This document shows, in pieces, positions 1-64,000 of a DNA stretch of 64,000 bases; the stretch's first letter is position 1, and the number at the start of each line of letters is the position of its first letter. This DNA is from Nostoc sp. GTDB lineage: Bacteria > Cyanobacteriota > Cyanobacteriia > Cyanobacteriales > Nostocaceae. The translations under genes were made by a program, and so were the position numbers. The stretch lies in the NCBI RefSeq assembly GCF_036917615.1, contig NZ_JBALCZ010000040.1:80292-144291 (forward strand), in the 5' to 3' direction. Below the pieces are notes generated by a model. The model had not been told where the DNA came from and made no database searches. It saw nothing but the letters and a program-made list of their open reading frames with translations.

Positions 1-1
1 C

Positions 2-451
2 TATCAAACTGTAGCCCAAGAAAAAGGGATTATGGTAGCCTACACTATACCGACTGAACTCCCATCTGTTTGGTGCGTCAGTGGTGGTCTGAGGCAAATT
101 GTGATTAATATACTGCACAACAGCATTAAGTTTACCCCTAATGGTGGTCAAGTATGGGTGCGTGCCCGTATTCAAGGCGATTATGTCCAATTAGAATTCC
201 GCGACACAGGTATCGGTATTGCCGAAAGCGAGATTCCCAAAATCTTTGATCGGTTTTATCGTGTGCGTACAGCAGCAACTGAAGATTATGGTGGTGCTGG
301 GTTAGGATTAACAATTGTACAGCAATTGCTGCTGCGCTGTGGCGGGTCTATTTCTGTAAAAAGTAAATTATACGAAGGTTCCACATTTACAGTGCAACTG
401 GCAAGTATTGGCGATACCCCAAAAGCGATCGCTACAGAAAATGAGTTGTGA
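2..451 (+). CDS. Sensor histidine kinase, C-terminal ATP-binding (HATPase_c) part; 5' end lies outside the window
   Basis: Frame is open from nt 2 with no stop. Translation shows N-box ILHNSIKFT, G1 FRDTGIGI and G2 GGAGLGLTIV. Confidence 0.85.
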   Translation, partial: YQTVAQEKGIMVAYTIPTELPSVWCVSGGLRQIVINILHNSIKFTPNGGQVWVRARIQGDYVQLEFRDTGIGIAESEIPKIFDRFYRVRTAATEDYGGAGLGLTIVQQLLLRCGGSISVKSKLYEGSTFTVQLASIGDTPKAIATENEL

Positions 452-463
452 GTTATGAATTTT

Positions 464-503
464 TAACTCCTAACTCCTAACTCATCACTCCTAACTCCTA
501 ACT
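464..503. repeat. STRR-type heptanucleotide tandem array (TAACTCC, about 5.5 units)
   Basis: Direct reading: taactcc taactcc taactca tcactcc taactcc taact. It lies between two convergent kinase genes. Confidence 0.85.
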
Positions 504-514
504 ATCGGCTTCTG

Positions 515-1996
515 CTAGCTAACTTCTAAAGGCAGGAAAATCGTCAAAACTTCCCCATAGTGTGGACGCTGGCGCACAATCAGTTTGCCACCGATCGCCT
601 GAAACAAATGCTTGGTTGCGGCGATATTCAAACTAATCGTACCCGTTTCTGGTTGGAACATCAGCAGTTGACCTAGAGCTTTGCGAATTGGTGGCGTTGC
701 AGGTGTGGCGGCTTTATTGGAATCTTTGCACCCGAATTGGGGCGATAATTGTAACTTCAGTTGATCTCCAGCTGGGATAACTTGTACTTGAATATGGCTA
801 CCAGCAGGTAAGCTGCGAGTGAAATTCTCTATCAAACCAGTCAGTACCTGATCCAGCATCATGGGATTACTTACCACTGTTGGTAATTGCTGGGGTAAAA
901 CAACATTTAAAGTTAAGTTCCGCCGATGCGCTGCTTGTTCCCAACGGGGAATGCTCTGCTGCAACACTTGATCTAAAGACATCGGCGTGAGTTGGGTTTT
1001 TGAGGGTTTTGCTGAGGCAGTAGTTTCCAGTTCTGCTGCCTTAAATAGCAACTCCATGCGGTCAATTTGCTCGGTACACTCGTGATCGATAATTTTTAAG
1101 CGATTGATCACAGTGGCATCTAAGTCTCGCCGCTTCAACAGCAGGCGAGTTATGGTGCGAATAGTTGTTAAAGGTGTGCGGACTTCGTGAGCGAAGGCTT
1201 GGAGCAATTCCACATCAGGATTTGGGCATTGGGGATTGGGCATTGGGGATTGGGCATTGGGGATTGGGGATGGGTTATTCTCCTTGTCCCCCTTGTCCCC
1301 AGTCCCAGTCCCTAGTAAAGAGTCCCTAGTATCTTCTGCTTCTGTTAATTCCTGAAGCAACAACTGGCTAAACTGAATCGTGATCCGGCAATCTGGTGCT
1401 ACCGGGGAATACTGTTGTACTAATGCATCCAGGCGGGCGAAAAATTCTGGATTAGCCAGCATTACCCTTGCTCCTAGCGATCGCCAAGCCTGCTGCACTA
1501 CTTCTGGCTGAAAAGAAAATGAAAAGGTTTTTTTACCGTTCTTGTGGGTTGCTAAAACCAGCACTAATCTAAATTTATCTGTAAAAACTAAGCAAAACTG
1601 TTCTGTTCCCAGTGGATCGGCAGGTAATAAAGGAAGTACTGATTCATGAGGAGCAATTTCTTCATTTACAGATGCGTTGGCGTAGCCCGCCCTTGGCATC
1701 ACATCTGGCATCTGAAATGGCATCAGCGCCAAGGGGTTAAATGGTTTTGCTGTAAAAGTTACTGTTTGTAGGCTTTGAGTCAGTTTTGGCTGACTAAATA
1801 AGGGTGCTGGTGCAGCTAAAACTAATCCTTGGGTTGTAGCAGGTGAAGCAGTTGCTAAAGTATTTAATAGCAAATGTTCTGTCGCTGCTAGGCTGACACG
1901 CCACTGCCGCTCTGCTTTAGCAGATGAACATTCAGCTACACTTGATTGATTTTCAGCCAAGATTTCGCTCAGGCTTGGCAATATCCATTCGTACAC
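515..1996 (-). CDS. Histidine-kinase-like protein: intact HisKA H-box, degenerate ATP-binding domain, long uncharacterised N-terminal region
   Basis: 493-aa ORF with H-box FAHEVRTPLTTI. The C-terminal region keeps an N-box-like LIENFTR but I see no DxGxG or GxGxG boxes. It also carries repeat-derived inserts. Confidence 0.7.
   Translation of the reverse strand: MYEWILPSLSEILAENQSSVAECSSAKAERQWRVSLAATEHLLLNTLATASPATTQGLVLAAPAPLFSQPKLTQSLQTVTFTAKPFNPLALMPFQMPDVMPRAGYANASVNEEIAPHESVLPLLPADPLGTEQFCLVFTDKFRLVLVLATHKNGKKTFSFSFQPEVVQQAWRSLGARVMLANPEFFARLDALVQQYSPVAPDCRITIQFSQLLLQELTEAEDTRDSLLGTGTGDKGDKENNPSPIPNAQSPMPNPQCPNPDVELLQAFAHEVRTPLTTIRTITRLLLKRRDLDATVINRLKIIDHECTEQIDRMELLFKAAELETTASAKPSKTQLTPMSLDQVLQQSIPRWEQAAHRRNLTLNVVLPQQLPTVVSNPMMLDQVLTGLIENFTRSLPAGSHIQVQVIPAGDQLKLQLSPQFGCKDSNKAATPATPPIRKALGQLLMFQPETGTISLNIAATKHLFQAIGGKLIVRQRPHYGEVLTIFLPLEVS
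1219..1316. repeat. Heptamer-based tandem repeats inside the kinase-like CDS
   Basis: The 14-mer cattggggattggg occurs about 3.5 times, followed by ccttgtccc / agtccc runs. On the minus strand these encode the low-complexity stretch GDKGDKENNPSPIPNAQSPMPNPQCPNP. Confidence 0.8.
1674..1702. repeat. About 29-nt small dispersed repeat (SDR-like), in-frame copy inside the kinase-like CDS
   Basis: The minus strand reads gtgatgccaagggcgggctacgccaacgc, translating to VMPRAGYANA. Near-identical copies occur at 2135, 2211, 13969 and 16527. Confidence 0.75.
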
Positions 1997-2134
1997 AACT
2001 TTTCACCCCTTAATTCAAGAGCGACTAACAGCGTCTAGGGTAGACATTTCACTACTACTTAAGAGGTTATAGCCATTTGTGTACTGATGACAGTGGTAGA
2101 ACCGAACAATTCGGGCGCAATTTCCCCTCTAAGT

Positions 2135-2163
2135 GCGATGTCTACGACGGGCTACGCCTACGC
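2135..2163. repeat. SDR-like 29-nt repeat copy (intergenic)
   Basis: Sequence gcgatgtctacgacgggctacgcctacgc, flanked by inverted taagtgc / gcactta. Confidence 0.75.
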
Positions 2164-2210
2164 ACTTAGGGGCTGAAAAACACTCGCGCTTAACCTGTTA
2201 GCCGATCATG

Positions 2211-2239
2211 GCGATACCTACGGCTGGCTACGCCTACGC
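2211..2239. repeat. SDR-like 29-nt repeat copy (intergenic)
   Basis: Sequence gcgatacctacggctggctacgcctacgc. Confidence 0.75.
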
Positions 2240-2283
2240 ATTTTTTTAAGTAGATTAGCAATAGACTATCTCAAAGACACTTT

Positions 2284-3123
2284 ATGACTTCTTTTGATTC
2301 AGTTGAAGATTTGGTACTAGTTACTGGTGCTACTGGTGGAGTCGGGCAATTGGTGGTAGGCAAGCTGCTGGAAAAGGGTTTGAAAGTTCGTGTGCTGACA
2401 CGCAATGCTGCAAAAGCTGAAGAAATGTTTAACCAGAGAGTGGAAATTGCCGTTGGTGACATCCGCCAGCCAGCTACACTACCAGCCGCTATGCCAGATG
2501 TCAGCCACATCATAAATTGTACCGGAACCACTGCTTTTCCCTCTACGAAATGGGAGTTTGACCAATCCCCGAACTTGCTTGAATGGGGAATAATTTTTCT
2601 TAACCCCCAATCTAGTCAGGCAAAGGCAAAGAATAGTCCGGCAAAGGTCGATGCCCAAGGTGTCAGCAACCTAGTGGCAGCAGCACCCCGGAATTTGCAG
2701 CGATTCGTTTTCGTCTCTTCCTGCGGAATTCTCCGTAAAAATCAGTTTCCTTTTAGTATTCTTAATGCTTTTGGCGTGTTGGATGCCAAACAAAAGGGTG
2801 AGGAGTCGATTATTAATTCTGGATTACCCTACACTATTATCCGCGCAGGACGCCTCATTGACGGACCATATACCTCATACGACCTCAACACGCTCTTGAA
2901 GGCAAAAACCGGGGGTAAATACGGTGTGGTAGTAGGCACTGGGGATACACTTTCGGGTGATGCCAGCCGGATTGACGTAGCCAGCGCTTGTGTAGAATGC
3001 CTTTTTCAGCCAAGTAGTTCGAGACAAATTTTTGAAATAGTCAACCAGGGACAAAGACCGCCTGTGATTGATTGGGAAACTCTTTTTTCTGGGCTAGGCA
3101 AATCCTCTGCCTTTGATTCCTAG
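2284..3123 (+). CDS. NAD(P)-binding Rossmann protein (atypical SDR, NmrA/Tic62-like)
   Basis: 279 aa with N-terminal dinucleotide-binding motif VTGATGGVGQLVV. Confidence 0.75.
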   Translation: MTSFDSVEDLVLVTGATGGVGQLVVGKLLEKGLKVRVLTRNAAKAEEMFNQRVEIAVGDIRQPATLPAAMPDVSHIINCTGTTAFPSTKWEFDQSPNLLEWGIIFLNPQSSQAKAKNSPAKVDAQGVSNLVAAAPRNLQRFVFVSSCGILRKNQFPFSILNAFGVLDAKQKGEESIINSGLPYTIIRAGRLIDGPYTSYDLNTLLKAKTGGKYGVVVGTGDTLSGDASRIDVASACVECLFQPSSSRQIFEIVNQGQRPPVIDWETLFSGLGKSSAFDS

Positions 3124-3894
3124 AGTGGGTTGTGAGTCACCAAAGTTCAGATGCCTGTCTTGAAAAGTGAGGCTCGTTCCGAGACTCGATGACTCGCTAA
3201 CCGGAGATTTCGGAATCTTTGGCTTTGGGCTGCGCTAACAGAGCGCTAGAAGCCGCCGCTCCACGCCAGTTACTTTCCGACGCAAAACGACAGGAACGCA
3301 CTGGCTCGACTTCTAGCGCTCATGCGGAGTAATAATTTGCTCAATGCCCAATGACGCCAGTTGCCTCTCCCTTTGGAAGAAGTGGACACCAAGGCGAACA
3401 AGTCGGCAGAGCGCAAGGGCGCACATCACCTAATTCCCAATGACTAAATATTGCAATTACCCTGAATTACGGAAGCGATGCCTGCTTTGGGCGTAGCTGC
3501 GACGCCTTTTAATTTTGTTTTATCCTCAGTGTTTCTATAGTTTGTTACCTCTAAAGACGGCAAACACCACTCTGACGTTACGGTTCACCCTAATTACTGA
3601 AAGTATTAATTCTCATACATTAGACAAAGTGAAGGCAAATTAATCCATGAACCAACTAAAAAAAGTATTTAGTTAGTTTAACCGTCCCAAGTAAGGTTCG
3701 GGAAACCACCCTTCATGGACTGGCTAGCACTAAGCTTCAGTATATATATCAGCATAGTCTGGAGTTTTAACTCTAGATAGCCAAACTAAAGGTATTCATG
3801 CTGAACTGGCTGATTTATTGACCCTGTTGGTTCAAAATTTAGTCCTTTATATTCTCATTCATTCATTTGTAGTTATACGGAGCCAGCCCCTAAA

Positions 3895-5799
3895 ATGGCA
3901 AAAGTAGTTGGAATTGACTTAGGAACAACGAACTCCTGCGTGGCAGTGATGGAAGGTGGTAAACCCACAGTAATTGCTAATGCTGAAGGTTTTCGGACAA
4001 CGCCATCAGTAGTCGCATTTGCGAAAAATGGCGACAACTTGGTTGGTCAAATCGCCAAACGCCAAGCGGTGATGAACCCCGAAAATACGTTTTACTCAGT
4101 CAAACGCTTTATCGGACGCCGCTACGACGAAGTGAGTAACGAAGCTACGGAAGTTTCTTACAAAGTCCTCAGCAGCAACGGCAATGTCAAATTAGATTGT
4201 CCTATAGTTGGTAAACCGTTTGCTCCTGAAGAGATTTCTGCAAAAGTTCTTCGCAAACTAGTTGAAGACGCCAGCAAATACTTGGGCGAAACCGTAACCC
4301 AAGCTGTAATCACCGTTCCGGCATACTTCAACGACTCCCAGCGGCAAGCGACAAAAGACGCTGGGAAAATTGCAGGTATTGAAGTTCTACGGATTATCAA
4401 CGAGCCTACCGCTGCTTCTCTGGCATACGGATTTGATAAGAAGAGTAACGAAACCATTCTCGTATTTGACCTTGGTGGTGGTACCTTCGACGTATCCGTG
4501 CTGGAAGTAGGAGATGGGGTTTTTGAAGTACTAGCCACATCTGGTGATACCCACCTCGGTGGTGACGACTTCGATAAAAAAATAGTTGACTTCTTAGCTG
4601 AGAAGTTCAAGAAAGCCGAAGGTATTGACCTGCGGAAAGACAAACAAGCCTTACAACGTCTGACGGAAGCCGCAGAAAAAGCCAAAATTGAGCTTTCTAG
4701 CGTCACCCAAGCAGAAATCAACTTGCCATTTATCACCGCTACCCAGGATGGGCCGAAGCACCTGGATACAACCCTGACTCGCGCCCAGTTTGAAGAACTT
4801 TGCTCTGACTTAATCGACCGTTGCCGTGTTCCTGTGGAAAACGCGCTCCGGGATGCCAAGTTAAACAAAGGCGATATTGATGAAGTGGTGTTAGTTGGTG
4901 GTTCTACTCGCATTCCCGCAGTCCACCAGATTGTGAAGCAGGTATTGGGTAAAGACCCCAACCAAAGCGTCAACCCTGATGAAGTCGTAGCAGTTGGTGC
5001 AGCCATTCAAGCTGGGGTATTGGCTGGTGATGTAACTGGCATCTTGCTGTTAGACGTGACACCGCTATCTTTGGGTGTAGAAACCTTGGGCGGCGTGATG
5101 ACCAAAATTATCCCCCGCAACACGACAATTCCCACCAAGAAATCCGAAGTCTTCTCCACCGCTGTGGATGGTCAAACCAACGTAGAAATTCACGTCCTTC
5201 AAGGTGAACGCGAATTCTCTAACGATAACAAGAGCTTGGGAACCTTCCGCCTGGATGGTATTCCTCCTGCACCACGCGGCGTTCCTCAAATTGAAGTCGT
5301 GTTCGACATTGATGCTAACGGTATTCTTAACGTCACCGCTAAGGACAAAGGCACTGGTAAAGAACAGTCCATCAGCATAACTGGCGCTTCCACCCTGGAT
5401 AAATCTGACGTTGACCGGATGGTGAGAGAAGCTGAACAGAACGCTTCATCTGACAAAGAGCGGCGTGAGAGGATTGAACGCAAGAACCAAGCCGACTCCT
5501 TGGCATACCAAGCTGAGAAGCAGCTACAAGAATTGGGCGATAAAGTTCCCGCTGCTGACAAGACCAAAGTCGAAGGTTTAGTAAAAGAACTGCGGGAAGC
5601 AGTTGCTAAAGAAGACGATGAGCAAATCAAAAAGCTCACCCCAGAATTGCAACAAGCGCTATTCGCTGTTGGTAGCAACATCTATCAACAAGCTGGTGGC
5701 GGTGCTGCACCAGATGCTGAACCTCAAGATGGCGGTTCTACATCTAGCTCTGGTAGCGGCGATGATGTGATTGACGCTGATTTTACAGAGAGTAAATAA
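3895..5799 (+). CDS. dnaK: Molecular chaperone DnaK (Hsp70)
   Basis: 634 aa with Hsp70 signatures [17 protein letters not shown] and [10 protein letters not shown], plus an acidic Gly/Ser-rich tail. Confidence 0.97.
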
Positions 5800-5845
5800 T
5801 TCCCCTACTTCTTTTGGGAAGATTATCTTGTCTTGCTTCATATTA

Positions 5846-5880
5846 CCCACTCAGGCAAATGCCTGAGTGGGGATTTTTTT
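5846..5880 (+). terminator. Rho-independent terminator of dnaK
   Basis: Stem-loop cccactcaggc - aaat - gcctgagtggg, followed by gattttttt. Confidence 0.85.
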
Positions 5881-5973
5881 AGAAGTTAGGAGTTAAGAGT
5901 CAGAAATAATATTAGTAACTCTTAACCTAAATTTTAAACTTTATTTTTAAATTAACTATCTTGGCAAGCACAA

Positions 5974-6426
5974 TTAGCTCTTTTCCTGCTTGGGAATAAT
6001 CGAAATCCCACCACTGCGCTCCAACACAGCATACTTGATCTGATCCATGCGTTCCAAGCCTTGCAATTCGCGGGCTGCGGTCAGAATATCGTCCTCATCC
6101 ACCCGTGCCTTTGCCATGCGGTCTTTTAGGGGGCGACCTTCTTCCACAATCACTAACGGCACACCATCGAGGAACTTTTCGATTTGGGGCGATCGCTGCT
6201 TGCAAAGCGACAGTGCAATATCGATTCCGACTAACGTCATAATCACCAGAAACCCATTCGTTAGCGAGTAATCATTTCCAATCATCGCGTTCTGGGTAGC
6301 TTCGCTGATAATCAGCAGCAAGATGAAGTCAAACGTGGTGATTTGCGCTAATGATCGCTTCCCTGCAAGGCGAAAGAGAATAAATAAAAAAAGGTAAACA
6401 GCAACGGCACGGAGAACAGCACCCAC
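5974..6426 (-). CDS. DUF421/YetF-family membrane protein
   Basis: 150 aa with N-terminal TM helices ([26 protein letters not shown]) and a C-terminal soluble domain typical of the family. Confidence 0.65.
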
Positions 6427-6448
6427 AACAAGCTCCTGACATTTCTAA

Positions 6449-6982
6449 TTAAGGATAAACTAACTGATTAAATGGTATGGGTGATCCCGTTTCCAGACCC
6501 ACTGAACCCGATAACGCACCGATTTGATCTGGCTGTAGGTAGAACGTAACCGTGGTGGGTTGATCTGGTTTGGGATTGGCAAAGGTGTATATGAAGCGAT
6601 TTGATTGCGCTTCAACGCTTTCTGGCTCTGGTGTCACTTGCTGAAGTTGAACGTTTTCTAGATAATCGCGCTTGAACCAAACCCGAATTTTGCCTGCCTG
6701 CTCTGCGTTGGGGCTAAAATGCAGCCGGAGTTTGGCTGGCGACTGAAATCGTTCAAACCGTTCATACTCTAGCCATAATGGATCGGTTTGCTTACCTGCC
6801 TTGGCGTTGCTTAACAGGCCAGTTCCGAACACTCCTAGTAGTCCTGCGAAAGTGACCAGTGCGATAACCAGCCAACCGATGCGTTGGATAATCCACGCTC
6901 GCTGCTGATAATCCAGATCCTGATCAATTTCCAAGTCTCCCACTCGTTTTAAGTTTGCCATTATTCCACTATTCCACTGCAC
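6449..6982 (-). CDS. Hypothetical single-pass membrane protein
   Basis: 177-aa ORF ending 22 nt upstream of the DUF421 start and co-oriented with it. One TM (WLVIALVTFAGLLGVFGTGLL). The start could be the internal MANLK. Confidence 0.5.
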   Translation of the reverse strand: MQWNSGIMANLKRVGDLEIDQDLDYQQRAWIIQRIGWLVIALVTFAGLLGVFGTGLLSNAKAGKQTDPLWLEYERFERFQSPAKLRLHFSPNAEQAGKIRVWFKRDYLENVQLQQVTPEPESVEAQSNRFIYTFANPKPDQPTTVTFYLQPDQIGALSGSVGLETGSPIPFNQLVYP

Positions 6983-7534
6983 TTGCTGGATTTCAAGTAC
7001 TTTGCTGGTTATTAAGAAAGAATTTTTTTTAAAGCTGGAGCCAGAATGAGCGGATGAATTTTATCCGACTGGTAAAGCCGCGAACTCCCAAAAGGCGAGA
7101 GTTGAAAGCGCGATCGCATTCTTAAATCTCTGACCACAGGGCGTGGGAGAATCGCCCCGTCAGCCCCTCAATATAAAAGCGCAGTCAAAGTGTTGGACAG
7201 GTTTATTTCTGAAATCGAAGGTGTCACGCAATCAAAAGAATTGAAAGAGCGCATTCAGCAGGCAGTCCCAGAATCTCAAGTTGAATTACCGAAAGAAAAT
7301 AGCGAAACTTCCAAAAAGCGCGCTCACCCAAAAAAACAGAGTGCTGATAGTCATGATTAAATAGCTAAATTCAGGCTAATCTGGGAGCTTCAATGCCAAA
7401 AAGCAGAAATGCGAATTCAATAGTTTTATAAAAATATATAGAGAAACAACGCTACTAAAAAAATAATCCCTCTTCCAGATGTTTGAGGGATTTGTGGGAA
7501 ATTTTTCCCAACTTAGCTATTTAGAGAAATGGAG

Positions 7535-8326
7535 CTATTCTTTCAATGCTGTGACAAAAAAGATGCGACCAACATCTGGAACATCTCGTGGTGGAAATTT
7601 AGAAATATAACGATCAAAATGGGCTTGTTCGTCTCCTGGCTGAACAACTGATGCCTTCCATCCATAATTAGCAAATAAGGTTTCTGGCTCCTCGCATCCA
7701 TAACGCCAATATTTAGATAATCCGTCGTCGGTCTGTAATATCAATTTTGTATTTATTAAATCAGCCCCTAAGCAACTGGTGGGCGCACTTAAGTTAGTAA
7801 TTGTCTTGATTAAGTCATGTACCTCATTCTCACTGAAGTAGTAAAATACTCCCTCCAGTAACCAAACTGAAGGGATATCAATTTGATATCCTTGAGCAAT
7901 GAGCAGATCAGACCAAGGTTCTTTAAGGTTAATTGACAGCGAATGCCGATTGCATAAAGCTTGAGAATTTTCTAAAAGAGATTCTTTAAGTTGCAAGACT
8001 TCAGGTTGGTCTACTTCGTACAAATGAGTGTCAGGATGCCAAGTAAGGCGGAAAGCCCTGGTGTCCATCCCAGCTCCTAAAATGACAATTTGACTTCTTT
8101 GATGGGCAACAGACATCAAAAAATCATCAAAAAATCGTGTTCGTGTAGCAACAAAGGGTGTGCCTTTATTTTGGTGTTCTTTGGCTGTTGGCATAACTTC
8201 TGCAATCATTTCATCCCCAGCTAATAAAGCCGCCAACGGATCTGAAAATAACCTATCTGGTCTTTGTGTTTCTATGGCCCGTATTGCCGCCATAATACGA
8301 GAGGTTAAAGCGACAGAATCCTTCAT
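7535..8326 (-). CDS. Class I SAM-dependent methyltransferase (LCMT / TIGR00027-like O-methyltransferase family)
   Basis: 263 aa with motifs VILGAGMDTRAFRL and EVDQPEVL. Confidence 0.75.
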   Translation of the reverse strand: MKDSVALTSRIMAAIRAIETQRPDRLFSDPLAALLAGDEMIAEVMPTAKEHQNKGTPFVATRTRFFDDFLMSVAHQRSQIVILGAGMDTRAFRLTWHPDTHLYEVDQPEVLQLKESLLENSQALCNRHSLSINLKEPWSDLLIAQGYQIDIPSVWLLEGVFYYFSENEVHDLIKTITNLSAPTSCLGADLINTKLILQTDDGLSKYWRYGCEEPETLFANYGWKASVVQPGDEQAHFDRYISKFPPRDVPDVGRIFFVTALKE

Positions 8327-8704
8327 CTATTGCATTATCCTTTTGTTACTAAAACGTAATTATGTAAAAACTAGTCTAAAGTCATATCTTCTCATACAAC
8401 AGCTTCGATTTTTTACGTGCATGGTTTGGCTAGCGCAAACAGATTAGACCTTTTGCAAAAGTCCCCAACACCCCACCCCCTAAGAGCTTGCTCTTAGGGG
8501 AGACAAAGCTACGCTTTGGCTGTTTGGGATTTTTATTTTTGATTTATGCAAGAGGTCTATTCCAGTCTTAGCAAACAAATACCACGTTATCGTCCCCGAT
8601 TTGCGAGGATAGGAGATAGTCAAAAACCCCCTGACTTGATTGCTGGGGTCAATTCTTTAATCTAAAATCCTCTGGTTGTGTGACTCTCAACTCTTAACTT
8701 TTTT

Positions 8705-9328
8705 ATGCCATATCCCCAAGCACCTTGGACACTTTAAGGCAACGCTATCCAAACTCTGCATTTGGTAAATATTCACCAAGTGCGCCCTTTGATTCCCTTA
8801 GAGTTAGAAATTATTTCTGTATGGCCTGGTAAAACCCTCGGTAGCGTGTATTTATCTAATTACGGGTCAGGCTCAGTACTAGAGTACAGTGAGTTAATTA
8901 TTGTCTCAGCTTTGGTTAATTACCAGAGGAAAATCGGCGCTTGGATTTCTCACATTTATGTAGATAATCCTGATTCGGTCGCTGGTGGTCGAGAAATTTG
9001 GGGACTACCAAAGGAACTAGCTGAGTTTACCTGGGAACAAGGAAAGCATGTCGCTGTACATCAAGGAAACCAGAAGCTGTGTAGTCTTAACTATAATCGG
9101 CAGAACTTGGCATGGCGACAATGGTTAAGTGCCTCTAGTTTCAGCGCCAAGGGTGCTGATTTGCTAATATTCCCTGCTGAATTTGAGTCTGTATTAGGTT
9201 TGATTAGTTCTAAGTTAGAAATTCCCGCCGAAAGTCCTTTTTTTGGAATAGGTTTAGGTCAGCCTTGGTTAACTGTGCGTTGTGAGCAGATGAGTCTACG
9301 GGTGGATGCGCCAAAAGTGGTAGGTTAA
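8705..9328 (+). pseudogene. Acetoacetate-decarboxylase (ADC)-family gene with an in-frame TAA at codon 11
   Basis: The ATG at 8705 gives MPYPQAPWTL*GNAIQTLHLVNIHQVRPL, in frame with the long ORF. The family motif GREIWGLPKE lies further on. The ORF track can only start at TTG 8762. Confidence 0.55.
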
Positions 9329-9370
9329 ATGGGCATTTAGGCATAACCATAACTTTGACACTTTATCAAA

Positions 9371-11095
9371 TTACTGAGGCTCAAATAAATCATTGCCAAT
9401 CCAATCAATGCGAGCGCTTGGGATTGGGGAAGGCATTATCCCGACAAAGTTGGCGGCATTGTCGATGCTTCCCTTGCCCTGATACTTGGCTTGCATCGGG
9501 TAAGGAAATATCGGTCTGGTTCTGATAATAACTGCCTTGCTGCTCGTTGCTCTTGCTGTCGGATTACTGAACCCACCACTGGTTGAGTCATCAGCCTTTT
9601 GCGAGGCAATGATTTTAGTTGGGGGAGTGCCTTGTTCCACCCATGCTACCATCGGTATCAGCCAATCCACGCGACTGGGATTAGTTCCGCCCTGACAGTG
9701 ATACATTCCAGGCAGCATGAACAACCTAGCAAACGATTGTACCTTGGTAAGACCGCCCATTGTATCTTGAACTGCTTGATAATAAGCGATTGTGCCTTGA
9801 GGAGGAATCGCTGGATCAGACCACCCATGATAGAGAATGAGCTTGCCACCGCGATCGCGAAATGCTTTCAGGTTAGGGTTAGTTGCATTGTACACTTTGC
9901 CTAGAGGACGCAGCTGATTAAAGCCCTCAACCGTAAATTGCCAGTCTTTGTAAGAGAAGGATGGGGGCGGACTCTTGGAAAAAGCCAGATATTTCAGATA
10001 GCGGTTGGAAATCTGTGCTGCAAAGGGCGGCATTCTATCTGTGACGATGCTTGCTGCCCACCCCAGTTCTGAGCCAATTGTTTGGCTACCAGGGTAGAGC
10101 AATCTACCCTGGCTGTCTACCACACCACCGTATAGTTTTTTCACAACTGCAATCTGAGCCGTCGTTAAACAATTTGCCTGTTCGCCATCGCCACTACAAC
10201 GGAGTGATTCTGGCTTAAAGGTACAAACTCTGGGATCGGTAATTTGCCCATCTAATAAACCATCTTGACCATCACAATTGGCGATCGCTGCTTGATGAAT
10301 CAGCACAAGTTTATCGGGGGACAGAATAGAATTTCCTTGAGAATCTTGGTTTGCGCGTTCGTTCCAGGTTTCATATTCGCCATTCAGGGGTGCTTGGATG
10401 GCGGCGGGTGCGCCCGCAATAATGCCATTAAAGTCGTTGGGGTATCGCTGTGCTAGCATCAGAGCTTGTCGTCCGCCATTGGAACAGCCCTGAAAGTAAG
10501 AATAACTGGGACTTTTGCTATAGAACGCGGTGGCGATCGCTTTTGCTGCTAGTGCTGTAACGTGTTCCGAGCGATAGCCGAAGTCAGCCCGCAGTTGGGG
10601 TTGATCCAGTCCCCACAGTGCGCTCGGAGTGCCTATACCGCCGCCAATATGTCCAGTATTATCGAAAGCCACGGCAAAGTTTTGATTGAGTGCAGTAATA
10701 CATTCTGGTGAAGCGTTCAAACTGCCACAATATCCGCCGCAGCCTACCTGGAGATAACGACGATTCCAATTTTGGGTGGGTAGCCGCACCTCAAACTGAA
10801 TCTGTGGTGTAACGTATCCTTTCACCTCACAGTATTCAAGAGTCTTATCCTTAGAAGGAATGATTTGAGCCGAAACAATTGCGGTGGGGGCATCGGGAAT
10901 GGCTGCAAAATCTCTTTGCATTAAAGCACTACAGGGATTAGAAGGCATCGATTGCATCGGAACTGCAATTACAGAAGTCTGGAACAATCTTCCCTGAAAG
11001 CTTAACAGTAGGACTGAAAATACAAGGGTGATGAGCGAGAAGCGCAAAATGATCGAGCCGTCCCGGAATAATGATTGCAGTCTTCGATATCTCAC
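9371..11095 (-). CDS. Tannase/feruloyl-esterase family alpha/beta hydrolase, probably exported
   Basis: 574 aa with a hydrophobic N-terminal segment and the nucleophile elbow FQGCSNGGRQ characteristic of the family. Confidence 0.8.
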   Translation of the reverse strand: MRYRRLQSLFRDGSIILRFSLITLVFSVLLLSFQGRLFQTSVIAVPMQSMPSNPCSALMQRDFAAIPDAPTAIVSAQIIPSKDKTLEYCEVKGYVTPQIQFEVRLPTQNWNRRYLQVGCGGYCGSLNASPECITALNQNFAVAFDNTGHIGGGIGTPSALWGLDQPQLRADFGYRSEHVTALAAKAIATAFYSKSPSYSYFQGCSNGGRQALMLAQRYPNDFNGIIAGAPAAIQAPLNGEYETWNERANQDSQGNSILSPDKLVLIHQAAIANCDGQDGLLDGQITDPRVCTFKPESLRCSGDGEQANCLTTAQIAVVKKLYGGVVDSQGRLLYPGSQTIGSELGWAASIVTDRMPPFAAQISNRYLKYLAFSKSPPPSFSYKDWQFTVEGFNQLRPLGKVYNATNPNLKAFRDRGGKLILYHGWSDPAIPPQGTIAYYQAVQDTMGGLTKVQSFARLFMLPGMYHCQGGTNPSRVDWLIPMVAWVEQGTPPTKIIASQKADDSTSGGFSNPTARATSSKAVIIRTRPIFPYPMQAKYQGKGSIDNAANFVGIMPSPIPSARIDWIGNDLFEPQ

Positions 11096-11265
11096 AACAA
11101 ATCTCCTGTGATTCTTTGTAGTCTAAATTCTTAGTATTCCATAGGCATAGTACTAAGAAAAGCTCTAAGCTATGCCGAATAAAGGCTACAGCTTTTAATG
11201 CGATTAAGCAGTAATCAGATGAGTCAGGCGATCGCTCACTGTGGCTTGCAGAGACAGCGAAATGG

Positions 11266-11746
11266 ATGGGGCATAAAGCAGAGATGTTCCAAAAACTTTT
11301 TGTAGGTAGAAAAAGCGGCGTTGCTGAATCATGGGATGATTTCGGGCGTAAGCGACATATAGTTGTAGATTCTCAAGGGTTGTTGATTGGTGTTCTAGTG
11401 ACTCAAGCCAATGCATCGGAACGTTTGGGTGCTGTAGTTGTACTGCATGAAGCGGCTGTTGAATTGTCCAAATTGGAAGTTGTTTGGGTAGATCAAGGCT
11501 ATTCAGGAGAAAACTTTGCTCAAGCCGTCAAGAAAGTTTGCAAAGAACAGGTTCGTGTTGAGGTTATTTCAAAGGAACTCGAAAACATTTGAGCGATTGC
11601 CGAAACGATGGATTGTGGAACGGACATTCGGGTGACTCAATCGATTTCGCCGTTTGAGTAAGGATTATGAGTTGTACACAGAGTTAAGTGAAGCAATGAT
11701 TTATGGTTTATTGATTCGTTTGATGATAAAGCGGATGGTATCTTAA
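11266..11746 (+). pseudogene. IS5/IS4-type DDE transposase remnant (C-terminal half, with a frameshift and a TGA)
   Basis: Reads GRKRHIVVD...VWVDQGYSG. After a frame change near 11590 it reads LPKRWIVERTFG*LNRFRRLSKDYE. No N-terminal half and no terminal repeats were seen. Confidence 0.8.
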
Positions 11747-11761
11747 GCATTTGTTTACGAA

Positions 11762-13648
11762 TCAGCTCTCAGTTCCCAACATCTGCAAGTTATGTAAAGT
11801 AGCGTAAAGTCCTCCCTGTTGCAGTAGTTGCTCATGACTTCCCTGCTCGATTAATTCGCCACGCTTGAGAACAAAAATCCGGTCTACATTGCGAATCGTA
11901 GACAGGCGGTGAGCGATAATAATCGCGGTACGTCTGAGCAAAAGCTGGTTTAATGCCTCTTGAACTAAAGCTTCTGTCCCAACATCTAAACTAGCGGTAG
12001 CTTCATCTAGTACCAAAATTTGGGGATTGCGAATGGCAGCCCGCGCAAAGGCTAAAAGTTGCTTTTGACCACTAGAAATATTTGTACCCCGTTCTCGAAG
12101 TTGAGTATCATAGCCTTGGGGTAGTTCTTCTATAAACTGGGCAATATTGGTTTGCTCTGCTGCTTGTTGAATCTGTTCAACGGTATAGCCATCTCCTAAA
12201 GAAATGTTGCTTTTAACGTCGCCAGCAAACAAAAAGCCTTCTTGTAGAATTACTGCCATGTAGCGCCGCAGTTCTGCCTGTGGTACCTCTCGAATATCGA
12301 CACCATCTATGAGAATCCGTCCTAGTGTGGGTTCGTAGAGGCGGCACAAAAGACGGATGATCGAAGTTTTACCCGCACCTGTGGGGCCGACTAATGCTAT
12401 TTTTTCACCAGGCTGAATGGTGAAATCTAAGTCTTTAATTACGTAATCATCATTTTTGTAAGCAAACCAGACGTGATCAAAGCGAATCTCTCCCAATTCA
12501 GGCAGGGAAGTGATATCTGGGGATTCTAGATTTGCAACTATCTCATCTATGTAGCCGAATTTAGCATCAAATATTGAGAAGCGCACATTGGCGCGATCGC
12601 GGATTTCTATCGGTTCATCTAATATATTGCCTACGCGTTCAATGGCAGTGAAACCAGCTTGAATTACCGTAAATTTTTCCGCAAAATCCCTTAAAGGGTC
12701 AAATAATCGCTGGGCATACAATATAAACGCAGATAAAGTCCCAAAAGTCAAGTTTTTTCCCAACAGTAACCAACCACCTACCAACAAAACACCTGCGATC
12801 GCAATCAGACCAATCCATTCCAAGGTTGCTGAAATAAATGAATCATAAAAGATGGTTTGATCCATTTGCTGAGTGTAGCGGGTGTTCGTGGCGCGAAACA
12901 ATTCGGCATTAAATTTTTCCCTGCGGAACAACTGCACCACGTTAATGCCAAGCACATTTTCTTGTAGCTGTGAGTTCAGGATAGAAAGTTCGTCCCGCCC
13001 TTTGTAATTGGCTTTGCGGTACTGTTGCTGAATGTAAACAATTAACCAGGTAATTGGAAACAACATCAATAGCAGCAAGCAAGTGAGTTTCCATTGGATG
13101 GAAAACATTAAACCCAAAATCACTAGCATAGAAAACAAATTGGACACAATGCCAATTGCCCCAGTAGAAAAGACATCGCCTAACACTTCCACATCGCTGG
13201 TGATTCTGGTGATTAATTTACCTACGGGCGTGCGGTCAAAAAAGCGGACTGCTAAAGATGTCACATGCTGGAATAAGTCTTGGCGAATTGCTGCGGTGAT
13301 TTGTTGCCCTAACTTCTGGACTAGATAACCCTGGTAGCCTGTCAAAATCAATCGGATTGCGATCGCTATCACCAATAATCCCTCCAGGATATTTAGCCCT
13401 TGCGACAAGGGGCGATTCCTGAGAAATTCGTAAGTGCTTGGTTCATGGCGAATTAGGGAGATAGCTTGGCCAATCAACAGTGGTTGTATGGCATTCGCTA
13501 GCGCGATCGGTACGAGTAGGGACATCGACAGCGTTAACAATCGTCCGCTACGACGGGCATAAGGCACTAAACGCAAAAACAACCGCCAGTCATTTTCACT
13601 GCGACGATGTTGCGTATAAGATTTTTTGAGAGATTGGTAGATGCTCAT
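11762..13648 (-). CDS. ABC exporter, fused permease-ATPase (MsbA/MdlB type)
   Basis: 628 aa with a TM-rich N-terminal half, Walker A GPTGAGKTS, signature SSGQKQ and Walker B LVLDEATS. Confidence 0.9.
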   Translation of the reverse strand: MSIYQSLKKSYTQHRRSENDWRLFLRLVPYARRSGRLLTLSMSLLVPIALANAIQPLLIGQAISLIRHEPSTYEFLRNRPLSQGLNILEGLLVIAIAIRLILTGYQGYLVQKLGQQITAAIRQDLFQHVTSLAVRFFDRTPVGKLITRITSDVEVLGDVFSTGAIGIVSNLFSMLVILGLMFSIQWKLTCLLLLMLFPITWLIVYIQQQYRKANYKGRDELSILNSQLQENVLGINVVQLFRREKFNAELFRATNTRYTQQMDQTIFYDSFISATLEWIGLIAIAGVLLVGGWLLLGKNLTFGTLSAFILYAQRLFDPLRDFAEKFTVIQAGFTAIERVGNILDEPIEIRDRANVRFSIFDAKFGYIDEIVANLESPDITSLPELGEIRFDHVWFAYKNDDYVIKDLDFTIQPGEKIALVGPTGAGKTSIIRLLCRLYEPTLGRILIDGVDIREVPQAELRRYMAVILQEGFLFAGDVKSNISLGDGYTVEQIQQAAEQTNIAQFIEELPQGYDTQLRERGTNISSGQKQLLAFARAAIRNPQILVLDEATASLDVGTEALVQEALNQLLLRRTAIIIAHRLSTIRNVDRIFVLKRGELIEQGSHEQLLQQGGLYATLHNLQMLGTES

Positions 13649-13723
13649 AGTAAGAGCATTATATTAATGTTTGTAAAAAAATACCCTTGTTTAAAGTAGC
13701 GTTTGGCCTTTTACTCTGATATC

Positions 13724-13837
13724 ATGCCTGAGATAGAAACCGCAAGACTGCTACTAAGACCTTATACTCCTCAAGACCTGGATGAACTTGCTCCCATTTT
13801 GAGCAACCCAGTAGTTATTAGGTATTCACCTGGCTAA
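13724..13837 (+). pseudogene. GNAT (RimJ/RimL-type) N-acetyltransferase, N-terminal fragment
   Basis: MPEIETARLLLRPYTPQDLDELAPILSNPVVIRYSPG*. This is a typical GNAT start that ends exactly where a repeat element begins. Confidence 0.7.
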
Positions 13838-14148
13838 CTTTTCCCGTTAAGTCTCGAAAAGCTTGCTCACAAAGGATTCAGAATAAATTAATCTCCTTCA
13901 GCTTCAGGTAATGAGCGCTAAATCACCCAAACTTACCAAAAATATTAACAGTTAGTTGGGCTGTTGAAGCGTTGGCGCAGCCCGCCGCAGGCATCGCTCG
14001 ATATGGCGGTTACTTAGAACATCGACGTAATACTCTCATTGGTATCCAGGTACTATAACCTGGCTGGTTAAAACTACACGACCTTTGTATTTGCGTAGCG
14101 TCTCGTTGAGAGGGTTGGCAGCTTGCTAGAGATACTTAACGGGAAAGT
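13837..14148. mobile_element. MITE-like element with about 15-bp terminal inverted repeats
   Basis: Left end is acttttcccgttaagt; right end is acttaacgggaaagt, which is the reverse complement bar one T. The interior carries an SDR copy and gcgtagcgtctcg-type repeats. Confidence 0.6.
13969..13997. repeat. SDR-like 29-nt repeat copy nested in the MITE-like element
   Basis: gcgttggcgcagcccgccgcaggcatcgc, the reverse complement of the family consensus. Confidence 0.7.
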
Positions 14149-14313
14149 CAGGAGTATGGGATTACCTTTGTCTTATTTGGAGTGTCTATTTTGGAAAGAT
14201 AATTATAAATCGGCGTTGCATAAATGCGGGATAAATTGGCGGTTGAAACCATTGATAACTCGTTCTAAATTGAGCGAAATCATCCCATGATTCAGCAACA
14301 CCTATAAATCATA

Positions 14314-15264
14314 CTATATGCGACACTTTATAATTCTAGATATATATGCGTTACGATCACCACTACCTTGATAAGTTACTATCCAGGGGAGCTCTCCTTC
14401 TGGACTGCTAAGAGAATATTCAGGTAATGGCACGTACGAAAAAATACCCTTCTCATCTAACTTTCCCCACCCAATTTGACTCATAAACTTCAAAAGATCA
14501 TTGTTTACATCGCTTGATTGGAAGATGCGCTTCTGAATACTAAAACCAAAGTGTTGTTTAGAGTATTTTGTCCAGAGATTATCTATAGTACGTAAGTCTT
14601 CGCACGAAAAATTCTCAAAGTCTTTTGCTTGAAGGCTGCGTTCTTCCCATTTGCCAGCCAATTCCCACATCCTATTAGCGGTTTCACGATCAGCGTCTTG
14701 CCATCTCTCCTGTGATAGTAAATTTTGTAGTTGAATGTAGCGTGAGTTAACCGATTGCGTTCTAGAAATTTGAAACCCTGCCAAACTAGCTAACCCAATT
14801 AAAAAAATTGCTCCACCAGCCAACCAATTAAGTCTTGTTGATTGAGATTTTGCTCCATCTGGTTGATTAGAGGAATTTATTCTGAATTCAGTAACAAGAC
14901 TAGGTGTTGGAGAAGTTTGTTGTTCTACAGTGCTTGGATTTGGATAATTATGTCTAAATTCCTGATTACAATTAAGTTTTACGGCAATTTCTTTTAAAAA
15001 AGATTCATGTTTTCCTCCCTGAAAAATAGGCGCTAGCTCCTTACAACAGAGATGACAGATGGCTTTTGTATTTCCTACTGTATTTAAGTAGTTAATTAAA
15101 TTTATAGCGAAGCTATCTTCTGAAGATTCGTACATAAAACCAAGTTCCTTGTAGTGGCTTATTCCAATCTTTATACATAGTGCTTCTCGTGCTTTTCCTT
15201 TCTGGCTAATAACTAATAGGTTTGCTAATGCATTTAGTTCATCTTGGTTTAAATCTTGTAACAT
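14314..15264 (-). CDS. Adaptor (EAD/death-like) domain - TM helix - GUN4-like domain protein
   Basis: 316 aa. The N-terminal ~95 aa are homologous to the C-terminus of the upstream protein. One TM helix (LNWLAGGAIFLIGLASLAGF). GUN4-type motifs RWQDADRET, CEDLRTIDNLWTKYS and HFGFSIQ. Confidence 0.75.
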   Translation of the reverse strand: MLQDLNQDELNALANLLVISQKGKAREALCIKIGISHYKELGFMYESSEDSFAINLINYLNTVGNTKAICHLCCKELAPIFQGGKHESFLKEIAVKLNCNQEFRHNYPNPSTVEQQTSPTPSLVTEFRINSSNQPDGAKSQSTRLNWLAGGAIFLIGLASLAGFQISRTQSVNSRYIQLQNLLSQERWQDADRETANRMWELAGKWEERSLQAKDFENFSCEDLRTIDNLWTKYSKQHFGFSIQKRIFQSSDVNNDLLKFMSQIGWGKLDEKGIFSYVPLPEYSLSSPEGELPWIVTYQGSGDRNAYISRIIKCRI

Positions 15265-15280
15265 ATATTTAACTTACAGA

Positions 15281-16216
15281 TTACTTACAATTTAATTTTG
15301 ATTTAATATTTTCTAAATCAGCTGAGTACTTCCCTCTTTTAAAGACAACTTCAAGTTCTTTACTTATTTTACAAAGAGCTTGTTTATCATCTATATTATG
15401 TAAATAATTAATGAGCTGTAAGGCAAAGTCAGTGTCAGCAGATTCTCTTATAAATCCAAGTTGATTTGGTTCAATTCCAGTTTTGATACATAGTGCTTTT
15501 CGTGCCGAATATTCTGCACGTCCACTACGTATCAAGAGTTCTGTAAGTATCTCTTTGTCGAACTCGTTTAGTTCCTGATCTGACTCAGACGCAGATTCAT
15601 CTGAGACTGGAGGCTGGTCTTGAGACCAACTTATCTTAGCAACTGTCTCCCGCATATTTGGTTTCTTCTTTAGAGTCGGGGTTAGTTGCTCTGGAATACC
15701 TGCTAACCGAATTGCAGCACAACCAAATTTGTAGGCAAATTCAACGGAGCGTCCTGCTCCTAGAGCATCGTAAAAACCTACAGCAAATTCAATTGCTGCT
15801 CTATCTCCGATTGCCTTTTTCATGCCAATTACATAGTTAATCTGTTGAGAGATTGCTTCTGCCTGCATTTCCGAGTAACAGCCGTTAAGAACAATACATT
15901 CAACCTGATCAGCAAACAAATCAAACAGTCCCGCTAGAGCTTCTCCATTGACTAGCTTTGCCGAACCTGTTTCATCTTCAAATACCAGACCCTCATCTTT
16001 CGTTCCATGCCCAGAAAAATGAATAATCTGTGGATTAATATCCAGCATCGCCCGCTGAATATCTCTCGGTCGCACTGCCCACTTCTGCTCTAAGACAAAC
16101 TGATCGCGGTGTTTTGCTCGCTGCAATCCAGCATCGATTTCACGCACTTCCTCATCTAAACGCAGTGGTGTTGTGCCTTGAGGATTTGCTGCTAAAATCA
16201 AGATTTTTTGCTGCAT
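15281..16216 (-). CDS. Minimal caspase-like (CHAT-type) peptidase domain fused to a C-terminal adaptor (EAD/death-like) domain
   Basis: 311 aa. Reads ILILAANP..LRLDEEVREI..IIHFSGHG (His)..ECIVLNGCYSE (Cys)..GDRAAIEFAVGFYDAL. The C-terminal ~95 aa are paralogous to the neighbour's N-terminus. Confidence 0.75.
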   Translation of the reverse strand: MQQKILILAANPQGTTPLRLDEEVREIDAGLQRAKHRDQFVLEQKWAVRPRDIQRAMLDINPQIIHFSGHGTKDEGLVFEDETGSAKLVNGEALAGLFDLFADQVECIVLNGCYSEMQAEAISQQINYVIGMKKAIGDRAAIEFAVGFYDALGAGRSVEFAYKFGCAAIRLAGIPEQLTPTLKKKPNMRETVAKISWSQDQPPVSDESASESDQELNEFDKEILTELLIRSGRAEYSARKALCIKTGIEPNQLGFIRESADTDFALQLINYLHNIDDKQALCKISKELEVVFKRGKYSADLENIKSKLNCK

Positions 16217-16381
16217 AGATTAACTCCATTTATATGATGAAAAGTTTTTTTACATAACTAACTTCCTTACTAGCAAGGCTGTTCAACCGCATTTAGTGGT
16301 AACTTCTTACCTATTTCCCTATCAGCTTGTGAAATTTCGTTTGTTAACAGCCATTGCTGGATTAGCTCAGTGACTACCTGA

Positions 16382-16685
16382 TTCATCTTTTTACCCTGTA
16401 TAACGCCGGAAGTTGATCTTGGCTATCTGTTTGACAAGTCCTATTGGAACATGGGACTAGGGACTGAAGCCTCTCAAGTAACTTTAAAGTTTGGATTTTG
16501 GGAAGTGAAGCTAGATTGGATAGTAGCGATGCCGAAGGCGGGCTACGCCTACGCTCATCGGTGAAAACATCGCTTCAGTGGGTGTGATTCAAAAGGTAAG
16601 AATGAAGTACCAAAAGAATGCTATCTATTATGGTCATGATGTAGTGTACTACGCTATCTCATACACAGAATGGCAGCCGGGATGA
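16382..16685 (+). pseudogene. GNAT N-acetyltransferase, core and C-terminal fragment, frameshifted by a 28-nt repeat insert
   Basis: Reads FIFLPCITPEVDLGYLFDKSYWNMGLGTEASQVTLKFGFWEVKLDWIVA. After the insert, in another frame, it reads IGENIASVGVIQKVRMKYQKNAIYYGHDVVYYAISYTEWQPG*. Confidence 0.7.
16529..16556. repeat. SDR-like repeat inserted in the GNAT remnant (28 nt, causes a frameshift)
   Basis: atgccgaaggcgggctacgcctacgctc lies between WIVA and IGENIAS. The length follows from the frame offset. Confidence 0.75.
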
Positions 16686-17115
16686 TTCTCTTTACATTTT
16701 ACAATCTTAAAACTATCAGTCCTCAACCTAGAAATTTTGCCACTATTTGGTGCTGACCTTGGCTTGCCTAATTTAATTTGGTGGATCAAAACGATTCATA
16801 GCCGTGCCCACAGAATCATGGGAGAACTAACTGCCAAAAATCAAAACCACTGCTGCAAACTCAATGGATCTGTAGAGAATACATGGTTTAGGTCTTTGGT
16901 AGGGGTGTATAGCTGTGCATTACTACTAGGTAATTTGTATTAATTGCTTCATAGATATCCCTGTAAGCATGAAACAACACCACAGTTCTCTCTTTTCGTC
17001 TTATATCTAAAGGTAGAAGATAAATATTAACTCAATTTTGGGAAACCTAACCTAAGAAGGGTTCATTCCCAAAAGATGTCCTGCTTATGTATCACAGAAT
17101 GCAACTGAGGTTCAG

Positions 17116-18138
17116 ATGACGCAACCTTTAAATCAAGTCAAAGAGTGGGAACAACGTCGTGAGCAAGCAAACCGCTACTACCAGTGCGGGAAATTTCAAG
17201 AATCTCTCGATCTTGCAACCAAAAATTTACACTTGGCTAGAGCAATTCCAGACCGAGTTAGGGAAGGTTATACATTGAACGACCTCGGTTTAGCTCACCT
17301 CAGTTGCTGGCAACCTCAAAGAGCATTAGAGGTGTTTCATCAGGCACTTTTGGTTGCTGTCGAAATTGGCAACGCGCCAGCACAAGCAACTGCACTTAGC
17401 AATTTGGGTTCTACCTACAGCCGTCTTGGACGCTTTTCGCAAGCGTTGGAATATTTTGATCAAGCACTGCCAATCTTTAGGCGATTGCAAGATATTGAAA
17501 GTGAAGTTTCTATTCTTAATGATGTAGCGCTAATTTATACCCACTTAGGAGAACCGAAACGGGCACTGTTACTACAACACCAAATTTTGAGGATGCGGCG
17601 ATTGTTAGGTGACTTTTCTGGTGAGGCAACAACCCTAAATGCCATTGGCTTTGCTTACAATATCTTAGGCAAGTTTGAGCAAGCTCTAGAATTTTTACAA
17701 GCAGCACTTCCAATTCAACGAGCTGTCAAGAATTTGGTTGGTGAAGCAACCACTTTGAATAATATTGCCTCAATCTATAGTGATTTAGGAAAACCGAAAC
17801 AAGCGTTATTACTCTACTATCAAGTTCTTTTGACACGTCGAGCAATCCGCGATCGCTCTGGCGAGGCAACAACGCTTCACAACATTGGTTTTACCTACAG
17901 CACCCTGGCAGAGCATCGGCAGGCAATGAAGTTCTATAAACAAGCCATTACGATTTATCAACAACTAAACGATTGTCTCGGAGAAATTTCAACTTTGCTG
18001 AATATGGGAAGCCTTTACGCCACAACGAAACGCAAAAAATTGGCGCGATCGTGCTACCAAAATGCCCAAGAGTTAGCAGAGAAAATCGAACATCAGCCAC
18101 TCCTGGAAAAAGTACAGCAGTTTATAGATTCTCTCTAG
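17116..18138 (+). CDS. TPR-repeat protein (about eight TPR_12-like units)
   Basis: 340 aa with a recurring 40-aa pattern GEATTLNxIGxxYxxLGxxxQALxxxxQAL. Confidence 0.85.
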   Translation: MTQPLNQVKEWEQRREQANRYYQCGKFQESLDLATKNLHLARAIPDRVREGYTLNDLGLAHLSCWQPQRALEVFHQALLVAVEIGNAPAQATALSNLGSTYSRLGRFSQALEYFDQALPIFRRLQDIESEVSILNDVALIYTHLGEPKRALLLQHQILRMRRLLGDFSGEATTLNAIGFAYNILGKFEQALEFLQAALPIQRAVKNLVGEATTLNNIASIYSDLGKPKQALLLYYQVLLTRRAIRDRSGEATTLHNIGFTYSTLAEHRQAMKFYKQAITIYQQLNDCLGEISTLLNMGSLYATTKRKKLARSCYQNAQELAEKIEHQPLLEKVQQFIDSL

Positions 18139-18502
18139 TTAAATGCAGCAGGCTCAGATTCTCGATGTCTTTAAGAAGTTGGGAATTTTGGTGTTCGAGC
18201 TGAAGTTCAAAAAGTTCGCAACTTGGTATAACTATAAGTAAGCTGTTTGCCAAATAAGCCGCGCCTAATTTTATTTGCTAGTAAAGTTCATACTTAAGTA
18301 ATATATAAATTTTATTAGTAACTGTGTACTTTAAATAAAGACAGTTTTATTCATAGAAGCACAGTCTTCCAATATTTAGCTATTTATTTCATCTTTACAC
18401 CCAGTTAATTGTATTTTTTGTTACCGCTAACTAGATATTGCTCAACAGGTTACGATCAATTAAGAAGTAATAATTTTTTACGGCACCGCCAGGAGTCTTT
18501 TA

Positions 18503-18721
18503 ATGTTCATTAATGAATTGTCACCTATATTCAGAGAGTTTATCCAGCATCCAGTCTCATTTGTGGGTGGGTTATTCTCTGGTGTGCTTCGGCTCAATCT
18601 TGCAGACGATCCTGTTAAAAGCTGGCTGGATCAACAGATCCGCTCAAATAGTTACACCAATATCACAATAGACGCACATAATGGCAAAGCCACTGGGCCT
18701 CAACAGATTTCGATTGACTAA
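18503..18721 (+). CDS. Small hypothetical protein (72 aa)
   Basis: ATG preceded by aggag at about -12. No recognisable domain. Confidence 0.45.
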   Translation: MFINELSPIFREFIQHPVSFVGGLFSGVLRLNLADDPVKSWLDQQIRSNSYTNITIDAHNGKATGPQQISID

Positions 18722-18978
18722 ATTTTTGGGTAATCGCAAATCCGGTGAATTATTTTGCTAAACCGAACCATTTCACCCCATTTGTAACTCTTCCTTACCT
18801 TCTTTGCTAAGAGGGAAATGAACAAAAAGACACAAACAGAAGTCTGAGTCTGCCAAGTTTATTTGATCGGTTCATAGTTGGCACTGTCTTCAAAGACAGC
18901 GCCAACTATGAACAATCCGCACCCCTCAATTATTTATTGACAGACCACTAGGGACTGTTTTCAAACCCCAAATTAGAT

Positions 18979-19229
18979 AGGACTTACGCAAAAAAACTCT
19001 CAAACTCTTATTCCCACCGAAGTTCAGATCGGCGGAAGCCGCCGCTCCGACTTCTCTTTGTGTCGCGCCAGTTGCTTCTCCCTTGGCGCTAGCCTCTCCC
19101 TTTGGGAGAAGGGGAGACGCTGCGCGTAGCTTGCTTCTCCGTAGGAGTACAAGTCTCTTAACTCGCCCAACGCACTGGCTTCTCTGCGTCCTCTGTGGTT
19201 CGATTTTCCGTTGCTAGTGCGTAAGTCCT
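18979..19229. mobile_element. MITE with TIRs AGGACTTACGCA / TGCGTAAGTCCT, enlarged by nested small repeats
   Basis: Both TIRs were read directly. The ends match the 88-bp copy at 29405 in inverted orientation. The interior holds gccgccgctcc, cgccagttgcttctcc and gagacgctgcgcgtagcttgcttctcc modules. Confidence 0.75.
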
Positions 19230-19394
19230 ATTAGACTTAAATGTAGGTTGGGTTGAGGAACGAAACCCAACATTTGCGTTGCTTTGTTGGGTTGCGCTAC
19301 GCTTAACCTAATCTACTTTTTGAGTTTGAAAACACGCCCTAGTCGGTTGCTTCCTATTAAGAGATACTAAAGCCAGGTAGATAGGCATGGAAAT

Positions 19395-20588
19395 ATGGAA
19401 TCCCTAACCTCTCGTATGCAGGCGGTACAGTCGCCAATTATTCCTGTGGTTGGGGAACTGATTAAAAACTCTCCTGGAACAATCTCTCTAGGACAGGGTG
19501 TTGTTTATTACAATCCACCACCGGAAGCTAGAGAATTTTTAGCTAAATTCTTCGCCGAACCCGCTAATAATTTATACAAATCAGTTGAGGGAATTCCCCC
19601 GTTGCTGACAGTACTTGCAGGAAAATTGCAAGCCTTCAACGGCATTGAAATCAACCGGGAAAACTGCATCGTCGTCACAGCCGGGAGCAATATGGGATTT
19701 ATGAATGCCATTCTTGCGATCACTAACCCAGGCGATGAAATTATTCTGAATACGCCCTACTATTTCAACCACGAAATGGCGATCGCAATGGCTGGTTGTC
19801 GTGCAGTGTTAGTGGCGACGGATGAAAATTACCAACTGCGTCCAGAAGCGATCGCTCAAGCAATTACACCCAAAACACGGGCTGTAGTCACAATTTCACC
19901 AAATAATCCGACTGGAGTTGTCTATTCAGAAGCGGCATTGCGCCAAGTAAATCGAATCTGTAGCGTTCAGCGAAGCTGTGCCGAAGGGACTCGCGGCATT
20001 TACCACATTAGCGATGAAGCCTATGAATACTTTACCTATAACGGGGTAAAACACGTTTCCCCTGGTGCATTTGGGAGTAGTAGCGAGTACACTATTTCTC
20101 TCTTTAGCCTTTCCAAAGCATACGGTTTTGCAAGTTGGCGGATTGGCTACATGGTGATTCCCAAACACTTATTTGTCGCCATCAAAAAAGTGCAGGATAC
20201 AATTTTGATTTGTCCACCAGTAATTTCTCAATATGCAGCTTTAGGGGCATTGCAAGCAAAAGAGGAGTATTTGAAGAGTAATATAGGTGCAATCGCTCAA
20301 GTTCGGCAACTAGTACTCGACTCGCTCAACCACCTACAAGGTTTATGTAGTATTACACCCGCCAATGGCGCTTTCTATTTTTTCCTCAAAGTTAATACCC
20401 AGATGGATGCTTTTGAGTTAGTTAAAAGACTAATCCAGGAACATAAAGTAGCCGTCATTCCAGGTACAACCTTTGGCATGAATGACGGATGCTACCTACG
20501 CGTTGCCTATGGGGCGCTGCAAAAAGAGACGGCAAAAGAAGGTATAGAAAGATTAGTGCAAGGTTTGGAAACTATAGTTAGGAGTTAA
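19395..20588 (+). CDS. PLP-dependent aminotransferase, class I/II
   Basis: 397 aa with PLP-lysine region SLSKAYGFASWRIGY and the motif NNPTG. Confidence 0.9.
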   Translation: MESLTSRMQAVQSPIIPVVGELIKNSPGTISLGQGVVYYNPPPEAREFLAKFFAEPANNLYKSVEGIPPLLTVLAGKLQAFNGIEINRENCIVVTAGSNMGFMNAILAITNPGDEIILNTPYYFNHEMAIAMAGCRAVLVATDENYQLRPEAIAQAITPKTRAVVTISPNNPTGVVYSEAALRQVNRICSVQRSCAEGTRGIYHISDEAYEYFTYNGVKHVSPGAFGSSSEYTISLFSLSKAYGFASWRIGYMVIPKHLFVAIKKVQDTILICPPVISQYAALGALQAKEEYLKSNIGAIAQVRQLVLDSLNHLQGLCSITPANGAFYFFLKVNTQMDAFELVKRLIQEHKVAVIPGTTFGMNDGCYLRVAYGALQKETAKEGIERLVQGLETIVRS

Positions 20589-20614
20589 GAGTTAGGAGTT
20601 AGGAGTTAGGAGTT
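20577..20614. repeat. STRR-type heptamer array (GTTAGGA / GTTAAGA) overlapping the aminotransferase stop codon
   Basis: gttagga gttaaga gttagga gttagga gttagga gtt. Confidence 0.85.
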
Positions 20615-20687
20615 GATATTTAATTTATGAGGGCGTTAGACTATGTTGGCGTACCTCGTTTGCAATCTCAAATATAAAATTGAACAG

Positions 20688-21125
20688 ATGCCAATTATTA
20701 ATCAGTTAATTGAAATTGAAACTGAACCAAAAATTAATATTTATAATCTCACACCACAAATCAAAGACTTTCTGGCTTCAACATCGCTTAAAAATGGACA
20801 AGTTTTAGTATTTTCTCGACACACAACAACAGCTTTAGCTATCAATGAAAATGAAGTCAGATTGTTAGAAGACATAAAAATGTTCTTGCAAAATTTAGCC
20901 CCCGAATCAGACAGTTACTTGCATAATGACTTGCATTTAAGAGATGTCCCAGAAGATGAGCCGATTAATGCGCACTCTCACTTAATGGCAATGATGCTGA
21001 CCACTAGTGAGATAATTCCCATTGTGGATGGTAAATTAGCTTTGGGAACCTGGCAATCTGTGTTGTTTTTTGAGTTGGATGGGCCGCGCAAAAGAACGGT
21101 ATTTGTCCAAATTTCTGGTGAATAA
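20688..21125 (+). CDS. YjbQ/UPF0047-family protein (secondary thiamine-phosphate synthase-like)
   Basis: 145 aa from the internal ATG (MPIINQL). Family motifs FSRHTTTALAINENE and AHSHL. Confidence 0.75.
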   Translation: MPIINQLIEIETEPKINIYNLTPQIKDFLASTSLKNGQVLVFSRHTTTALAINENEVRLLEDIKMFLQNLAPESDSYLHNDLHLRDVPEDEPINAHSHLMAMMLTTSEIIPIVDGKLALGTWQSVLFFELDGPRKRTVFVQISGE

Positions 21126-21308
21126 TTCGACTTTACACCTGCAATCCTCCCAGAAAAACCCAAATCTGAGAGAATTACGAGCATAACTAAAAAGTGCATC
21201 AGTTAAATTTACTTACAGTAATTAAGAATCTGAAAAAATGTTTTCAAGCATAACCTTCCTTTCCACAAACCAGGACTTTCGTTGTGTCAAAGGCAGAGGC
21301 AATTAGTT

Positions 21309-22358
21309 ATGAATAACGTTAACTTTGTATTACGTAATACTTGGTACTATGCTCTGCCTAGTAATCAGATCAAGCCAGGGATGATGATCAGCCGGATTTT
21401 CTTAGGAGAACCGGTGCTGTTAGTCCGCAGCCAGGATGGCAAAGTCTCTGCGATGCGGGACATTTGTCCTCATCGGGCCGTGCCTTTGAGTTGTGGTAGA
21501 TTCGATGGGCAGGAAGTGGAATGCTGCTACCACGGTTGGCGCTTTAACTCCGGTGGGCGCTGTACTGCGATCCCGTCTCTTGTAGAAGAACAGCAGATGG
21601 ATTTGAGTCGCTTTGATGTACAATCCTATGCAACTCGGGAAGCCCAAGGGAATATCTGGATATATATGACTGATCCCGATAACCCTCAGCCTGCTTCTGA
21701 GATGGAGATTCCGGTAATTCCAGGGTTTGATGAGCGATCGCCGCAGTTTGTAGAAGTCATGAGATTCCCCTGTTTTGTAGATCATGCAGTGGTAGGTCTG
21801 ATGGACCCTGCCCATTCACCCTACGTTCATCGTGCTTGGTGGTGGCGAAATGAGCAACTGCACGAGGAAGTAAAGCAATTCGACGCTTCGCCCTACGGCT
21901 TCACGATGCGACGACACCGATTACCAGCGAATGGGGGTCGATTATACTGGCTGATTGGCGGTGGTGTTCCGGAAACGGAGATTTCTTTTCGTTTACCTGG
22001 AGTCAGAGTCGAAGAAACCACCATTGGCAACCATCGAGTCGTTAATTTAACGGCAGTTACACCCATTTCAGACACAGAAACTGAGGTAACTTTTGCTCTT
22101 TACTGGACACTCCCTTGGGTGGGATTTTTTAAACCACTGATGCATGTGCTGGCGCGGACTTTCCTTGGTCAAGACCGAACGGTTGTGGAAAAGCAGCAGA
22201 TTGGTCTGAAATATAATCCTGTGCTGCGACTGATTAAGGATTCAGATATGCAGGCGCAGTGGTACTACCAGTTAAAACGGGAGTATGCTCGGTCTGTGAC
22301 TGAAGGACGAGAATTTGTGAATCCTGTCAAGGGTCAAATACTCCGGTGGCGTGCTTAA
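21309..22358 (+). CDS. Rieske [2Fe-2S] oxygenase, PaO/Tic55-like
   Basis: Rieske motif CPHRAVPLS...CCYHGWRF. Start placed at the first ATG (MNNVNF), not the TTG at 21282. Confidence 0.85.
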   Translation: MNNVNFVLRNTWYYALPSNQIKPGMMISRIFLGEPVLLVRSQDGKVSAMRDICPHRAVPLSCGRFDGQEVECCYHGWRFNSGGRCTAIPSLVEEQQMDLSRFDVQSYATREAQGNIWIYMTDPDNPQPASEMEIPVIPGFDERSPQFVEVMRFPCFVDHAVVGLMDPAHSPYVHRAWWWRNEQLHEEVKQFDASPYGFTMRRHRLPANGGRLYWLIGGGVPETEISFRLPGVRVEETTIGNHRVVNLTAVTPISDTETEVTFALYWTLPWVGFFKPLMHVLARTFLGQDRTVVEKQQIGLKYNPVLRLIKDSDMQAQWYYQLKREYARSVTEGREFVNPVKGQILRWRA

Positions 22359-23006
22359 AATTAAGATTTATAGCGTTGCATATTTGCGGGATTGATTTAG
22401 CAACTAAAGCTTATTTCTCCCCCTGCCTTTCCTGCTTGCTCAAATTAATCCCACTGTTTTGCAACGCCAGATTTTCTTCTCTTGCCACGTCGTAGACATC
22501 GCCTAAAAACCAAAACTGAGAATTTAGCCTCAAATAGACATTTTAACCCAATACAGTTCAGTTAAGCATTTTTTCTCTTCTCTCTGTTTCGCGCCAGTTG
22601 CTTCTCCCCTTGGGAGACGCTGCGCGAACAAGTCGGGGAACCCGCCCAACGCACTGGCTTCTCTGCGCCTCTGCGGTTCGTTAAAAAAGTTGACTTTGAT
22701 AAAGAGTTTTAGCCTTAACCCAAGCGTATTGCATTTTAACCCAAGACAAAATATTTCGTTTTGCTAAGAAATACTTAGTAGAACTATCGCTTTAGTCAAT
22801 AGAGGTGGGACAAACAGCAATATCATGCTAAATCCACGGCTGAGAAGATGATCCGGCTATTTGGGAAAGCGTACTTTGTCTGATTTTTTCCTTATTTCCC
22901 CAGACCTTACCTGCACTCGACCTTAATTATGTACACAATATTAAATAGCTATGCATATCCCTAAGTTCTCAAAATTACCGGATTATTCAATCTAGAAGGA
23001 CGAATT

Positions 23007-23720
23007 ATGGAACACAAAAAAAGGGTGGAAAAAACATCTCAACCCGGTTTTTTGGGACAGGCACTGACTGCTGCCGGAACAGCTATAGCCGCTCCCTCAT
23101 TGCTTAATCAGGCAGGCGTAGCAAAGGACGCTAGCCAAAGTAATCCAGGTGAGATGAATGTGAAACTTACTGTTAACGGTGAGCAGCAAACCCTCGACCT
23201 TGAGCCGCGTGTCACACTCTTAGATGCCCTGCGCGATCGCCTGGGGCTAGTGGGCAGCAAAAAGGGATGCGATCATGGGCAGTGTGGGGCCTGTACTGTT
23301 CTGATCGATGGTGAGCGAGTTTATTCCTGCCTGACTCTGGCAGTGATGCAGGAAGACAAGGCGATCGTCACCATTGAAGGGCTGGCGATGGGCGATACTC
23401 TCCATCCAGTGCAGGCAGCATTCATTGATAACGATGGCTTCCAGTGCGGCTATTGTACCCCAGGACAGATTTGTGCTTCTGTTGCCTTACTTGATGAAGT
23501 CAAACGCGGCTGTGCCAGCGTTGTCACACCAGATTTGGCTCGTCCCCCACAGTTGGCTGAACTTTCTGAAGCTGAAATCAAGGAGCGACTGAGTGGTAAT
23601 CTCTGTCGATGTAGCGCTTACAACGGCATTGTGGCAGCAGTTCAGCAGGTAATGGGACAAAAACCGCCCTCTCCTGCCGCAGATGTGATGGTCAATGAAC
23701 CCCAGGAGATGCTCAGATGA
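23007..23720 (+). CDS. Molybdo-flavoenzyme small subunit, two [2Fe-2S] clusters (PaoA/YagT-like), with signal-like N-terminus
   Basis: 237 aa with motifs GCDHGQCGACTV and FQCGYCTPGQ...CRCSAY. The N-terminal hydrophobic region is GFLGQALTAAGTAIAAPSLL. Confidence 0.88.
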   Translation: MEHKKRVEKTSQPGFLGQALTAAGTAIAAPSLLNQAGVAKDASQSNPGEMNVKLTVNGEQQTLDLEPRVTLLDALRDRLGLVGSKKGCDHGQCGACTVLIDGERVYSCLTLAVMQEDKAIVTIEGLAMGDTLHPVQAAFIDNDGFQCGYCTPGQICASVALLDEVKRGCASVVTPDLARPPQLAELSEAEIKERLSGNLCRCSAYNGIVAAVQQVMGQKPPSPAADVMVNEPQEMLR

Positions 23721-24712
23721 ACAACTTCACTTACACCCGTGCTACCTCTGTGAAAGATGCAGTTCAACGGGCAACGGATGACCAAAATGCGATATTGATT
23801 GCAGGCGGTACGAATTTAGTTGACCGTCTCAAAGTCTTTCTAGATGAGCCATCGCAACTAATCGACATCTCTCGATTAGAGATGAAGCGCATTGAACGCA
23901 CAAGTGAGGGTGGTCTAAGTCTTGGAGCGCTGGTAACTAACACAGCAGTGGCAGACCATCCTGATGTTCGCCGCGATTATCCAATCCTGTCTCGGGCGAT
24001 TCTTTCTGGTGCGTCTCAGCAAATCCGCAATATGGCAACCGTCGGGGGCAACCTACTGCAACGCACTCGCTGTCCCTACTATTACGATACCGCCTTCCCT
24101 TGCAACAAACGGCAACCGGGAAGCGGCTGTCCGGCAGCAACGGGCATCAACCGGATGCACGCCATCCTTGGGGCTAGTGACCAATGCGTGGCAGTTCAAC
24201 CCTCAGATATGTGTGTCCCTCTTGCGGCTCTGGATGCTGTTGTTATTGTGGAAGGCCCCAAGGGTAAACGGGAAATACCATTGACAGACTTTCACCGACT
24301 ACCAGGGAACACACCCCAGCGAGATACAAACTTAGAGCCAGGTGAATTGATTAGCTCTGTGGTTTTGCCCCCAGTGCCATTTGCCAAATCAGGGGTTTAC
24401 TTAAAGTTACGCGATCGCACTTCCTATGCCTTTGCGTTAGTCTCTGTGGCAGCTGCGATTGACTTAGCGGGTGAGCAGATTCAGAATGTACGCTTGGCAA
24501 TGGGTGGTGTAGCCCATAAACCTTGGCGCTCAAAGGAAGCAGAAAAGTTTTTGATCGGCAAGAGTGCCAATACTGCAACGTTTCAACAGGCGGCAGAAAT
24601 TGCACTTCAAGAAGCTAAACCATTAACTCATAACAGTTTCAAAGTTGACTTGGCAAAGCGGGCAATTCGTCGCGCACTTGCGGTATCAGCTAAAGGAGGA
24701 GGCGTAGTATGA
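23717..24712 (+). CDS. Molybdo-flavoenzyme FAD-binding medium subunit (PaoB/YagS-like)
   Basis: 331 aa. Overlaps its upstream neighbour by 4 nt. Motifs AGGTNLVD and ATVGGNL. Confidence 0.85.
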   Translation: MNNFTYTRATSVKDAVQRATDDQNAILIAGGTNLVDRLKVFLDEPSQLIDISRLEMKRIERTSEGGLSLGALVTNTAVADHPDVRRDYPILSRAILSGASQQIRNMATVGGNLLQRTRCPYYYDTAFPCNKRQPGSGCPAATGINRMHAILGASDQCVAVQPSDMCVPLAALDAVVIVEGPKGKREIPLTDFHRLPGNTPQRDTNLEPGELISSVVLPPVPFAKSGVYLKLRDRTSYAFALVSVAAAIDLAGEQIQNVRLAMGGVAHKPWRSKEAEKFLIGKSANTATFQQAAEIALQEAKPLTHNSFKVDLAKRAIRRALAVSAKGGGVV

Positions 24713-26823
24713 ACAAAGTAATTGGGACTGCCGTCGACCGCAAGGATGGACGGGCAAAGGTTACGGGCACGGCAACCTACGCCGCAGAACATGAAATTCC
24801 AGGTCTGGTTCACGGTTATCTTGTCACCGCCAGCATTGCCAATGGGCAAATTAAAAGCATCGACACCAGGGCAGCAGAAAAGGCAATAGGTGTCATAGAT
24901 GTTTTCACGCATAAAAACTCGCCTAAAATGTTGATGCCAGCCAACGACTTTATGACCTCGAAAATCTACGAGGCTCGTCTGCCGTTGTCGGATGACAAAA
25001 TTCACTATGCAGGGCAAATTATCGGTTTGGTAGTAGCAGACACCTTCGAGCGGGCGCGTGATGCGGCGCATTTGGTCAAGGTGGAATACACAAGCCAAAA
25101 GCCAGTCGTGGAAGCTGCACTCGCCACCTTCAAGGAGGCACCACCGCAGATGGGTCAAGAGCTAAAGTTTGAAAAGGGCAATTTTGCGGCAGGGGTGGCG
25201 AGTGCAACAACGAAACTTACAGCCACCTACAAGACAGCCATCGAACTGCACGCGGCGATGGAACCCCATGCGATCATTGCCCACTGGCAAGATGCAAATT
25301 CTCTCACTGTTTACGAACCGTCTCAGTGGGTGTTGGCAACTCAGCGCACCTATGCACAACTCTTTGAACTCCCAACTGAACAGGTTCATATCGTCACACC
25401 TTTTTTGGGTGGAGGTTTCGGCTCTAAAGCCTTTCCCTGGCCCCACGGTATTCTCTGTGCTGCGGCTGCCCGTGAACTTCAGCGTCCTCTGAGAGTCGTC
25501 CTCAGCCGACGGCAAATGACAGCGAACGCCGGACACCGCTCCGAAACCGAGCAAACTATGCGCTTGGGAGCAACTGCTGATGGTAGTTTAACTGCGATCG
25601 CTCATGAGGTTAAATCCTCTACCTCACCAGTGGATGTCTTTACAGAACCCTGTACCGCGGTCACGCCAGTTATGTACACAGCGCCGAATTTGCAACTGAA
25701 GCAGGAACTAGCGGTACTGAACATCGGTACACCAACATTCATGCGCGGGCCAGGAGAGAATCCTGGAATGTGGGCGATGGAGTCGGCAATGGACGAGCTG
25801 GCCTGGATGCTAAAGATTGACCCGGTAGAACTGCGCCTGAAAAATGAAACTAAAGAACACCAACGCGAAGGTCAGCCATTCTCAGCCAAACATTTTGCTG
25901 ACTGTTTGATCTTGGGTGCGGAGCAATTTGGCTGGAAAGACAGACCAAAACAGCCGCGTTCTTTGACATCCGATGGCAAACTCGTTGGTTGGGGGATGGC
26001 GGCAGCAACCTACCCTGGCAGGCGGGGGAAAGCATCAGTCAAGGTACGGCTGCTACCAGATGGTACTGCCCATGTTCTCACCGCCGGGAATGACATGGGC
26101 ACTGGCACATATACCGTTGTTGCAGCCACAGCAGCAGATGCATTGGGGCTACCCGTCGAACAGATACACGTAGAGTTAGGCGACTCCTTACTACCAGATG
26201 GAGGCATGGCGGGTGGTTCCATGATGACAGCATCTCTCCTCCCGGCGGTGATGTCAGCTTGTGAGCAAGTTCTGAAAACTGCTAATGCTAAGACTGCACA
26301 AGAGGCGTTTGCAACTCTGAGTCAGTCCGGCCAAGCAGCAATTGAGGCCACAGCATCCTCTGCTCCTGGCGATGAAACCAAGAAATGGGCATTCCAATCT
26401 TGGGGCGCACACTTTTGCGAAGTCAGCGTGGATGAAGAAATCGGACGTTTGCGGGTGACGCGTTGGGTGTCAGTGATGAATATCGGGCGAGTGATCAACT
26501 CTAAAACAGTAGCGAGTCAAGTACGTGGTGGCGTGATCATGGGTATTGGGCAAGCCTTAATGGAGGAGTGCCAAGTTGATCCAAACATCGGCTATCCCGT
26601 GGTTTATGACCTTGCTACCTATCACTTACCAGCCCATGCAGATATTCCTCGCATTCAGGTAGCCTTCGTCGGCGAACCTGACTTCAACTTCAACCCAGCA
26701 GGTGTAAGAGGTGTAGGTGAAATTGCGATCACAGGTGTTTCAGCTGCGATCGCCAATGCAGTTTACCATGCCACAGGTAAGCGCATCCGTGATTTACCCA
26801 TTACACCTGACAAGTTGATCTAA
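24709..26823 (+). CDS. Molybdopterin-binding large subunit of an aldehyde oxidase/xanthine dehydrogenase family enzyme (PaoC/YagR-like)
   Basis: 704 aa. Overlaps upstream by 4 nt. Family motifs GGGFGSK and MGTG, and Glu in a GVGE context near the C-terminus. Confidence 0.88.
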   Translation: MNKVIGTAVDRKDGRAKVTGTATYAAEHEIPGLVHGYLVTASIANGQIKSIDTRAAEKAIGVIDVFTHKNSPKMLMPANDFMTSKIYEARLPLSDDKIHYAGQIIGLVVADTFERARDAAHLVKVEYTSQKPVVEAALATFKEAPPQMGQELKFEKGNFAAGVASATTKLTATYKTAIELHAAMEPHAIIAHWQDANSLTVYEPSQWVLATQRTYAQLFELPTEQVHIVTPFLGGGFGSKAFPWPHGILCAAAARELQRPLRVVLSRRQMTANAGHRSETEQTMRLGATADGSLTAIAHEVKSSTSPVDVFTEPCTAVTPVMYTAPNLQLKQELAVLNIGTPTFMRGPGENPGMWAMESAMDELAWMLKIDPVELRLKNETKEHQREGQPFSAKHFADCLILGAEQFGWKDRPKQPRSLTSDGKLVGWGMAAATYPGRRGKASVKVRLLPDGTAHVLTAGNDMGTGTYTVVAATAADALGLPVEQIHVELGDSLLPDGGMAGGSMMTASLLPAVMSACEQVLKTANAKTAQEAFATLSQSGQAAIEATASSAPGDETKKWAFQSWGAHFCEVSVDEEIGRLRVTRWVSVMNIGRVINSKTVASQVRGGVIMGIGQALMEECQVDPNIGYPVVYDLATYHLPAHADIPRIQVAFVGEPDFNFNPAGVRGVGEIAITGVSAAIANAVYHATGKRIRDLPITPDKLI

Positions 26824-26853
26824 AAGGCATTGGGCATCTCCAGAAAAGAATGT

Positions 26854-26877
26854 AGAGACGCGAAATTTCGCGTCTCT
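26854..26877. terminator. Perfect 24-nt palindrome between convergent genes (possible bidirectional terminator)
   Basis: agagacgcgaaa / tttcgcgtctct. There is no clear U tract. Confidence 0.5.
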
Positions 26878-26950
26878 ATAAGGGTTTGGGTGAACGCATA
26901 ATTAATTTTCCCAGATGTCTATTGGGCATTCAAAAGAAGCTTTAGGGGCA

Positions 26951-27628
26951 CTAACCCAAACTAAATTCTGTAAATTCTCTTTGCCCAAACAGCATGTTTC
27001 GGTCTACGGCTGATAAAATTTTATTATTGGCGCGATCGCTATTTAAACAGCGACCAACTAACTGCGCGACATCTGCACGATTAATGCTACCAATAATCTG
27101 CGGATCTTCGGTTAAAACGCCATTGCCTGTTGCTGGTTCTGACTTGAGTCCACCAGGACGGATGATTGTATAGGTGAGTCCACTGGCAATTAAGTGTTGT
27201 TCAGCTTTGTCTTTCTCAGCTAAAACTTTTCCCAGTACCTCTAAAACTTGGGGTGACGCAGCAACAACACTATTGCCAGCACCAATGGAAGATACAAGAA
27301 TAAACTTTTGTACTCCAGCTTTAACTGTTGCATCGATCAGATTTCTATTACCAGGGTAATCCGGCCTTTCTACATCTGTTGGTAAACCGCCAATTGTACT
27401 GATAACAGTGTCAATAGGTTCATCTGTCAGGATTGCCCGTTCGACATCGCCAACATTCAAGGCATCTCCCAGAACTACCTCAATACCGATTCCTTCCAGT
27501 TCAGCAGCAACTGCTGCCTTTCTCAGGAGTGCTTTGACCTTTAGCTGTTGTCCTGTGAGGGATTGGGCAATTTCTCGACCAACACCACGACTTGCTCCAG
27601 CCAGAAAAATATAAGATGCACTTGTCAT
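26951..27628 (-). CDS. NAD(P)H-binding protein (atypical SDR, NmrA/flavin-reductase-like)
   Basis: 225 aa with motif FLAGASRGVGREIA. Confidence 0.8.
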   Translation of the reverse strand: MTSASYIFLAGASRGVGREIAQSLTGQQLKVKALLRKAAVAAELEGIGIEVVLGDALNVGDVERAILTDEPIDTVISTIGGLPTDVERPDYPGNRNLIDATVKAGVQKFILVSSIGAGNSVVAASPQVLEVLGKVLAEKDKAEQHLIASGLTYTIIRPGGLKSEPATGNGVLTEDPQIIGSINRADVAQLVGRCLNSDRANNKILSAVDRNMLFGQREFTEFSLG

Positions 27629-27639
27629 AATCAGCCTAA

Positions 27640-28022
27640 CTACTTACGCTCAAAGGATTTTATCAGAGGATTGGCAGTATTTAATAATTGCTCAAGCTCC
27701 TGGGATGCTTCTGGTTGATGGCGAACATAAGTGTCAATAAATAGACCAATAATTTCACTTATCAGCAAACGTAAGTTTTCTTGGGGTTGAGTAGCTTCTA
27801 AGTCGAGAGAGGGTCTACCGGTAGTGAAATCTGGCTAATCAACTATCGAAAAGTGATTTGCTCCCTTTAAGATTACTAGATAGCTGTCATTTCGTCCGCC
27901 AGTAATTGCTTGTTGAAATATACGTATGACTGGGATGGTAGCATCACTAGGACTTACACCATAGCGATTTATTCTCGTTCTGCCTGTTATTGAATGTAGG
28001 CCTTCACTACTACTGGAATTCC
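27640..28022 (-). pseudogene. Alpha/beta-hydrolase-like gene remnant (about 125 C-terminal codons, internal TAG)
   Basis: The minus-strand frame reads ...QAITGGRNDSYLVILKGANHFSIVD*PDFTTGRPSLD...ELEQLLNTANPLIKSFERK*. No N-terminal part is present. Confidence 0.45.
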
Positions 28023-28088
28023 GTTATTTAAAGCTTAACGATATCTTCTATAGATATCTCGGTGACAAAATTTTTATACGACCTCGAT

Positions 28089-28607
28089 TTATCCTTTTGC
28101 CACGTATTGAAGAGTTTCAATTTGCTCAGATGCTGTCAGGTCTTTACCATTTGCCCAACTAGTAGGCGGTTTAGAGTGATTCAATGCTCCAAACATTTTA
28201 AGGCAGTGCGAGTACGTGATGGCCCACATAAGCCGATAATTTACATTGTATTTTTTATCATTTGCAATAAAAGTAGATTTGATAGTTTGATTGCGAATAC
28301 CATTTAGGATTGTAATTGCTAGTTCTTCCGAATCCTTGATATCTAGATCGAAATGGCGATGGTTAGCTGGATAAAAATTTAAATTATTTTGAGGAGTAAA
28401 TTCATAGCGGGTTGTTTTTGGGAGACAGTTTACTGGAATAATTAAAGAGCCTCTAGTAGCCTTTGAGTCTCGTTTGTTGCCTTTGCTAGCACGAAGCTTG
28501 CTTTGATTTATACCTTCTGCTACTACCCCAAGAGCGTGTCCGATATCAAAAGTATCGATTGTATCGGCTTCATAAGTAGAGATACCTGAAGCTTCACCTC
28601 CTAACAT
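28089..28607 (-). CDS. Orphan hypothetical protein (172 aa)
   Basis: The only long ORF in an AT-rich, otherwise non-coding stretch. No motif recognised. Confidence 0.35.
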   Translation of the reverse strand: MLGGEASGISTYEADTIDTFDIGHALGVVAEGINQSKLRASKGNKRDSKATRGSLIIPVNCLPKTTRYEFTPQNNLNFYPANHRHFDLDIKDSEELAITILNGIRNQTIKSTFIANDKKYNVNYRLMWAITYSHCLKMFGALNHSKPPTSWANGKDLTASEQIETLQYVAKG

Positions 28608-29404
28608 AAATGTATGCTAAAAAATAATTTCTAGAGTAAATAACAAGACTCAGTAAAGAAGATTCTTCACCTTGACAAACTAAATTGATTGTCTTGTCTC
28701 ATCTTATTGTAAGACGACAATGGATTGCTGTTTTCCGCACTGGAAGTAAGTATTTTATAATTTCTTTATAAAATTCTCAATAGAGAATTTAAGGCAAAAG
28801 CCAGTCTAGCAATGACTTTTAACGTTTAAACCATAACTGTATTTTTCTTAAAACTTTTATAATCTTCAAGTATCATGACTTGCACTTGCGCTTGTCTGTT
28901 ATCTGTTTTGTCAGTAAATGTCTTCTTTGTCGTTACTGCTTCTAGATCGCCTCTACCCTTCTATATTGATTTGTCTTCTTAGCTCAGTTGTATTGAAAAC
29001 AAGCGATGAGTCGTTTTATAATTGGATTTGTGCTATCCAATCAAGTAGAGCCTTAGAGACAAAGTGATCGCTTCACTAAGAAGAAGAATTTTTTAATCAC
29101 TGTGCCTCGTTATATCTCATACCGAGCATTGGGATATTGCGACGGTGGCGATCGCCCTCGCCCAAATCCCCCATTTCCGCTTCCTGTTTTGAGTAACTTA
29201 AAGTTATTGAATCTTGCTCTCTTTTTGCTTGGATATCTAGGTATCCAATAAACTAGGCAAATATTGTGTGGGCATAGCCAGCCCTTCATGCCATCCCTTT
29301 CGCCACATCCATGCCAAGGGGCGGTTCGTGGGTGCAAGATTGTGAAAAGTTTTTCAGGAATGGAGACTAGAACTTACGCATTGACAGAAAAATGATAATG
29401 TGCC

Positions 29405-29492
29405 AGGACTTACGCACGGGTTATGAAAGAACGAACCACAGAGACACAGAGTACACGGAGGAATGATTTGAGAGGTTTTTTGCGTAAGTCCT
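29405..29492. mobile_element. Minimal (88-bp) copy of the AGGACTTACGCA-TIR MITE
   Basis: aggacttacgca...ttatgaaagaacgaaccacagagacacagag...ggaatgatttgagaggtttttTGCGTAAGTCCT. A degenerate extra TIR lies at 29369. Confidence 0.8.
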
Positions 29493-29610
29493 AATGTTGA
29501 ATTATGTTTACCTACTGGTAATTAAAAATATTAGTACAATAATTATACTTAACCCAATTGTAGGGAGTATTTTATTAAACAATTGTGGCAATCTAGCAAA
29601 TAACTTTTCA

Positions 29611-30018
29611 ATGGGTTTACTTATGGCTAAAAAATCTCAACCAAATCTAGAACAATACCAAGATGTCAGATTATCTGCCACCACAAGAATTTGGGTAATT
29701 ACAGTCGCCATTCTCGGAGTTTGCGTCCCACTATCAGCCGTTACTAGAAGCGGTGCTATTCTTCCTTTAGTTGCTATTGGTGGCGCAGCTGTTGGTACAG
29801 TTGCTGTTTGGCGTTCTGATGAGCAAAAATCAAAAACTAACTATTTGCAACAACAGCAAATAGAACTGTTAGAGCGGAGATTAGCGAATTTAGAAACAAT
29901 TGTTAGCAGTGATGACTTGAACTTGCAAATGAAAATTAAACAAATCGAAGCAAAGGATACTTTTGGGGACTCTTCTGATCTAAGTACTACACCCAGACAA
30001 CCAAAACGCAAAGGTTAA
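29611..30018 (+). CDS. Hypothetical membrane protein (two TM helices plus a C-terminal coiled coil)
   Basis: Start placed at the internal MGLLMAKK. TM helices IWVITVAILGVCVPLSAV and ILPLVAIGGAAVGTVAVW. Coiled coil QQQQIELLERRLANLETIV. Confidence 0.5.
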   Translation: MGLLMAKKSQPNLEQYQDVRLSATTRIWVITVAILGVCVPLSAVTRSGAILPLVAIGGAAVGTVAVWRSDEQKSKTNYLQQQQIELLERRLANLETIVSSDDLNLQMKIKQIEAKDTFGDSSDLSTTPRQPKRKG

Positions 30019-30424
30019 AATTAGCTAATCTTCACAATTTATACCGATTTCAGATGATATCCCCGATAATCATAGTTACTAAGTCATTTTTGTGTAGGCA
30101 TTTGTTGACTTAACGTTACTACAACCTTTGAAATCCCTTTTAGATTAAACTTTCCTTTGCAGCTAGAACTGTTTCTAGGGAAACAGTATCTTGTTCTCCA
30201 TGTCCGTTAGAATTAACGGACATCAACTAATTCTATATACTTCAGTTGCATCAGTTAATGAAATATCTAAGTGCTATTCATCTATCTCTTTGCCGCAAAC
30301 ATCTGCCAATGGCTGTGTTTTATTAGACTACTAACATTACTGAATTTTTAATTAACTAAGGTTATAAACTTGAGTAATTGCATTGGTATAGCTTACCGTA
30401 GGTATGCAATAGTTTTCCGCAGGA

Positions 30425-32194
30425 ATGCAGATGGATTGGATTAGCTTACTCAAAGCTCAACAAACTGACTTCCTTCAACGTGTGAAAAAACCTAAAACTT
30501 ATGACTTATCTTTGCTGGAAAGTCAAGTTAAAGGTTGTCACACTGAAGTTATGGCCTTTTGGGGGGAGCCATTGGCTAGACTCCAAGAACTTTCTCGCCA
30601 ACAAGCAGAAGTTCTCGCCAAAAATCCGCCGCCGACGCCGCCGGAATATCCTGAGCCTCCTGACTGGACGATACCTTTTCCCAAATACTTCCAACAACAA
30701 GCCCAAGATTATCTTTTACGGGAGCATATTGTTGACAGAGTAATAACTGAACGCTTGGGCAAGTTAGTAAAAAAGGTGTCACAAGATACTTTGCAAAACA
30801 TGATTTTAGATGATGAGGGAAATTTGGGTGGCGAAAGTAAATTTCCTTATACGATCAAAGATCATCCTCAGCTAAGTGTTCAAGTTTACGTTGCTGATGG
30901 AGAAAGTTTTAATGGTATTAAGAAAGACAAAATTAAGTGGTCAGTTACTCAAGAAGATTTAAAAAATCACCAAGTATTAATTTTTCTCTGTTTGTTTTAT
31001 CCATCTACAGGTAATTTAGGTTACGAAAGACAAAGCATAATTACAGGTTTTTTACCTACAAATGAACTTGAATTTTCTGAACCAAAACTGTATGTCACTC
31101 CGAGTAATTTGTTATACGCGGGGGGGTTGAGTTGGTATTTAGAATCACTTATGGGTAAAAAAGACACGTCGCCAGTAATTAATGAGAGAGCGATCGCAGA
31201 TACAATACAGACTCTACCATCAGAGCATTGCCTCAAGGGTATAGTCGGTGACTGGGAATGCTGGCAGACTTTGCAAGGGCACAACAGAGGGATTAATTGC
31301 TTGGCTTTCAGTTTTGCGTGTAATAATGGCAAAGCCTTACCCATATTGGCAAGCGGGAGTCGGGGAGAGACGAAGCTCTGGGATTTAAGCAAGGGTGAAT
31401 TAATAGATACATTGTCAGAGTATCCTTGGGTGATATCTGGGCTGGTGGATGAAGTGAATTCCCTCGCCTTTAGTTCAGATGGGCAGACTTTAGTGAGTTG
31501 TGGTGCAGATTCCACAATTAAGCTTTGGCATGTAGGCGCACTAGATTTGATAGATATTTTGCACAAACATAATGGGGTAGTGCGGTGTGCTGCCTTCACC
31601 CCAGATGGCAGAATGTTAGCTACTGGCGGAGATGACAGAAAAATTCTGTTTTGGGATTTGATGCAACGTCAGGTTGCGATCGCCCTGTCTTTAGATGATA
31701 CAGCTGCTCATTCCCTGGTTTTAAGTCGAGACGGGGAAACTCTGGTTACAGGTAGCTACCGCAAAATCAAAGTCTGGCGCACCTTACCGAAGACGGGGAT
31801 TAAAAGTTTAAAGGACGCACAACCACTGCATACCCTCATGGGTCATTCTCACATCGTTCGGTCCTTAGCAATCAGTGCAGATGCTAAACTGCTCGTGAGT
31901 GGTAGCTGGGATCAAACGATTAAAATTTGGCAATTGGAGACTGGGGAATTACTTCATACTCTGAAAGGACATAGAGATAGAGTATATGCGATCGCTTTAA
32001 GTCCCGATGGACAAATTATTGCCAGCGGTAGTGCTGATAAAACCATCAAGTTATGGCATCTACAAACCGGGGAATTGCTGGGTACGTTTACAGGTCATGG
32101 GAATATAGTCACAGCATTAGCTTTCACAGCTTCCGGCGAAATGTTGGTTAGCGGGAGTTTGGATAAGACAATTAAAATTTGGCAACGGAGTTAA
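30425..32194 (+). CDS. WD40-repeat protein with an uncharacterised N-terminal region of about 270 aa
   Basis: 589 aa. The C-terminal half has repeated GH...SPDG..LASGS.D.TIKLW units. Confidence 0.85.
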   Translation: MQMDWISLLKAQQTDFLQRVKKPKTYDLSLLESQVKGCHTEVMAFWGEPLARLQELSRQQAEVLAKNPPPTPPEYPEPPDWTIPFPKYFQQQAQDYLLREHIVDRVITERLGKLVKKVSQDTLQNMILDDEGNLGGESKFPYTIKDHPQLSVQVYVADGESFNGIKKDKIKWSVTQEDLKNHQVLIFLCLFYPSTGNLGYERQSIITGFLPTNELEFSEPKLYVTPSNLLYAGGLSWYLESLMGKKDTSPVINERAIADTIQTLPSEHCLKGIVGDWECWQTLQGHNRGINCLAFSFACNNGKALPILASGSRGETKLWDLSKGELIDTLSEYPWVISGLVDEVNSLAFSSDGQTLVSCGADSTIKLWHVGALDLIDILHKHNGVVRCAAFTPDGRMLATGGDDRKILFWDLMQRQVAIALSLDDTAAHSLVLSRDGETLVTGSYRKIKVWRTLPKTGIKSLKDAQPLHTLMGHSHIVRSLAISADAKLLVSGSWDQTIKIWQLETGELLHTLKGHRDRVYAIALSPDGQIIASGSADKTIKLWHLQTGELLGTFTGHGNIVTALAFTASGEMLVSGSLDKTIKIWQRS

Positions 32195-32220
32195 ACTAAT
32201 TCGTAATTAATTGTCGAGTT

Positions 32221-32316
32221 TTTGAGATTCGTGGATGAGGTTCAGAAGTCCGTTGACGAGTGTTTGATACTCGTTCATCTACCTTTGATACTCGTTAACG
32301 AGTCTTTGATACTCGT
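32221..32316. repeat. TTTGAnACTCGT-like motif recurring with 21-bp phasing, forming ACGAGT-N7-ACTCGT dyads
   Basis: Three exact copies of tttgatactcgt at 32263, 32284 and 32305, plus degenerate copies at 32221 and 32242. Includes the palindrome actcgttaacgagt. Confidence 0.6.
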
Positions 32317-32515
32317 GGACAACAAACTTTAAAAACTTTTTGCGTTTGGGTGCCTCTGCGTGAAACTTAAAACTCTGCTATAGCGATTCCCATTCAGATG
32401 CGGTACAACATTATATTGCAAGGTGAAGAGGCGGCAGTGCCCATAGGTGTCAACTTAACGTGAAAGCCTGTCTAGATAAGTCCTTCAGAGATTGCCTCGT
32501 CAAGAGTCTCTGACT

Positions 32516-32646
32516 CTTAAGGGACTTCCAAATAAAAAAATATCCCATCGCTTTTAGGGCAGGGGGCAGGGAGCTCTTAGCAGGGGGAGAGAAAGTCGTT
32601 TTGATTCGGTGAAATTGGATAATTTATTTCTTGGAAGTCCCTAAGG
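32516..32646. mobile_element. MITE-like unit bounded by inverted AAGGGACTTCCAA(A)TAAA repeats
   Basis: Left end cttaagggacttccaaataaa; right end tttatttcttggaagtccctaagg. The interior gggcagggggcagggagc module recurs at 37695, and a solo end lies at 34077. Confidence 0.55.
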
Positions 32647-32912
32647 GAGACGCTACGCGTAGCTTGCTTCCCCGGAGGGGTACAAGTCTCTTAACCGCAA
32701 GGGCGTACTGGCTCCCCTTTCAAAGAGGGGAGTTTGTATTACTAATTTGTAAGGGAGAAAGGGTGAAAGCTTTATCAGCAGTGGAATCGTGCAAGCGATC
32801 GCCCAATGTGGTATCTACAGAACTGATGAGGGTTAAAAATAGGGCGTGGAGATGTCTACCAGTAAGAAACTGTGGCGGAACAGGCGCTTGAGGTAGCAAA
32901 TTCAACACTAAA

Positions 32913-33533
32913 CTATGAGGCATACTTTCTCTTTTTGGTTGTAGACTGAGTGCTTCTTGACTCTACAGTGAACTCAGGTATTTCCCGGAGTTCAGCTTCA
33001 CTCAAACTATACTGCTCACAAACTAAACTTAAACGATTTCCCGGAGTTTTAACAGCGTTAACCGAATGGGTTAAATCACCTTGAAAATAAAGTAAAGTAT
33101 TGATTTGGGGCTTAATTTGCCCAAGTTGGCGTTTATGCGATCGCAATATCAGTTCTCCCCCTTCCATATCCGCAGGTACTCGCACATAGAGGACACTGAC
33201 AACCGCGGGCGGTTCAATGGTTTTGGAGTAGGAACGCAAGGAGCGATCGATATGCGGATCGACACGGGAGCCTTCCTTTAGCTGTAAAGGATTGAGGTAA
33301 AAAGCATTACAATTCGGCTGGAGAGCCAAATCAAGGTAAGGCTTGAAGTAGGGAAACTGCTGCTCTACCTTTGGTAATCCAGAACGCTGAAATACTACGG
33401 AAAATCCTTTGGTGGCGACAAAATCGCGGTTGAGGTTGTTGATAGCAAAGTAAGGACAAGCTTGGATTTCTCCCCACAAGTTATTTAGATAGTCGCTGGG
33501 GAAGGCGTTGAGTTGTTGTTGATAGTGTTTCAC
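32913..33533 (-). CDS. 2OG-Fe(II) oxygenase superfamily protein (prolyl-4-hydroxylase-like)
   Basis: 206 aa with HxD (DPHIDRS), distal His (DLTHSV) and RxS (NRLSLV). Confidence 0.65.
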   Translation of the reverse strand: MKHYQQQLNAFPSDYLNNLWGEIQACPYFAINNLNRDFVATKGFSVVFQRSGLPKVEQQFPYFKPYLDLALQPNCNAFYLNPLQLKEGSRVDPHIDRSLRSYSKTIEPPAVVSVLYVRVPADMEGGELILRSHKRQLGQIKPQINTLLYFQGDLTHSVNAVKTPGNRLSLVCEQYSLSEAELREIPEFTVESRSTQSTTKKRKYAS

Positions 33534-33622
33534 GATAGATGTGGGGAGCGTACAGAACTAACAGGGGTTAAAAATTGTAGCGTAATTTGTGACTGTGGAA
33601 AAGGTTAAAGACTATAGTAAAA

Positions 33623-33673
33623 TCATAAAGTTACAACGCGCGAGTCGATATTTTCATCCAGCTTTAACTTCAC
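33623..33673 (-). pseudogene. Possible remnant of a DUF5615 (Mut7-C/PIN-like) toxin gene, only 16 codons
   Basis: VKLKLDENIDSRVVTL* lies just downstream of the DUF433 gene. KLKLDENI resembles the usual start of the DUF433 partner family. Confidence 0.35.
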
Positions 33674-33737
33674 GCACTTGCAACATTTTTTTTGTCAAAG
33701 GAAGTTCTACAAAAATATCCCGCGCCATCTCTGCACC

Positions 33738-33971
33738 TTAGGCGATACAAGCCAACACATCTTCTCTTTCTATACTTGGATAACCTTCAATAACTTCTTC
33801 AATTGTTGTACCACCAGCTAAATAATCCAAAATTAGTGAAACCCAAATACGGTGTCCGCGAATGTACGGTTTACCGAAACAAATGTTCGGATCGATGGAA
33901 ATGCGAGAAAGCAAATCATTGTTTACAGCTTTACCTCTAATAGCCCTAGTTTTAACATATACATCCTTCAT
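33738..33971 (-). CDS. DUF433-family protein (antitoxin-like)
   Basis: 77 aa with family pattern IDPNICFGKPYIRGHRIWVSLILDYLAGGTTIEEVIEGYP. Confidence 0.75.
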   Translation of the reverse strand: MKDVYVKTRAIRGKAVNNDLLSRISIDPNICFGKPYIRGHRIWVSLILDYLAGGTTIEEVIEGYPSIEREDVLACIA

Positions 33972-34720
33972 CCTTTTTTGGCTGACAATGCCAATCTCCC
34001 AACCTTGAACTTTCCTTCAACTCTTTCCCTCTCCGACTCGGAGAGGGACGTTTTACGTAGTAAAACCTCTTAGAGGTTTTTTATTTGGAAGTCCCTTAAC
34101 ATACTTGACAAAAGTACATTCCCATAAGATGCACTCATGTAACCGTTGCCTGCGATCGCCTATAGTCATCTACAATACGTAGGTAACACAAATGAGGTGA
34201 TAACAAGGTTTCCAGACATCAATTCGGAAAATTAAAGAAAAAAATAATTACTAATTGCCTAAAAATTCCGGTTTTTTTGGCTTTGTGATGATAAATAAAA
34301 ATAATAGCCTTGAATGTCATGCTTGCTAACGCGAAGGATTACTGAAATTCTTCGCTGCTTTCAGGATGACTACTGAACATTAAACAACATCTGCCGCCAA
34401 TCAATTTTTTTGCTGGAGATGCTTTTTTGCCACAAAAAAAGGAGATACAGCTACATCAAAAGGCTCTACCACAAAACTTGCTCTAGATGTATCTAAGTAA
34501 CTATGCTAATAAAGTGTAAAGATGTCAGGGTATCTAAGAGGAAATTTTAAAGCAATTGTAAAGGACTTGGTGCCATTTTGGCAGGTTTTTATCGGAAAGA
34601 TGGGATATTAGTAGATTGTACAAATCTTTATTGTTATTCACTATCTACCGACAACTGCTAAGTACAAGCAAATACCGACACAGATAAGTTGAAGTAATTT
34701 AATGAAGTAGGAAATAATAC

Positions 34721-35980
34721 ATGGTATTATCACTGTCTTCTCATAACGTTATCCAGTATCTGCAAGACGCGGGGCTGTGTAGCTCAGAAGATGACGCATC
34801 AGATAAATCTGAGTTGCCAGGAAGTAGTAAGAACAATTTCGATTTACTAGTGACTCTAGCAGATAATCGGAAACTGCTCATTAAACAAGAACGTAACGTT
34901 AAAAACAATGACGCCGCGCCCCATGAATTGTTTCAGGAGTGGCTGTTTCACCAGTTGCTCCAGCAGTTTCCAGTTCTTGGCAATATTTCCGCGATGCCTA
35001 CGGCGGTAGACTACGCACCATTGGTAGTGCATTTTGACGAAGAAAATTCTATCCTTGTCCGCACCTACTTAAGTGAATATCGTGAGCTTGCGACATTCTA
35101 CCACAACAATGATATTTTTCCACAAGAAATTGCCACTGCGATCGGCACTACTTTGGCGGGACTACATCGCGCAACCTACAACCGCCGAGAATATAGGGAT
35201 TTTATGGCAACTGCTCCCCAAGGAGAGTTTCGCTATGGCTTTTACAATCCAGCCCAAGGGGTAGAGTCAATTGGGCCGGAGATTTTTGGAACTGTTCCCA
35301 CGGATGCGCTGAAATTCTATCTACTCTACCAGCAGTCGGAGAGTTTGGAATCAGCGATCGCTGATTTGGCATATAACTGGAATCCTTGCTGCTTGACTCA
35401 CAACGACCTGAAATTGAACAACATTTTGGTTCATTCCAGGTGGGAGAAACTAGATAATTGCTTAGTACGACTAATTGATTGGGAAGCTTGTGCTTGGGGA
35501 GATCCAGCTTTTGATTTAGGAACTTTATTAGCAAGCTATTTAGGAATTTGGCTCAAGAGTCTGGTAGTAGACCCCACTATTGAGTTAGAAGAATCTCTAC
35601 ATCTGGCGTTGACACCGTTAGAGAGTTTACAACCTTCAATCATTGCCCTAATTCGGGCTTATCTAAATGCTTTCCCTATGATTTTAGAATACCGCAGTGA
35701 CTTTATTTTGCGCGTTATCCAGTTTGCGGGGCTGGCACTGATTCATCAAATTCAGGAGATGATTACCTGGCAGAAATCCTTTAATAATGCTGACATCTGT
35801 ATGCTGCAAGTGGCTAAAAGTTTACTCACTATGCCGCAGCAAGCTGTACTGACTATTTTCGGGATATCAGAGTCAGAAATTCTGAATCCTGTGGCAAAAA
35901 TCCATAAACTTCCTCAGCCTGTAAAAGAGCCGCAGCTACTTCGGATTTATTACGAAAAAACTCGGCTTCGTGGTTGTTAA
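34721..35980 (+). CDS. APH/choline-kinase-fold phosphotransferase (protein-kinase-like)
   Basis: 419 aa with catalytic loop LTHNDLKLNNILV, metal-binding LIDWE, GDPAFDL and candidate ATP lysine LLIKQ. Confidence 0.8.
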   Translation: MVLSLSSHNVIQYLQDAGLCSSEDDASDKSELPGSSKNNFDLLVTLADNRKLLIKQERNVKNNDAAPHELFQEWLFHQLLQQFPVLGNISAMPTAVDYAPLVVHFDEENSILVRTYLSEYRELATFYHNNDIFPQEIATAIGTTLAGLHRATYNRREYRDFMATAPQGEFRYGFYNPAQGVESIGPEIFGTVPTDALKFYLLYQQSESLESAIADLAYNWNPCCLTHNDLKLNNILVHSRWEKLDNCLVRLIDWEACAWGDPAFDLGTLLASYLGIWLKSLVVDPTIELEESLHLALTPLESLQPSIIALIRAYLNAFPMILEYRSDFILRVIQFAGLALIHQIQEMITWQKSFNNADICMLQVAKSLLTMPQQAVLTIFGISESEILNPVAKIHKLPQPVKEPQLLRIYYEKTRLRGC

Positions 35981-35989
35981 TGGCAGGGA

Positions 35990-36043
35990 GCAGAACAATT
36001 TAAAAGCCAGATAACTTCAATTAGACATTTTGAATTGTTCTGC
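35990..36043 (+). other. Hairpin with a perfect 11-bp stem in the spacer between the kinase and HopA1-like genes
   Basis: gcagaacaatt - 32 nt - aattgttctgc. Confidence 0.6.
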
Positions 36044-36131
36044 GTATTCTCCTATCATAATTTTTCGATAATTTTTCCCCCAGAGGGGTTTCATAATTTT
36101 AGATTTTCCAGTTTGAGTTCTAAATGGATTA

Positions 36132-37220
36132 ATGCTAAATTCCTCTATCAATCAACCGCTAACTTCTCTATTCGACATTGCTAAAAATATCCAGATTGAG
36201 TCAAATTTTTGTATTTACCATCCCAATTATCAACCCTTTGCTCTGCCGACTAAAGTAGCCGACAGATTTCAGCAAAACTCGGCAGATTTACAACATAAAT
36301 ATCTCACGCTCTTACTGCGAAACTTTCTTTATGGGATCTATTATAATGGCTCTCTACAAAGTACTTTAGCAGTCAATACTGATAGTACTAATCACCCGCC
36401 AAAGCAGAATTTAGCAGATAATTCCACCTTAGAAATTGATTGGAACTTTTACGAACATCTGCACGCCAGTAATCACGGCATAGGTTACTTTGACCCTCGA
36501 TGGCAGGTGTTGCGGAAAGAACCTGATGGCACTATGGCGGTAACTAAAGGCGGTTTAACACTTTATGTTGAGCCAGACTGCCATCTAGAATCCAGTAAGA
36601 AATCTACCAAAGTGGGTGATATGGTAGCAATCTGGATGCCCAAAAATCGACTGCAAAATGGCTGTTACTTGGCAGTTAGTAATGTCGGACAGGAACGCCA
36701 GAGCAACCCCGATGCTGATTTAGGAGCAGGGCGAATTTACTTTAACTTTAGGGCATCTGGTGCGATCGCTCTCATGGAAAGCCTGACACTACAATTGAAT
36801 GCAGCCTCGATTCCCTTTAGCTTTCAGGTTCTTCACAATCCCTGTGCATACGGACGCTATGATTCGGGGCTACTCTACTTTGAACTCCCCAACTATCCAG
36901 CAATTCGCACAATCCTTCAGGCTGTTTATCCAGAAAATCAATCGCATTTCCAACCCGAAATTCCCTTATTTACAAAATTTTTAGCACCAGGGTTAGGTTT
37001 AGCCGAGGAACCAACCCAAAAATTTGCAGCACAAGAAAGTTTTGGGATGAACCGTTGCCAAATTGTCGCTAATGCTTTATTAGAAGCTTGGCAAAAAGGT
37101 AAAAATGCGATGGAGGAACGGATGAGGGTTATTGACCAACACTTTACACGCCATACAATCGACTTGCAGCGTCCCTATCTTAATCCCAATTCTAAGGATA
37201 TATATTACCCGCTAAATTGA
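36132..37220 (+). CDS. HopA1-effector-like family protein (candidate lyase partner of the kinase)
   Basis: 362 aa. My recollection of the family pattern: GRIYFNF...ALMESL...IPFSFQVLHNPCAYGRYDSGLLYF...FTKFLAPGLGLAEEP...SFGMNRCQIVA. Not verified by HMM. Confidence 0.5.
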   Translation: MLNSSINQPLTSLFDIAKNIQIESNFCIYHPNYQPFALPTKVADRFQQNSADLQHKYLTLLLRNFLYGIYYNGSLQSTLAVNTDSTNHPPKQNLADNSTLEIDWNFYEHLHASNHGIGYFDPRWQVLRKEPDGTMAVTKGGLTLYVEPDCHLESSKKSTKVGDMVAIWMPKNRLQNGCYLAVSNVGQERQSNPDADLGAGRIYFNFRASGAIALMESLTLQLNAASIPFSFQVLHNPCAYGRYDSGLLYFELPNYPAIRTILQAVYPENQSHFQPEIPLFTKFLAPGLGLAEEPTQKFAAQESFGMNRCQIVANALLEAWQKGKNAMEERMRVIDQHFTRHTIDLQRPYLNPNSKDIYYPLN

Positions 37221-37823
37221 TTGACGGGGATTGAATAATTTTTAAATTATCGGATATCTTGCATTAATAATTGCGATCGCCAATCTGATTTTTAGTTTGT
37301 TCCTCAGAACGATACCTTCTCTACGAGACGCTACGCATAGCTTGCTTCTCCGTAGAGTACGGTGAGCGTTCCGTAGGAAAGCTCACCGTTCGCTAACGCA
37401 AAAGTTTTCGGTCTACTGACTATCGCTGTGGCAACATTTAATGGTATTAGTCAACGTGGATGAGGGTGATCGCTTTCTTCACCTCAGTTCTGGGGGAAGG
37501 TAGTTAATTGCATAGCAAATCTTAACCGCACTTATAGAATAAAAATAGTGCGACCGTTTGTAGATAGACTTATAGCCTGGAGAAAAAAGGCTGTATTGCC
37601 TGCTCCTACAACTTCCCCTTGGTTTTTTCGACTATCTATTTGCCGCAGTTCGACCGAGATAAATAGGTCGGCGTAAATAATTATTGTTGGGATAAGGCAG
37701 GGGGCAGGGAGCAGGGAGCAGGGTGAGAAAGAGTTTGAGCCTTATTTACTTTTCTTCACACAGTTTGGTTTGATTGCACCGATTTACTTAAACAAACCGA
37801 TCATATCATTAGGAGTTGAAGCA

Positions 37824-38153
37824 ATGGTTACAACCGTCAACACAGATATAACTGTTGAGCGTGTTCAAGCAGCTGTAGAAGCCATTCTGAATGTATTGGG
37901 TGAACCAGCTACAGAGCAACAAAAACAAGCTATAGAAGCCTTCCACAGTGGTGATGGTGCCACAATCAAACGTCTCTCACTGTTAAACCTTACAGATAAC
38001 TATCTAAAGTGTTTAGGCTACCTAGTATCAGCCCCCAAACTAACGCCTAACACAGATACAATTTTGGCTGAGAGTGCTCGTAGTGCTGCCGAACACGCTA
38101 AAGATGTTGTTCTGGCTACACTTGGCACTGAGTTAGGGAATGCTTTTATTTGA
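37824..38153 (+). CDS. Hypothetical 109-aa, probably helical protein
   Basis: ATG preceded by aggag 8 nt upstream. The TTG start in the ORF track at 37770 is less likely. Confidence 0.5.
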   Translation: MVTTVNTDITVERVQAAVEAILNVLGEPATEQQKQAIEAFHSGDGATIKRLSLLNLTDNYLKCLGYLVSAPKLTPNTDTILAESARSAAEHAKDVVLATLGTELGNAFI

Positions 38154-38290
38154 TCAGTAAAGGAGCAAGCTGTTTATGGCATTCAGCCCAGATGTGAACG
38201 AAAATAGAAATAGGGACTGAAAAAGCTTGATTTTTCGTAGCTTAGAAAGTTTTTCTTGGTTAGGTTTTTTTAAAAACTTAGCAGCCCCAT

Positions 38291-39073
38291 TTAAAATTCC
38301 ACAATTACTGGCACATGATCGCTAGGTTGGGTTAATTTCCTGGGTGCGACATCAATGATGCAACTTTTAGCACGCTCATATAGCATGGGTGTAAGATAGT
38401 GATGGTCAATCCGCCAACCTAAGTTGCGACGGAAGGCAGCGGCGCGATAATCCCACCAGCTATAATTTCCGCCTTCTGTGGTGAATTTGCGAAAAGCATC
38501 GGCAAATCCCAGTGTCAGAATATCCCGTAAGGCTTGGCGCTCTATATCTGTTGCCATAATATGATTTTCTGTACTCACTTGCTCGTGAATATCCTTGTCT
38601 TCCAGTGCGATGTTGAAGTCTCCGCACACACAAATTGCAGGTTGTGACAGCACGAGCAATCGCAAATACTCGCGTAGCGCTGTCAACCAGCGCAGTTTAT
38701 ATTCATATTTTTCAGTTCCTACTGCTGCGCCATTGGGAACATATAAGTTCACAATCCGAACACCATCAATTACACCTGTAATCACCCGCTTTTGGTCATC
38801 CCATTCGGGATGTAAATCTGGCAAAATCGCCCTCAAGCCGCTACTTACGTCTAGGAGTGGCTGGCGGCTAATCAGGGCTACGCCGTTATAAGATTTTTGT
38901 CCTGATATATAAAGGTTATAGCCTAACTGCTCAAAAGGCGATCGCGGAAACTCCGCATCCACAACTTTGATTTCTTGCAAGCAGAGAACATCAACGGGAT
39001 TCAGGGTTAACCAGTCGGTAACCTGTTCAAGGCGAGTGCGAATTGAGTTGACGTTCCAAGTAGCGATTTTCAT
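38291..39073 (-). CDS. xthA: Exodeoxyribonuclease III
   Basis: 260 aa with MKIATWNVNSIR, LQEIK and C-terminal SDHVPV. Confidence 0.92.
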   Translation of the reverse strand: MKIATWNVNSIRTRLEQVTDWLTLNPVDVLCLQEIKVVDAEFPRSPFEQLGYNLYISGQKSYNGVALISRQPLLDVSSGLRAILPDLHPEWDDQKRVITGVIDGVRIVNLYVPNGAAVGTEKYEYKLRWLTALREYLRLLVLSQPAICVCGDFNIALEDKDIHEQVSTENHIMATDIERQALRDILTLGFADAFRKFTTEGGNYSWWDYRAAAFRRNLGWRIDHHYLTPMLYERAKSCIIDVAPRKLTQPSDHVPVIVEF

Positions 39074-39531
39074 TAGTTAGTTATCAGAGTTTTTATAAAT
39101 TACTAATTACAAATTATGTAATCTTTGTACAATTATTTAACATTTATAATTTCTGTTCCATTTCCCAATTGCATTTAAACGAAGCTTTAATCACTTGATC
39201 CCATTGAGTATTTTAGTGTTGTCAACTACAAAATATTCAATTTGGTAAGTTCTGCTACAAAACATTCTACTTCATTATGATCCCCAAGACAGATGCAACA
39301 ATTAATTGATTGGCTCTAGGCTAGAAGTATAGCTCAGTGTTGACTTTTGCCGATAGTCCTTACGATTTGTCGGGAGAAAATTTGCGGTACGGTTAACCGT
39401 TATTACGCTTTTGGTAGCCTGTTAGGTTAATTTAAATGTCAAAAGAGTAAGTACAAATGCTCTGTTCTCATACAATAATGACGCAACTCATTATATTGAG
39501 AACAATTTCATAGAGTGAACCGAAAAAACTT

Positions 39532-40602
39532 ATGAAAATCGCTCAAGTCGCCCCCTTATGGGAAAGGGTTCCACCTCCTAATTATGGAGGAATAGAACTG
39601 GTAGTGAGTCGCTTGACCGATGAACTTGTTCGTCGCGGTCATGAGGTAACTTTGTTTGCCTCTGGCGATTCTCAAACTTTGGCTCATTTAAAAGCAGTTT
39701 ATCCGTGTGCATTGCGCTTAGACCCAAATGTCAAAGAGTATGCAGTGTACGAAATGCTGGAACTGAGCGAAGTTTATCAAGGTGCTGCCCAATTCGATAT
39801 TATCCATTCTCATTTAGGGATTTCGGCATTACCTTTAGCGAGTTTGATAACAGTAACTTCTACAGTGCACACCCTGCACGGTAATTTTACAAAAGACAAC
39901 CGTCACGCATTTAGCTACCACCAAAAGCAACCATACGTCAGCATTAGTAACTCACAGCGTCAAATCGATCTTAATTATATTGGCACGGTTTATAACGGCA
40001 TTGAGCTAGCAGATTACCCATTCGTAGCTCAACCGTCAGAACCTCCATATTTGGCATTTTTAGGTCGTTTTTCGCCAGAGAAAGGGCCACAACATGCGAT
40101 CGCTATTGCAAAGCAGAGTGGTTGGCGCTTGAAGATGGCAGGAAAGGTTGATTTAGTAGACTCTAAGTTTTTTGAACAAGAGATTGCCCCCTATATAGAT
40201 GGTCAGCAAATCGAATATCTAGGCGAAATTAACCACGCCGAAAAGGCTGAACTTCTGGGCAATGCTGCCATAACTCTTTTCCCCATTAGCTGGCAAGAAC
40301 CTTTTGGCTTAGTAATGATTGAATCAATGGCAACTGGTACACCAGTAATTGCCATGAATTTAGGCTCCGTACCTGAGGTAATTGCCCACGATAAAACAGG
40401 TTTTATCTGCAAAAGCTATGCAGAAATGGCGGCAATGATTCCACTAGCTTTGGAACTCAATCGTGAAACCTGTCGAGAATATGTAGAAAACAACTTTAGC
40501 GTTAGCCAAATGGTTAACGGATATGAAGCTGTTTACAGACAAGTTATTAAAGACCGCATAGAATCGAATGGCCGGATTCATGCAGCTAACATCCAGTTTT
40601 AA
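39532..40602 (+). CDS. Glycosyltransferase family 4 (GT-B fold)
   Basis: 356 aa with GGIELVV near the N-terminus and the E-x7-E motif EPFGLVMIESMATGTPVI. Confidence 0.85.
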   Translation: MKIAQVAPLWERVPPPNYGGIELVVSRLTDELVRRGHEVTLFASGDSQTLAHLKAVYPCALRLDPNVKEYAVYEMLELSEVYQGAAQFDIIHSHLGISALPLASLITVTSTVHTLHGNFTKDNRHAFSYHQKQPYVSISNSQRQIDLNYIGTVYNGIELADYPFVAQPSEPPYLAFLGRFSPEKGPQHAIAIAKQSGWRLKMAGKVDLVDSKFFEQEIAPYIDGQQIEYLGEINHAEKAELLGNAAITLFPISWQEPFGLVMIESMATGTPVIAMNLGSVPEVIAHDKTGFICKSYAEMAAMIPLALELNRETCREYVENNFSVSQMVNGYEAVYRQVIKDRIESNGRIHAANIQF

Positions 40603-40657
40603 TCAATTGCTTTTTTATCCAGCTTAAACAATAACTTTTTTTAAGGAGAACATTAGT

Positions 40658-40843
40658 ATGAGTACGAGAGCCAACACCTGCCCATGTTGCGGTGGTTCCC
40701 TGCTGCGTCATGCCCGTCATGGTGAACTATATTGGTTTTGCCTGTCGTGCCGACAAGAAGTACCGCTATTAACTGTTACTCGCTTGCCTAATGTGGAAAC
40801 CCGGAACACCGGAGTGGTTCCTCAGCCAGTGGTGAATTCCTAG
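40658..40843 (+). CDS. Small zinc-ribbon protein (61 aa)
   Basis: CPCC...CLSC cysteine pairs, with aaggag upstream of the ATG. Confidence 0.55.
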   Translation: MSTRANTCPCCGGSLLRHARHGELYWFCLSCRQEVPLLTVTRLPNVETRNTGVVPQPVVNS

Positions 40844-40932
40844 TTTTACGGCATTTGAGATTAATAAAAGCCTACTAGAAATCAAGACTAATTTGTTTAA
40901 ACCTATTAACTATCTTCAACTGATAAAATCGG

Positions 40933-41982
40933 ATGGAGCTAATTGATAGGTTTAAAGCTTTGTTAGCAGCATTACTTTATGGTCAAGAAGATTTACGCTT
41001 AGAGAAAGTTGCTGACCCCACTCCGGCGGCTGGCGAAGTTGTGATCCAGGTGGGGGTAGCAACAACTTGTGGTACAGATTTGAAAGTTTGGCGGCGTGGT
41101 GGTCATGCCAAGATGCTGATACCGCCGACGCTATTTGGTCACGAAGCTGCTGGACGAATTGTTGCCTTGGGTGCAGGTGTGACCGGTTGGCAAGTGGGCG
41201 ATCGCATCGTCGCTAATAATTCCGCTCCATGCTGCCATTGCTTTTTTTGTCAACGCCAAGAGTATTCATTATGTCCGAATCTTACCTGGAATAATGGAAC
41301 TTTTGCGGAATACATGAAAATTCCCGCAGCTATAGTACAGCATAATTTGTTACAAATTCCCGATGAGTTGCCGTGGGAATTGGCAGCGATGACAGAACCC
41401 TTAGCTTGTGTGTTACATGGTGTAGCCCGTTCTAATATCAAAGCCAAAGATCAAGTAGTCGTCTTAGGAGATGGGGCGATTGGGCTGATGTTTGTGGCGG
41501 TCTTGAGTGGGAAAGCTGAGGTGTTGCTGTGGGGAGGTAATAACCACAGGCTAGAAATTGGTCAGAAATTGGGTGCAACCCAGACCTTTAATTATCATCA
41601 AATCCCGGATATTCCCAGTGTGGTGAAAGAACTTACTCAAGGATGGGGCGCAGATGTAGTGATTGAAGCAACTGGTGTACCAAGTGTTTGGGAAACTGCG
41701 ATCGCCTGCACCCGTCCTGGTGCAACAGTCAACTTATTCGGTGGATGTCCACGGGATACCAGCATTACCGTGAATACAGAACAGCTACACTACAGCGAAC
41801 TTACTATTAAAGGCGTGTTTCATAATACACCAGAATATGTGCGGGAGGCGCTGGCACTGATCGCTAGTCGCAAAATTCCCTTTGAGTTACTTATTAGTGA
41901 ACAGCGGCCATTAAAAGATTTAGAACAGGTGTTTTGTGAGATGAAGGCGCGTCAGGTTATTAAGGTAGCGATGATTCCTTAG
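40933..41982 (+). CDS. Zn-dependent medium-chain alcohol/polyol dehydrogenase
   Basis: 349 aa with GHEAAG, GDRIV, a structural-zinc Cys cluster (CCHCFFCQRQEYSLC) and the Rossmann motif GDGAIG. Confidence 0.88.
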   Translation: MELIDRFKALLAALLYGQEDLRLEKVADPTPAAGEVVIQVGVATTCGTDLKVWRRGGHAKMLIPPTLFGHEAAGRIVALGAGVTGWQVGDRIVANNSAPCCHCFFCQRQEYSLCPNLTWNNGTFAEYMKIPAAIVQHNLLQIPDELPWELAAMTEPLACVLHGVARSNIKAKDQVVVLGDGAIGLMFVAVLSGKAEVLLWGGNNHRLEIGQKLGATQTFNYHQIPDIPSVVKELTQGWGADVVIEATGVPSVWETAIACTRPGATVNLFGGCPRDTSITVNTEQLHYSELTIKGVFHNTPEYVREALALIASRKIPFELLISEQRPLKDLEQVFCEMKARQVIKVAMIP

Positions 41983-42091
41983 TACAGCATTTGATTAATT
42001 CGTAGCGAATTAATTAAAGGCAATACCCCGCATTGTTAATGCGTCGGCTTGCATTAACAATGCATTCCCTTGGAATGTTAATGATGATTTT

Positions 42092-43711
42092 CTACAATCG
42101 ATTAGTATCTTTTGTAATTAACTTCCAGCCTTCAGCTTGGTCAATTAGCTTCATCGACTCTAGTTGGAGATTGTTGAAAGCAGATACATGAAGGAGAAAG
42201 TAGGGTTGGCCGTTGTAGTGCCAATAATATTGCAGTTCACCAACAGAAGCGGGAATAATCGTGCGATCGCTATAATAATCCAACGAGGGACGAGAGTAGG
42301 GAAAAGATGTGTAAATCTTCTTCGTAGCTGGATTTGCCCGCACGATCATCGCAGCGACTGGTTTAACTGGATAGGCTTCAGATAATTCCCAAACCCAGTA
42401 GTTAGATTTCATTAACAGCAGCAGCGAAATATAACTTCCCCAAAACAAAATCTTTAGAAATTGCCCGTCGCCTCGTTCTGCCAAAATAGCTGCCAAGGTC
42501 ATTGTTAAAGCTATCGCGGCAAAAATCAGTTGTAAGTCTGTTTTCGGTGTCGTACCCCAACTAAAATAAATGCTACCAGCAGAAGCGACTACAGCAAGTA
42601 TCGCCAAACCAGCGACCCAAGCACGGGGATAGGATGAGAGTAAAGGCGAATTTTCCGTCTCTGATAACTGGATGCCAAAAGCTAAGGCTAAACTTGGGTA
42701 AATCGGGAATAAATACCAGGGAACTTTGGTAATCATGAAGGAAATTACCAGCAGATAAACACCACTCCACGCCATTACTAGTTTTGCCCAGCTAAGATTG
42801 CGATTTTCCCAGGTTAAGCGGATAGTTTGCGGTAAGAATAATAACCACGGCCATGTGTACTTAAGAAGTTCAATCACATAGTACCAAGGTGGTTCAGAAT
42901 TACCCTCTACAAATGAGCCAATTCGGCCTAGTGATGGGTTTACAAGGCCAATCTGAGCGAAAGTGTAACCATAGTGAATTAGTTGGGCACTATACCAACC
43001 AGCTACAGGCAGAATGCCAATGAAGATTGCTATCCACAGATAGTAACAGGTGAGCAATCGTGGCGTATCCCAAAACAGAAATACGATCGCGATCGCACCT
43101 AGTAATACGCCTAGCAGTCCTTGAGTCAGGCAAATCAACCCAAAACTAATACCAACACCCAGGCAATAACGTAAATCTCGGCGCGATCGCAACACGCACA
43201 ACATCATCACCATCAAAAAACTTACCATCGCCCCATCCAACATTGCCAACCGCCCATGACGCACCACAGGTAGCATTGTTAGATAAATCAAGGCGCTATA
43301 AATAGCAGCCCAACGCTGGCGAAATATCTCTCTAGCAATGCAATACAGTAAAGGTACAGATGTCGCTGTTAAAATTGCTCCAGGTAGGCGCGTTGTCAAC
43401 TCATTTTCGCCTCCTAGAGAATAAGCCCAAGCAATTAGTAAATGCATCAAAGGCGGCTTGTTATAGTATGGTTCGCCTCCTAGCGTTGGGTAAAGCCAAC
43501 GCATTGAACCTGCTGGTGCGTGCCAAATTTCACGAGCAACCTGTGCCACAGTCCCTTCATCCCAATCTCGCAACGGCAATCCTCCCAGATTGATGCTAAA
43601 TAGTAACATTGCCGCCAACAGCAATACTATTAGCCATACCCAATCAATCCATTTGCCAACCGTGCGATGCTGTTTTTCTAGATGACTCCAAATAAAGCTT
43701 CCTTCTTGCAT
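42092..43711 (-). CDS. ArnT/PMT-like (GT39/GT83) polytopic membrane glycosyltransferase
   Basis: 539 aa with many TM helices and an acidic first-loop motif RDWDEG. Confidence 0.8.
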   Translation of the reverse strand: MQEGSFIWSHLEKQHRTVGKWIDWVWLIVLLLAAMLLFSINLGGLPLRDWDEGTVAQVAREIWHAPAGSMRWLYPTLGGEPYYNKPPLMHLLIAWAYSLGGENELTTRLPGAILTATSVPLLYCIAREIFRQRWAAIYSALIYLTMLPVVRHGRLAMLDGAMVSFLMVMMLCVLRSRRDLRYCLGVGISFGLICLTQGLLGVLLGAIAIVFLFWDTPRLLTCYYLWIAIFIGILPVAGWYSAQLIHYGYTFAQIGLVNPSLGRIGSFVEGNSEPPWYYVIELLKYTWPWLLFLPQTIRLTWENRNLSWAKLVMAWSGVYLLVISFMITKVPWYLFPIYPSLALAFGIQLSETENSPLLSSYPRAWVAGLAILAVVASAGSIYFSWGTTPKTDLQLIFAAIALTMTLAAILAERGDGQFLKILFWGSYISLLLLMKSNYWVWELSEAYPVKPVAAMIVRANPATKKIYTSFPYSRPSLDYYSDRTIIPASVGELQYYWHYNGQPYFLLHVSAFNNLQLESMKLIDQAEGWKLITKDTNRL

Positions 43712-44333
43712 ATTCTCTGGTAATCATTTTACTTGCTGGTTTGATTACATAGAGACCAGAGCGAATCTCCAATGTTGCCACCCAGTAGCAACGTATATTC
43801 TTAACAATTGCTAGTTTCCAAGATTAACTCAACTTTCTCTAATTAGCGCTATTTTTTGAAAAATTTATCTTAGTTAGTTAAATAACATTTAAGCCAATAA
43901 ATGATAAAAACAATACAGGTAATTAATTATTTATTACCTATTGAGTATTCCGTAAATTAACTTGTATTTTATTTTTAAGGTGACGCTTAGTTTAAATTTT
44001 ACCTACTTAATTTTCATCTGGCTAAATTCCGAAAACTAGGAAATAATTGCTACAGAGTTTCAATGCTCTGCTGAACAACTAAAGAAATTAGTTGTAATCT
44101 CTCTAGATTTTTATTTTAATAATAATACATAGTTATTTAGCTTTTAAAAAAACCAAATTTAATTATCAATAATTGAAATCAAGATAATTATTGAATAAAA
44201 TTATTTAAATGAGCAAATTTTAATATTTTAATTTTAATTAAGCGACTCTTTAATTTTAATCTTTCTGTTATAATTTTATCTAAAAGCACTTGAGCATCAT
44301 AAAAAATAGCTAGAAAATTATGGGAGCCTGTCA

Positions 44334-45518
44334 ATGAATTTACCTGTAGTTGTGGATATTACTATTGGCTTAGTTTTTATTTACTTGATTTTGAGCTTAA
44401 TAGCTTCCGAAATTCAGGAACTGATTGCCACATTTTTACAATGGAGAGCTAAACATTTAAAACATTCAATAGAATTACTTTTAGCAGGTGGTAGCGAAAC
44501 TGAAAAATCAGAGTTTGAGAAGGCACAAGAGTTAGTGCAGGAGCTTTATCAAGATCCTTTAATTAATACTTTAAATCAACAAGCTAAGGGAAAAGTAGAA
44601 TATCTGTTACGGGAGAATGCTAAAAATAGTGACAAAAAAACCAGAAAAGCATTAGGAAACAAACAAAGCGCCCCTTCATATCTTCCTTCGGAAACATTTG
44701 CAAGTAGCTTATTAAATGCCTTAAAAATTCCCCAGTTAATTACTTATGTAAAACATCCTAGTGACGAATTTAAAACTAACTTGTACATGATCTTAGCATC
44801 TTATAAGGAACTTAAAACAGGAATTAATGATCCCAATAGTGAGAGTTACAAAAAAATTAAACAAGTTTATGGAGATTTTGATCAAAAGTTTATAGACTTT
44901 GTTAATAATGATTTACCTGATTATGTACCTAATAATTTAATTACGAGTCTTGGGATTATTGGTCAACGTAGTCGGATAAAAATTGATGACCTCTCAGAAG
45001 AAGTGAATCAGTTTAAAAATGAAGTTGAAACATGGTTTGACCGCTCTATGGATCGAGCAAGTGGTGTTTATAAGCGTAATGCCAAAGGAGTTGCAATTTT
45101 AATTGGAATATTAGTTGCAATATTAACCAATACTGATACATTTCACCTCGCGAAAAGACTGTCGCAGGATTCGGTTATCCGCTCTGCGATTACTCAAAGT
45201 GCAAGTCAACGAACCGATTTTATCAAAGATCCAGAAGCCAGAAAGGAAATTGAGAAAGTTTTAGGAAATGCTTCTATACCTATTGGATGGCAAAATATCA
45301 ATCAACAGTTTGAGCTAGATACTCAAGGCTCGAATAGGGGAAACGTTTTATTAATCATTTGGCAGGGTTTGAAATTAATTTGCGGTTGGATACTGACTGG
45401 TTTAGCTGTTGCGATGGGTGCGCCTTTTTGGTTTGATATCCTTAATAAAGTTATCAATGTGCGGAATTCAGGGCCAAAACCTGTTGCGTATACTAAGGAT
45501 CAACCTTCTCAGAAATAG
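44334..45518 (+). CDS. Hypothetical membrane protein encoded by an AT-rich gene
   Basis: 394 aa with an N-terminal TM and two C-terminal TM helices ending GAPFWFDILNKV. Confidence 0.6.
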   Translation: MNLPVVVDITIGLVFIYLILSLIASEIQELIATFLQWRAKHLKHSIELLLAGGSETEKSEFEKAQELVQELYQDPLINTLNQQAKGKVEYLLRENAKNSDKKTRKALGNKQSAPSYLPSETFASSLLNALKIPQLITYVKHPSDEFKTNLYMILASYKELKTGINDPNSESYKKIKQVYGDFDQKFIDFVNNDLPDYVPNNLITSLGIIGQRSRIKIDDLSEEVNQFKNEVETWFDRSMDRASGVYKRNAKGVAILIGILVAILTNTDTFHLAKRLSQDSVIRSAITQSASQRTDFIKDPEARKEIEKVLGNASIPIGWQNINQQFELDTQGSNRGNVLLIIWQGLKLICGWILTGLAVAMGAPFWFDILNKVINVRNSGPKPVAYTKDQPSQK

Positions 45519-45577
45519 AGTTTTACAGCAGTTTTCATTTATTTGAACCATATCTGTGGTAGAGAACATTGCTGTTC

Positions 45578-46165
45578 TCACCTACAGACCAAATTGGGCT
45601 GACTACCGTACAACCGAAACAACGGCTGGTGACTGGCTTTTACATTGCTATGCCGCAGATTGAAATCTGTTGGTTGGAGTCGATAATCGGCAAAAAGCCG
45701 CAGCAGTTCCGCTTCGTGTTCGACGGCAAACACCAAGAATAGATCTGGTCGGCGATCGCCAGTCAGAACATTGATCGCCTGATGCACTGGCTCAGGGATG
45801 AAGAACGGGGGATCAACGACAATCACATCAAATTCCCGGTTAATCGGCTGTGGCTCCCGCAAATCATAAGGGAGGAACTCCGCGAATTCGGCAAACTTCG
45901 GGTCGATGTCTAGAAGCGTCACCCGGCGCCCTCGTCGAGACCATTCGGCTGCAAGCCGAGGCGTACAAAGGCAACAGGGATTCGCATATACATCCAGCGC
46001 ACACACGAGCGCGGAAGCAGTTTGTTGTGTGAAGAAAATCTGGCTGAGTGTGAAGTCAGGAGGCACGAACTGGTCGATGGGGTCTACCCCAGACTCAAAC
46101 CACGGCTGACCAGGACCGATCGCCATCCGCTCCGTCAAAACCCGCTTCAGTTGATCTTTGTCCAT
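45578..46165 (-). CDS. Small SAM-dependent methyltransferase with DPPF motif (N6AMT2/EEF1AKMT1-like)
   Basis: 195 aa with VTLLDID and FDVIVVDPPFF. The gene is visibly more GC-rich than its neighbours. Confidence 0.55.
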   Translation of the reverse strand: MDKDQLKRVLTERMAIGPGQPWFESGVDPIDQFVPPDFTLSQIFFTQQTASALVCALDVYANPCCLCTPRLAAEWSRRGRRVTLLDIDPKFAEFAEFLPYDLREPQPINREFDVIVVDPPFFIPEPVHQAINVLTGDRRPDLFLVFAVEHEAELLRLFADYRLQPTDFNLRHSNVKASHQPLFRLYGSQPNLVCR

Positions 46166-46215
46166 ATGTAAACCTCTTTATCCTGAAATTATTAGTCGGT
46201 ACTGACAAAAAACGC

Positions 46216-47532
46216 TTAAAAAATAAAAATAATTTCTAGTTTTAATTCTTTATTCTGAAGAGTAATCTGAATTTGCCTGATGAATTCTCGAAAGTAAAAT
46301 CGTCGCTCTGTTTCTGACAAATCTAACCAAAATTGTGGTATGGAAACAGCTTGAGCAACAGAACGCAAGTTAACTGGAGGAAGAGTCGCTAACTTTGCTT
46401 CGAGTGCAGAAATTTCTGTGCGGAGTTTATAAGCCCTTAACTTTGCTGTTTCAACATCTAAAATTCCAGTTTCAATCAAAGCGGGTAACTGAGCAAGTAT
46501 TTCTTGCTGACGAGCGATCGCTTGTCCTAAACTATTCTTGACTGCATCCAATTGGGGAAAATTCATCCCCGCTACAGCTAAGGGTAAGTCACGGCAAACC
46601 GTTTCAATTGTATGTTCTAAAACCTCTTGATAGGGAATAGCCTTACACTTGGGGCTTTGAGGACAGCTAGTAGAACGTAAATAAAGATACTCCTTATCTT
46701 GATTGCGTTGGGTGACACGAGTAACTGTCATGTGTGATTGACACTCAGCACAGACTACCAACCCAGCTAAAGAACGTGGCGCACTAGCAGTTCGGGATGG
46801 TAAACGGCTGTTACGGCGTAAAAGTCGGTCAACTTGGGCTGCTTCTTCTTTAGAAATTATCGGAATATGGGTATTGGAGATAATTTCACCATTTTGGTAA
46901 GCTGTATTGCCGCGATAAACTGGATTAGTTAGCCAGCGTCTTCCTGTGGTGACAGAGATTTTTTTGGCGTATTTTTTCGCCAAGTAACGAACTGAACCCC
47001 GCAGGGAACCATAGAGTAAAAAGTGTTCAAAAAAATCTTTGACTACTGGTGAAGTACTGCGGTCAATGGTATATTTTCCCTTACCTCTGCGATAGCCGTA
47101 GGGAACTTTGCCGGGTGGCGGTGCAACATCGAGACGATTACGGGCGTGTCCTTCACGGATGCGACGACTACGTTGCTGACGTTGGATTGCGTGTAGCAAA
47201 TTCAGCAAGTCAGCGCCCAGAGGGTAATTTTCGGAAGTGTAGGGCTGTTCAGTGGCGATGATCGCTACTCCCATTGCTTCGAGTTGATGCAAGCGATCGC
47301 TAATTTCCTCTACAGTATCCCCTAATTCTTCCAACCGACGAATCAGGAGATAATCTGCTCCTTCAGTTTGGCAATCGGTAAATAATTGTTGTAATTGCGT
47401 TCGCGTAGCGTGTCCAAAGGACTCTGGCTTACCCAAATCTTCATAAACCTGATCCACCTCCCATCCCCAATCAGCTTGATCGGGAGAAGATTCTAATAGC
47501 GGATTGGTATAAGAGTAGGCAATGATTTTCAT
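46216..47532 (-). CDS. Large serine-recombinase-family protein with non-canonical catalytic positions
   Basis: 438 aa. Contains a resolvase-like N-domain, a recombinase domain (PYGYRRGKGKYTID...WLTNPVYRGN), a zinc ribbon (CAECQSH...CPQSPKC) and a C-terminal coiled coil. Confidence 0.75.
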   Translation of the reverse strand: MKIIAYSYTNPLLESSPDQADWGWEVDQVYEDLGKPESFGHATRTQLQQLFTDCQTEGADYLLIRRLEELGDTVEEISDRLHQLEAMGVAIIATEQPYTSENYPLGADLLNLLHAIQRQQRSRRIREGHARNRLDVAPPPGKVPYGYRRGKGKYTIDRSTSPVVKDFFEHFLLYGSLRGSVRYLAKKYAKKISVTTGRRWLTNPVYRGNTAYQNGEIISNTHIPIISKEEAAQVDRLLRRNSRLPSRTASAPRSLAGLVVCAECQSHMTVTRVTQRNQDKEYLYLRSTSCPQSPKCKAIPYQEVLEHTIETVCRDLPLAVAGMNFPQLDAVKNSLGQAIARQQEILAQLPALIETGILDVETAKLRAYKLRTEISALEAKLATLPPVNLRSVAQAVSIPQFWLDLSETERRFYFREFIRQIQITLQNKELKLEIIFIF

Positions 47533-47585
47533 TAGTCATTAGTCATTAGTCATTGGTCATTGGTCATTGGTCATTGGTCATTGGG
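47530..47585. repeat. Heptamer array (CATTAGT x3, CATTGGT x5) abutting the recombinase start codon
   Basis: Read directly. The first cat of the array is the reverse complement of the ATG. Confidence 0.85.
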
Positions 47586-47638
47586 ACAAAACAAGGTAGA
47601 GACTTTTTCAATAATTCCCCCTTGTCCCCTACTCCCCC

Positions 47639-47998
47639 TTACTGCTGACTCAACTCGATAATATTTCCATCTGGGTCTTTAGTGAACAGGGCAGCGCGAC
47701 CGGAAGCGCTGGCTTGAATGGGATAATTATGATTGAGGAATTGCTGTTTGGCGGCGTCTAAGTCAGTTACTGAGAAGGCGACGTGGGGATTACGTCCCCA
47801 TTTTTCGTTGGGGTTTTCGGTGGGGACAGTAGGTGCGACTATCAGGTGAATTTGATAGTCGCCGACTTGATACCATGCACCAGCGTAGTTTAAGGAACGA
47901 TCTATTTTGGATAATCCTAATACTTTGCCATAAAAGTGTTCGGAGCGTTCTAAGTCAGTGACAAGAATCGCTGTATGGAGACTTTGGGTAATTTGCAT
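47639..47998 (-). CDS. VOC/glyoxalase-family protein
   Basis: 119 aa with the pattern HTAILVTDLERSEHFYGKVLGL. Confidence 0.8.
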   Translation of the reverse strand: MQITQSLHTAILVTDLERSEHFYGKVLGLSKIDRSLNYAGAWYQVGDYQIHLIVAPTVPTENPNEKWGRNPHVAFSVTDLDAAKQQFLNHNYPIQASASGRAALFTKDPDGNIIELSQQ

Positions 47999-48136
47999 TG
48001 TTGGTAAGTGCGATCGCGTTTATTTAAATTTTGACGTAGTTTCAACCCTTGCGGGGAGTGGGGAAGCAAAATAGCAGGGGAGAATAATAATAACTGATGC
48101 TCCATGCCTAATAACCAAACTAAAAAATGAGGATAA

Positions 48137-48595
48137 ATGATGGATGCTCAATTAAGTCATACGGAAATGAATGTTGCACGGGGGATATTACAAGATTACG
48201 ATCCTGCACAACACGCATTGAATCACTTGGAAAAACACAATGGCAAAGTTGAAACCGCTTTTGAGGATTTGTGGATTGAGAAAAATGGACAACCGTTGAT
48301 GCAGCAAAGAAAATCACTTTGGCAAGTAACACTAAAGGTATTGCGTGAGGAACTCTGTGGCGATGATGGTTTTCGCGGCCAACTTCAAGATTACACGAAG
48401 AATCCAGGGAGTTCGCCCTTGCTGACAGGGTTGATTATCTCCCTTGTTGGTGTAGCGACGGCACACGGTTTGCCAATTGATCCAGCGATCGCAACTGTTA
48501 TTGTTTTATACATCCTCAAAATCGGCTTGAATATTTTTTGCGAATACACCGAAGCACCCGTTAGCAATTCTGGAACTCTAGCGCCAGGAAACTGA
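48137..48595 (+). CDS. Hypothetical protein with a hydrophobic C-terminal segment
   Basis: 152-aa ORF. No motif recognised. Confidence 0.45.
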   Translation: MMDAQLSHTEMNVARGILQDYDPAQHALNHLEKHNGKVETAFEDLWIEKNGQPLMQQRKSLWQVTLKVLREELCGDDGFRGQLQDYTKNPGSSPLLTGLIISLVGVATAHGLPIDPAIATVIVLYILKIGLNIFCEYTEAPVSNSGTLAPGN

Positions 48596-48652
48596 TGTGC
48601 TACTTTGCAAATCATTGCCTTTTTTGGATGCTTTGTGTATGGTGTACACTTT

Positions 48653-48752
48653 GACCTCTCTCCAAACCTCTCTCCTTTTAGGAGAGAGGCTTTGAATCTT
48701 ACTCCCCTTCCTTTGTAGGGAAGGGGCTGGGGGTTAGGTCTGTATTGGACTA
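48653..48752. repeat. About 100-bp double-hairpin dispersed repeat, copy 1
   Basis: ctctcctTTTAggagagag and ccccttccTTTGTAgggaagggg stems. Near-identical copy at 55244. Confidence 0.85.
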
Positions 48753-48775
48753 CCGTGAAAGCGGCGTCCACGCTT

Positions 48776-49180
48776 CTATAATTGCCTTGTCTCCGCTGGA
48801 GGCGCATCCCAGTTGTTGTTACGGCCATCAGCAAATCGAATGGGCGCTTCAATGAGTTCCGTTGGTTCGGCGTTGTCAAGGGCAGCCAATTGGACTGAAA
48901 CGTAGTCACCGCCAATCTCTTCAACGTGCCCACGAGCAAACGATCGCACGCCGCAGTGCTTGCAAAAGAGATGATGTCCAACTTTTAGATTGAACTGGTA
49001 GTCGCTCAAGTCGCCCTCGCCGGATAGCAATCGGAATGCGCTGGGCTTGATGATTGCGTTCCAATTCCGCGTTTTCGTGCAGATTGAGCAGTTACATTTG
49101 TTTGTACCCAAGCTCAGGTCGATGTCGGCTTCAAATCGAACTGCGCCACAATGGCAGCTTCCAATAAAGGTTTTGAGCAT
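48776..49180 (-). CDS. GFA/CENP-V-family zinc protein (glutathione-dependent formaldehyde-activating-like)
   Basis: Motifs [14 protein letters not shown] and FCKHCG. Start placed at the internal MLKTF. Confidence 0.8.
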
Positions 49181-49455
49181 CACAATTTCCCAAGAGATTG
49201 TTGTCCGAAAAACGTACAGGCTTTTGTATAGTGACAAATTAAATGGCGTCGAAACAAATTCGTGTCATCAAGCTGGGTCTTACCCCCTTTTAGGCTTGCA
49301 ACAATTTGTGTTGATGCCTGTAAGTTTTCTGTGCTGATTCTAGTCTGAATGCTAGAGATTCCAGCCTTCACACCCTTGATGAAACTAATTTGGCACAGCG
49401 ACAAATAAAGAGTCTACTGGATAAGTGAGTAAGTCCTAGTAATCTCTTGCAACTT

Positions 49456-49518
49456 GATTGTATCGACTGACAATGCCATTGTATCGACTGACAATGCGAT
49501 TGTATTGACTTGCTACAC
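49456..49518. repeat. Three tandem 21-bp units, each with internal dyad symmetry (CATTGT..ACAATG)
   Basis: gattgtatcgactgacaatgc / cattgtatcgactgacaatgc / gattgtattgacttgctacac. Confidence 0.85.
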
Positions 49519-49569
49519 TTGCCTAATGAGTATGATCTGGTCACGCCCCTGTTAAATGCCATCACTCAA

Positions 49570-51267
49570 TCACTCCGGTAATCTCTTTAACGCCTCCCGT
49601 GCGATCGCCCCCCAATATTCATCCTCATACTCAACATATATCTCCAAGGCTGTCTGCAAATTAACCCTCGCCTCTGCGTAGTTTTCTTCTGCTTCTGCAA
49701 GCGTTCCTAATTGACCGTAGGTACTGGCTTGGGAATAGCTATCACCAAATTCGATATCGATTGCCAAAGCTTGTTGGTAATTGCGCCGCGCTTCTTCAAA
49801 TTCAAACAAATTTTGGGCAACTCTTCCCAACTCGTGGTAGGTGTCAGCTTGAGAATAGCGATCGCCAAATTCGATATTGATTGCCAAAGCTTGTTGGTAA
49901 TTGCGCCGCGCCTCTTCAAATTCCCGTAAATCTTGGGCAACATATCCCAACTGGTGGTAGGTGTCAGCTTGCGAATAGCGATCGTCAAATTCAATGAAGA
50001 TTGCCAAAGCTTGTTGGTAATTGTACCGCGCCTCCTCAAATTCATCCAATTCTTGGGCAACTCTTCCCAACTGGTGATAGGTGTCAGCTTGCGAGTAGCG
50101 ATCGTCAAATTCGATGAAGATTGCGAAAGCTTGTTGGTAATTGCGCCGCGCCTCTTCAAATTCTCGCAATTTTTGGGCAACCATTCCCAACTGGTGGTAT
50201 GTGTCAGCTTGTGAATAGCGATCACCTATTTGTTGTTCAATTTCTAAACGCTGTTGATAAAAAGTTGTCGCCTGTGTAAATTGTCTCAATTCCAAGTAAG
50301 CATTACCAAGTTTCAACAAAGCAGCAATTTCGCCGCGAGGATTCTGAAGTTGCTGTGAAATACTTAAAGATTTTTGATAATAAGCGATCGCTCTATCAAA
50401 TTGCCTTTGCTGAGAATAAGAATCTCCTAATGTATTGAGGACTTCAGCATGGAAGGTGGAATCTGGAAACTCACTAGCTATTTTTTCAGCTTCTTCTAAA
50501 TATTCTCTAGCTTTGATAGGTTCTATCTTACTTAGATACGCGACTCCTAGCTGATGCAAAATATTACTACAGTTGCGGAGGTTTTCTCCTGTCGGATTAT
50601 GTCCAGTAGGTTTATATTCCATTAGCAGGCGGTGTAATAAATCGATTCGCTCTTGCTTTTCTGAAGGTTCTAATCTGTTTATAATTCTCTCAGTAGTTTG
50701 AGCCTCATTAATCGCATAATCTTTAGTAATTTGAGGTGTTTTAAACCGAAATATACCCGATTGCCAAGCCCAAAAATCAGGAGCAAATTTGGCTAACCGA
50801 GTCAGGGCATAATCTGGCAGAATAAACAGAATCGGATGAGGAACAGTTCTTTTATAAGCATCTCGGACAAAGTTGAGGTCTTGTAAAACTGGCGGATAGT
50901 CTCCATAAACGCCAATAGACTTTTCTAAACCTTGTATAATCAAGACTAATTTTCTGTTAGATTCTATCTCAATAGTTGGTAATATCTTGATAATTTCATC
51001 CCGGAGAAATCGCAAATTTGCATCAGAAAAACTCAGACTAACAAACTGAATATGCCGACACTCAGGATTTGTCTTTAGCGCCTCAACTAATATTTTTACA
51101 TCTGGGGGAAAATTAATTTCCACAAAACCAATCGTAAACTTTTCTGCAAAGTCTACAAAGGTGAGTAATTGAGCAAATATCTCTTGATTAAGGGCGATAA
51201 ACGGCCCGATTTCTGAACTAAGGTTGCGCTGCGAGTGCGGATGCGAGGGCTTTCTGGAAGAATTCAT
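49570..51267 (-). CDS. TPR-repeat protein with an uncharacterised N-terminal domain of about 180 aa
   Basis: 565 aa. The C-terminal two thirds are TPR units. The start overlaps the upstream ATPase gene by 50 nt. Confidence 0.8.
   Translation of the reverse strand: MNSSRKPSHPHSQRNLSSEIGPFIALNQEIFAQLLTFVDFAEKFTIGFVEINFPPDVKILVEALKTNPECRHIQFVSLSFSDANLRFLRDEIIKILPTIEIESNRKLVLIIQGLEKSIGVYGDYPPVLQDLNFVRDAYKRTVPHPILFILPDYALTRLAKFAPDFWAWQSGIFRFKTPQITKDYAINEAQTTERIINRLEPSEKQERIDLLHRLLMEYKPTGHNPTGENLRNCSNILHQLGVAYLSKIEPIKAREYLEEAEKIASEFPDSTFHAEVLNTLGDSYSQQRQFDRAIAYYQKSLSISQQLQNPRGEIAALLKLGNAYLELRQFTQATTFYQQRLEIEQQIGDRYSQADTYHQLGMVAQKLREFEEARRNYQQAFAIFIEFDDRYSQADTYHQLGRVAQELDEFEEARYNYQQALAIFIEFDDRYSQADTYHQLGYVAQDLREFEEARRNYQQALAINIEFGDRYSQADTYHELGRVAQNLFEFEEARRNYQQALAIDIEFGDSYSQASTYGQLGTLAEAEENYAEARVNLQTALEIYVEYEDEYWGAIAREALKRLPE
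49690..50235. repeat. About 4.5 tandem 120-bp units (40-aa modules) inside the TPR gene
   Basis: gcttgttggtaattgcgccgcgc recurs at 49769, 49889 and 50129, with one mismatch at 50009. agcgatc recurs at 49856, 49976, 50096 and 50216. The encoded unit is DRYSQADTYHQLGxVAQxLxEFEEARRNYQQALAIxIEF. Confidence 0.9.
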
Positions 51268-52561
51268 TTTGCTTCACCACTGGATTGGGGTAATTCCATC
51301 GTTTATCGCCGTTGTATTCCAAAACTGAAGTGTTGAACAGCATTAACTGACCAATATCATCTTTGCTGACATTCTTGGTTATACACACTTGGGCTAAAAA
51401 CGCATAATGTTCTTCAGGAATAAACCTTTCAAAACTAAATTGCTGTTGTTTCACAGCATACATAATATCTTCGGCAATAATTTTGGGATGTTTACGAGTA
51501 CTAGCAGTTTGGCAAGCAGTCCGCATCATCTGCATTAATTGGCGGACATGTCCTCCACTGGCTTTGGCTAAATCTAGCAATTCCTGGCGAGATTCAAATA
51601 CAGCATCAATATCTACGCGCTTTTCAATGACGCTGGCAACTGCTTCTAGTCCCGTTTGATTGTAGTTTAAATGGCAGCGATCGCGTTCAAATTCATAAAT
51701 ATTCACCATTGGGACAATATGAGGATTACCATCAAACTGATTGAGTGGGTTTTTAGGCGAACAAAGCACAGAAATTGGAACTGTATAAATTATCGTGCAG
51801 TCTAATTCTTGTAACTGAGCCGCATAGTCAAAAAATAAATGTTCTGCAATTGTCGGTGGTACACGATCCATGTTATCAAAAATAATCAATAAACCCTTAC
51901 ATTGAGGTAATTTTTTTCGGAGTTTAACATAGGCATCTCCTAATAAAAGGTTAATATCTGCTTTGAGACGTGATAGGTCTTTTTCTAAAGTTTGGCGAAT
52001 AGTAGTTTTTTGCTTATCAGAACCTTTAATTTGTGCCAGTAATTTGACCATCAATTTAGCGATAAATGGAGCTTCTGGTTTCAGAGTCGCTTCTCCCTGA
52101 ATACTGACAGACTTTTCTACAGTTTCTTCTGTTTCTTTAGTAATATCCTTAAACCAAGATTCAAAGTTTTCTAAAAGTTGAGGATCAAATTTTAAACCTA
52201 ATTTACGCAACTCAAATTCTACTTGCTTGATGACGATTAAATATAAATCTGTATAATTAGCATCATTAATATCTGTTTCTTCGTTCACTTCTAAATAAAT
52301 TACGTGGTATTGTTTTTCCCATTGGTTCTGAATGCGTTTTAACTCTGTACTTTTGCCACAGCCGCGATGTCCGGTAAACAAAATTGTGCTGAAATCTGCG
52401 GGTTCTTGAAAGTCTAAAATCGTACTAACGCTGTCAATTGCTGAAGTTTTGCGGACTGCTGATAAATCAACATAGTAACGCTCCATGTCTGCACCCTCTA
52501 GCGGTTCAACATTACAAACTTGAAATGCAGCTTTGAGAGTATTAGCACGCTGGTGATTCAT
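51218..52561 (-). CDS. STAND/ORC-Cdc6-like P-loop ATPase
   Basis: 447 aa with Walker A GHRGCGKST, Walker B LLIIFDNMD, a GGHVRQL helical region and a winged-helix-like C-terminus. Confidence 0.75.
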   Translation of the reverse strand: MNHQRANTLKAAFQVCNVEPLEGADMERYYVDLSAVRKTSAIDSVSTILDFQEPADFSTILFTGHRGCGKSTELKRIQNQWEKQYHVIYLEVNEETDINDANYTDLYLIVIKQVEFELRKLGLKFDPQLLENFESWFKDITKETEETVEKSVSIQGEATLKPEAPFIAKLMVKLLAQIKGSDKQKTTIRQTLEKDLSRLKADINLLLGDAYVKLRKKLPQCKGLLIIFDNMDRVPPTIAEHLFFDYAAQLQELDCTIIYTVPISVLCSPKNPLNQFDGNPHIVPMVNIYEFERDRCHLNYNQTGLEAVASVIEKRVDIDAVFESRQELLDLAKASGGHVRQLMQMMRTACQTASTRKHPKIIAEDIMYAVKQQQFSFERFIPEEHYAFLAQVCITKNVSKDDIGQLMLFNTSVLEYNGDKRWNYPNPVVKQNEFFQKALASALAAQP

Positions 52562-53302
52562 TGGGTTTTGACTAACTTTATAAATATGACTTTCTCAATC
52601 TTAAATTTTAGGCGATCGCAGTGCGATTTTACATCTGATCAAAGTTTACTTCTTGATACTACATCGTAATATGTTATACATAAATCAACTAAATAACGAT
52701 ATAACCTAAAAAATTTTTACCGGATGGCTGCGATCGCGCTATCTTGAAAAATGAACTTTCAAGTATGTAAAACTGATGAAAGGCTAAAATCCATATATAT
52801 ATAGATATATATCATCAACGAACAGCATGAAAATAAATTAATTGTCTTGATTGAGGATGTTTCCGATAGGCTAGTACCGCAAGGCGGAAGTCACTCATTC
52901 AAAAGTCACTCATTCAAAAGTATTATGGAATAAGCTCTTTAGGGCTTTTCAATGGTCTATTTATTTACGCCGTGCTGTACTAGTTTTAAAGCAAAACTTA
53001 GCACAGCAAGCCAATGAAATAAATCTGCTATCAAGCAATACACTTGGGTTAAGGATTATTTGTAGTTGGGTTGAACCTAGACGCCGGAGGCGGCTTAAGG
53101 CAGGTAGTGAAACCCAACAAACCACGAAAAATGTTGGGTTTTGTTCCTCAAACGCCACTTGCTAAAGAGCGGGAAAGCTAAGAGCGAACAACTCTTGGAA
53201 AATACGCAACGCAGTGGCTCCCCAACCTACGCTGGTTTTGGTTTTTGGCTTTAACCCAAGCGTATTGTGCTATCAAGTACTTTAATTTTATACAAAAATT
53301 AC

Positions 53303-55207
53303 ATGGATCAAGTAATTACTGCAATGGCAGATGCTTTGTTTTTAACCAATAATTTAGGAAAAATCAAAAAAGTAAATCGTGCTGCTCAACAATTATTTGG
53401 TTTTAGTGAAGAAGAATTAATTAATCAACCAATATCACTGATAATTGATGATGATCAAGGATTAATCCCAGCCATTCACCAGCATTCTTCTTTTCAGAAA
53501 GATTTTCCGAATTTCGAGGTAGTTTGTCGAACCAAGACAAGAGAAAAGCGGCTAATTGCTTTTTCTTGTTCAGTAATTCCGAAAAAAATAAAAGGATTAG
53601 AAGATATTGTCTATATTGGTCGGGATATTACTGCTCGGCAGCAGCGGGAACAGCGTACAAGTACCCAGTATGCTATCACTCATATATTATCAGAATCCGA
53701 GAGTGTAAAGCAGGTAATTCCGCAAATTTTGCAGTCGATTTGTCAAAACTTGGGATGGGATTTAGGCGAACTTTGGACACCAAGTCAATATATTGGCACT
53801 TCGGTACCGAGACACAGCATCAATGCAGTACTAAGGTGTGTGGAAATTTGGTCAAGTCGAGTAATTTCTATCCGAGAGTTTAAAGCAATCACCTGGCAAA
53901 CTACCTATACACCCGGTGTTGGCTTACCTGGTCGAATTTGGATCAGACGTTTGCCCTTGTGGATTCAAGATATCACAGAAGATGGAGACAAAAGGCGATC
54001 GCAACCTGCTGCTGAGGCGGGATTGCACGCAGCTTTTGGCTTCCCCATCTTAGAGGATAGTGAAATCTTAGGAGTGATGGTTTTCTTTAGCCGGGAGGTA
54101 CAACCAAAAGATAAAGACCTATTGCAAATGGTGGGTTCTATTGGTAGTCAAATCGCCCAGTTTATTAAACGTAAACAAGCTTTATATGCTCTTGTAGAAA
54201 GTGAAGAACAATATCGAGATTTATTTGAAAATGCTAATGATCTGATTCAATCCGTCAATGCCTATGGTCGTTTTTTGTATGTCAATCGTGCATGGCGAGA
54301 AACTTTGGGATATAGTGAAGCTGAAATTGCAAATATGACTGTTTTTGATATTATACATCCAGACTTTAAACAAGACTGTTGGCAAAGGTTTTATCGCGTG
54401 CTGTCAGGAGAAAAGTTCGAGCAAGTAATAGTCGCATTCGTTACTAAAGACGGTAAAACAATCTTTCTAGAAAGTAATATTAACTGTAAATTTGTCGAAG
54501 GTCATCCAGTTGCGGTTCGCGGCATTTTTCGCAATGTCACCCAGCGACTAGCAGTAGAAGAAGCGCTGCACCATCATCAAGAAGAAACCGAACGTTTATT
54601 GCTGAATATTTTGCCAGCCGCAATCTCCAAACCCTTGAACGAAGAACCAGCTAACATTGCCGAAGATTTTGCTGATATCACAGTTTTATTTGCAGATATT
54701 GTCGGCTTTACCGAAATTGCTGCTTCTGTGAGTGCAATTCAAGTGGTAAACTTACTAAACTCGATTTTCTCAGCCTTAGATCGCCTCGCCGAGCAATATA
54801 GTTTAGAGAAAATCAAGACGATTAACGATGCTTATATGGTAGTTGGTGGCTTATCCACACGCCGCCTAGATCATGCCCAAGCGATCGCCCAAATGGCACT
54901 GCACATGCAAACTGCGATCGCTCTATTTAATACTGAGAATAACCAAAACTTCAGCATCCGTATCGGCATCCATAGCGGTTCCGTAGTGGCGGGAGTAATT
55001 GACCTCAACAAGTTTACTTATGATCTTTGGGGAGACACGGTAAACATCGCTAGCTGTATGGAATTCCAAGGTATTATTGGTAAAATCCAGGTTACAGAAG
55101 ATACTTATAAGTGTTTGTGTGATCAATTTTTATTTGAAAAGCGGGGCGAAATCGAACTTCAAGGCAAAGGGAAAATAACAACTTATTTCTTGATTGGGCA
55201 AAAGTGA
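53303..55207 (+). CDS. PAS-GAF-PAS class III adenylate cyclase homologue
   Basis: Cyclase motifs VLFADIVGFTE, KTINDAYMVVGG, YDLWGDTVN. Start placed at the ATG (MDQVITA) rather than the GTG at 53267. Confidence 0.85.
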   Translation: MDQVITAMADALFLTNNLGKIKKVNRAAQQLFGFSEEELINQPISLIIDDDQGLIPAIHQHSSFQKDFPNFEVVCRTKTREKRLIAFSCSVIPKKIKGLEDIVYIGRDITARQQREQRTSTQYAITHILSESESVKQVIPQILQSICQNLGWDLGELWTPSQYIGTSVPRHSINAVLRCVEIWSSRVISIREFKAITWQTTYTPGVGLPGRIWIRRLPLWIQDITEDGDKRRSQPAAEAGLHAAFGFPILEDSEILGVMVFFSREVQPKDKDLLQMVGSIGSQIAQFIKRKQALYALVESEEQYRDLFENANDLIQSVNAYGRFLYVNRAWRETLGYSEAEIANMTVFDIIHPDFKQDCWQRFYRVLSGEKFEQVIVAFVTKDGKTIFLESNINCKFVEGHPVAVRGIFRNVTQRLAVEEALHHHQEETERLLLNILPAAISKPLNEEPANIAEDFADITVLFADIVGFTEIAASVSAIQVVNLLNSIFSALDRLAEQYSLEKIKTINDAYMVVGGLSTRRLDHAQAIAQMALHMQTAIALFNTENNQNFSIRIGIHSGSVVAGVIDLNKFTYDLWGDTVNIASCMEFQGIIGKIQVTEDTYKCLCDQFLFEKRGEIELQGKGKITTYFLIGQK

Positions 55208-55243
55208 GAAAAGGGGAGTGGAGAGTGGTGCATATAGCGATCT

Positions 55244-55344
55244 GACCTCACTTCCATTCCTCTCTCCTTTTAGGAGAGAGGCTTTGAATCTTACTCCCCT
55301 TCCCTATAAGGGAAGGGGTTGGGGGTTAGGTCTCTATTGGACTC
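55244..55344. repeat. About 100-bp double-hairpin dispersed repeat, copy 2
   Basis: Same two stems as copy 1, in the same orientation, again between convergent genes. Confidence 0.85.
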
Positions 55345-55378
55345 AACCCAGAAGCGCTATATTAAAATTCCCTACTCC

Positions 55379-56554
55379 CTAATTAGCATTCGGAATCAGC
55401 CGACCACAGGGATAAGTCGCTGTTTGCTTTTGGGCACTTTGGGACACTGCTGCTGGAACCTGATCCGATGGTTGGGTTTTGGCTGCTAGATAGTCTTTTT
55501 GCAGTTTCTCCAAAATGGCTTCTCGCCTGTCGTACACACGCTTCAGGGGACGAGGCTGGCACTTGTTCAAGACGTATGCTGTCACCAGTGGTAGAGCGAT
55601 CGTGCTATCGGTATAACAAACAATTGCGTTAGGTAACTCTTCCGGGTCAATCTTCCCCCAGCTGACGGCTTCCGATGGGGTTGCACCAGACAAACCGCCT
55701 GTATCTGGACGCGCATCGGTAAACTGCACAAAGTAATCGTGTCCTCGTTCTTCAAGTCCCAATACTTCGTGAAGTTGCGGTTGGGTTTGTAGCAAAAAGT
55801 TTTTAGGACTACCGCCACCGAGAATTACAGCCGCACTTTTACCTCCTGATTCACGGGCATTATATGCGATCGCAGCCGTCTCATTTACGTCAATTGATGG
55901 ATCTAACACCAACTGCGAACCTTCCAAAGCCAAAGCCGCCACGTTCATCCCAATTGAGCTATCTCCTGGAGAAGACGTATAAATCGGTACGCCATACTCA
56001 TAAGCTGTAGCAAGCAAGCAAGAATGCTGCACACCCAGCTGCTTTTCTACTTCTCGAACATACTTACCCAGTAAATAGTGAAACTCAGCAGTTCCCATCC
56101 GCTTCTGAAATGCTTCCCCTTGCAGAATCTTGCGGATGAACGCATCAGTTTCCAGCAGCACATCGTAACCAAAGATAATGTCATAAATGCGAATAGTGCC
56201 TTCCTGGCGCAGTTTCACATCATCCAAAAACGGATTACCAGCAAAGAGTTCAAAACCCAAACCGTAGTGCATATCGTGGTAAAGATTTGCACCAGTGCTA
56301 ATCATCCAGTCAATAAAGCCGTTGCGAATTAAGGGTGCAAGTGCTGAAACCCCAAATCCGGCTGGTGTCATCGCACCCGAAAGGCTAACTCCCACCGTGA
56401 CACCTGCCGTTAGCACATCGCGACTCAGAAGTTGGCAGATTTCCCGCAAACGTGCCGAGTTGTAAGCGGTGAAGTATTGATCAATCAAATCCACCACATT
56501 GATATCATTTGATATGGGTGTCGGTGCGATTTTTTGACCCAGCTGTTTAGACAT
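55379..56554 (-). CDS. Deoxyhypusine-synthase-like protein
   Basis: 391 aa with family pattern [10 protein letters not shown] and the length and order of conserved blocks. Confidence 0.8.
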
Positions 56555-56926
56555 TTTGGCACTCCCGAACAGTAAACACGCCGAATCTAATGTTATCTAG
56601 CTTTCAACCAAAGTGACAGCAATTTAACTAGTACAGCGGGCGCGTAAATAAACCAACCATACCCTCCGGGAAGCCGCTTTGCGTCTACAAAATGGCGCAA
56701 GAGCAAGGAATATAATTCTTTTGACTTCCGCCTTACGGTACTAGCCCATTTCATCAAAAAACAGTCCGACGGCTGAGATTAAATCGTGTCACCTACCTCA
56801 ACGCCTACAATTAAAGCAATCTCACTGAAAAGAGTTTCCGAAAATATTAAATTTAATGGAAGATTTTATAGATCGAGAGAGGTGTACGCTACCTAGATGG
56901 GAATGCGTCAACAGAGGACTCAACCA

Positions 56927-57811
56927 ATGGGATATGTAATTGCTACTGCAAATATGAAAGGTGGCGTTGGTAAAACCACCCTCACTGTCAATTTAGCTAC
57001 CTGTTTAGCTAAAAATCATGGCAAGCGGGTGCTTGTCCTGGATTTAGACAGCCAAATTAGCGCCACACTCAGTTTGATGTCGCCTTTAGATTTTGCCAAG
57101 CGCCGTAAACAAAGTAAGACATTTAGGTATCTGATAGACGAAATTATCAATCCAGACCCGCAAGCAAAACTGACAATTCAGGATATCGTTCAATCCCAGG
57201 TTTGTAATCTTCCCGGACTGGATTTATTACCAGGAGATATCGACTTGTACGATGAATTTGTTGTGTCAGAAATGCTGCATAAACAAGCAACTGCTTTGGG
57301 GGAACAGGACTTTGAAACTATTTGGAATCGTTTTGAAAGAGTTCTGATTAATAACATTTTAAAATCAGTACGTCAAGAATATGATTTTATCCTTCTCGAT
57401 TGTGCCCCTGGCTATAATCTATTGACTCGTAGCGCTTTAGCCGCCAGCGACTTTTACATACTTCCTGCTAAACCAGAACCCTTATCTATAGTGGGTATTC
57501 AACTGTTGGAAAGACGGATTGCCCAATTAAAAGACAGTCACGGACATGAAACAAAAATAGATACAAAAATGCTGGGAATTGTATTTAGTATGTCCAGCGC
57601 TAACCTTCTTACTGGCAGATACTATAAACAAGTAATGCACCGCGTTGTTGAAGATTTCGGCGTAGAAAAAATTTGTAAGGTACAAATACCAGTTGATGTT
57701 AATGTTGCTAAGGCTGTTGATAGTTTTATGCCAGCTGTTTTAATTGCTCCGCAATCAGCTGGTTCAAAAGCTTTCTTTCAGTTAACTCAGGAGTTGTTGC
57801 AAAAGCTATAG
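56927..57811 (+). CDS. ParA/MinD-family P-loop ATPase
   Basis: Deviant Walker A NMKGGVGKTT. Start placed at the internal MGYVIA. Confidence 0.85.
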   Translation: MGYVIATANMKGGVGKTTLTVNLATCLAKNHGKRVLVLDLDSQISATLSLMSPLDFAKRRKQSKTFRYLIDEIINPDPQAKLTIQDIVQSQVCNLPGLDLLPGDIDLYDEFVVSEMLHKQATALGEQDFETIWNRFERVLINNILKSVRQEYDFILLDCAPGYNLLTRSALAASDFYILPAKPEPLSIVGIQLLERRIAQLKDSHGHETKIDTKMLGIVFSMSSANLLTGRYYKQVMHRVVEDFGVEKICKVQIPVDVNVAKAVDSFMPAVLIAPQSAGSKAFFQLTQELLQKL

Positions 57812-58040
57812 TCAAGTTAAACAATTCGTGAATAACATGATTTCCGACTTATTAAATAAGTTGGAAATCTGAAACTTTCGATTTTCCCAAATCAATTATA
57901 GTTACTATTTAATTGTGTGGAAAAATAAAAGGTAGTAATAAGTAAGTTATCTTTTTGCAAAATGCAGTATTTATACGCAAGCCATGTGCATTGAGATTCA
58001 GCTATTGAGTGAAAAGGCCAGTAAATTTCACTAAGAAACA

Positions 58041-61000
58041 ATGCTTACTAACAATTCTGTACAGGCAGAGAAAAATCAGCACTTGATAATACGCCTACCA
58101 CGGACTCTGAGTTATCTCGAAACCTGGGGCTTTGGCTTAACAGGTCATGTGGGATGGATTGGTACTGCCCCGATTATTCATGCAGCGTTAGGGCCTAAAG
58201 CGATCTTAGTTTGGTTTTTTGGCACGATCATTTCCTTTTTACTTAACTTGCAAGTACAAAGTCTAGGTAGACATTGGTCAGATGTCGCTGGAGGAACACC
58301 AAACTATACCACAAGGCTATTAAAGAACTTTCCTGGCTTAGGCCGTTACGTAGCCTTAGGATACTTTTTTAGCTGGGCAGCAGCACCGGCACTGTATGCA
58401 ATTATTCTTACAAACCTAATTAAAGGCAATTTTGATCAAATAGGTATTTCTTGCCCAGAAACTTTATTAAAAGTTGCATTTACAGCAATTCCTTTTATTG
58501 TGGCATTCAGTGGCAGCCGTGCTTTAGCGCTCCTGCATTTATTTTTTGTATTCCCAGCGATTTTATTACTGCTTTTGTTTTGTACTCAAGGTGTAATATG
58601 GTTAGCCTCCTCAACTACTAGTTTTAAATTTATCCTAACTAGCACACATAGCCTGAGCTTTGAAGAATGGTTAAAGTGGTTTTTTCTGGCTAGCTATTCA
58701 ATTTATGCTTGTGAAACCACTTCTTCTTTTGTTGCTGATAGCCGCCACCCATATAAAACTTTAAGGTTCTTAAGCGTAGCTGCTTGGCTAATTCCTCCAG
58801 TGTTTTTAGGTGGTTCTTGGGTATTAATGTGTTCGGTTCAAAATCAAAAAATAGGTGACGATGCGTTCTTAATTCTGGTAGCGGCTTCTAAGCCTTTTTG
58901 GGGTGAATATGCCCCCTTTCTAGTAACACTTCTGATTTCTCTATCCTGCCTTCTAAGTTCTGCTACGGCAGTTTCCAACTCTCCTCGGATATTATACCAA
59001 CTTGCTTTAGACAGACAGCTTTCTCCCATCTTTGCAGTAGTTTCCCGTCAAGGTGTCCTTGGACCTGCTATCCTAGTTACTTTTCTACTCAGTTTGCTTT
59101 GTCTAAATTTGGGAAATATACCTCAACTTGTCACAGTAGCAGGCACTTGTTATCTCATGTCCATTATGGGACTACATCTGGGATTATGGCTATGTCGGGA
59201 CCAACCGCAGGTGTTATGGCCTTGGTGGTCACTTGGTTTTTTCTTTGTAGAAGCGGTAGTTCTAATAGTGGGAGGTTTAGCTTGGAATTGGAGAGATTTC
59301 TCAGTGGGATTATTATTACCCATTGTTCTGATCATCGGAGATGTAGCGCTACGTCGCTTAAGATTTGCGCCATTACACCCGGAATGGTGGACACAGCATT
59401 ACGACACTAGGTTTAGTAAAAACAACCCAGACTTTGTAGTACTACAAGTGATTGTCTTAGTATTATTAATTTGTATTACTGCCACAAGCAGTTGGGTTCT
59501 CCGCAATTTATTAGACAAAGTTTCTAATAATCCTCAAAACTCTTTACTAGCTATTCTATTAGTGACGCTTTCTTTTTCAGGGGTAGCGATCGCTTGCTGG
59601 ACAACTCTACCACAAATTGTTGCTATTGATGAGGCACGCAAACAAGCAAAAAACCTATTTATCACTACTCTTAATACTGTTCCAGATACTGTTTTAGTCT
59701 TAAATGAAAACGGTATAATTTGCCAGACAAATGCCGCTGCTGAAGAATTATTTCAAACGACTGTTCAGCAGTTGCTTGGGCAAAACTTGAATCAACTCTT
59801 AATATGCTATCGCGGCAAACCGGAGCAATGGTCTATTAGAAGTGAGCAAACCTTAAAAATAAACCAAAGTCTACGAATTGTTGAATCGACTATTTCACAG
59901 CCATTTAATTCCCAGCTACGAGAGTATGTTGTTATTGTCCGTGACATCACTAAGCGGAAGTTAGTAGAGGAAGAATTAATCCAGTATCGTTATCAGCTTG
60001 AGCAGATGGTGCTAGAACGCACCATTGAACTTATTAGAGTTAATCAACAACTTGAACAAGACATTATCAAGCGTCAACAAACACAAGAGCAATTACTGCA
60101 CAATAGTCTTCATGACGGACTAACTGGATTACCTAACCAACCATTATTTCTGAAGCGGGTGCAGTGGGCAATAGAACGTACTAAACAGCAAAATAATTAT
60201 TTATTTGCCGTACTCTTCTTAGACCTAGACCGCTTTAAAGTTGTTAATGACAGCCTTGGACATCTAATAGGAAATCAACTTTTGATTGCAATTTCTCGTC
60301 GGCTAAAGTCAGTTCTGCGAGTTGGAGACATAGTTGCCCGTTTTGGCGGAGACGAGTTCACAATCTTAGTTGAGGAAATTGAGGATATCAGCACCGCCAT
60401 ACAGATAGCCGAGCGAATTAAAAGGGTGCTAGCTTTGCCATTTCAATTAAATGAGCATAGGGTGTTTACTAATGCTAGTATTGGCATTGCCTTAAGTAAA
60501 GCAGATTATCACCAAGCAGCGCAGATTCTCCGGGATGCCGATCTGGCAATGTACTATGCCAAAGCACTTGGTAAGGCACGCTATGAGGTATTTGACCAAA
60601 AGATGCACGAGGGTGCATCTTCGCTCTTAGAGTTAGAAACTGCTTTGCGAAATGCGTTGCTCAAGCAAGAAGAATTTCGCCTTGATTACCAGCCAATTAT
60701 TTCACTGACAACTGGCAAAATTATTGGATTTGAGGCACTCATCCGTTGGCATCATCCCAAACGAGGACTTATTTCCCCTCAAGATTTTATTCCCCTGGCC
60801 GAGGAAACTGGAATGATTGTTACTATCGGGCGATGGGTGCTTTATCAAGCATGTCAACAAATGCACATATGGCATAAACAATTTCCCACTTCACTACCCC
60901 TGACAATTAGCGTGAATTTTTCTGGTAAACAGATCACGCAACCCGATGTGTTTAAACAGGTTAAACATATTTTGCAGGAAACTGGACTGAAGCCATGCAA

Positions 61001-61424
61001 TTTGAAATTGGAAATTACTGAAACCTTGTTGATGGATAATTTTGAATTAGCTACCACCGTACTTTCTCAGTTAACAGCGCTGAATATCGAGTTGCATATG
61101 GATGATTTTGGTACTGGGTATTCATCTTTGAGTTATCTGCACCGCCTACCAATTAAAACCCTTAAGATTGACCGCTCTTTCGTCAGCAATATAGGTAGTC
61201 GAGGCGAAAATTTAGAAATTATTCGAGCTATTGTGACATTAGCTCATAATTTAAATATGTCTGTAACAGCAGAGGGGATAGAAACTGTAGAGCAATTAGC
61301 ACAGTTAAAGGCTTTACAATGTGATTATGGACAAGGGTATTTTTTCTTACCACCTATGGGAAGTGCAGAGGTAGAAATACTACTTGCTGCCAACTTGTGC
61401 GGCAAAAACTTTTTAAAGAGATAA
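58041..61424 (+). CDS. APC-transporter-like polytopic membrane domain fused to PAS-GGDEF-EAL
   Basis: 1127 aa. The N-terminal ~540 aa are TM-rich with an APC-type AGGTPNY motif. Also RFGGDEFTIL (GGDEF), plus EALIRW, DDFGTGYSSL and EGIET (EAL). Confidence 0.85.
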   Translation: MLTNNSVQAEKNQHLIIRLPRTLSYLETWGFGLTGHVGWIGTAPIIHAALGPKAILVWFFGTIISFLLNLQVQSLGRHWSDVAGGTPNYTTRLLKNFPGLGRYVALGYFFSWAAAPALYAIILTNLIKGNFDQIGISCPETLLKVAFTAIPFIVAFSGSRALALLHLFFVFPAILLLLLFCTQGVIWLASSTTSFKFILTSTHSLSFEEWLKWFFLASYSIYACETTSSFVADSRHPYKTLRFLSVAAWLIPPVFLGGSWVLMCSVQNQKIGDDAFLILVAASKPFWGEYAPFLVTLLISLSCLLSSATAVSNSPRILYQLALDRQLSPIFAVVSRQGVLGPAILVTFLLSLLCLNLGNIPQLVTVAGTCYLMSIMGLHLGLWLCRDQPQVLWPWWSLGFFFVEAVVLIVGGLAWNWRDFSVGLLLPIVLIIGDVALRRLRFAPLHPEWWTQHYDTRFSKNNPDFVVLQVIVLVLLICITATSSWVLRNLLDKVSNNPQNSLLAILLVTLSFSGVAIACWTTLPQIVAIDEARKQAKNLFITTLNTVPDTVLVLNENGIICQTNAAAEELFQTTVQQLLGQNLNQLLICYRGKPEQWSIRSEQTLKINQSLRIVESTISQPFNSQLREYVVIVRDITKRKLVEEELIQYRYQLEQMVLERTIELIRVNQQLEQDIIKRQQTQEQLLHNSLHDGLTGLPNQPLFLKRVQWAIERTKQQNNYLFAVLFLDLDRFKVVNDSLGHLIGNQLLIAISRRLKSVLRVGDIVARFGGDEFTILVEEIEDISTAIQIAERIKRVLALPFQLNEHRVFTNASIGIALSKADYHQAAQILRDADLAMYYAKALGKARYEVFDQKMHEGASSLLELETALRNALLKQEEFRLDYQPIISLTTGKIIGFEALIRWHHPKRGLISPQDFIPLAEETGMIVTIGRWVLYQACQQMHIWHKQFPTSLPLTISVNFSGKQITQPDVFKQVKHILQETGLKPCNLKLEITETLLMDNFELATTVLSQLTALNIELHMDDFGTGYSSLSYLHRLPIKTLKIDRSFVSNIGSRGENLEIIRAIVTLAHNLNMSVTAEGIETVEQLAQLKALQCDYGQGYFFLPPMGSAEVEILLAANLCGKNFLKR

Positions 61425-61444
61425 AATCTTGGGAGCAAATTCTG

Positions 61445-61604
61445 TTTAGAGGATGTCTGAGAAGTTAAAAATGTCATGCTGAATGAAGCGATAGCCAAGT
61501 GTTGCATCTCATAAACCCACGGTGAATTGCTATTTTTCGCTCCACTTCGTTACGCTCAAAATGACAAATTATACCTTTCGTACACTTTTCAGACATCCTC
61601 TTAG
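61445..61604. mobile_element. 160-bp MITE with about 20-bp TIRs between convergent genes
   Basis: Left end tttagaggatgtctgagaagt; right end acttttcagacatcctcttag. The interior carries gtcat..gagcg.aacgaag-type modules. Confidence 0.75.
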
Positions 61605-61652
61605 AGAAACACCTCGTCAAATTGGGCGATTAATTTCACTTGCTCATCTATA

Positions 61653-62804
61653 TTAGTGTACTAATGGCTGTAGCTGTAAATCTTCTGGATTATTAACTAA
61701 CCCTTCTTCTAACAAAAGTTCGTTAACAAAAGTATCGATTTTCTCTCGATCAATATTCTGCATGACTACAATGTGTACCCAATTCTCAAAAATTGCTAAC
61801 TGCCACTTTTTAATTAATCTTTGAGAAGGTTTTTGAAACACTACGGTATTGGAAAAATTATTGAGCATACATGGATATTCTCTGATTTTCAGTTGTTGGA
61901 AAAGATATTGGGCATTAGAAATACAGGTATTTGCTTCTCTAGCTAATCCATCATAACCTCTTGTTTGCAATGCATACCAGAGAATCAAAGAGGTATGACC
62001 GTTTCTAGAACCCAAAATAGTTGTATCCTTTGAACCAATATATTCAATTACTATTTCAACTTTTTCTACCCATTTTTTCTTAGTTAAAACTACACCGCAA
62101 GGCAATGGAGAACCAATGAATTTAGCAGAAATAGCTATACTATCTATGGGTTTTTGAAAGTTAACTTGCGGAGCGCCATCTAGAAATGGTAATATTAATC
62201 CTGAAAGTGCGGCATCACAATGAATATAATAATCTTTAATCTGATTGCGCTCTAAAATTTCGAGAACTTTGTCTAAGTTATCAATCGCACCTTTGACAGT
62301 AGTCCCAATATTTAAATTTATGATCGCTGGATAATTACGATTTTCGCTAATTAGTTGTTCAAAATGTTCATAATTTATCTCTCCATTAATTTGCGAATTA
62401 ACAACATTATGTGGAATGCAAAATAATTTGGCTGCTTTGGGAATTGAGTAATGAGAGTCTTGTGATGAGTAAAGAATCCCATTAGGGTAGATTTCTCTTG
62501 CTAAGAACATTCCATATAAATTACCTTCAGTTCCCCCAGCAGTAACATAACCCCAAAACTGATTTTCTGGAATCTTATAAAGGTGAGCAAAAAAAGATAA
62601 TACTTCTTGCTCAAACTTACGAGAATGGAGACCAAAATCTGGCTCAACATATGGATCTCCAGCATTGTTTAACATAAAATTGAAGAATTTTGCCAGCAAA
62701 CTGTAATCACAACTTAAATTATATGGATAGCCTGCATGAAACTGCGATCGCTGTTCTATTTGCAGCAAAAAATCTGCCAACTGTTTAGCAACTCTATCTG
62801 ACAT
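61653..62804 (-). CDS. hdc: Pyridoxal-dependent histidine decarboxylase (group II, Gram-negative type)
   Basis: 383 aa. Colinear with Gram-negative Hdc as I remember it: GYPYN, WGYVTAGGTEGN, SQDSHYS, GTTVKGAID, CDAALSG, AKFIGSPLPCGVV, GSRNGHT. Confidence 0.8.
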   Translation of the reverse strand: MSDRVAKQLADFLLQIEQRSQFHAGYPYNLSCDYSLLAKFFNFMLNNAGDPYVEPDFGLHSRKFEQEVLSFFAHLYKIPENQFWGYVTAGGTEGNLYGMFLAREIYPNGILYSSQDSHYSIPKAAKLFCIPHNVVNSQINGEINYEHFEQLISENRNYPAIINLNIGTTVKGAIDNLDKVLEILERNQIKDYYIHCDAALSGLILPFLDGAPQVNFQKPIDSIAISAKFIGSPLPCGVVLTKKKWVEKVEIVIEYIGSKDTTILGSRNGHTSLILWYALQTRGYDGLAREANTCISNAQYLFQQLKIREYPCMLNNFSNTVVFQKPSQRLIKKWQLAIFENWVHIVVMQNIDREKIDTFVNELLLEEGLVNNPEDLQLQPLVH

Positions 62805-63297
62805 ATCTCTGTATCTCTTGAAATTTGATTTAATGGATGTTCTAATCTAAAATTTACGTATTAATCCGTACCTTTATATTTTCTTAACAATCTCTCGATT
62901 TGGCTTTCTATCTAAGGCATTTATAGTAAAAATACGTAGATATATCTAGTAATAATACCCAAACTTTTTGCTTAAAAGTATATTACCCTTAGACTTAACC
63001 ACTGTACAAAATAACCATCATGTGTATTACGCAAAATATCTATTTCAAGCGCTGACTGCAACCTAATTTAATCGTATATTTACTGTTTTGGGTGTTAGAT
63101 CATATCCGGCAAATCACTTGTGATATGTCATTGCGAGTGAAACGTACTCCTAAGTCGAAGCAAGCTACGCAAAGCGTCTCCAAGAGTTGTGGAATGCAGC
63201 AATCACAAAGTCTCTGCAATTGCTGCGCTTCGCTTGTAATTGATATTATGTCCTGTAAATTAGTTGTGATATGACTTGTATTCAAGCAGACATCATC

Positions 63298-63434
63298 AGG
63301 ACTTACGCAAAATTATGAAAAAACGTAGACGCGGAGCGGCTTGCCGCAGGCTACCGCAAAGGACGCATTCGCGTAGCGTCTCGTAGAGAAGGACACAAAG
63401 GAATGGAGTTTTAAAGGGTTCTTGCGTAAGTCCT
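63298..63434. mobile_element. 137-bp copy of the AGGACTTACGCA-TIR MITE with nested inserts
   Basis: aggacttacgca...ttatgaaaaaacg...ggaatggagttttaaagggttcTTGCGTAAGTCCT. Further partial copies and SDRs extend to about 63640. Confidence 0.75.
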
Positions 63435-63734
63435 AATCATATTAGACATGCCTCAAAAACCGAAATTTTGATAGTACATATGTATGATGTGTAAGTCCTA
63501 TACTACGCAAGGGACGCGGACTCGTTGGCGCAGCCCAAGGTAGAGAAGAGGCTGCGCTATGCGCGGCATCGTCTCCCCAACTCTACAAGACGCTACGCCA
63601 AGGCAGAAGACCGCACTGACTTGGCTACACAGGGGCGGACTTCATGAAGTTAAAAAGCATTTAGCCTACAAAGCTACGGCTTTGTTTGTCAGTTAGTGAC
63701 TTCTAGTCTGTTAGTGCCGTGGGATTATTTGCTT

Positions 63735-64000
63735 TTAGAACTCTCCGGCTAAGGCTGCAACACACCGTTCGCAAATTAGCGGATGTTCTGGTGATTCTCC
63801 CACGTAAGTAGAGTAGTTCCAACAGCGATCGCATTTTTGCCCATCTGCGTTCACTACACCAATTCCCCAGCTATCTGATTGCAACTTATATTTCAACCCT
63901 TGCAGTACTTCTGGAGTATCTAATACTTCCACTTGGGAGGTAAGGAACAGATAGCGAAGTTCATCGATACCGTTTCCAAGAACTGTATCTAGTGCTTTTA
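63735..64000 (-). CDS. ileS: Isoleucyl-tRNA synthetase, C-terminal zinc-binding end (5' part outside the window)
   Basis: The minus-strand frame is open to the window edge: ...DELRYLFLTSQVEVLDTPE...CDRCWNY...CERCVAALAGEF*. Confidence 0.85.
   Translation of the reverse strand, partial: KALDTVLGNGIDELRYLFLTSQVEVLDTPEVLQGLKYKLQSDSWGIGVVNADGQKCDRCWNYSTYVGESPEHPLICERCVAALAGEF

Follow-up and report, generated by a model that had tools for sequence, protein, structure and literature searches.

The window, by which we mean the whole 64-kb stretch of DNA that was analyzed, contains two co-oriented open reading frames on its minus strand that encode proteins of 311 and 316 amino acids (proteins A and B), with gene B lying 16 nt downstream of gene A. 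The earlier note had placed here a caspase-like CHAT protease with a His/Cys dyad, followed by a protein with a polar linker, one transmembrane (TM) helix, and a GUN4-like domain, the two being joined by homologous domains at the C terminus of A and the N terminus of B. Each of these assignments was borne out, and the features of the locus are as follows.

14920..16413, minus strand: conserved core of the cassette (gene A with ∼200 bp of upstream sequence, the spacer, and the segment for the B adaptor), with 93.7% DNA identity to the closest relative
15281..16216, minus strand: gene A, 311 aa (open reading frame), CHAT protease with a C-terminal adaptor
15656..16216, minus strand: CHAT (caspase-fold) module, residues 1-187 of A (Foldseek to 8tl0; block-mean pLDDT 86-95)
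16007..16009, minus strand: codon of the putative catalytic His70 (FSGHG), aligned with 8tl0 chain index 355, the published H375
15878..15880, minus strand: codon of the putative catalytic Cys113 (LNGC), aligned with 8tl0 chain index 402, the published C422
15578..15655, minus strand: linker of A, residues 188-213, disordered (pLDDT < 50), after the boundary motif EQLTPxLKKKPN
15284..15577, minus strand: A-type adaptor (EAD8-like), residues 214-311 (BLASTP against the B N terminus; adaptor HMM E 2.4e-43)
15265..15280, minus strand: A/B intergenic spacer of 16 nt, read directly from the sequence
14314..15264, minus strand: gene B, 316 aa (open reading frame), adaptor-linker-TM-GUN4-like protein
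14950..15264, minus strand: B-type adaptor (EAD8-like), residues 1-105 (adaptor HMM E 1.4e-51)
14824..14949, minus strand: linker of B, residues 106-147, rich in Pro/Ser/Thr/Gln/Asn (from the sequence)
14767..14823, minus strand: TM helix of B, residues 148-166 (LAGGAIFLIGLASLAGFQI; Kyte-Doolittle score 1.87)
14359..14754, minus strand: GUN4-like domain of B, residues 171-302 (Pfam GUN4, PF05419), predicted to be extracytoplasmic
14368-14370, minus strand: codon of Gln299 of B, the equivalent of Arg214 in SynGUN4 numbering (alignment to the Gun4 core)

The spacer between the two genes holds no terminator-like site, and a search for regulatory RNA, promoter, and terminator signals around the A-B operon found nothing above chance. 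Base composition is uneven across the pair, which had been described as AT-richer than its flanks. This description holds for both adaptor segments (GC 0.32) and for gene B overall (0.365, in the lowest 9% among stretches of equal size), but not for the CHAT segment (0.439), which is close to the window mean (0.425); the immediate flanks are at 0.39-0.41. Genes flanking the pair encode an ABC transporter, a tannase, a TPR protein, and an aminotransferase. The TPR-only gene (17116..18138) is real, as judged by its ORF and Pfam match. The suggestion that it is related to the pair was rejected: it lies beside the cassette in no related locus, is absent from loci L001-L013, and has as its sole matches generic TPR similarity to L031. 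An NTPase or core component (the ternary feature of MoxR-vWA or iSTAND systems) is absent from the A-B operon in the window, and the adaptor HMM found no adaptor copy besides those of A and B within the 64 kb. The sole NTPase among the 10 large window ORFs scanned is a KAP-type gene ∼35 kb away that has no adaptor.

Protein A matches the Pfam CHAT family (PF12770) over residues 17-158 with a score of 35.7 bits (cut-off 24, E 8.8e-9) and the PADLOC "chat" model with an E of 1.1e-23. When the CHAT module from its AF2 model (pLDDT 85.9 for protein A) was compared with solved structures by Foldseek, SAVED-CHAT (8tl0) was matched with an E of 1.4e-12 and an RMSD of 2.5-2.7 Å over ∼189 columns, followed by caspase-11/4/9, Dronc, gingipain, separase, and MALT1. 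Protein A also matches 8tl0 by sequence (E 1.5e-15, 28% identity). With a uniform offset of 20 between the 8tl0 chain index and the published residue number for both the His and the Cys, His70 and Cys113 of protein A align with H375 and C422 of SAVED-CHAT, a dyad that is essential by mutation (PDB 8tl0). In the family alignment Cys113 is invariant and His70 is nearly invariant. As judged from its sequence, protein A is a minimal CHAT (caspase-fold) cysteine protease, and proteolysis is its predicted activity. The solved CHAT relatives are switched on by oligomerization, and SAVED-CHAT makes filaments. EQLTPxLKKKPN is a conserved motif at the CHAT module boundary, and CHAT modules with 50-87% identity are elsewhere fused to TIR, FGE-sulfatase, NB-ARC plus TPR, PfkB, and other domains. 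Protein A has 5138 homologs, and the best 120 of these 5138 share 73-94% identity across heterocystous cyanobacteria (Nostocales). Such high conservation across Nostocales could reflect a housekeeping function, a counterpoint to a role in conflict.

Protein B contains one hydrophobic helix (residues 148-166), followed by a tail that matches Pfam GUN4 with 110.9 bits (cut-off 29.2, E 7.4e-32) and the solved Gun4 cores 1Y6I (E 1.5e-11) and 1Z3X (E 2.6e-11). Homologs of B keep the adaptor and the TM helix but bear other tails, and the TM motif rich in Gly and small residues recurs in partners carrying unlike tails. When the flanks of this helix were compared in 85 proteins, Lys and Arg residues numbered 259 on the N-flank versus 110 on the C-flank, with a positive-inside bias in 67 versus 7 proteins. 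The observed charge bias indicates an N-in/C-out topology, in which the tail of B is predicted to be extracytoplasmic. The earlier note had called the GUN4-like domain porphyrin-binding in type. Arg214 of SynGUN4 is essential for porphyrin binding (Verdecia et al. 2005), and this label is doubtful because B has Gln299 at the corresponding position and 0 of 17 TM-linked GUN4-like tails have Arg there. With this essential Arg replaced, canonical porphyrin binding is unsupported for the B tail, and we caution that GUN4-like domains without it should not be annotated as porphyrin binders.

Residues 214-310 of A and residues 3-99 of B share 42% identity (BLASTP E 1e-19), which demonstrates that the two proteins carry homologous domains. 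In an AF2 model (pLDDT 92.6, pTM 0.84), this domain has ∼100 residues and five main helices. Arg239, Cys243, and Phe264 (numbering of protein A) are invariant. The A-type and B-type adaptors are distinct paralogous subfamilies with an A-to-B identity of 44%, whether the two copies come from one locus or from different loci. Since the within-locus identity equals the between-locus identity, gene conversion (local homogenization) between the two adaptors was rejected. A mirror-tree comparison of A and B adaptors gave an r of 0.28 (p 0.12, n = 13), a co-variation that is not significant, and no phage-encoded adaptor mimics were found in 50,697 phage records.

The adaptor copies of the window have no match in Pfam, NCBIfam, or PADLOC, and the EAD8 model does not match them even at E ≤ 10. 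Among 46 diverse family members found with a window-derived profile, 16 match Pfam EAD8 (PF19961, best E 2.6e-6), 4 match EAD7, and 1 matches EAD1. By sequence comparison, the adaptor probably represents a divergent offshoot of Pfam EAD8, the link being transitive, through these family members and not through the window copies themselves. The family is small (192 clusters among 1.84 billion representatives). Its domain is N-terminal on iSTAND (P0148, P0210, P0258, and P0287), VMAP-C (P0303), NACHT (P0232, P0305, and P0307), CHASE2, and TM receptor proteins, and C-terminal on CHAT, TIR/SEFIR, and PNP (PNP_UDP_1) effectors; it is also present on HD-CE proteins and adjoins EAD2 in P0248.

These findings bear on the proposal of an EAD/death-like adaptor, of which the EAD part stands. 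The domain is small, non-enzymatic, and mostly α-helical, the family occurs on the cores of NTPase systems as well as on diverse effectors, and one copy on an effector plus one on a partner are encoded by adjacent genes in the window pair, in 13 of 14 related loci, in L039, and in L043. The Death-like part was rejected, as no PDB match to a Death-like fold (DD, CARD, DED, PYD, or bDLD) was obtained with Foldseek at E ≤ 0.001; the best match had an E of ∼2 and a TM of ∼0.3-0.4, with no Death-fold protein among the matches listed, and the adaptor profile gave nothing below E 0.8 against PDB sequences.

The expectation that homologs of the two genes are adjacent elsewhere was met with a consistent arrangement: of the 14 loci that contain a full-length CHAT-adaptor gene, 13 have directly after it a gene for an adaptor-TM-variable tail protein. 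The tails in orthologous loci are GUN4, CVNH, Ricin, or TPR domains, some are without a family match, and PAN is found in further homologs. CVNH, Ricin, and PAN are lectin-type families that are typically extracellular. GUN4 is the commonest tail that could be identified and is found again even in one pair whose CHAT identity is ∼42%. A gradient of conservation runs along the cassette, from 80-90% in CHAT through 69-86% in the A adaptor and 43-65% in the B adaptor to tails that are often non-homologous. In the closest relative, DNA homology stops at 14920, inside the B linker, the flanks differ, and the partner is a 116-aa adaptor-only product. When L044 and L045 were compared with the window by blastn, no homology was found outside 14920..16413. 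A conserved chromosomal context was rejected, as none of the window ORFs that flank the cassette is found next to it in other loci and the ∼94%-identical relative shares only 14920-16413.

Other relatives contain the same domains in different combinations. Rosetta-stone fusions without an adaptor join CHAT, a linker, a TM helix, and GUN4 in one chain (P0131 and P0133), a TIR-TM-GUN4 fusion is also found (P0127), and A::B hybrids are joined within their adaptors in P0096 and P0102. In L016, L018, and L021, the same variable domains are fused straight to CHAT with no TM helix. A divergent pair of CHAT-adaptor and adaptor-GUN4 proteins, in which a coiled coil replaces the TM helix, lies on a mobilizable plasmid of the culturable strain Tolypothrix PCC 7910. 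From the direct CHAT fusions without a TM helix and the coiled-coil plasmid pair, we conclude that the family can do without extracytoplasmic sensing. In L039, the orthologous CHAT-adaptor gene lies beside genes for an adaptor-iSTAND protein and an AAA ATPase (AAA_5), and the third gene has no Pfam vWA match. The presence of the adaptor-iSTAND protein at the partner position suggests that B fills a sensor or core-component slot. Westiellopsis carries both an A-B pair and an adaptor-CHASE2 protein.

We favor, as somewhat probable on balance, the reading that A and B form a sensor-adaptor-effector module of the EAD type in which B is the receptor and A is a protease activated by clustering. In this model, B would be a single-pass membrane receptor with its EAD8-like adaptor on the cytoplasmic side, its conserved glycine-rich helix spanning the membrane, and its GUN4-like domain binding a ligand in the periplasm (or thylakoid lumen). 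Protein A would be a cytoplasmic minimal CHAT protease whose paralogous adaptor binds that of B, and ligand-driven clustering of B would gather the CHAT modules and thereby turn proteolysis on. The outcome might be cell suicide, dormancy, or a proteolytic signal, and the module would belong to the conflict/immunity repertoire of filamentous cyanobacteria. The parts of this model that we infer are the binding between the adaptors, the activation by clustering, the defense role, and the existence of a ligand and of substrates.

It is possible, though we think it unlikely, that A and B are instead accessory modules that dock via EAD8 onto a core whose gene lies elsewhere in the genome (iSTAND, NACHT, or VMAP with a MoxR-type ATPase), so that B is not the primary sensor. 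This arrangement would fit the N-terminal position of the same adaptor on iSTAND, VMAP-C, and NACHT proteins, the iSTAND plus AAA ATPase operon into which L039 sets an orthologous CHAT-adaptor gene, the co-occurrence of the A-B pair with an adaptor-CHASE2 protein in Westiellopsis, and the published correlation whereby genomes that encode stand-alone EAD proteins also encode a core system bearing the cognate EAD (Kaur et al.). However, in 13 of 14 loci A and B are neighbors and no NTPase gene adjoins them, the covalent CHAT-TM-GUN4 fusions dispense with both adaptor and NTPase, and the 64-kb window has no further adaptor copy, its KAP-type NTPase ∼35 kb away being without one. The iSTAND protein that occupies the slot of B in L039 is regarded as a sensor, which speaks against B being a tether, inhibitor, or substrate that holds A inactive at the membrane or is cleaved by A in its linker to free the adaptor or tail. 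We consider this role for B improbable. A ∼40-residue low-complexity linker does separate the B adaptor from the TM helix, adaptor-only products such as the 116-aa partner in the closest relative exist, the basic motif LKKKPN is conserved at the CHAT boundary, and auto-proteolytic release of variable domains by the constant caspase has been proposed for EACC1 (Kaur et al.); the hypervariability of the tails, however, fits ligand recognition better than tethering, and a cleavage site in B was not identified.

GUN4 is a known cyanobacterial module in EAD-type conflict systems (Kaur 2020, PMC7159879), and fusions to it have been proposed to sense tetrapyrrole status (Kaur et al.). If the GUN4-like domain bound a chlorophyll or heme intermediate, the pair could be a housekeeping system for tetrapyrrole or photosynthesis status in which CHAT tunes pigment synthesis or a stress response. 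The clear GUN4 homology of the B tail, its rank as the commonest identifiable tail even at ∼42% CHAT identity, and the 73-94% conservation of A across Nostocales among the best 120 of 5138 homologs are consistent with such a function. We nevertheless regard it as very improbable, as the Arg214 needed for porphyrin binding is replaced in 17 of 17 tails, the GUN4 tail is exchanged for CVNH, Ricin, PAN, TPR, or unassigned domains in orthologous loci, the flanks are non-syntenic even at 94% identity, one copy is plasmid-borne, and the other partners of the adaptor family are TIR, PNP, iSTAND, and NACHT.

The favored reading of a receptor that activates a protease by clustering can be taken one step further. 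In metazoan extrinsic apoptosis, caspases are activated by proximity via matching adaptors. We suggest, tentatively, that the pair is an NTPase-free bacterial counterpart of death-receptor apoptosis, in which receptors with swapped outer domains directly recruit CHAT via an EAD8-type adaptor. The outer domains (GUN4-like, CVNH, Ricin, PAN, and unknown folds) would be rapidly exchanged, and the signal would cross the membrane through the glycine-rich helix and the cytoplasmic EAD8-type adaptor. The periplasm of filamentous cyanobacteria is continuous along the filament, so the receptors might detect invader- or damage-derived molecules that spread from neighboring cells.

If the proposed mechanism is true, the pair would be a simple, genetically tractable case of bacterial TM receptor-adaptor-caspase signaling, with two genes of ∼630 codons in all and no NTPase in the pair. 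Experiments on it would be the first to reach an EAD-type adaptor, a class that has until now been defined by comparative genomics only, and would test the functional parallel to proximity-induced caspase activation by death receptors in multicellular prokaryotes. The exchangeable outer domains would represent a natural library of ready-made specificity variants, and work could conveniently begin with the Tolypothrix PCC 7910 plasmid pair and the single-chain CHAT-TM-GUN4 proteins.

The closest published parallels are the EAD-coupled conflict systems of multicellular bacteria (Kaur, Burroughs, Iyer, Aravind 2020, PMC7159879). These systems, like A and B, use a small helical non-catalytic domain twice, on a caspase-like effector and on a partner encoded by an adjacent gene, and, like the adaptor family described here, place the same domain on iSTAND, VMAP, and STAND cores, with variable modules that change between close relatives. 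Unlike them, the A-B pair is without an NTPase, vWA, or GTPase core, and its partner B is a single-pass membrane protein with the variable domain across the membrane. EAD8 itself appears only in lists in Kaur 2020 (PMC7159879) and Kaur 2021 (PMC8195603). The earlier note had presented the pair as an uncharacterized system. Computational work has already described the EAD design principle, the EAD8 family, and links between GUN4 and effectors (Kaur et al. 2020, 2021), and the novelty is therefore below that which the note implied.

Two further conflict systems share parts of this logic. The tandem bDLD3-NPCBM (lectin) and bDLD3-PNPase genes (Kaur 2021, PMC8195603) are likewise a two-gene system without an NTPase that has an adaptor on both sensor and effector, but the bDLD3 adaptor is Death-like, the lectin is read as intracellular with no TM helix, and the effector is a PNPase and not CHAT. 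The two-gene EACC1 and EACC2 caspase systems (Kaur 2020, 2021) are membrane-associated and combine a constant caspase with highly variable domains, sometimes a TM helix plus an extracellular PBP or CHASE2 domain; their conserved TM helix, rich in small residues and proposed as a sensor, resembles that of B. In EACC1 and EACC2, however, the caspase itself carries the variable domain and has as its constant partner a tiny 5′-encoded TM protein, whereas in the A-B pair the variable domain is on the 3′-encoded partner and coupling would be via paired adaptors. The EACC1 layout (a 5′ TM gene, then a caspase with a variable C terminus) is thus reversed here in both order and placement, and protein B has no match to the EACC models, its only Pfam match being GUN4.

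For protein A, the closest solved CHAT is SAVED-CHAT of the Haliangium type III-B CRISPR/CBASS hybrid (8tl0), whose dyad context is identical. Its activation is by sensor-driven oligomerization, the sensor being a fused SAVED domain that binds cA3; unlike A, it has no adaptor and no membrane component, and its substrate is PCaspase. The logic of the pair would resemble, by analogy, that of Fas/TNFR-FADD-caspase-8, with an outer ligand domain, one TM helix, and a cytoplasmic helical adaptor that pairs with a caspase-fold protease. This is an analogy only, as the A-B adaptor is not detectably of the Death fold, CHAT belongs to another branch of the caspase fold, and the pair has no separate protein that bridges the two adaptors.

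The tail of B shares a homologous core with canonical GUN4, the Mg-chelatase cofactor (1Y6I and 1Z3X, E ∼1e-11), and keeps many core residues. Unlike canonical Gun4, it is without the N-terminal helical domain and without Arg214, lies beyond a TM helix, and is exchangeable with lectin domains. The same GUN4-like domain matches the C-terminal 145 positions of the model of the anti-phage protein PD-T4-6 (PADLOC PDLC04062) with an E of 5e-32. PD-T4-6 differs from A-B in being a single-gene system per PADLOC, and the N-terminal part of its model has no match in B. The match to the B tail places the GUN4-like module in a catalogued defense protein.

Both open reading frames of the cassette proposed in the earlier note are present, exactly where it placed them and co-oriented:

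15281..16216, minus strand: gene A, 311-aa ORF
16 nt: spacer between A and B
14314..15264, minus strand: gene B, 316-aa ORF

In agreement with that note, A scored above the Pfam cut-off for CHAT, B gave a strong GUN4 match and contains a single hydrophobic helix (residues 148-166), and the two proteins have an adaptor in common (C-terminal ∼98 residues of A against N-terminal ∼99 of B, 42% identity, BLASTP E 1e-19). Its description of the pair as AT-rich holds for the adaptor segments (GC 0.32 each) and for B (0.365, lowest 9% among same-size windows) and fails for the CHAT segment (0.439 versus a window mean of 0.425). The nearby TPR gene, suggested there as a relative, is not beside the cassette at any other locus, and none of the flanking window genes, this one included, recurs next to it in other loci.

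Several other features of the window were recorded. A shortened DDE transposase fragment (11266-11592, plus strand, 108 aa, PF01609 E 2.2e-9) lies ∼2.7 kb past the 3′ end of B, between tannase and ABC-transporter genes, and looks like an IS remnant. The minus-strand region 46216-52561, in which a large serine recombinase (46216-47532) is near a KAP-family P-loop NTPase (51218-52561) whose gene overlaps that of a TPR protein (49570-51267, minus strand), may be a separate mobile or defense islet; the adaptor was found in none of these three proteins. Two large signaling proteins are encoded on the plus strand, PAS-GAF-PAS-adenylate/guanylate cyclase (53267-55207) and amino-acid-permease-PAS-GGDEF-EAL (58041-61424), as is a 589-aa WD40 β-propeller protein (30425-32194) in which none of the 25 families listed covers the first ∼270 residues. 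The N termini of such WD40 proteins in cyanobacteria are often effector or NTPase modules.

The AlphaFold2 model of A (pLDDT 85.9) comprises a CHAT module (residues 1-187), a disordered linker (188-213), and a helical adaptor (214-311). A matched the solved SAVED-CHAT protease (PDB entry 8tl0) in sequence (E 1.5e-15) and in structure (E 1.4e-12, RMSD 2.5-2.7 Å, ∼189 columns), followed structurally by caspases-11/4/9, Dronc, gingipain, separase, and MALT1. His70 (FSGHG) and Cys113 (LNGC) of A aligned with 8tl0 chain indices 355 and 402, which are the published catalytic H375 and C422 (offset 20 for both). Mutating these residues abolishes the activity of SAVED-CHAT, which is turned on through ligand-driven filament formation. 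The ∼190-residue CHAT module of A is a minimal yet complete member of the fold and is probably active.

The motif EQLTPxLKKKPN (A residues 176-187, window 15656-15690; also loci L014-L035 and protein P0131) marks the C-terminal boundary of CHAT in nearly all fusions, regardless of the domain downstream, and may function in autoprocessing or as a hinge. One 303-aa CHAT-adaptor representative (P0213) has GQG instead of GHG, has thus lost the catalytic His, and may be an inactive regulatory paralogue. Many plasmids of cyanobacteria in the plasmids collection (Calothrix, Acaryochloris, Nostoc, Tolypothrix) carry the CHAT module at 55-79% identity, in genes annotated as TIR, NACHT, SAVED, pentapeptide-repeat, metallophosphoesterase, WD40, or serine-protease.

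When the two window adaptors and nine relatives were combined into a profile, a search of 1.84 billion representative proteins yielded just 192 clusters. In these, the adaptor is at the N terminus of a partner or core protein (among them iSTAND, VMAP-C, NACHT STAND NTPases, a CHASE2 membrane sensor, an HD-CE/HATPase protein) or at the C terminus of an effector (among them CHAT, TIR, SEFIR/TIR, nucleoside-phosphorylase-superfamily proteins), and in one protein it adjoins Pfam EAD2. This distribution is the defining behavior of effector-associated domains (Kaur et al. 2020). Although the window copies alone matched no Pfam model, 16 of 46 diverse family members matched EAD8 (PF19961, best E 2.6e-6), and a few weakly matched EAD7 or EAD1; the adaptor can therefore be filed, by transitive evidence, as a putative divergent, mainly cyanobacterial EAD8 branch. 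Its AlphaFold2 model (pLDDT 92.6, pTM 0.84) has five main helices; in A numbering there is no variation at Arg239 or Cys243 and almost none at Cys285. A Death-like fold was not detectable: comparison of the model with PDB structures gave no significant neighbor (best E ∼2, TM ∼0.3-0.4), and the sequence profile matched no PDB sequence.

Scanning one genome per species yielded 38 loci. With the window counted in, 14 loci encode a full-length CHAT protein keeping its C-terminal adaptor. The next gene starts with an adaptor in 13 of these 14; at the sole exception (L006) it encodes TIR-EAD1. At L012 (6001-8428), two adaptor-TM partners in tandem, with CVNH and then Ricin-like tails, come after the single CHAT-adaptor gene, so that two receptors would share one protease. 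All partners follow a common plan of adaptor, low-complexity linker, single TM helix, and variable tail.

Tail types of partner proteins, by locus (L) or protein (P)
GUN4-like: window, L003, L013, L038
CVNH: L011, L012
Ricin: L012b, P0142
PAN: P0134
TPR: L007
β-rich, without family assignment: several partners

Identity to the window falls from CHAT (80-90%) through the A adaptor (69-86%) to the B adaptor (43-65%), and tails are often non-homologous. The A and B adaptors are as similar inside a locus (44.2%) as across loci (43.9%), which rules out local homogenization and indicates from sequence that they are old paralogous subfamilies. The closest relative (A 94% identical) is homologous at the DNA level only over window 14920-16413, a block that begins ∼200 bp upstream of A and ends a little beyond the B adaptor; both flanks differ, and the partner is cut to 116 aa. 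This adaptor-only product is found at L044 (8954-9425) and L045 (6589-7034), two independent assemblies that stop ∼100 nt past its gene, suggesting that a repeat or an inserted IS lies at that point; such proteins might be decoys or may be mere remnants. Westiellopsis prolifica IICB1 (L009; P0311) has an A-B pair (B4U84_09155/09160) and an adaptor-CHASE2 membrane sensor (B4U84_14045), and a single protease may in this way serve several receptors that carry the adaptor.

In 85 partner-type proteins taken together, Lys+Arg number 259 in the 15 residues before the TM helix and 110 in those after it, the N-flank being more positive in 67 and less positive in 7. Because of this charge bias, and because A has no signal peptide, the adaptor is predicted to be cytoplasmic and the tail extracytoplasmic, consistent with the CVNH, Ricin, and PAN tails. 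These are lectin families and are usually extracellular. The small-residue-rich TM motif KNKLL-GGAI-LIGLAGF-Y recurs despite different tails, which suggests a role for the helix beyond anchoring. At L016, L018, and L021, β-rich/lectin-like domains of the types found as tails of the TM partners of L001/L002/L004 and L005 are fused straight to CHAT with no TM, so the same putative sensor domains appear to be employed on both sides of the membrane. A divergent pair (∼42% identity; its own two adaptors 51.6% identical) on a 39-kb mobilizable MOBP plasmid of the cultured strain Tolypothrix sp. PCC 7910 (NZ_CP050444.1, L043 4974-7021) combines CHAT-adaptor with adaptor-coiled coil-GUN4, again with no TM. 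Given these fusions and this soluble partner, membrane crossing is frequent, not universal, in the family.

The best-supported reading is that A and B form a receptor-adaptor-protease module. B would sense an extracytoplasmic ligand, the adaptor that it exposes to the cytoplasm would pair with that of A, and clustering would activate the protease, by analogy with the activation of SAVED-CHAT through oligomerization. Adaptor binding, activation, ligand, substrates, and a defense role are all what we infer. Joint action of A and B is argued by several natural proteins that join their parts covalently: CHAT-linker-TM-GUN4 without adaptor (P0131, P0133), TIR-TM-GUN4 (P0127), CHAT-TIR-adaptor (P0034), and A::B hybrids joined inside the adaptors (P0096, P0102). 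The divergent plasmid pair points the same way, and so does L039 (651-6501), where a CHAT-adaptor orthologue (77% identical) shares an operon with adaptor-iSTAND, an AAA/AAA_5 ATPase, an 88-aa ORF, and a membrane protein (at least 728 aa) that matched no Pfam family, no vWA being detected; the TM receptor of the A-B pairs thus takes the slot that a presumed sensor/core protein fills at L039. A mirror-tree test gave no significant signal of co-evolution between the A and B adaptors (r 0.28, p 0.12, n 13). B could alternatively be a tether or substrate and not a sensor.

In another rival reading, some NTPase core that bears EAD8 is encoded elsewhere in the genome, and A and B are its satellites. 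The pair could also be a physiological regulator of tetrapyrrole status. The tail of B is clearly homologous to the Gun4 core domain (1Y6I, E 1.5e-11). Arg214, described as "absolutely essential" for porphyrin binding (Verdecia et al. 2005), is replaced by Gln299 in B, and Arg is at this position in 0 of 17 TM-linked GUN4-like tails, so the label "porphyrin-binding type" in the earlier note is doubtful for B and porphyrin should not be presumed to be its ligand. The C-terminal 145 positions of the PADLOC PD-T4-6 anti-phage model (PDLC04062) match the GUN4-like domain of B (window 14359-14754; E 5e-32), which hints that such modules may serve as sensors in defense proteins outside phototrophs.

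Published work, from comparative genomics only, already covers the principle of EADs, EAD8 as a family, effectors of the caspase/CHAT kind, and the role of GUN4 as a module in cyanobacteria, and we found no later experimental studies on EAD8 or EAD1. An EAD8-TM-variable-ectodomain receptor paired with CHAT-EAD8 is absent from the main texts of the published EAD work. From the same kind of analysis, bDLD3-NPCBM with bDLD3-PNPase is a published two-gene adaptor pair, likewise without an NTPase, and the published constant-caspase systems EACC1 and EACC2 occasionally have TM-plus-extracellular domains. The concept would not surprise specialists in such systems. The cassette is real, coherent, and directly testable, the mechanism is a proposal, and the layout offers what would be an appealing parallel to death-receptor signaling.

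Follow-up and report, generated by a model that had tools for sequence, protein, structure and literature searches.

A kinase-HopA1 gene pair of Nostoc as a putative Nostocales-wide orphan paralog of a cyanobacterial peptide gene cluster

Does a kinase gene followed by a gene for a HopA1-like protein, with no evident substrate gene beside them, encode a split Ser/Thr dehydratase, as the original prediction proposed for a 64-kb stretch of Nostoc DNA (the whole of which was analysed and is called the window here), or have the two proteins come to do something else? The features that bear on the answer are the following.

34258..34305, plus strand: conserved non-coding element 1, promoter-like (conservation in related loci)
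34540..34625, plus strand: conserved non-coding element 2 (alignment of 23 loci from diverse genera)
34708..34712, plus strand: ribosome-binding site of the kinase gene, TAGGA (alignment of loci)
34721..35980, plus strand: APH-fold kinase of the LanK/LxmK type, 419 aa (PF01636, LxmK model, locus pairing)
35990..36043, plus strand: intergenic hairpin, lineage-specific (folding, comparison with orthologous spacers)
36132..37220, plus strand: HopA1-domain protein, LanY/LxmY homolog, 362 aa (PF17914, LxmY fold, residue mapping)
37221..38290, no strand: strain-specific insertion between the HopA1 gene and an exonuclease III-like gene (absent from related loci)
37824..38153, within the insertion: 109-aa ORF, not part of the system

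The kinase and the HopA1-domain protein

Both reading frames have exactly the coordinates first assigned to them, and the APH/choline-kinase catalytic apparatus claimed for the 419-aa protein was borne out: it matches PF01636 (APH) in a Pfam search with E 6.4e-14, contains the motifs HNDLKLNN (beginning at H227) and IDWE (which includes D253), and has a complete catalytic set in the window strain (K55, H227, D229, N234 and D253). Its top NCBIfam match is LxmK (NF038156; E 2.4e-19, profile positions 75-344 of 347), at 69.6 bits far under the equivalog cutoff of 315. Generic APH, choline-kinase and EcKL Pfam matches were also drawn, and among PDB sequences the kinase profile found small-molecule kinases as the nearest solved relatives (E 2.7e-05 to 6.6e-03) and did not reach LxmK. 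The AF2 model of the kinase, built from a shallow alignment, had a pLDDT of 43, too poor for a fold search. Upstream of the gene, GTAGGA and its distance to the kinase ATG are invariant in the aligned loci.

The 362-aa protein, proposed as a member of the HopA1 family, matches PF17914 with E 8.8e-61 over the whole profile (1-170 of 170). The HopA1 family profile detects LxmY (9dk1_B) with E 1.6e-11, and the AF2 model of the protein (pLDDT 88.4) finds LxmY (9dk3_B) by Foldseek with E 6.2e-17 and TM 0.71/0.81. The literature agrees with the link drawn between such pairs and class V lanthipeptide dehydration, in which in vitro reconstitution has been done for CaoK/CaoY (PMC9486802) and a structure, 9DK1, exists for LxmKY (PMC12141560). 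Like the class V dehydratase members with which it was compared, LxmK-LxmY (PDB 9DK1-3), CaoK-CaoY and the thioamitide TvaC/TvaD and TsaC/TsaD, the window pair joins an APH-fold kinase to a HopA1-fold partner from the neighbouring gene. It differs from them in that the HopA1-like protein, although its model superposes on LxmY, is about 20% identical to it, in the low score of the kinase against the LxmK cutoff, in a Gln at the position of CaoY K219, in having no LanA precursor, LanD decarboxylase, LanX cyclase or exporter, and in being inherited vertically over the whole order, whereas the biosynthetic clusters are sporadic.

Relatives of the window proteins include kinase-HopA1 fusions of 720-830 aa as well as HopA1-LanC fusions. 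Both kinds are 33-45% identical to the window protein over the HopA1 region, and they show that members of the family act together with a kinase and supply a lanthionine cyclase. The window proteins, unlike these, are separate polypeptides with no cyclase nearby, and the full R/K/R/Y set of lyase residues is held by 12/12 LanC fusions. The Pfam domain takes its name from the type III effector HopA1 of P. syringae (PDB 4RSX/4RSW), which was compared together with the OspF/SpvC phosphothreonine lyases, and lyase chemistry has been inferred for the superfamily (PMC9486802). The effector shows a distant fold likeness to the window protein (TM 0.40, E 2e-05), but the profile-to-sequence match is not significant (E 0.45) and the window protein is no secreted effector. 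For cyanobacteria, the name "T3SS effector HopA1 family protein" used in databases is misleading.

Pairing, neighbourhood and the paralogous clusters

In the window the two genes are separated by 151 nt. In 81 of 82 related loci the kinase gene lies directly 5' of the HopA1 gene, the exception being a contig end, and the pair is adjacent in 81/81 complete Nostocales loci; the genes are co-conserved in every related cyanobacterial locus examined. Neither of the two outcomes that the original prediction had named as refuting it, a missing HopA1-family hit and a lack of co-conservation, was observed. These 82 loci, fetched with a 9-sequence alignment, are close Nostocales relatives only, so that the distribution beyond the order rests on protein searches, and among the best 120 homologs the orphan clade consists of heterocyst-forming taxa only. 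Both genes are under purifying selection (dN/dS 0.07-0.19 overall, 0.11-0.19 for the kinase and 0.07-0.16 for the HopA1-like gene).

The genes around the pair differ by genus (exonuclease and glycosyltransferase genes in Nostoc, Tmemb_14 and phylloquinone genes elsewhere), and the co-occurrence check suggested for a conserved third gene found none, no other ORF family co-occurring with the pair across 27 diverse loci. The earlier impression that a LanC cyclase, a precursor and a transporter are missing was confirmed, as no LanC, LanD, precursor or C39 peptidase-exporter occurs within about 15 kb on either side. Searches with five Family 1A precursor peptides (tblastn) gave nothing above noise in the 64-kb window (best E 0.073) or in the 82 loci (best E 0.89), and no Rfam family was matched in the 33.5-38.5 kb interval. 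A precursor hidden in the 650-nt upstream region was rejected as well, because the only conserved parts of that region are non-coding blocks and no frame is kept across genera.

The 109-aa gene, put forward as a candidate substrate, did not survive comparison: it lies in an accessory insertion and is absent at 82/82 related loci, the exonuclease gene following about 200 bp after the HopA1 gene in most Nostoc loci. It belongs to no Pfam, NCBIfam or PHROG family, and its homologs (43-63% identity) are hypothetical proteins in unrelated contexts on cyanobacterial plasmids, beside ParA, Uma2 or restriction genes; it was rejected as substrate or partner. The hairpin between the two genes does have the 11-bp perfect stem described for it, extending to 16 pairs (one of them G-U) around a 22-nt loop with a dG of -18.4 kcal/mol and no T-run, and it is one of six distinct hairpins in the window with a perfect stem of at least 11 bp, against about one in shuffles. 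It is nevertheless lineage-specific: orthologous loci lack it, their spacers range from 35 to 524 nt, and spacer similarity of any kind is seen in 11-25 of about 80 loci only, for which reasons a conserved regulatory role was discarded.

The closest relatives of the window pair are found in the clusters named Family 1A by Eyles et al. 2021 (PMC8153245), in which HopA1 and phosphotransferase genes accompany double-glycine precursors. Gene order, kinase before HopA1, is the same. The HopA1 protein of this nearest other clade is 57% identical to the window protein and retains the catalytic Lys that is Gln in the window, and the kinases of these double-glycine peptide clusters are 48-52% identical to the window kinase, with a very similar C-lobe, the part that binds the leader peptide in CaoK/LxmK (PMC9486802, PMC12141560). 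Besides two to three double-glycine precursors (MATINISDLRPTGSDLFSDSEGYM...GG), three such cluster loci (L083-L085) encode an overlapping aldo-keto reductase, a PpiC rotamase, a cNMP/C39 ABC exporter and an HlyD-type protein. None of these accompanies the window pair, and precursors, reductase, rotamase and exporter are absent from the other orphan loci too. In an NJ tree the orphan clade is monophyletic and sister to the cluster clade, and both copies occur in Nostoc sp. LPT, Nostoc sp. DedQUE08 and Mastigocladopsis repens. Family 1A clusters are often present elsewhere in heterocystous genomes, including those of PCC 7120 and Cylindrospermum stagnale. To judge from these sequence comparisons, the window pair belongs to a previously undescribed orphan group that spans Nostocales and is paralogous to a cyanobacterial peptide gene cluster.

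Catalytic residues and the upstream region

The residue of CaoY whose replacement abolishes lyase activity, K219 (K219A; PMC9486802), is equivalent to SpvC K136 and aligns with Q232 of the window protein. Across 120 Nostocales clusters this position is Q in 105, E in 12, H in two and Y in one, and never Lys, although Lys is found there in 12/12 HopA1-LanC fusions, in LxmY and in the sister clade. Among other stand-alone relatives it is kept in 71 of 104, and about 30% of the stand-alone cyanobacterial relatives are likewise without it. The equivalents of further lyase residues implicated in CaoY, R187, R229 and Y236, are all in the window protein as R201, R242 and Y249 and are kept in 116, 119 and 80 of the 120 clusters, respectively. 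D244, likewise among the residues implicated in CaoY, is also present, Y179, equivalent to the active-site guard Tyr of LxmY, is invariant in the HopA1-like protein, and K282, E292 and R308 are invariant throughout the family. In the kinase, D253 is replaced by Asn at 13/81 loci (24/120 clusters) and D229 by N, A or G in several orthologs, catalytic Asp residues having been lost repeatedly, in about 20-25% of lineages, while the kinase is intact in about 75%; dN/dS stays at 0.07-0.19 in the lineages with such losses too.

The orphan loci also have conserved upstream elements of their own, neither of which occurs in the cluster loci L083-L085. Element 1 consists of TCCGGT (34267-34272), a 17-nt spacer and then the invariant GATAAATAAAAATAAT. 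Each related locus that has upstream sequence contains one copy, always oriented as here and 276-1051 nt ahead of the kinase ATG, and the core is invariant across genera. The element has no Rfam match and no reading frame conserved across genera. Promoters of the DIF1 type, expressed in heterocysts in a HetZ-dependent manner, have TCCGGA at -35, a TGNA -10 element and a transcription start 7-9 nt downstream, the sigma-HetZ/DIF1 consensus being TCCGGA-N16-17-TGNA-N7-9-T (PMC13342950). Positions 34267-34302 read TCCGGT-N16-TGAT-N9-T, with two mismatches to this consensus, and they are the sole match in the 64-kb window to the relaxed form TCCGGW-N16-17-TGNW-N7-9-T; since 1.68 such lax matches are expected per window by chance, the evidence for element 1 is its conservation and not the motif match. 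Element 1 has the look of a promoter and bears a resemblance to the heterocyst-specific DIF1/sigma-HetZ type. Our literature search found no paper that joins HopA1 with heterocysts.

In element 2, about 140 nt before the kinase ATG, an invariant palindrome, TGCCATTTTGGCA (34571-34583), precedes GGTTTT and GATATTAGTAGA. The window has a single copy of this palindrome (0.07 expected), and 68 loci, all of the orphan clade, carry it, 67 of them once and one (L064) twice. A terminator scan flags the element for a 5-bp stem with a T-run; its role could be that of a site bound by a regulator, or of a short leader hairpin that has a U-run.

What the pair may do

The reading that we prefer, and to which we give about an even chance, is that the pair is a stand-alone operon duplicated from a Family 1A kinase/lyase and that canonical phosphorylation followed by Lys-driven beta-elimination is gone from it. 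The ancestral pair of a double-glycine cluster would have been duplicated, the duplicated copy would have lost precursors, reductase, rotamase and exporter, and the orphan copy would have become a vertically inherited core pair of heterocyst-forming cyanobacteria under its own conserved control region. The kinase and HopA1 proteins are predicted to form a heterodimeric complex, whose substrate, if any, would be encoded away from the locus. Once the clade had stopped the canonical reaction sequence, as we infer that it did, the most likely conserved function would be the binding of a peptide or protein bearing Ser/Thr; in strains with an intact kinase, the window strain among them, this target would also be phosphorylated, and elimination either would not take place or would depend on a non-canonical base, for example the invariant K282. 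With no substrate gene adjacent and no catalytic Lys, the orphan pair has probably taken on a different job. The proposal of a split dehydratase accordingly stands as a statement of homology; as chemistry, given a lyase Lys in none of the 120 clusters and the losses of the kinase Asp, it is not established and may be wrong for the orphan clade.

Some observations argue against a changed function. No catalytic residue is missing from the kinase of the window strain, kinases with Asn for the Mg-binding Asp may still have some activity, and the retention of R201, R242, D244, Y249 and Y179 argues for an active site that would still be functional. Another base could stand in for Lys, as K282, E292 and R308 are invariant, and the Lys may be dispensable in this branch of the family, since about 30% of stand-alone relatives lack it. 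It is possible, though in our estimation rather doubtful, that the pair is, as first proposed, a working two-subunit Ser/Thr dehydratase, which would act in trans on double-glycine (Family 1A-type) precursors, or on some other peptide or protein with its gene elsewhere in the genome, using a base other than Lys, K282 being the candidate, or Glu where residue 232 is E. The strongly conserved HopA1 core, a kinase intact in most lineages, its cluster-like C-lobe and the frequent presence of Family 1A clusters elsewhere in heterocystous genomes fit such an enzyme. It is harder to reconcile with a Lys that is missing from all 120 clusters yet kept in the sister clade and in every LanC fusion, and with repeated loss of the kinase Asp under selection that was not relaxed; moreover, because the cluster copies own their kinase/lyase pair, a second one acting in trans would be superfluous.

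The same losses, of the lyase Lys everywhere and of D229 and/or D253 in many lineages at a dN/dS of 0.07-0.19, would suit a fully non-catalytic pseudoenzyme pair serving as a peptide-binding scaffold, chaperone, immunity factor or regulator, possibly in developing heterocysts if element 1 is a sigma-HetZ (DIF1) promoter. Consistent with it are a clade that, among the best 120 homologs, is confined to heterocyst-forming taxa and an invariant TCCGG-containing element specific to the orphan operon, but the complete, invariant kinase set of the window strain and most lineages is unexpected for a pure scaffold and the promoter assignment is one of motif resemblance, and we regard this explanation as unlikely. 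A bolder reading, which we hold to be distinctly improbable as a whole, is that the biosynthetic pair was exapted to a developmental or housekeeping role, being transcribed in differentiating heterocysts from a sigma-HetZ (DIF1-type) promoter and binding or phosphorylating a peptide or protein with no dehydration. Finally, a small-molecule (antibiotic or metabolite) phosphotransferase whose phosphorylated product is processed by the HopA1-like protein would account for the generic Pfam matches and the solved relatives of the kinase, but is very hard to credit, as the peptide kinase LxmK is by far the best match (69.6 bits, against at most 23.5 for the viomycin, capreomycin, macrolide, MTR and thiamine kinase families, whose cutoffs are 275-650), the fold of the partner makes it a homolog of LanY, and the sister clade sits in peptide clusters and other relatives are fused to LanC.

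HopA1/phosphotransferase pairs serve genome mining as a handle on new peptide natural products, and the present results show that this handle also catches a large, order-wide set of pairs that lie outside biosynthetic clusters and lack the lyase residue required in CaoY; calling the orphan loci class V lanthipeptide clusters or "T3SS effectors" should be avoided. They also offer a natural experiment in the recruitment of a natural-product enzyme pair into core physiology, in which the same genomes carry the ancestral copy, still in its cluster, and the orphan one, the single K-to-Q change in the active site can be reverted and the control elements can be tested. Should element 1 be a genuine heterocyst promoter, the heterocyst programme would gain a conserved but unstudied gene pair, and if the exaptation to a developmental or housekeeping role is true, the core gene set of heterocystous cyanobacteria would include a RiPP-derived pseudo-dehydratase, with, for example, a signalling or exported peptide as its target.

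The kinase and HopA1-domain genes and their surroundings

The original prediction saw in two adjacent genes of the window, hereafter the pair, a split phospho-dependent Ser/Thr dehydratase with no substrate gene in sight. The features considered in this section are:

34721..35980 (+), kinase gene, 419 aa
36132..37220 (+), HopA1-domain gene, 362 aa
37824..38153, gene for a 109-aa protein
32720-32923 (-), 67-aa ORF matching part of Cas6
40658-40843 (+), 61-aa Cys-rich zinc-ribbon ORF (CPCC...C..C)
45578-47532 (-), large serine recombinase region

A match to PF01636 (E 6.4e-14), the APH phosphotransferase family, and a full, canonical catalytic set (K55, H227, D229, N234 and D253) in the 419-aa product bear out its identification as an APH-fold kinase. 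Among the NCBI curated models, LxmK (NF038156), the kinase subunit of the class V lanthipeptide dehydratase of lexapeptide, was its top match by a wide margin (E 2.4e-19, 69.6 bits), covering positions 75-344 of the 347 in the profile at a score far below the 315-bit equivalog cutoff. The assignment of the 362-aa product to the HopA1 family, which had awaited a profile search, was confirmed by a match to PF17914 over the whole domain (E 8.8e-61). An AlphaFold model of this protein, built with 35 family members as input, was confident (pLDDT 88.4, pTM 0.86), and the structures that it matched best were the three chains of LxmY in the LxmKY dehydratase of lexapeptide (E 6e-17 to 5e-16, TM 0.66-0.81), with the Pseudomonas effector HopA1 a far second (TM 0.40). 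The link to class V lanthipeptides is thus correct, and the literature agrees with it: LxmK/LxmY and CaoK/CaoY, the latter from the cacaoidin pathway, are heterodimers in which Ser/Thr of the precursor peptide is phosphorylated by the kinase and the phosphate is then removed by elimination in the HopA1-like subunit (PMC9486802; PMC12141560).

When one genome of each species was scanned, 463 relatives came up; the best 80 of them, all Nostocales, were kept and joined by two Cylindrospermum stagnale loci, giving 82 loci. In 81 of these the HopA1 gene directly follows the kinase gene, the sole exception being truncated by a contig end, so that the pair is indeed co-conserved. Its flanks vary beyond the genus: in Nostoc it is followed by exonuclease, glycosyltransferase and dehydrogenase genes, and in other genera it is preceded by a Tmemb_14 gene and followed by phylloquinone (men) genes. 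No third gene family travelling with the pair emerged when every ORF of 25 aa or more in 27 diverse loci was clustered. HopA1 homologs share 67-93% identity between genera, among them Nostoc, Fischerella and Scytonema, and dN/dS values of 0.07-0.19 for both genes indicate purifying selection.

The genes within about 15 kb on both sides of the pair are ordinary and unrelated to it. Upstream are those for an aminotransferase, a Rieske protein, xanthine-dehydrogenase-type subunits, a WD40 protein, a truncated Cas6, a 2OG-Fe(II) oxygenase and a DUF433 protein, and downstream an exonuclease III-like gene, a glycosyltransferase, a zinc dehydrogenase, a PMT-type glycosyltransferase and a serine recombinase. 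As first observed, LanC, a peptidase-ABC exporter and a precursor are all absent over this distance on either side. The hairpin between the two genes exists and is stronger than originally described (16 pairs, dG -18.4 kcal/mol), but such hairpins occur commonly in the window, and the orthologous loci, with spacers of 35-524 nt, have not retained this one.

The 109-aa gene, at first noted as the only small gene nearby, was ruled out as substrate or partner of the pair: it occurs in none of the 82 loci, and its homologs, 43-63% identical, are hypothetical proteins encoded by Nostoc, Leptolyngbya, Anabaena and Fischerella plasmids, where their neighbours are ParA, Uma2 or restriction genes, which makes it an accessory gene. 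The protein family has no known domain. Because most Nostoc genomes have the exonuclease gene about 200 bp past the HopA1 gene, positions 37221-38290 represent a strain-specific insertion. A G-rich repeat (CAGGGGGCAGGGAGCAGGGAGCAGGG) lies at about 37698-37724, just upstream of the 109-aa gene.

Three further features were seen nearby. The 67-aa ORF is a truncated Cas6 remnant, aligning with no more than positions 1-63 of the Cas6 N-terminal domain (PF19308, E 2.2e-31); it adjoins the 2OG-Fe(II) oxygenase gene, and only a few related Nostoc loci contain the two. In 43 Nostoc loci the zinc-ribbon ORF is conserved in the neighbourhood of the pair, and short Cys/Ser/Thr ORFs of this sort could be taken for lanthipeptide precursors in automated searches. 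The serine recombinase adjoins an N6-adenine methyltransferase-like gene, with a low-GC stretch at 44-46 kb (GC 0.365), and this region is probably a mobile element.

Relatives and origin of the pair

An exhaustive profile-free search gave 2,551 representative relatives, among them fusions of kinase and HopA1 (720-830 aa) and of HopA1 and LanC (714-792 aa), which tie the family to kinase-dependent peptide dehydration. The closest non-orthologous clade, 57% identical, comprises proteins of Microcoleus, Coleofasciculus, Chroococcidiopsis and Phormidium, plus Nostocales. Three of its loci, L083 (7344-12963), L084 (8714-14146) and L085 (7853-12940), hold a complete peptide gene cluster, in the order of two to three precursors with double-glycine leaders (e.g. 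MATINISDLRPTGSDLFSDSEGYMDDLVDSDIGAIKGG...), kinase, HopA1, aldo-keto reductase and PpiC rotamase, and further carry a cNMP/C39 ABC exporter, an HlyD-type protein and a regulator. The aldo-keto reductase gene always overlaps the HopA1 stop codon, with the rotamase gene next, a gene order that suggests dehydration followed by reduction. Clusters of this type, named Family 1A, were reported by Eyles et al. to be exclusive to cyanobacteria (PMC8153245).

Cluster and orphan copies occur together in Nostoc sp. LPT, Nostoc sp. DedQUE08 and Mastigocladopsis repens, and Cylindrospermum stagnale has a cluster copy in the dataset of Eyles et al. (PMC8153245) beside the orphan Cylst_5787. In a neighbour-joining tree the Nostocales-wide pairs outside peptide clusters, including that of the window, form a monophyletic orphan clade, sister to the cluster clade; this makes the window pair an orphaned paralog rather than a cluster fragment.

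Conserved elements upstream of the kinase gene

Ahead of the kinase gene lie two non-coding blocks that show stronger conservation across genera than the coding sequence:

34258-34305, element 1: AAAAATTCCGGT (TCCGGT), 17-nt spacer, GATAAATAAAAATAAT; TCCGG and the AT-rich block invariant across Nostocales genera
34540-34625, element 2: invariant palindrome TGCCATTTTGGCA at 34571-34583, then GGTTTT

Element 1, always in a single orientation and 276-1051 nt upstream of the kinase ATG, resembles in sequence the heterocyst-specific DIF1, or sigma-HetZ, promoters, whose consensus is TCCGGA-N16-17-TGNA-N7-9-T (PMC13342950) and whose leaders are often long, e.g. the patS start at -580 (PMC7377430). 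With this consensus relaxed, it is the sole match in the window; it has two mismatches, and the fit is not significant alone. A sigma-70-like promoter (TTGGCT-17-AATAAT) is a possible alternative. The palindrome of element 2 occurs once in the window, against 0.07 expected, and was found in 68 loci, all of the orphan clade, in a single copy in 67 and in two copies in L064; it was not found in the cluster loci. Element 2 may serve as a binding site for a regulator or form a small attenuator hairpin. Because both elements are missing from the paralogous clusters, the orphan operon would have its own regulation.

Catalytic residues and function of the orphan clade

In CaoY, K219 and R187 are needed for elimination and R229 contributes to it, and the SpvC residues that take the alpha-proton are the counterparts of K219 and Y236 (PMC9486802). 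These residues were mapped onto the window protein through the LxmY alignment (YHAKVL...PRRD...LYL).

Counterparts of CaoY residues in the window protein, in 120 orphan-clade clusters (Nostocales) and in 12 LanC fusions
R187: window R201; R in 116/120; R in 12/12
K219: window Q232; Q in 105, E in 12, H in 2, Y in 1, K in 0/120; K in 12/12
R229: window R242; R in 119/120; R in 12/12
Y236: window Y249; Y in 80/120; Y in 12/12

Lysine also occupies the K219 position in LxmY, in 14/14 sampled cluster-clade proteins and in 71/104 other stand-alone relatives. The orphan clade shows no variation at K282, E292, R308 and D244, and the K282 position is Glu in LxmY.

K55 and N234 are invariant in the orthologous kinases, some of which have lost catalytic aspartates. 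The Mg-binding D253 is Asn in 13/81 loci (L001, L002, L004, L005, L007, L011, L012, L013, L027, L033, L034, L036 and L070) and 24/120 clusters, and the catalytic-loop D229 is Asn in 4/81 loci (L006, L012, L013 and L024) and Asn, Ala or Gly in a few of the 120 clusters. The Asn-bearing kinases belong to several Nostoc lineages, many of them Peltigera lichen metagenome bins, and to Cylindrospermum, and the combinations seen suggest several independent events. Their genes remain intact, with dN/dS of 0.11-0.19 and no relaxed selection in those lineages.

The pairing of HopA1 with phosphotransferases and its abundance in cyanobacteria have already been published (PMC8153245; PMC9486802). A full-text literature search found neither a HopA1-heterocyst link nor a description of the orphan clade; its order-wide extent, its Family 1A cluster origin, the Lys-to-Gln/Glu change accompanied by kinase Asp decay and the private upstream elements appear to be undescribed.

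Given the homology, fusion proteins and sister cluster described above, the two proteins very likely form a LanK/LanY-like complex recognising a peptide or protein. About half of our confidence goes to a binding/kinase complex that acts in trans and in which elimination has been lost or is non-canonical. A dehydratase still active through another base such as K282 is possible but doubtful: R201, R242, D244, Y249 and Y179 are retained and the Lys is also missing in about 30% of stand-alone relatives, while the loss of this Lys across the whole orphan clade and the recurrent loss of kinase Asp speak against it. A fully non-catalytic pair seems improbable. A small-molecule enzyme is very improbable, with all small-molecule kinase models among the NCBI curated set at 23.5 bits or less against the window kinase. 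Since the essential Lys of the lyase has been lost universally, and the kinase Asp recurrently, under purifying selection, the function conserved in this Nostocales clade would, we argue, differ from the textbook cycle of phosphorylation and elimination.

Follow-up and report, generated by a model that had tools for sequence, protein, structure and literature searches.

Two overlapping genes in a 64,000-nucleotide stretch of Nostoc sp. DNA (hereafter the window) probably code for a bipartite nucleotide switch of NLR-like type, one subunit each. The first codes for a stand-alone P-loop ATPase and the second for a partner in which a domain with a predicted AAA+-like fold precedes a TPR array. 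In the mechanism that we propose, this pseudo-ATPase domain would act as a dedicated docking adaptor, engaging the ATPase in a 1:1 ratio through an AAA+-type protomer interface, where an invariant arginine (Arg157) would possibly complete the ATPase active site. The ligand, a variable protein, would dock on the TPR array, and its binding would shift the nucleotide state or the oligomerisation of the ATPase, the assembled complex being the output. The version found in the window is a minimal, effector-less and chromosomally fixed form of the cassette. Descriptions of NLR and STAND receptors usually show a single chain; in this widespread cassette the nucleotide switch would be a separate protein, tied to the sensor by a dead AAA+ fold, and the same pseudo-AAA adaptor also heads complete NLR-like proteins.

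Both genes lie on the minus strand and their features are collected in Table 1. The 50-nt overlap reported in the initial annotation was confirmed by the ORF coordinates, and a GGTGA Shine-Dalgarno-like motif is present just upstream of the partner ATG, within the 3' end of the ATPase gene; overlap and motif together suggest that the two genes are translationally coupled. The overlaps measure 17–53 nt in orthologous pairs and 4–14 nt in distant relatives. Rfam, promoter and terminator scans of the 48.5–53.5 kb region gave no signal above background. Pairing is close to obligate: of 89 cyanobacterial loci, 88 have the ATPase gene immediately 5' of the partner, the single exception beginning inside the partner gene, and a pseudo-ATPase domain follows the ATPase in nine of the ten distant relatives with readable downstream sequence (loci L091, L092, L093, L094, L095, L097, L098, L099 and L100), whose ATPases are 27–46% or less identical. 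The two genes, kept as neighbours everywhere examined, are the only ones common to all loci; no conserved third gene or effector was found there, a 152-aa neighbour occurring in only 14 of them.

Table 1. Features of the gene pair (positions in the window)
Feature	Position	Strand	Source
Gene 1, soluble P-loop ATPase, 447 aa, KAP/AAA_16-like	51218..52561	-	ORF list and Pfam
Walker A / P-loop GHRGCGKST, residues 64-72	52346..52372	-	motif mapping
Helical insert separating the Walker motifs, long and charged, residues 103-217	51911..52255	-	AF2 secondary structure
Walker B strand LLIIFDNMDR, residues 224-233	51863..51892	-	motif mapping
Lid motif SGGHVRQL, residues 335-342, with sensor-2-like arginine	51536..51559	-	family alignment
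C-terminal helix-helix-helix-strand-strand region, winged-helix-like, residues 363-444	51230..51475	-	AF2 secondary structure, low pLDDT
Gene overlap, 50 nt	51218..51267	-	ORF coordinates; putative translational coupling
Gene 2, 565-aa partner: pseudo-AAA+ domain, linker, TPR array, C-terminal cap	49570..51267	-	ORF list and profiles
Pseudo-AAA+ domain, residues ~20-185	50713..51210	-	AF2 and Foldseek
Invariant Arg157 codon (TRLAKFAPDFW), helix between strands 4 and 5	50797..50799	-	alignment A1, where numbered R144
TPR array, residues ~229-548, eight 40-aa units in register	49624..50583	-	profiles and unit HMM
Four amplified 120-bp / 40-aa units, residues 349-508	49744..50223	-	TRF and codon register

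The Walker A (GHRGCGKST) and Walker B (LLIIFDNMD) motifs of the ATPase were located where the initial annotation had placed them. In an alignment of 93 family members, G67, G69 and K70 of Walker A are invariant and D229 of Walker B is nearly so; the lid follows the consensus SGGxxRDL, devoid of proline, with G336 and G337 invariant and R340 conserved at 92%. The insert between the two Walker motifs (34% charged) occupies a KAP-like position but is soluble, no hydrophobic or transmembrane segment being detected in the ATPase (maximum of 1.15 for a 19-residue Kyte-Doolittle window). KAP_NTPase (PF07693) is the sole Pfam model above its cut-off (28.6 bits versus 20), with a match that spans profile positions 4–171 of 293 only and that is shared by 33 of the 93 relatives. 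The best PDB sequence match is RdrA (E=2.4e-5), whose 'LVLIIDDLDLVE' pairs with the Walker B strand in the alignment. The protein was also said to lack a sensor or effector of its own, which is correct: the 447 aa contain no repeats, the TPRs sitting on the next gene, and no effector was found at the locus. No housekeeping profile matched the ATPase.

The assignment of this protein to the STAND/ORC type stood only in part. KAP, AAA_16, STAND and ORC-like models do match it, but the scores apart from KAP are below the cut-offs: 19.0 versus 32.6 for AAA_16, 16.4 versus 26.7 for NACHT, 14.5 versus 34 for nSTAND5, 11.4 versus 27 for ORC-CDC6-like and, over the lid only, 17.9 versus 181.3 for TIGR02928. 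Matches to STAND-type profiles are widespread yet weak among the 93 relatives. In STAND NTPases the helical domain that follows the NTPase core bears a GxP motif, which is absent from the ATPase lid; the lid reads SGGHVRQL instead. With sub-cut-off models and a lid of the SGGxxR rather than the GxP form, the ATPase is not assignable to STAND or ORC. The location of the repeats in a separate protein further led us to reject membership of the STAND NTPases (Leipe et al. 2004), and that of the ORC/Cdc6 initiators was rejected on the profile scores and on the lack of a conserved arginine between strands 4 and 5, where no column between residues 262 and 284 reaches 50% Arg among the 93 relatives.

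[quoted passage not shown] The AF2 model of the ATPase, derived from a shallow alignment, is poor (pLDDT 59, weak Foldseek matches) and was therefore used for secondary structure only. The elements that follow the lid fit a winged helix, at pLDDT ~55–80 and with Foldseek E-values >0.008, and weak Cdc6_lid and TIGR02928 matches cover residues 329–373. This winged-helix-like end, the weak Foldseek matches of the ATPase model to the DNA-binding Cdc6/Orc1 and RuvB, and the weak TPR_MalT and AfsR-type TPR matches on the partner would agree with a MalT/AfsR-like transcription regulator split in two, in which the TPRs would sense a metabolite or a protein and the ATPase winged helix would bind DNA. 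We judge such a regulator very improbable: the pair lacks a dedicated output domain for DNA binding, LuxR and SARP included, and has no conserved target operon adjoining it, the winged-helix assignment comes from a low-confidence model, and the distant relatives carry immune-type modules.

The N-terminal part of the partner had been described as an unrecognised domain of alpha/beta appearance. No Pfam model matches the first 239 aa even at E≤10, no NCBIfam model matches the domain, and its profile retrieved nothing among PDB sequences; it is not a known enzyme. The AF2 model (pLDDT 94.8) nevertheless displays an AAA+-like fold, with Foldseek matches to Orc3, archaeal ORC2, RFC3, clamp-loader delta and Rif2 (E ~1e-4, query-normalised TM-score 0.46–0.58), several of which are inactive AAA+ subunits. 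Strand 1 (FTIGFVEINFPPD) is not followed by a P-loop, the Walker-B-like strand is KLVLIIQGLE and an APDFWAW motif is invariant. An AAA+-like fold that lacks a P-loop indicates that, as modelled, this domain is a pseudo-ATPase. The initial interpretation of the pair is thus partly supported: the NTPase and the sensor-like repeats are encoded by separate genes, as had been suggested, but the pair also combines an active with an inactive NTPase module and is more than an NTPase plus a sensor. That the pseudo-AAA domain and the core of the ATPase descend from one ancestor is unproven (hhalign probability of 9%, with only the Walker-B strands aligned), and a profile of divergent pseudo-AAA domains used as query returned only 14 short proteins and no new architectures. 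The iSTAND and EAD families were rejected for this domain, which has no Pfam match and no MoxR/vWA genes nearby.

The bipartite switch is supported by the arginine between strands 4 and 5, which is invariant in the partner and has no conserved equivalent in the ATPase; from the alignments, Arg157 is a candidate trans-acting arginine finger. As a broader proposal, which we put forward tentatively, the ~165-aa pseudo-AAA+ domain could be a previously undescribed adaptor that would bring one stand-alone KAP-like ATPase per copy to scaffolds of varied kinds, whether TPR-only, NACHT-TPR or TPR-nSTAND1-WD40 sensors. It would do so by a quasi-homotypic contact of AAA+ protomers, Arg157 completing the active site of the ATPase in trans. 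In distant relatives the domain heads NACHT-TPR or TPR-nSTAND1-WD40 proteins, or stands alone. Calothrix plasmid4 encodes two ATPases (one TIR-fused) and a partner with two pseudo-AAA domains, and there is one of each at the other loci. If this adaptor reading is true, the docking would parallel, in heterotypic form, the coupling by effector-associated domains (EADs), and the pair of the window would be a genuine split NLR with nucleotide switch and sensor as separate gene products.

Further modules are associated with the family. The ATPase is fused to Septu PtuA in some relatives (E=3e-68 and 1e-58), PbeC lies immediately upstream in Coleofasciculus, and plasmid-borne paralogues adjoin HicAB, an integrase and a NACHT gene. 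Since relatives of the cassette are attached to NLR-type sensors and to TIR or PtuA, the family most likely has a role in biological conflict, against phage or in sensing non-self, and by analogy with these distant members an immune role is suggested for the pair of the window. A different division of labour, in which the ATPase would regulate the sensor as a MoxR-like chaperone, holding the pseudo-AAA-headed protein inactive or resetting it and so setting a threshold, would suit the distant locus L096, where a 975-aa protein encoded beside a MoxR ATPase contains an ATPase-like module, and would also suit the retention of the extra ATPase by partners that have a NACHT or nSTAND1 NTPase of their own. 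It appears quite improbable to us, as no vWA or MoxR genes occur in the neighbourhood of the pair or in 84 clustered loci; moreover, the partner in the window does not contain an NTPase, so that under this regulator the output would have to come from elsewhere.

In the sensor half of the proposed switch, the TPR array is matched by TPR_12 with E=6.8e-64 (212.5 bits versus a cut-off of 30.1, in 7 stretches), as expected from the initial annotation. About 4.5 nearly identical and freshly amplified 120-bp units had been described within it. TRF recovered the 120-bp period (4.1 copies, 49727–50223, 87% matches), and four in-register units share 85–89% nucleotide identity, but the fifth reaches only 57–60%, so that near identity was overstated. 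The same applies to fresh amplification in the window: when units were extracted by HMM, siblings were at least 80% identical in 59 of 65 orthologues, and usually 90–100%. The sensor-type behaviour of the repeats was borne out. Copy number varies between strains in 40-aa steps: partner length ranges from 404 to 833 aa and correlates with unit number (r=0.89), 39 of the 65 lengths equal 564 or 565 modulo 40, and strains with identical ATPases differ in partner length (604 versus 484 aa; 757 versus 717 aa), although short-read assembly may have collapsed repeats and so produced some of the copy-number differences. Within a genome the units have been homogenised: set against genomes of <85% N-domain identity, 249 of 284 young units are nearest to a sibling in the same protein. 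The pN/pS ratio is 0.50 between sibling units versus 0.20 for the N-domain, and the non-synonymous changes cluster at unit positions 4, 7, 11, 14, 18 and 36, on one face of helix A; constraint may be relaxed at these sites, where pN/pS is only ~1.4 by a crude count.

Conservation declines from the ATPase to the pseudo-AAA domain and then to the TPRs. The search yielded 1165 ATPase homologues, with 76–97% identity across filamentous cyanobacteria, from Nostoc to Tychonema and Coleofasciculus; cassettes of the cyanobacterial type occupy 275 loci among bacterial species representatives, and the ATPase family totals 2,655 representative clusters (50% identity). The flanks, initially described as a mosaic containing a recombinase, do range in GC from 0.26 to 0.50 and encode a serine-recombinase homologue, but they are syntenic across Nostoc and Cylindrospermum, which indicates that the region is not a recent insertion. 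No member of the orthologue group was found on plasmids, which carry distant paralogues only, the phage collection gave no match to the pair, and no effector domain was detected in it, the partner showing TPR families only in Pfam and NCBIfam. This orthologue group is vertically inherited, chromosomal and effector-less, unlike typical mobile defence genes. An ATPase identity of 76–97%, unusual for an immune gene, the syntenic locus and the missing effector weigh against the switch reading.

The same conservation, together with a deoxyhypusine synthase gene that stays near the pair even in PCC 7120 and Stigonema, the absence from phages and plasmids, the lack of an effector, and the fact that many cyanobacterial TPR proteins are structural, e.g. 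All4981 (PMC7002697), would suit a housekeeping, cyanobacteria-adapted ATPase (a chaperone or assembly factor) that works with a TPR scaffold on a conserved complex of the envelope, the cytoskeleton or photosynthetic assembly, the repeat variation being neutral slippage. We regard this as unlikely. The pair is not universal and decays in some genomes, the ATPase ORF being broken in L013, L016, L024 and L058 and the pair truncated in the complete genome L081; the variation falls on one helix-A face instead of being evenly spread; distant members are joined to NACHT, nSTAND1-WD40, TIR and PtuA modules; and the flanks often carry toxin-antitoxin or defence genes.

The bipartite arrangement recalls the nSTAND2 two-gene system, a computational prediction for which a hetero-multimer of active and eroded NTPase was proposed (Kaur, Iyer, Burroughs, Aravind 2021, eLife; PMC8195603). 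There, too, an active winged-helix NTPase is encoded upstream of an adjacent gene for an eroded NTPase-TPR fusion; here, gene 1 has intact Walker A and B motifs and the AAA+ fold of gene 2 is devoid of a P-loop. Membership was rejected after rebuilding the published alignment (hhalign 0.3% for the pseudo-AAA domain, 5.8% for the ATPase family), and a very remote homology may exist given the shallow profiles. The inactive nSTAND2 module (~320 aa) keeps a GxP lid and a winged helix and ends in a HEPN or GT4 effector, whereas the partner has the ~165-aa core only and no effector; nSTAND2 is mobile and proteobacterial, the present pair chromosomal, syntenic and cyanobacterial. The best reading is that the pair would be analogous to the nSTAND2 system, with no detectable homology.

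Single-chain STAND receptors (NLR-like, Avs, bNACHT) share the logic of an NTPase combined with a TPR or WD40 sensor, but in the present pair the NTPase is one polypeptide and the repeats belong to another, the pseudo-ATPase presumably linking them, and no effector is present. The iSTAND and iSTAND2 modules (Kaur et al. 2020, 2021), parts of MoxR-vWA ternary systems enriched in multicellular cyanobacteria, are likewise inactive NTPase modules serving as non-catalytic components; in contrast, the N-domain described here has no Pfam match, no MoxR/vWA genes beside it and an active ATPase partner of its own. Active and degenerate AAA+ protomers share interfaces in ORC (Orc2/3), the clamp loader (delta) and Rif2, but sequence homology and a replication context are lacking here, and the pseudo-domain, which has no lid, is joined to TPRs. 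KAP NTPases, including RADAR RdrA (PDB 8fnu; PMC9994260), have a similarly long insert between Walker A and B and an IDDLDR-like Walker B; the ATPase differs by its soluble insert with no transmembrane helices, by matching half of the KAP profile and by having no RdrB deaminase partner. Fungal NLR repeats (HET-E/NWD, TPR or ANK) show repeat-number polymorphism and concerted evolution (Dyrka et al. 2014, PMC4986451), and their TPRs resemble ours in high internal conservation, copy-number change and variable sites on the binding face. They are, however, eukaryotic, share a single polypeptide with NACHT or NB-ARC, and have been put to a formal test of positive selection, whereas for our repeats the measure is a crude pN/pS count. 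The cassette is not represented in the Pfam, NCBIfam and PADLOC libraries searched: PADLOC 2.0 gave no strong system-specific model (best mad8, 2.6e-6, 25 bits, plus a generic TPR model) and no match to its Avs or NLR models.

If the docking model is true, the pair would be a simple two-protein system for signalling from a repeat-bound ligand to an NTPase, would enlarge the set of known bacterial conflict systems by an unannotated domain family and an ATPase family, and would account for the conserved uncharacterised pair alr3806/alr3807 of Anabaena PCC 7120, a model cyanobacterium. In this strain the orthologue of gene 1 is BAB75505.1 (alr3806 by position) and that of gene 2 is a 604-aa protein (alr3807 by position), neither locus being mentioned in any paper found. 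The all4981/all4982/all4983 operon was discarded as the orthologous one on account of its chromosomal position and of its protein ends, deduced from published primers: All4981 starts with MNSELFQKLAKA and ends with KIQSSDSNI, and the genes of its operon overlap by 4 bp (ATGA). The PCC 7120 orthologue is found at 4.598 Mb, which is the position of alr3806/7.

The initial annotation had described, in the window, a P-loop ATPase gene overlapping the gene of a TPR protein, and both the overlap (50 nt) and the Walker A and B motifs were borne out, the ATP site of the first gene being intact. A GGTGA motif precedes the partner ATG within the end of the ATPase gene, a placement that fits translational coupling of the two proteins.

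Features of the window, in nucleotide positions unless residues are stated
Feature	Position	Strand	Description
ATPase ORF	52561..51218	(-)	447 aa
Partner ORF	51267..49570	(-)	565 aa
Walker A GHRGCGKST	ATPase residues 64-72	(-)	
Walker B LLIIFDNMDR	ATPase residues 224-233	(-)	
120-bp repeats (Tandem Repeats Finder)	49727-50223		4.1 copies, 87% matches
Shadow ORF in repeats	49707-50225	(-)	
Shadow ORF in repeats	49711-49929	(+)	
Shadow ORF in repeats	49933-50214	(+)	
Short tandem repeat	49457-49510		21 bp x 2.6 copies, just 3' of partner stop
Short tandem repeat	52888-52921		15 bp x 2.3 copies, 100% identical, intergenic, upstream of ATPase and divergent cyclase gene
PAS-GAF-PAS adenylate/guanylate cyclase	53267-55207	(+)	divergent from ATPase
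Deoxyhypusine-synthase-like gene	55379-56554	(-)	beyond cyclase
Hypothetical protein	48137-48595	(+)	152 aa, C-terminal hydrophobic segment (Kyte-Doolittle 2.18)
Large serine-recombinase homologue	46216-47532	(-)	438 aa, Resolvase + Recombinase + Zn-ribbon
ORF in low-GC stretch	44334-45518	(+)	394 aa, GC 0.26-0.31 vs ~0.42 around
TPR-rich ORF	17056-18135	(+)	360 aa in frame, matches 40-aa unit model (E=1e-19)

Co-occurrence of the two genes, which the initial annotation had proposed as a check, was assessed by scanning genomes with an alignment (A1) of 26 partner N-terminal domains, hereafter pseudo-AAA; this gave 275 loci among species representatives, the best 80 of which were taken. The ATPase gene lies immediately upstream of the partner in 88 of 89 loci, with overlaps of 17-53 nt, and in the single exception the sequence begins within the partner gene. 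Clustering of all flanking ORFs revealed only these two genes as common to all loci; those encoding a deoxyhypusine synthase, a PAS-GAF cyclase and a 150-aa protein came next, in 22, 20 and 17 loci respectively, and thus no conserved effector gene was found beside the pair. A pseudo-AAA-headed gene (E-values 5e-66 to 4e-7) also follows ATPases that are only 46% (L092, L098), 37% (L100), 30% (L091) and 27% (L099) identical to that of the window, and follows the ATPase of the plasmid paralogues L093, L094, L095 and L097 (26-32%). Pairing of the two is essentially obligate and kept at great divergence.

The orthologues in PCC 7120 (Anabaena/Nostoc; 4,598,241-4,601,358, ATPase BAB75505.1) are flanked to one side by a deoxyhypusine synthase and an SDR gene and to the other by a ferritin gene and carB, with two sigma-factor genes bracketing them. 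By position, and from the names of neighbouring genes, we take them to be alr3806/alr3807; neither tag is mentioned in the literature searched. Stigonema likewise has a deoxyhypusine synthase gene near the pair. The compositionally mosaic flank noted at 44-49 kb, with its recombinase homologue, is present; since the whole neighbourhood (recombinase homologue, glyoxalase, cyclase, deoxyhypusine synthase) is conserved in close Nostoc genomes, this flank is old rather than recent and the orthologue group is vertically inherited. The recombinase gene itself occupies the syntenic position in many genomes of Nostoc and also in Cylindrospermum (nucleotide identity 81-95%), and therefore does not mark a recent mobile insertion; its Resolvase match begins at profile position 31, leaving the catalytic N-terminus outside. 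The 394-aa ORF, without Pfam or NCBIfam match, is 81-85% conserved in close Nostoc loci. The 152-aa protein, also without match in these two databases, is found in 14 loci, encoded in convergent orientation on the downstream side of the pair; these include loci of Anabaena, Aphanizomenon and Coleofasciculus (59-67% identity). It could be a synteny remnant or a third gene in loose linkage. No orthologue was found on plasmids or phages. The pair is dispensable, since a few genomes have a broken ATPase ORF or a truncated pair. The alternative of a conserved housekeeping ATPase-scaffold pair we regard as rather unlikely.

The STAND/ORC filing originally suggested for the ATPase was not adopted. 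KAP_NTPase of Pfam scored above its cut-off (28.6 bits against 20) over half of the profile; AAA_14, AAA_22, ATPase_2, AAA_16, NACHT, Cdc6_lid and ORC-CDC6-like remained below theirs, and NCBIfam and PADLOC gave no strong match (top PADLOC match mad8, 2.6e-6). The AF2 model is of low quality (pLDDT 59); in its secondary structure, a charged helical insert of 115 residues separates Walker A from Walker B within the P-loop core, which is followed by a helical lid with SGGHVRQL and a winged-helix-like end, and Foldseek returned only weak matches, to Cdc6/Orc1 and RuvB. Given these weak matches, this secondary structure and the absence of hydrophobic segments, we class the protein as a soluble P-loop ATPase resembling KAP and AAA_16, with a lid of AAA+ type. 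Conservation is very high (1165 homologues; 76-97% identity from Nostoc through Dolichospermum, Coleofasciculus and Tychonema), and an exhaustive search of 50%-identity representatives gave 2,655 clusters at E<=1e-3, 245 of them with E<=1e-30, almost all stand-alone proteins of 430-470 aa aligning end to end at 26-40% identity, with relatives also in Pseudanabaena and in Bipolaricaulota and Chloroflexota MAGs. Among 93 representatives, G67, G69 and K70 of the P-loop, G336 and G337 are invariant and D229, T260, P262, P284, R315 and R340 nearly so; their commonest Pfam matches are AAA_16 (78), AAA_22 (69) and ATPase_2 (39), followed by KAP (33), nSTAND5 (31) and ORC-CDC6-like (18). A regulatory chaperone role for the ATPase is improbable in our view.

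The partner N-domain had been called unrecognised, which holds for sequence searches: no Pfam model matched residues 1-239 even at E<=10, nor did any PDB sequence match the domain profile. Homologues are frequent in cyanobacteria, as TPR fusions or as proteins of ~180 aa, and A1 shows invariant K, E, N, R and R residues together with an APDFWxW motif. AF2 run on A1 gave an alpha/beta fold of five strands (pLDDT 94.8). Foldseek matched it in the PDB to AAA+ modules, namely Orc3 (query-normalised TM-score 0.58, E=1e-4), Aeropyrum ORC2, RFC3, clamp-loader delta, Rif2 and TnsC, several of which are subunits without catalytic activity. After strand 1 (TIGFVEINF), PPD stands in place of the P-loop, and KLVLIIQGLE is the strand resembling Walker B. 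The domain is thus a pseudo-ATPase, with an AAA+-like fold lacking the P-loop. Profile-profile comparison with the ATPase family was not significant (probability 9%), the alignment covering the two Walker-B strands only.

Besides the pseudo-AAA + TPR form of the window, the domain occurs ahead of NACHT + TPR (L099), ahead of TPR + nSTAND1 + WD40 in proteins of >1,800 aa (L093, L094) and alone (155 aa, L097). The three-gene locus of Calothrix sp. NIES-4101 plasmid4 (L095, AP018277.1 26838-38097) has two family ATPase genes, the second fused to TIR, and a partner with two full tandem pseudo-AAA domains followed by nSTAND1-WD40; the locus looks like an elaborated version of the cassette bearing an effector. 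This 2:2 match in copy number is the strongest argument that each pseudo-AAA domain would dock one ATPase, presumably via an AAA+-like protomer interface. A composite active site is possible: across the ATPase family no arginine is conserved between strands 4 and 5, whereas the pseudo-domain has an invariant one, Arg157, on the equivalent helix, and this residue might complete the ATPase site. Among distant ATPase relatives, P0339 (1002 aa) and P0431 (880 aa) carry a C-terminal Septu PtuA-type ABC/OLD ATPase (PADLOC E=3e-68 and 1e-58). Two others have a HipA-like N-terminus (P0306) or a ParA-like KGGVGR NTPase (P0429) ahead of the family ATPase. In Coleofasciculus chthonoplastes (L001, 4479-7934), a full-length PbeC/DndD-like ATPase (PADLOC E=0) lies directly upstream of the pair, with an RRXRR-HNH protein that shows weak PtuB matches, a defence locus of phosphorothioation type adjoining the pair. 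Plasmid p057_J of Nostoc sp. C057 (L096, 4318-7242) encodes, beside a MoxR ATPase, a 975-aa 'SAV_2336 N-terminal domain-related protein' whose C-terminal module matches the ATPase family (E=3e-68), thereby tying this family to systems centred on MoxR. A pseudo-AAA domain was not detected at this locus.

The 120-bp repeats are real, although "nearly identical" was too strong: DNA identity among the four 40-aa units in codon register (partner residues 349-508) is 85-89%, their protein identity 82-88%, and a fifth unit reaches 57-60%. "Freshly amplified" was likewise too strong. At least two units with >=80% sibling identity, usually 90-100%, occur in 59 of 65 proteins, so that the array of the window, at 89% at best, is not unusually fresh. 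Partner length ranges from 404 to 833 aa, equals 564 or 565 modulo 40 in 39/65 and follows unit number (r=0.89). Strains with an identical ATPase differ in partner length (604 and 484 aa within the species of PCC 7120, 757 and 717 aa within Tychonema), bearing in mind that repeats may collapse in short-read assemblies and that many contigs stop within the array. Compared with genomes whose N-domain is <85% identical, 249 of 284 young units most resemble a sibling within the same protein, indicating concerted evolution. Conservation falls along the pair, from the ATPase (76-97%) to pseudo-AAA (67-91%) and the first three TPRs (46-91%), and pN/pS is 0.50 among sibling units vs 0.20 for N-domain orthologues. 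Non-synonymous differences cluster at unit positions 4, 5, 7, 11, 14, 18 and 36. With L12-G13 equated to the canonical TPR L7-G8, positions 7, 11, 14 and 18 fall on a single face of helix A, which lines the concave groove. A crude count gives omega ~1.4 at positions 14 and 36, suggesting diversifying selection there. The same syndrome is seen in TPRs of fungal NLRs (Dyrka et al. 2014, PMC4986451). The array may bind a variable ligand and control the nucleotide state or assembly of the ATPase. A split MalT-like regulator is, as an alternative, very improbable. Since the cassette heads NLR-type proteins and joins TIR and PtuA modules in relatives, the predicted role of the family is most likely in conflict or immunity; the minimal form in the window has no recognisable effector. 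The whole reading, a pseudo-AAA-docked ATPase with a ligand-sensing TPR array in such a family, we hold with moderate confidence.

The closest precedent is the predicted nSTAND2 two-gene operon (Kaur et al. 2021, PMC8195603), in which a STAND with winged helix is followed by an inactive nSTAND2 with winged helix, TPRs and HEPN or GT4. The pair differs from it, as the inactive nSTAND2 module retains lid and winged helix, has effectors and belongs to a mobile operon; profile comparison with a partly rebuilt nSTAND2 alignment gave no significant similarity to either the ATPase or the pseudo-AAA family. The iSTAND modules are part of MoxR-vWA systems, which are absent beside the pair. An active/inactive NTPase pair with TPRs is already known as an idea, but searches of Pfam, NCBIfam, PADLOC and the literature covered did not turn up this ATPase family, the pseudo-AAA adaptor or its repeated use as the leading domain of NLR-like proteins.

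The shadow ORFs, in alternative frames or antisense to the repeats, have similar counterparts clustering over 31-39 loci and are by-products of repeat periodicity, not genes. The TPR-rich ORF elsewhere in the window lacks a pseudo-AAA domain, and no gene of the ATPase family lies close to it. The filament-forming TPR protein All4981 is a different protein and was ruled out as an orthologue of the partner. An 'accidental' in-frame deletion of 240 bp, or two TPRs, has been described in its gene (PMC7002697); this length is 2 x 120 bp, which suggests that 120-bp TPR units recombine in a similar way in a TPR gene unrelated to the partner.
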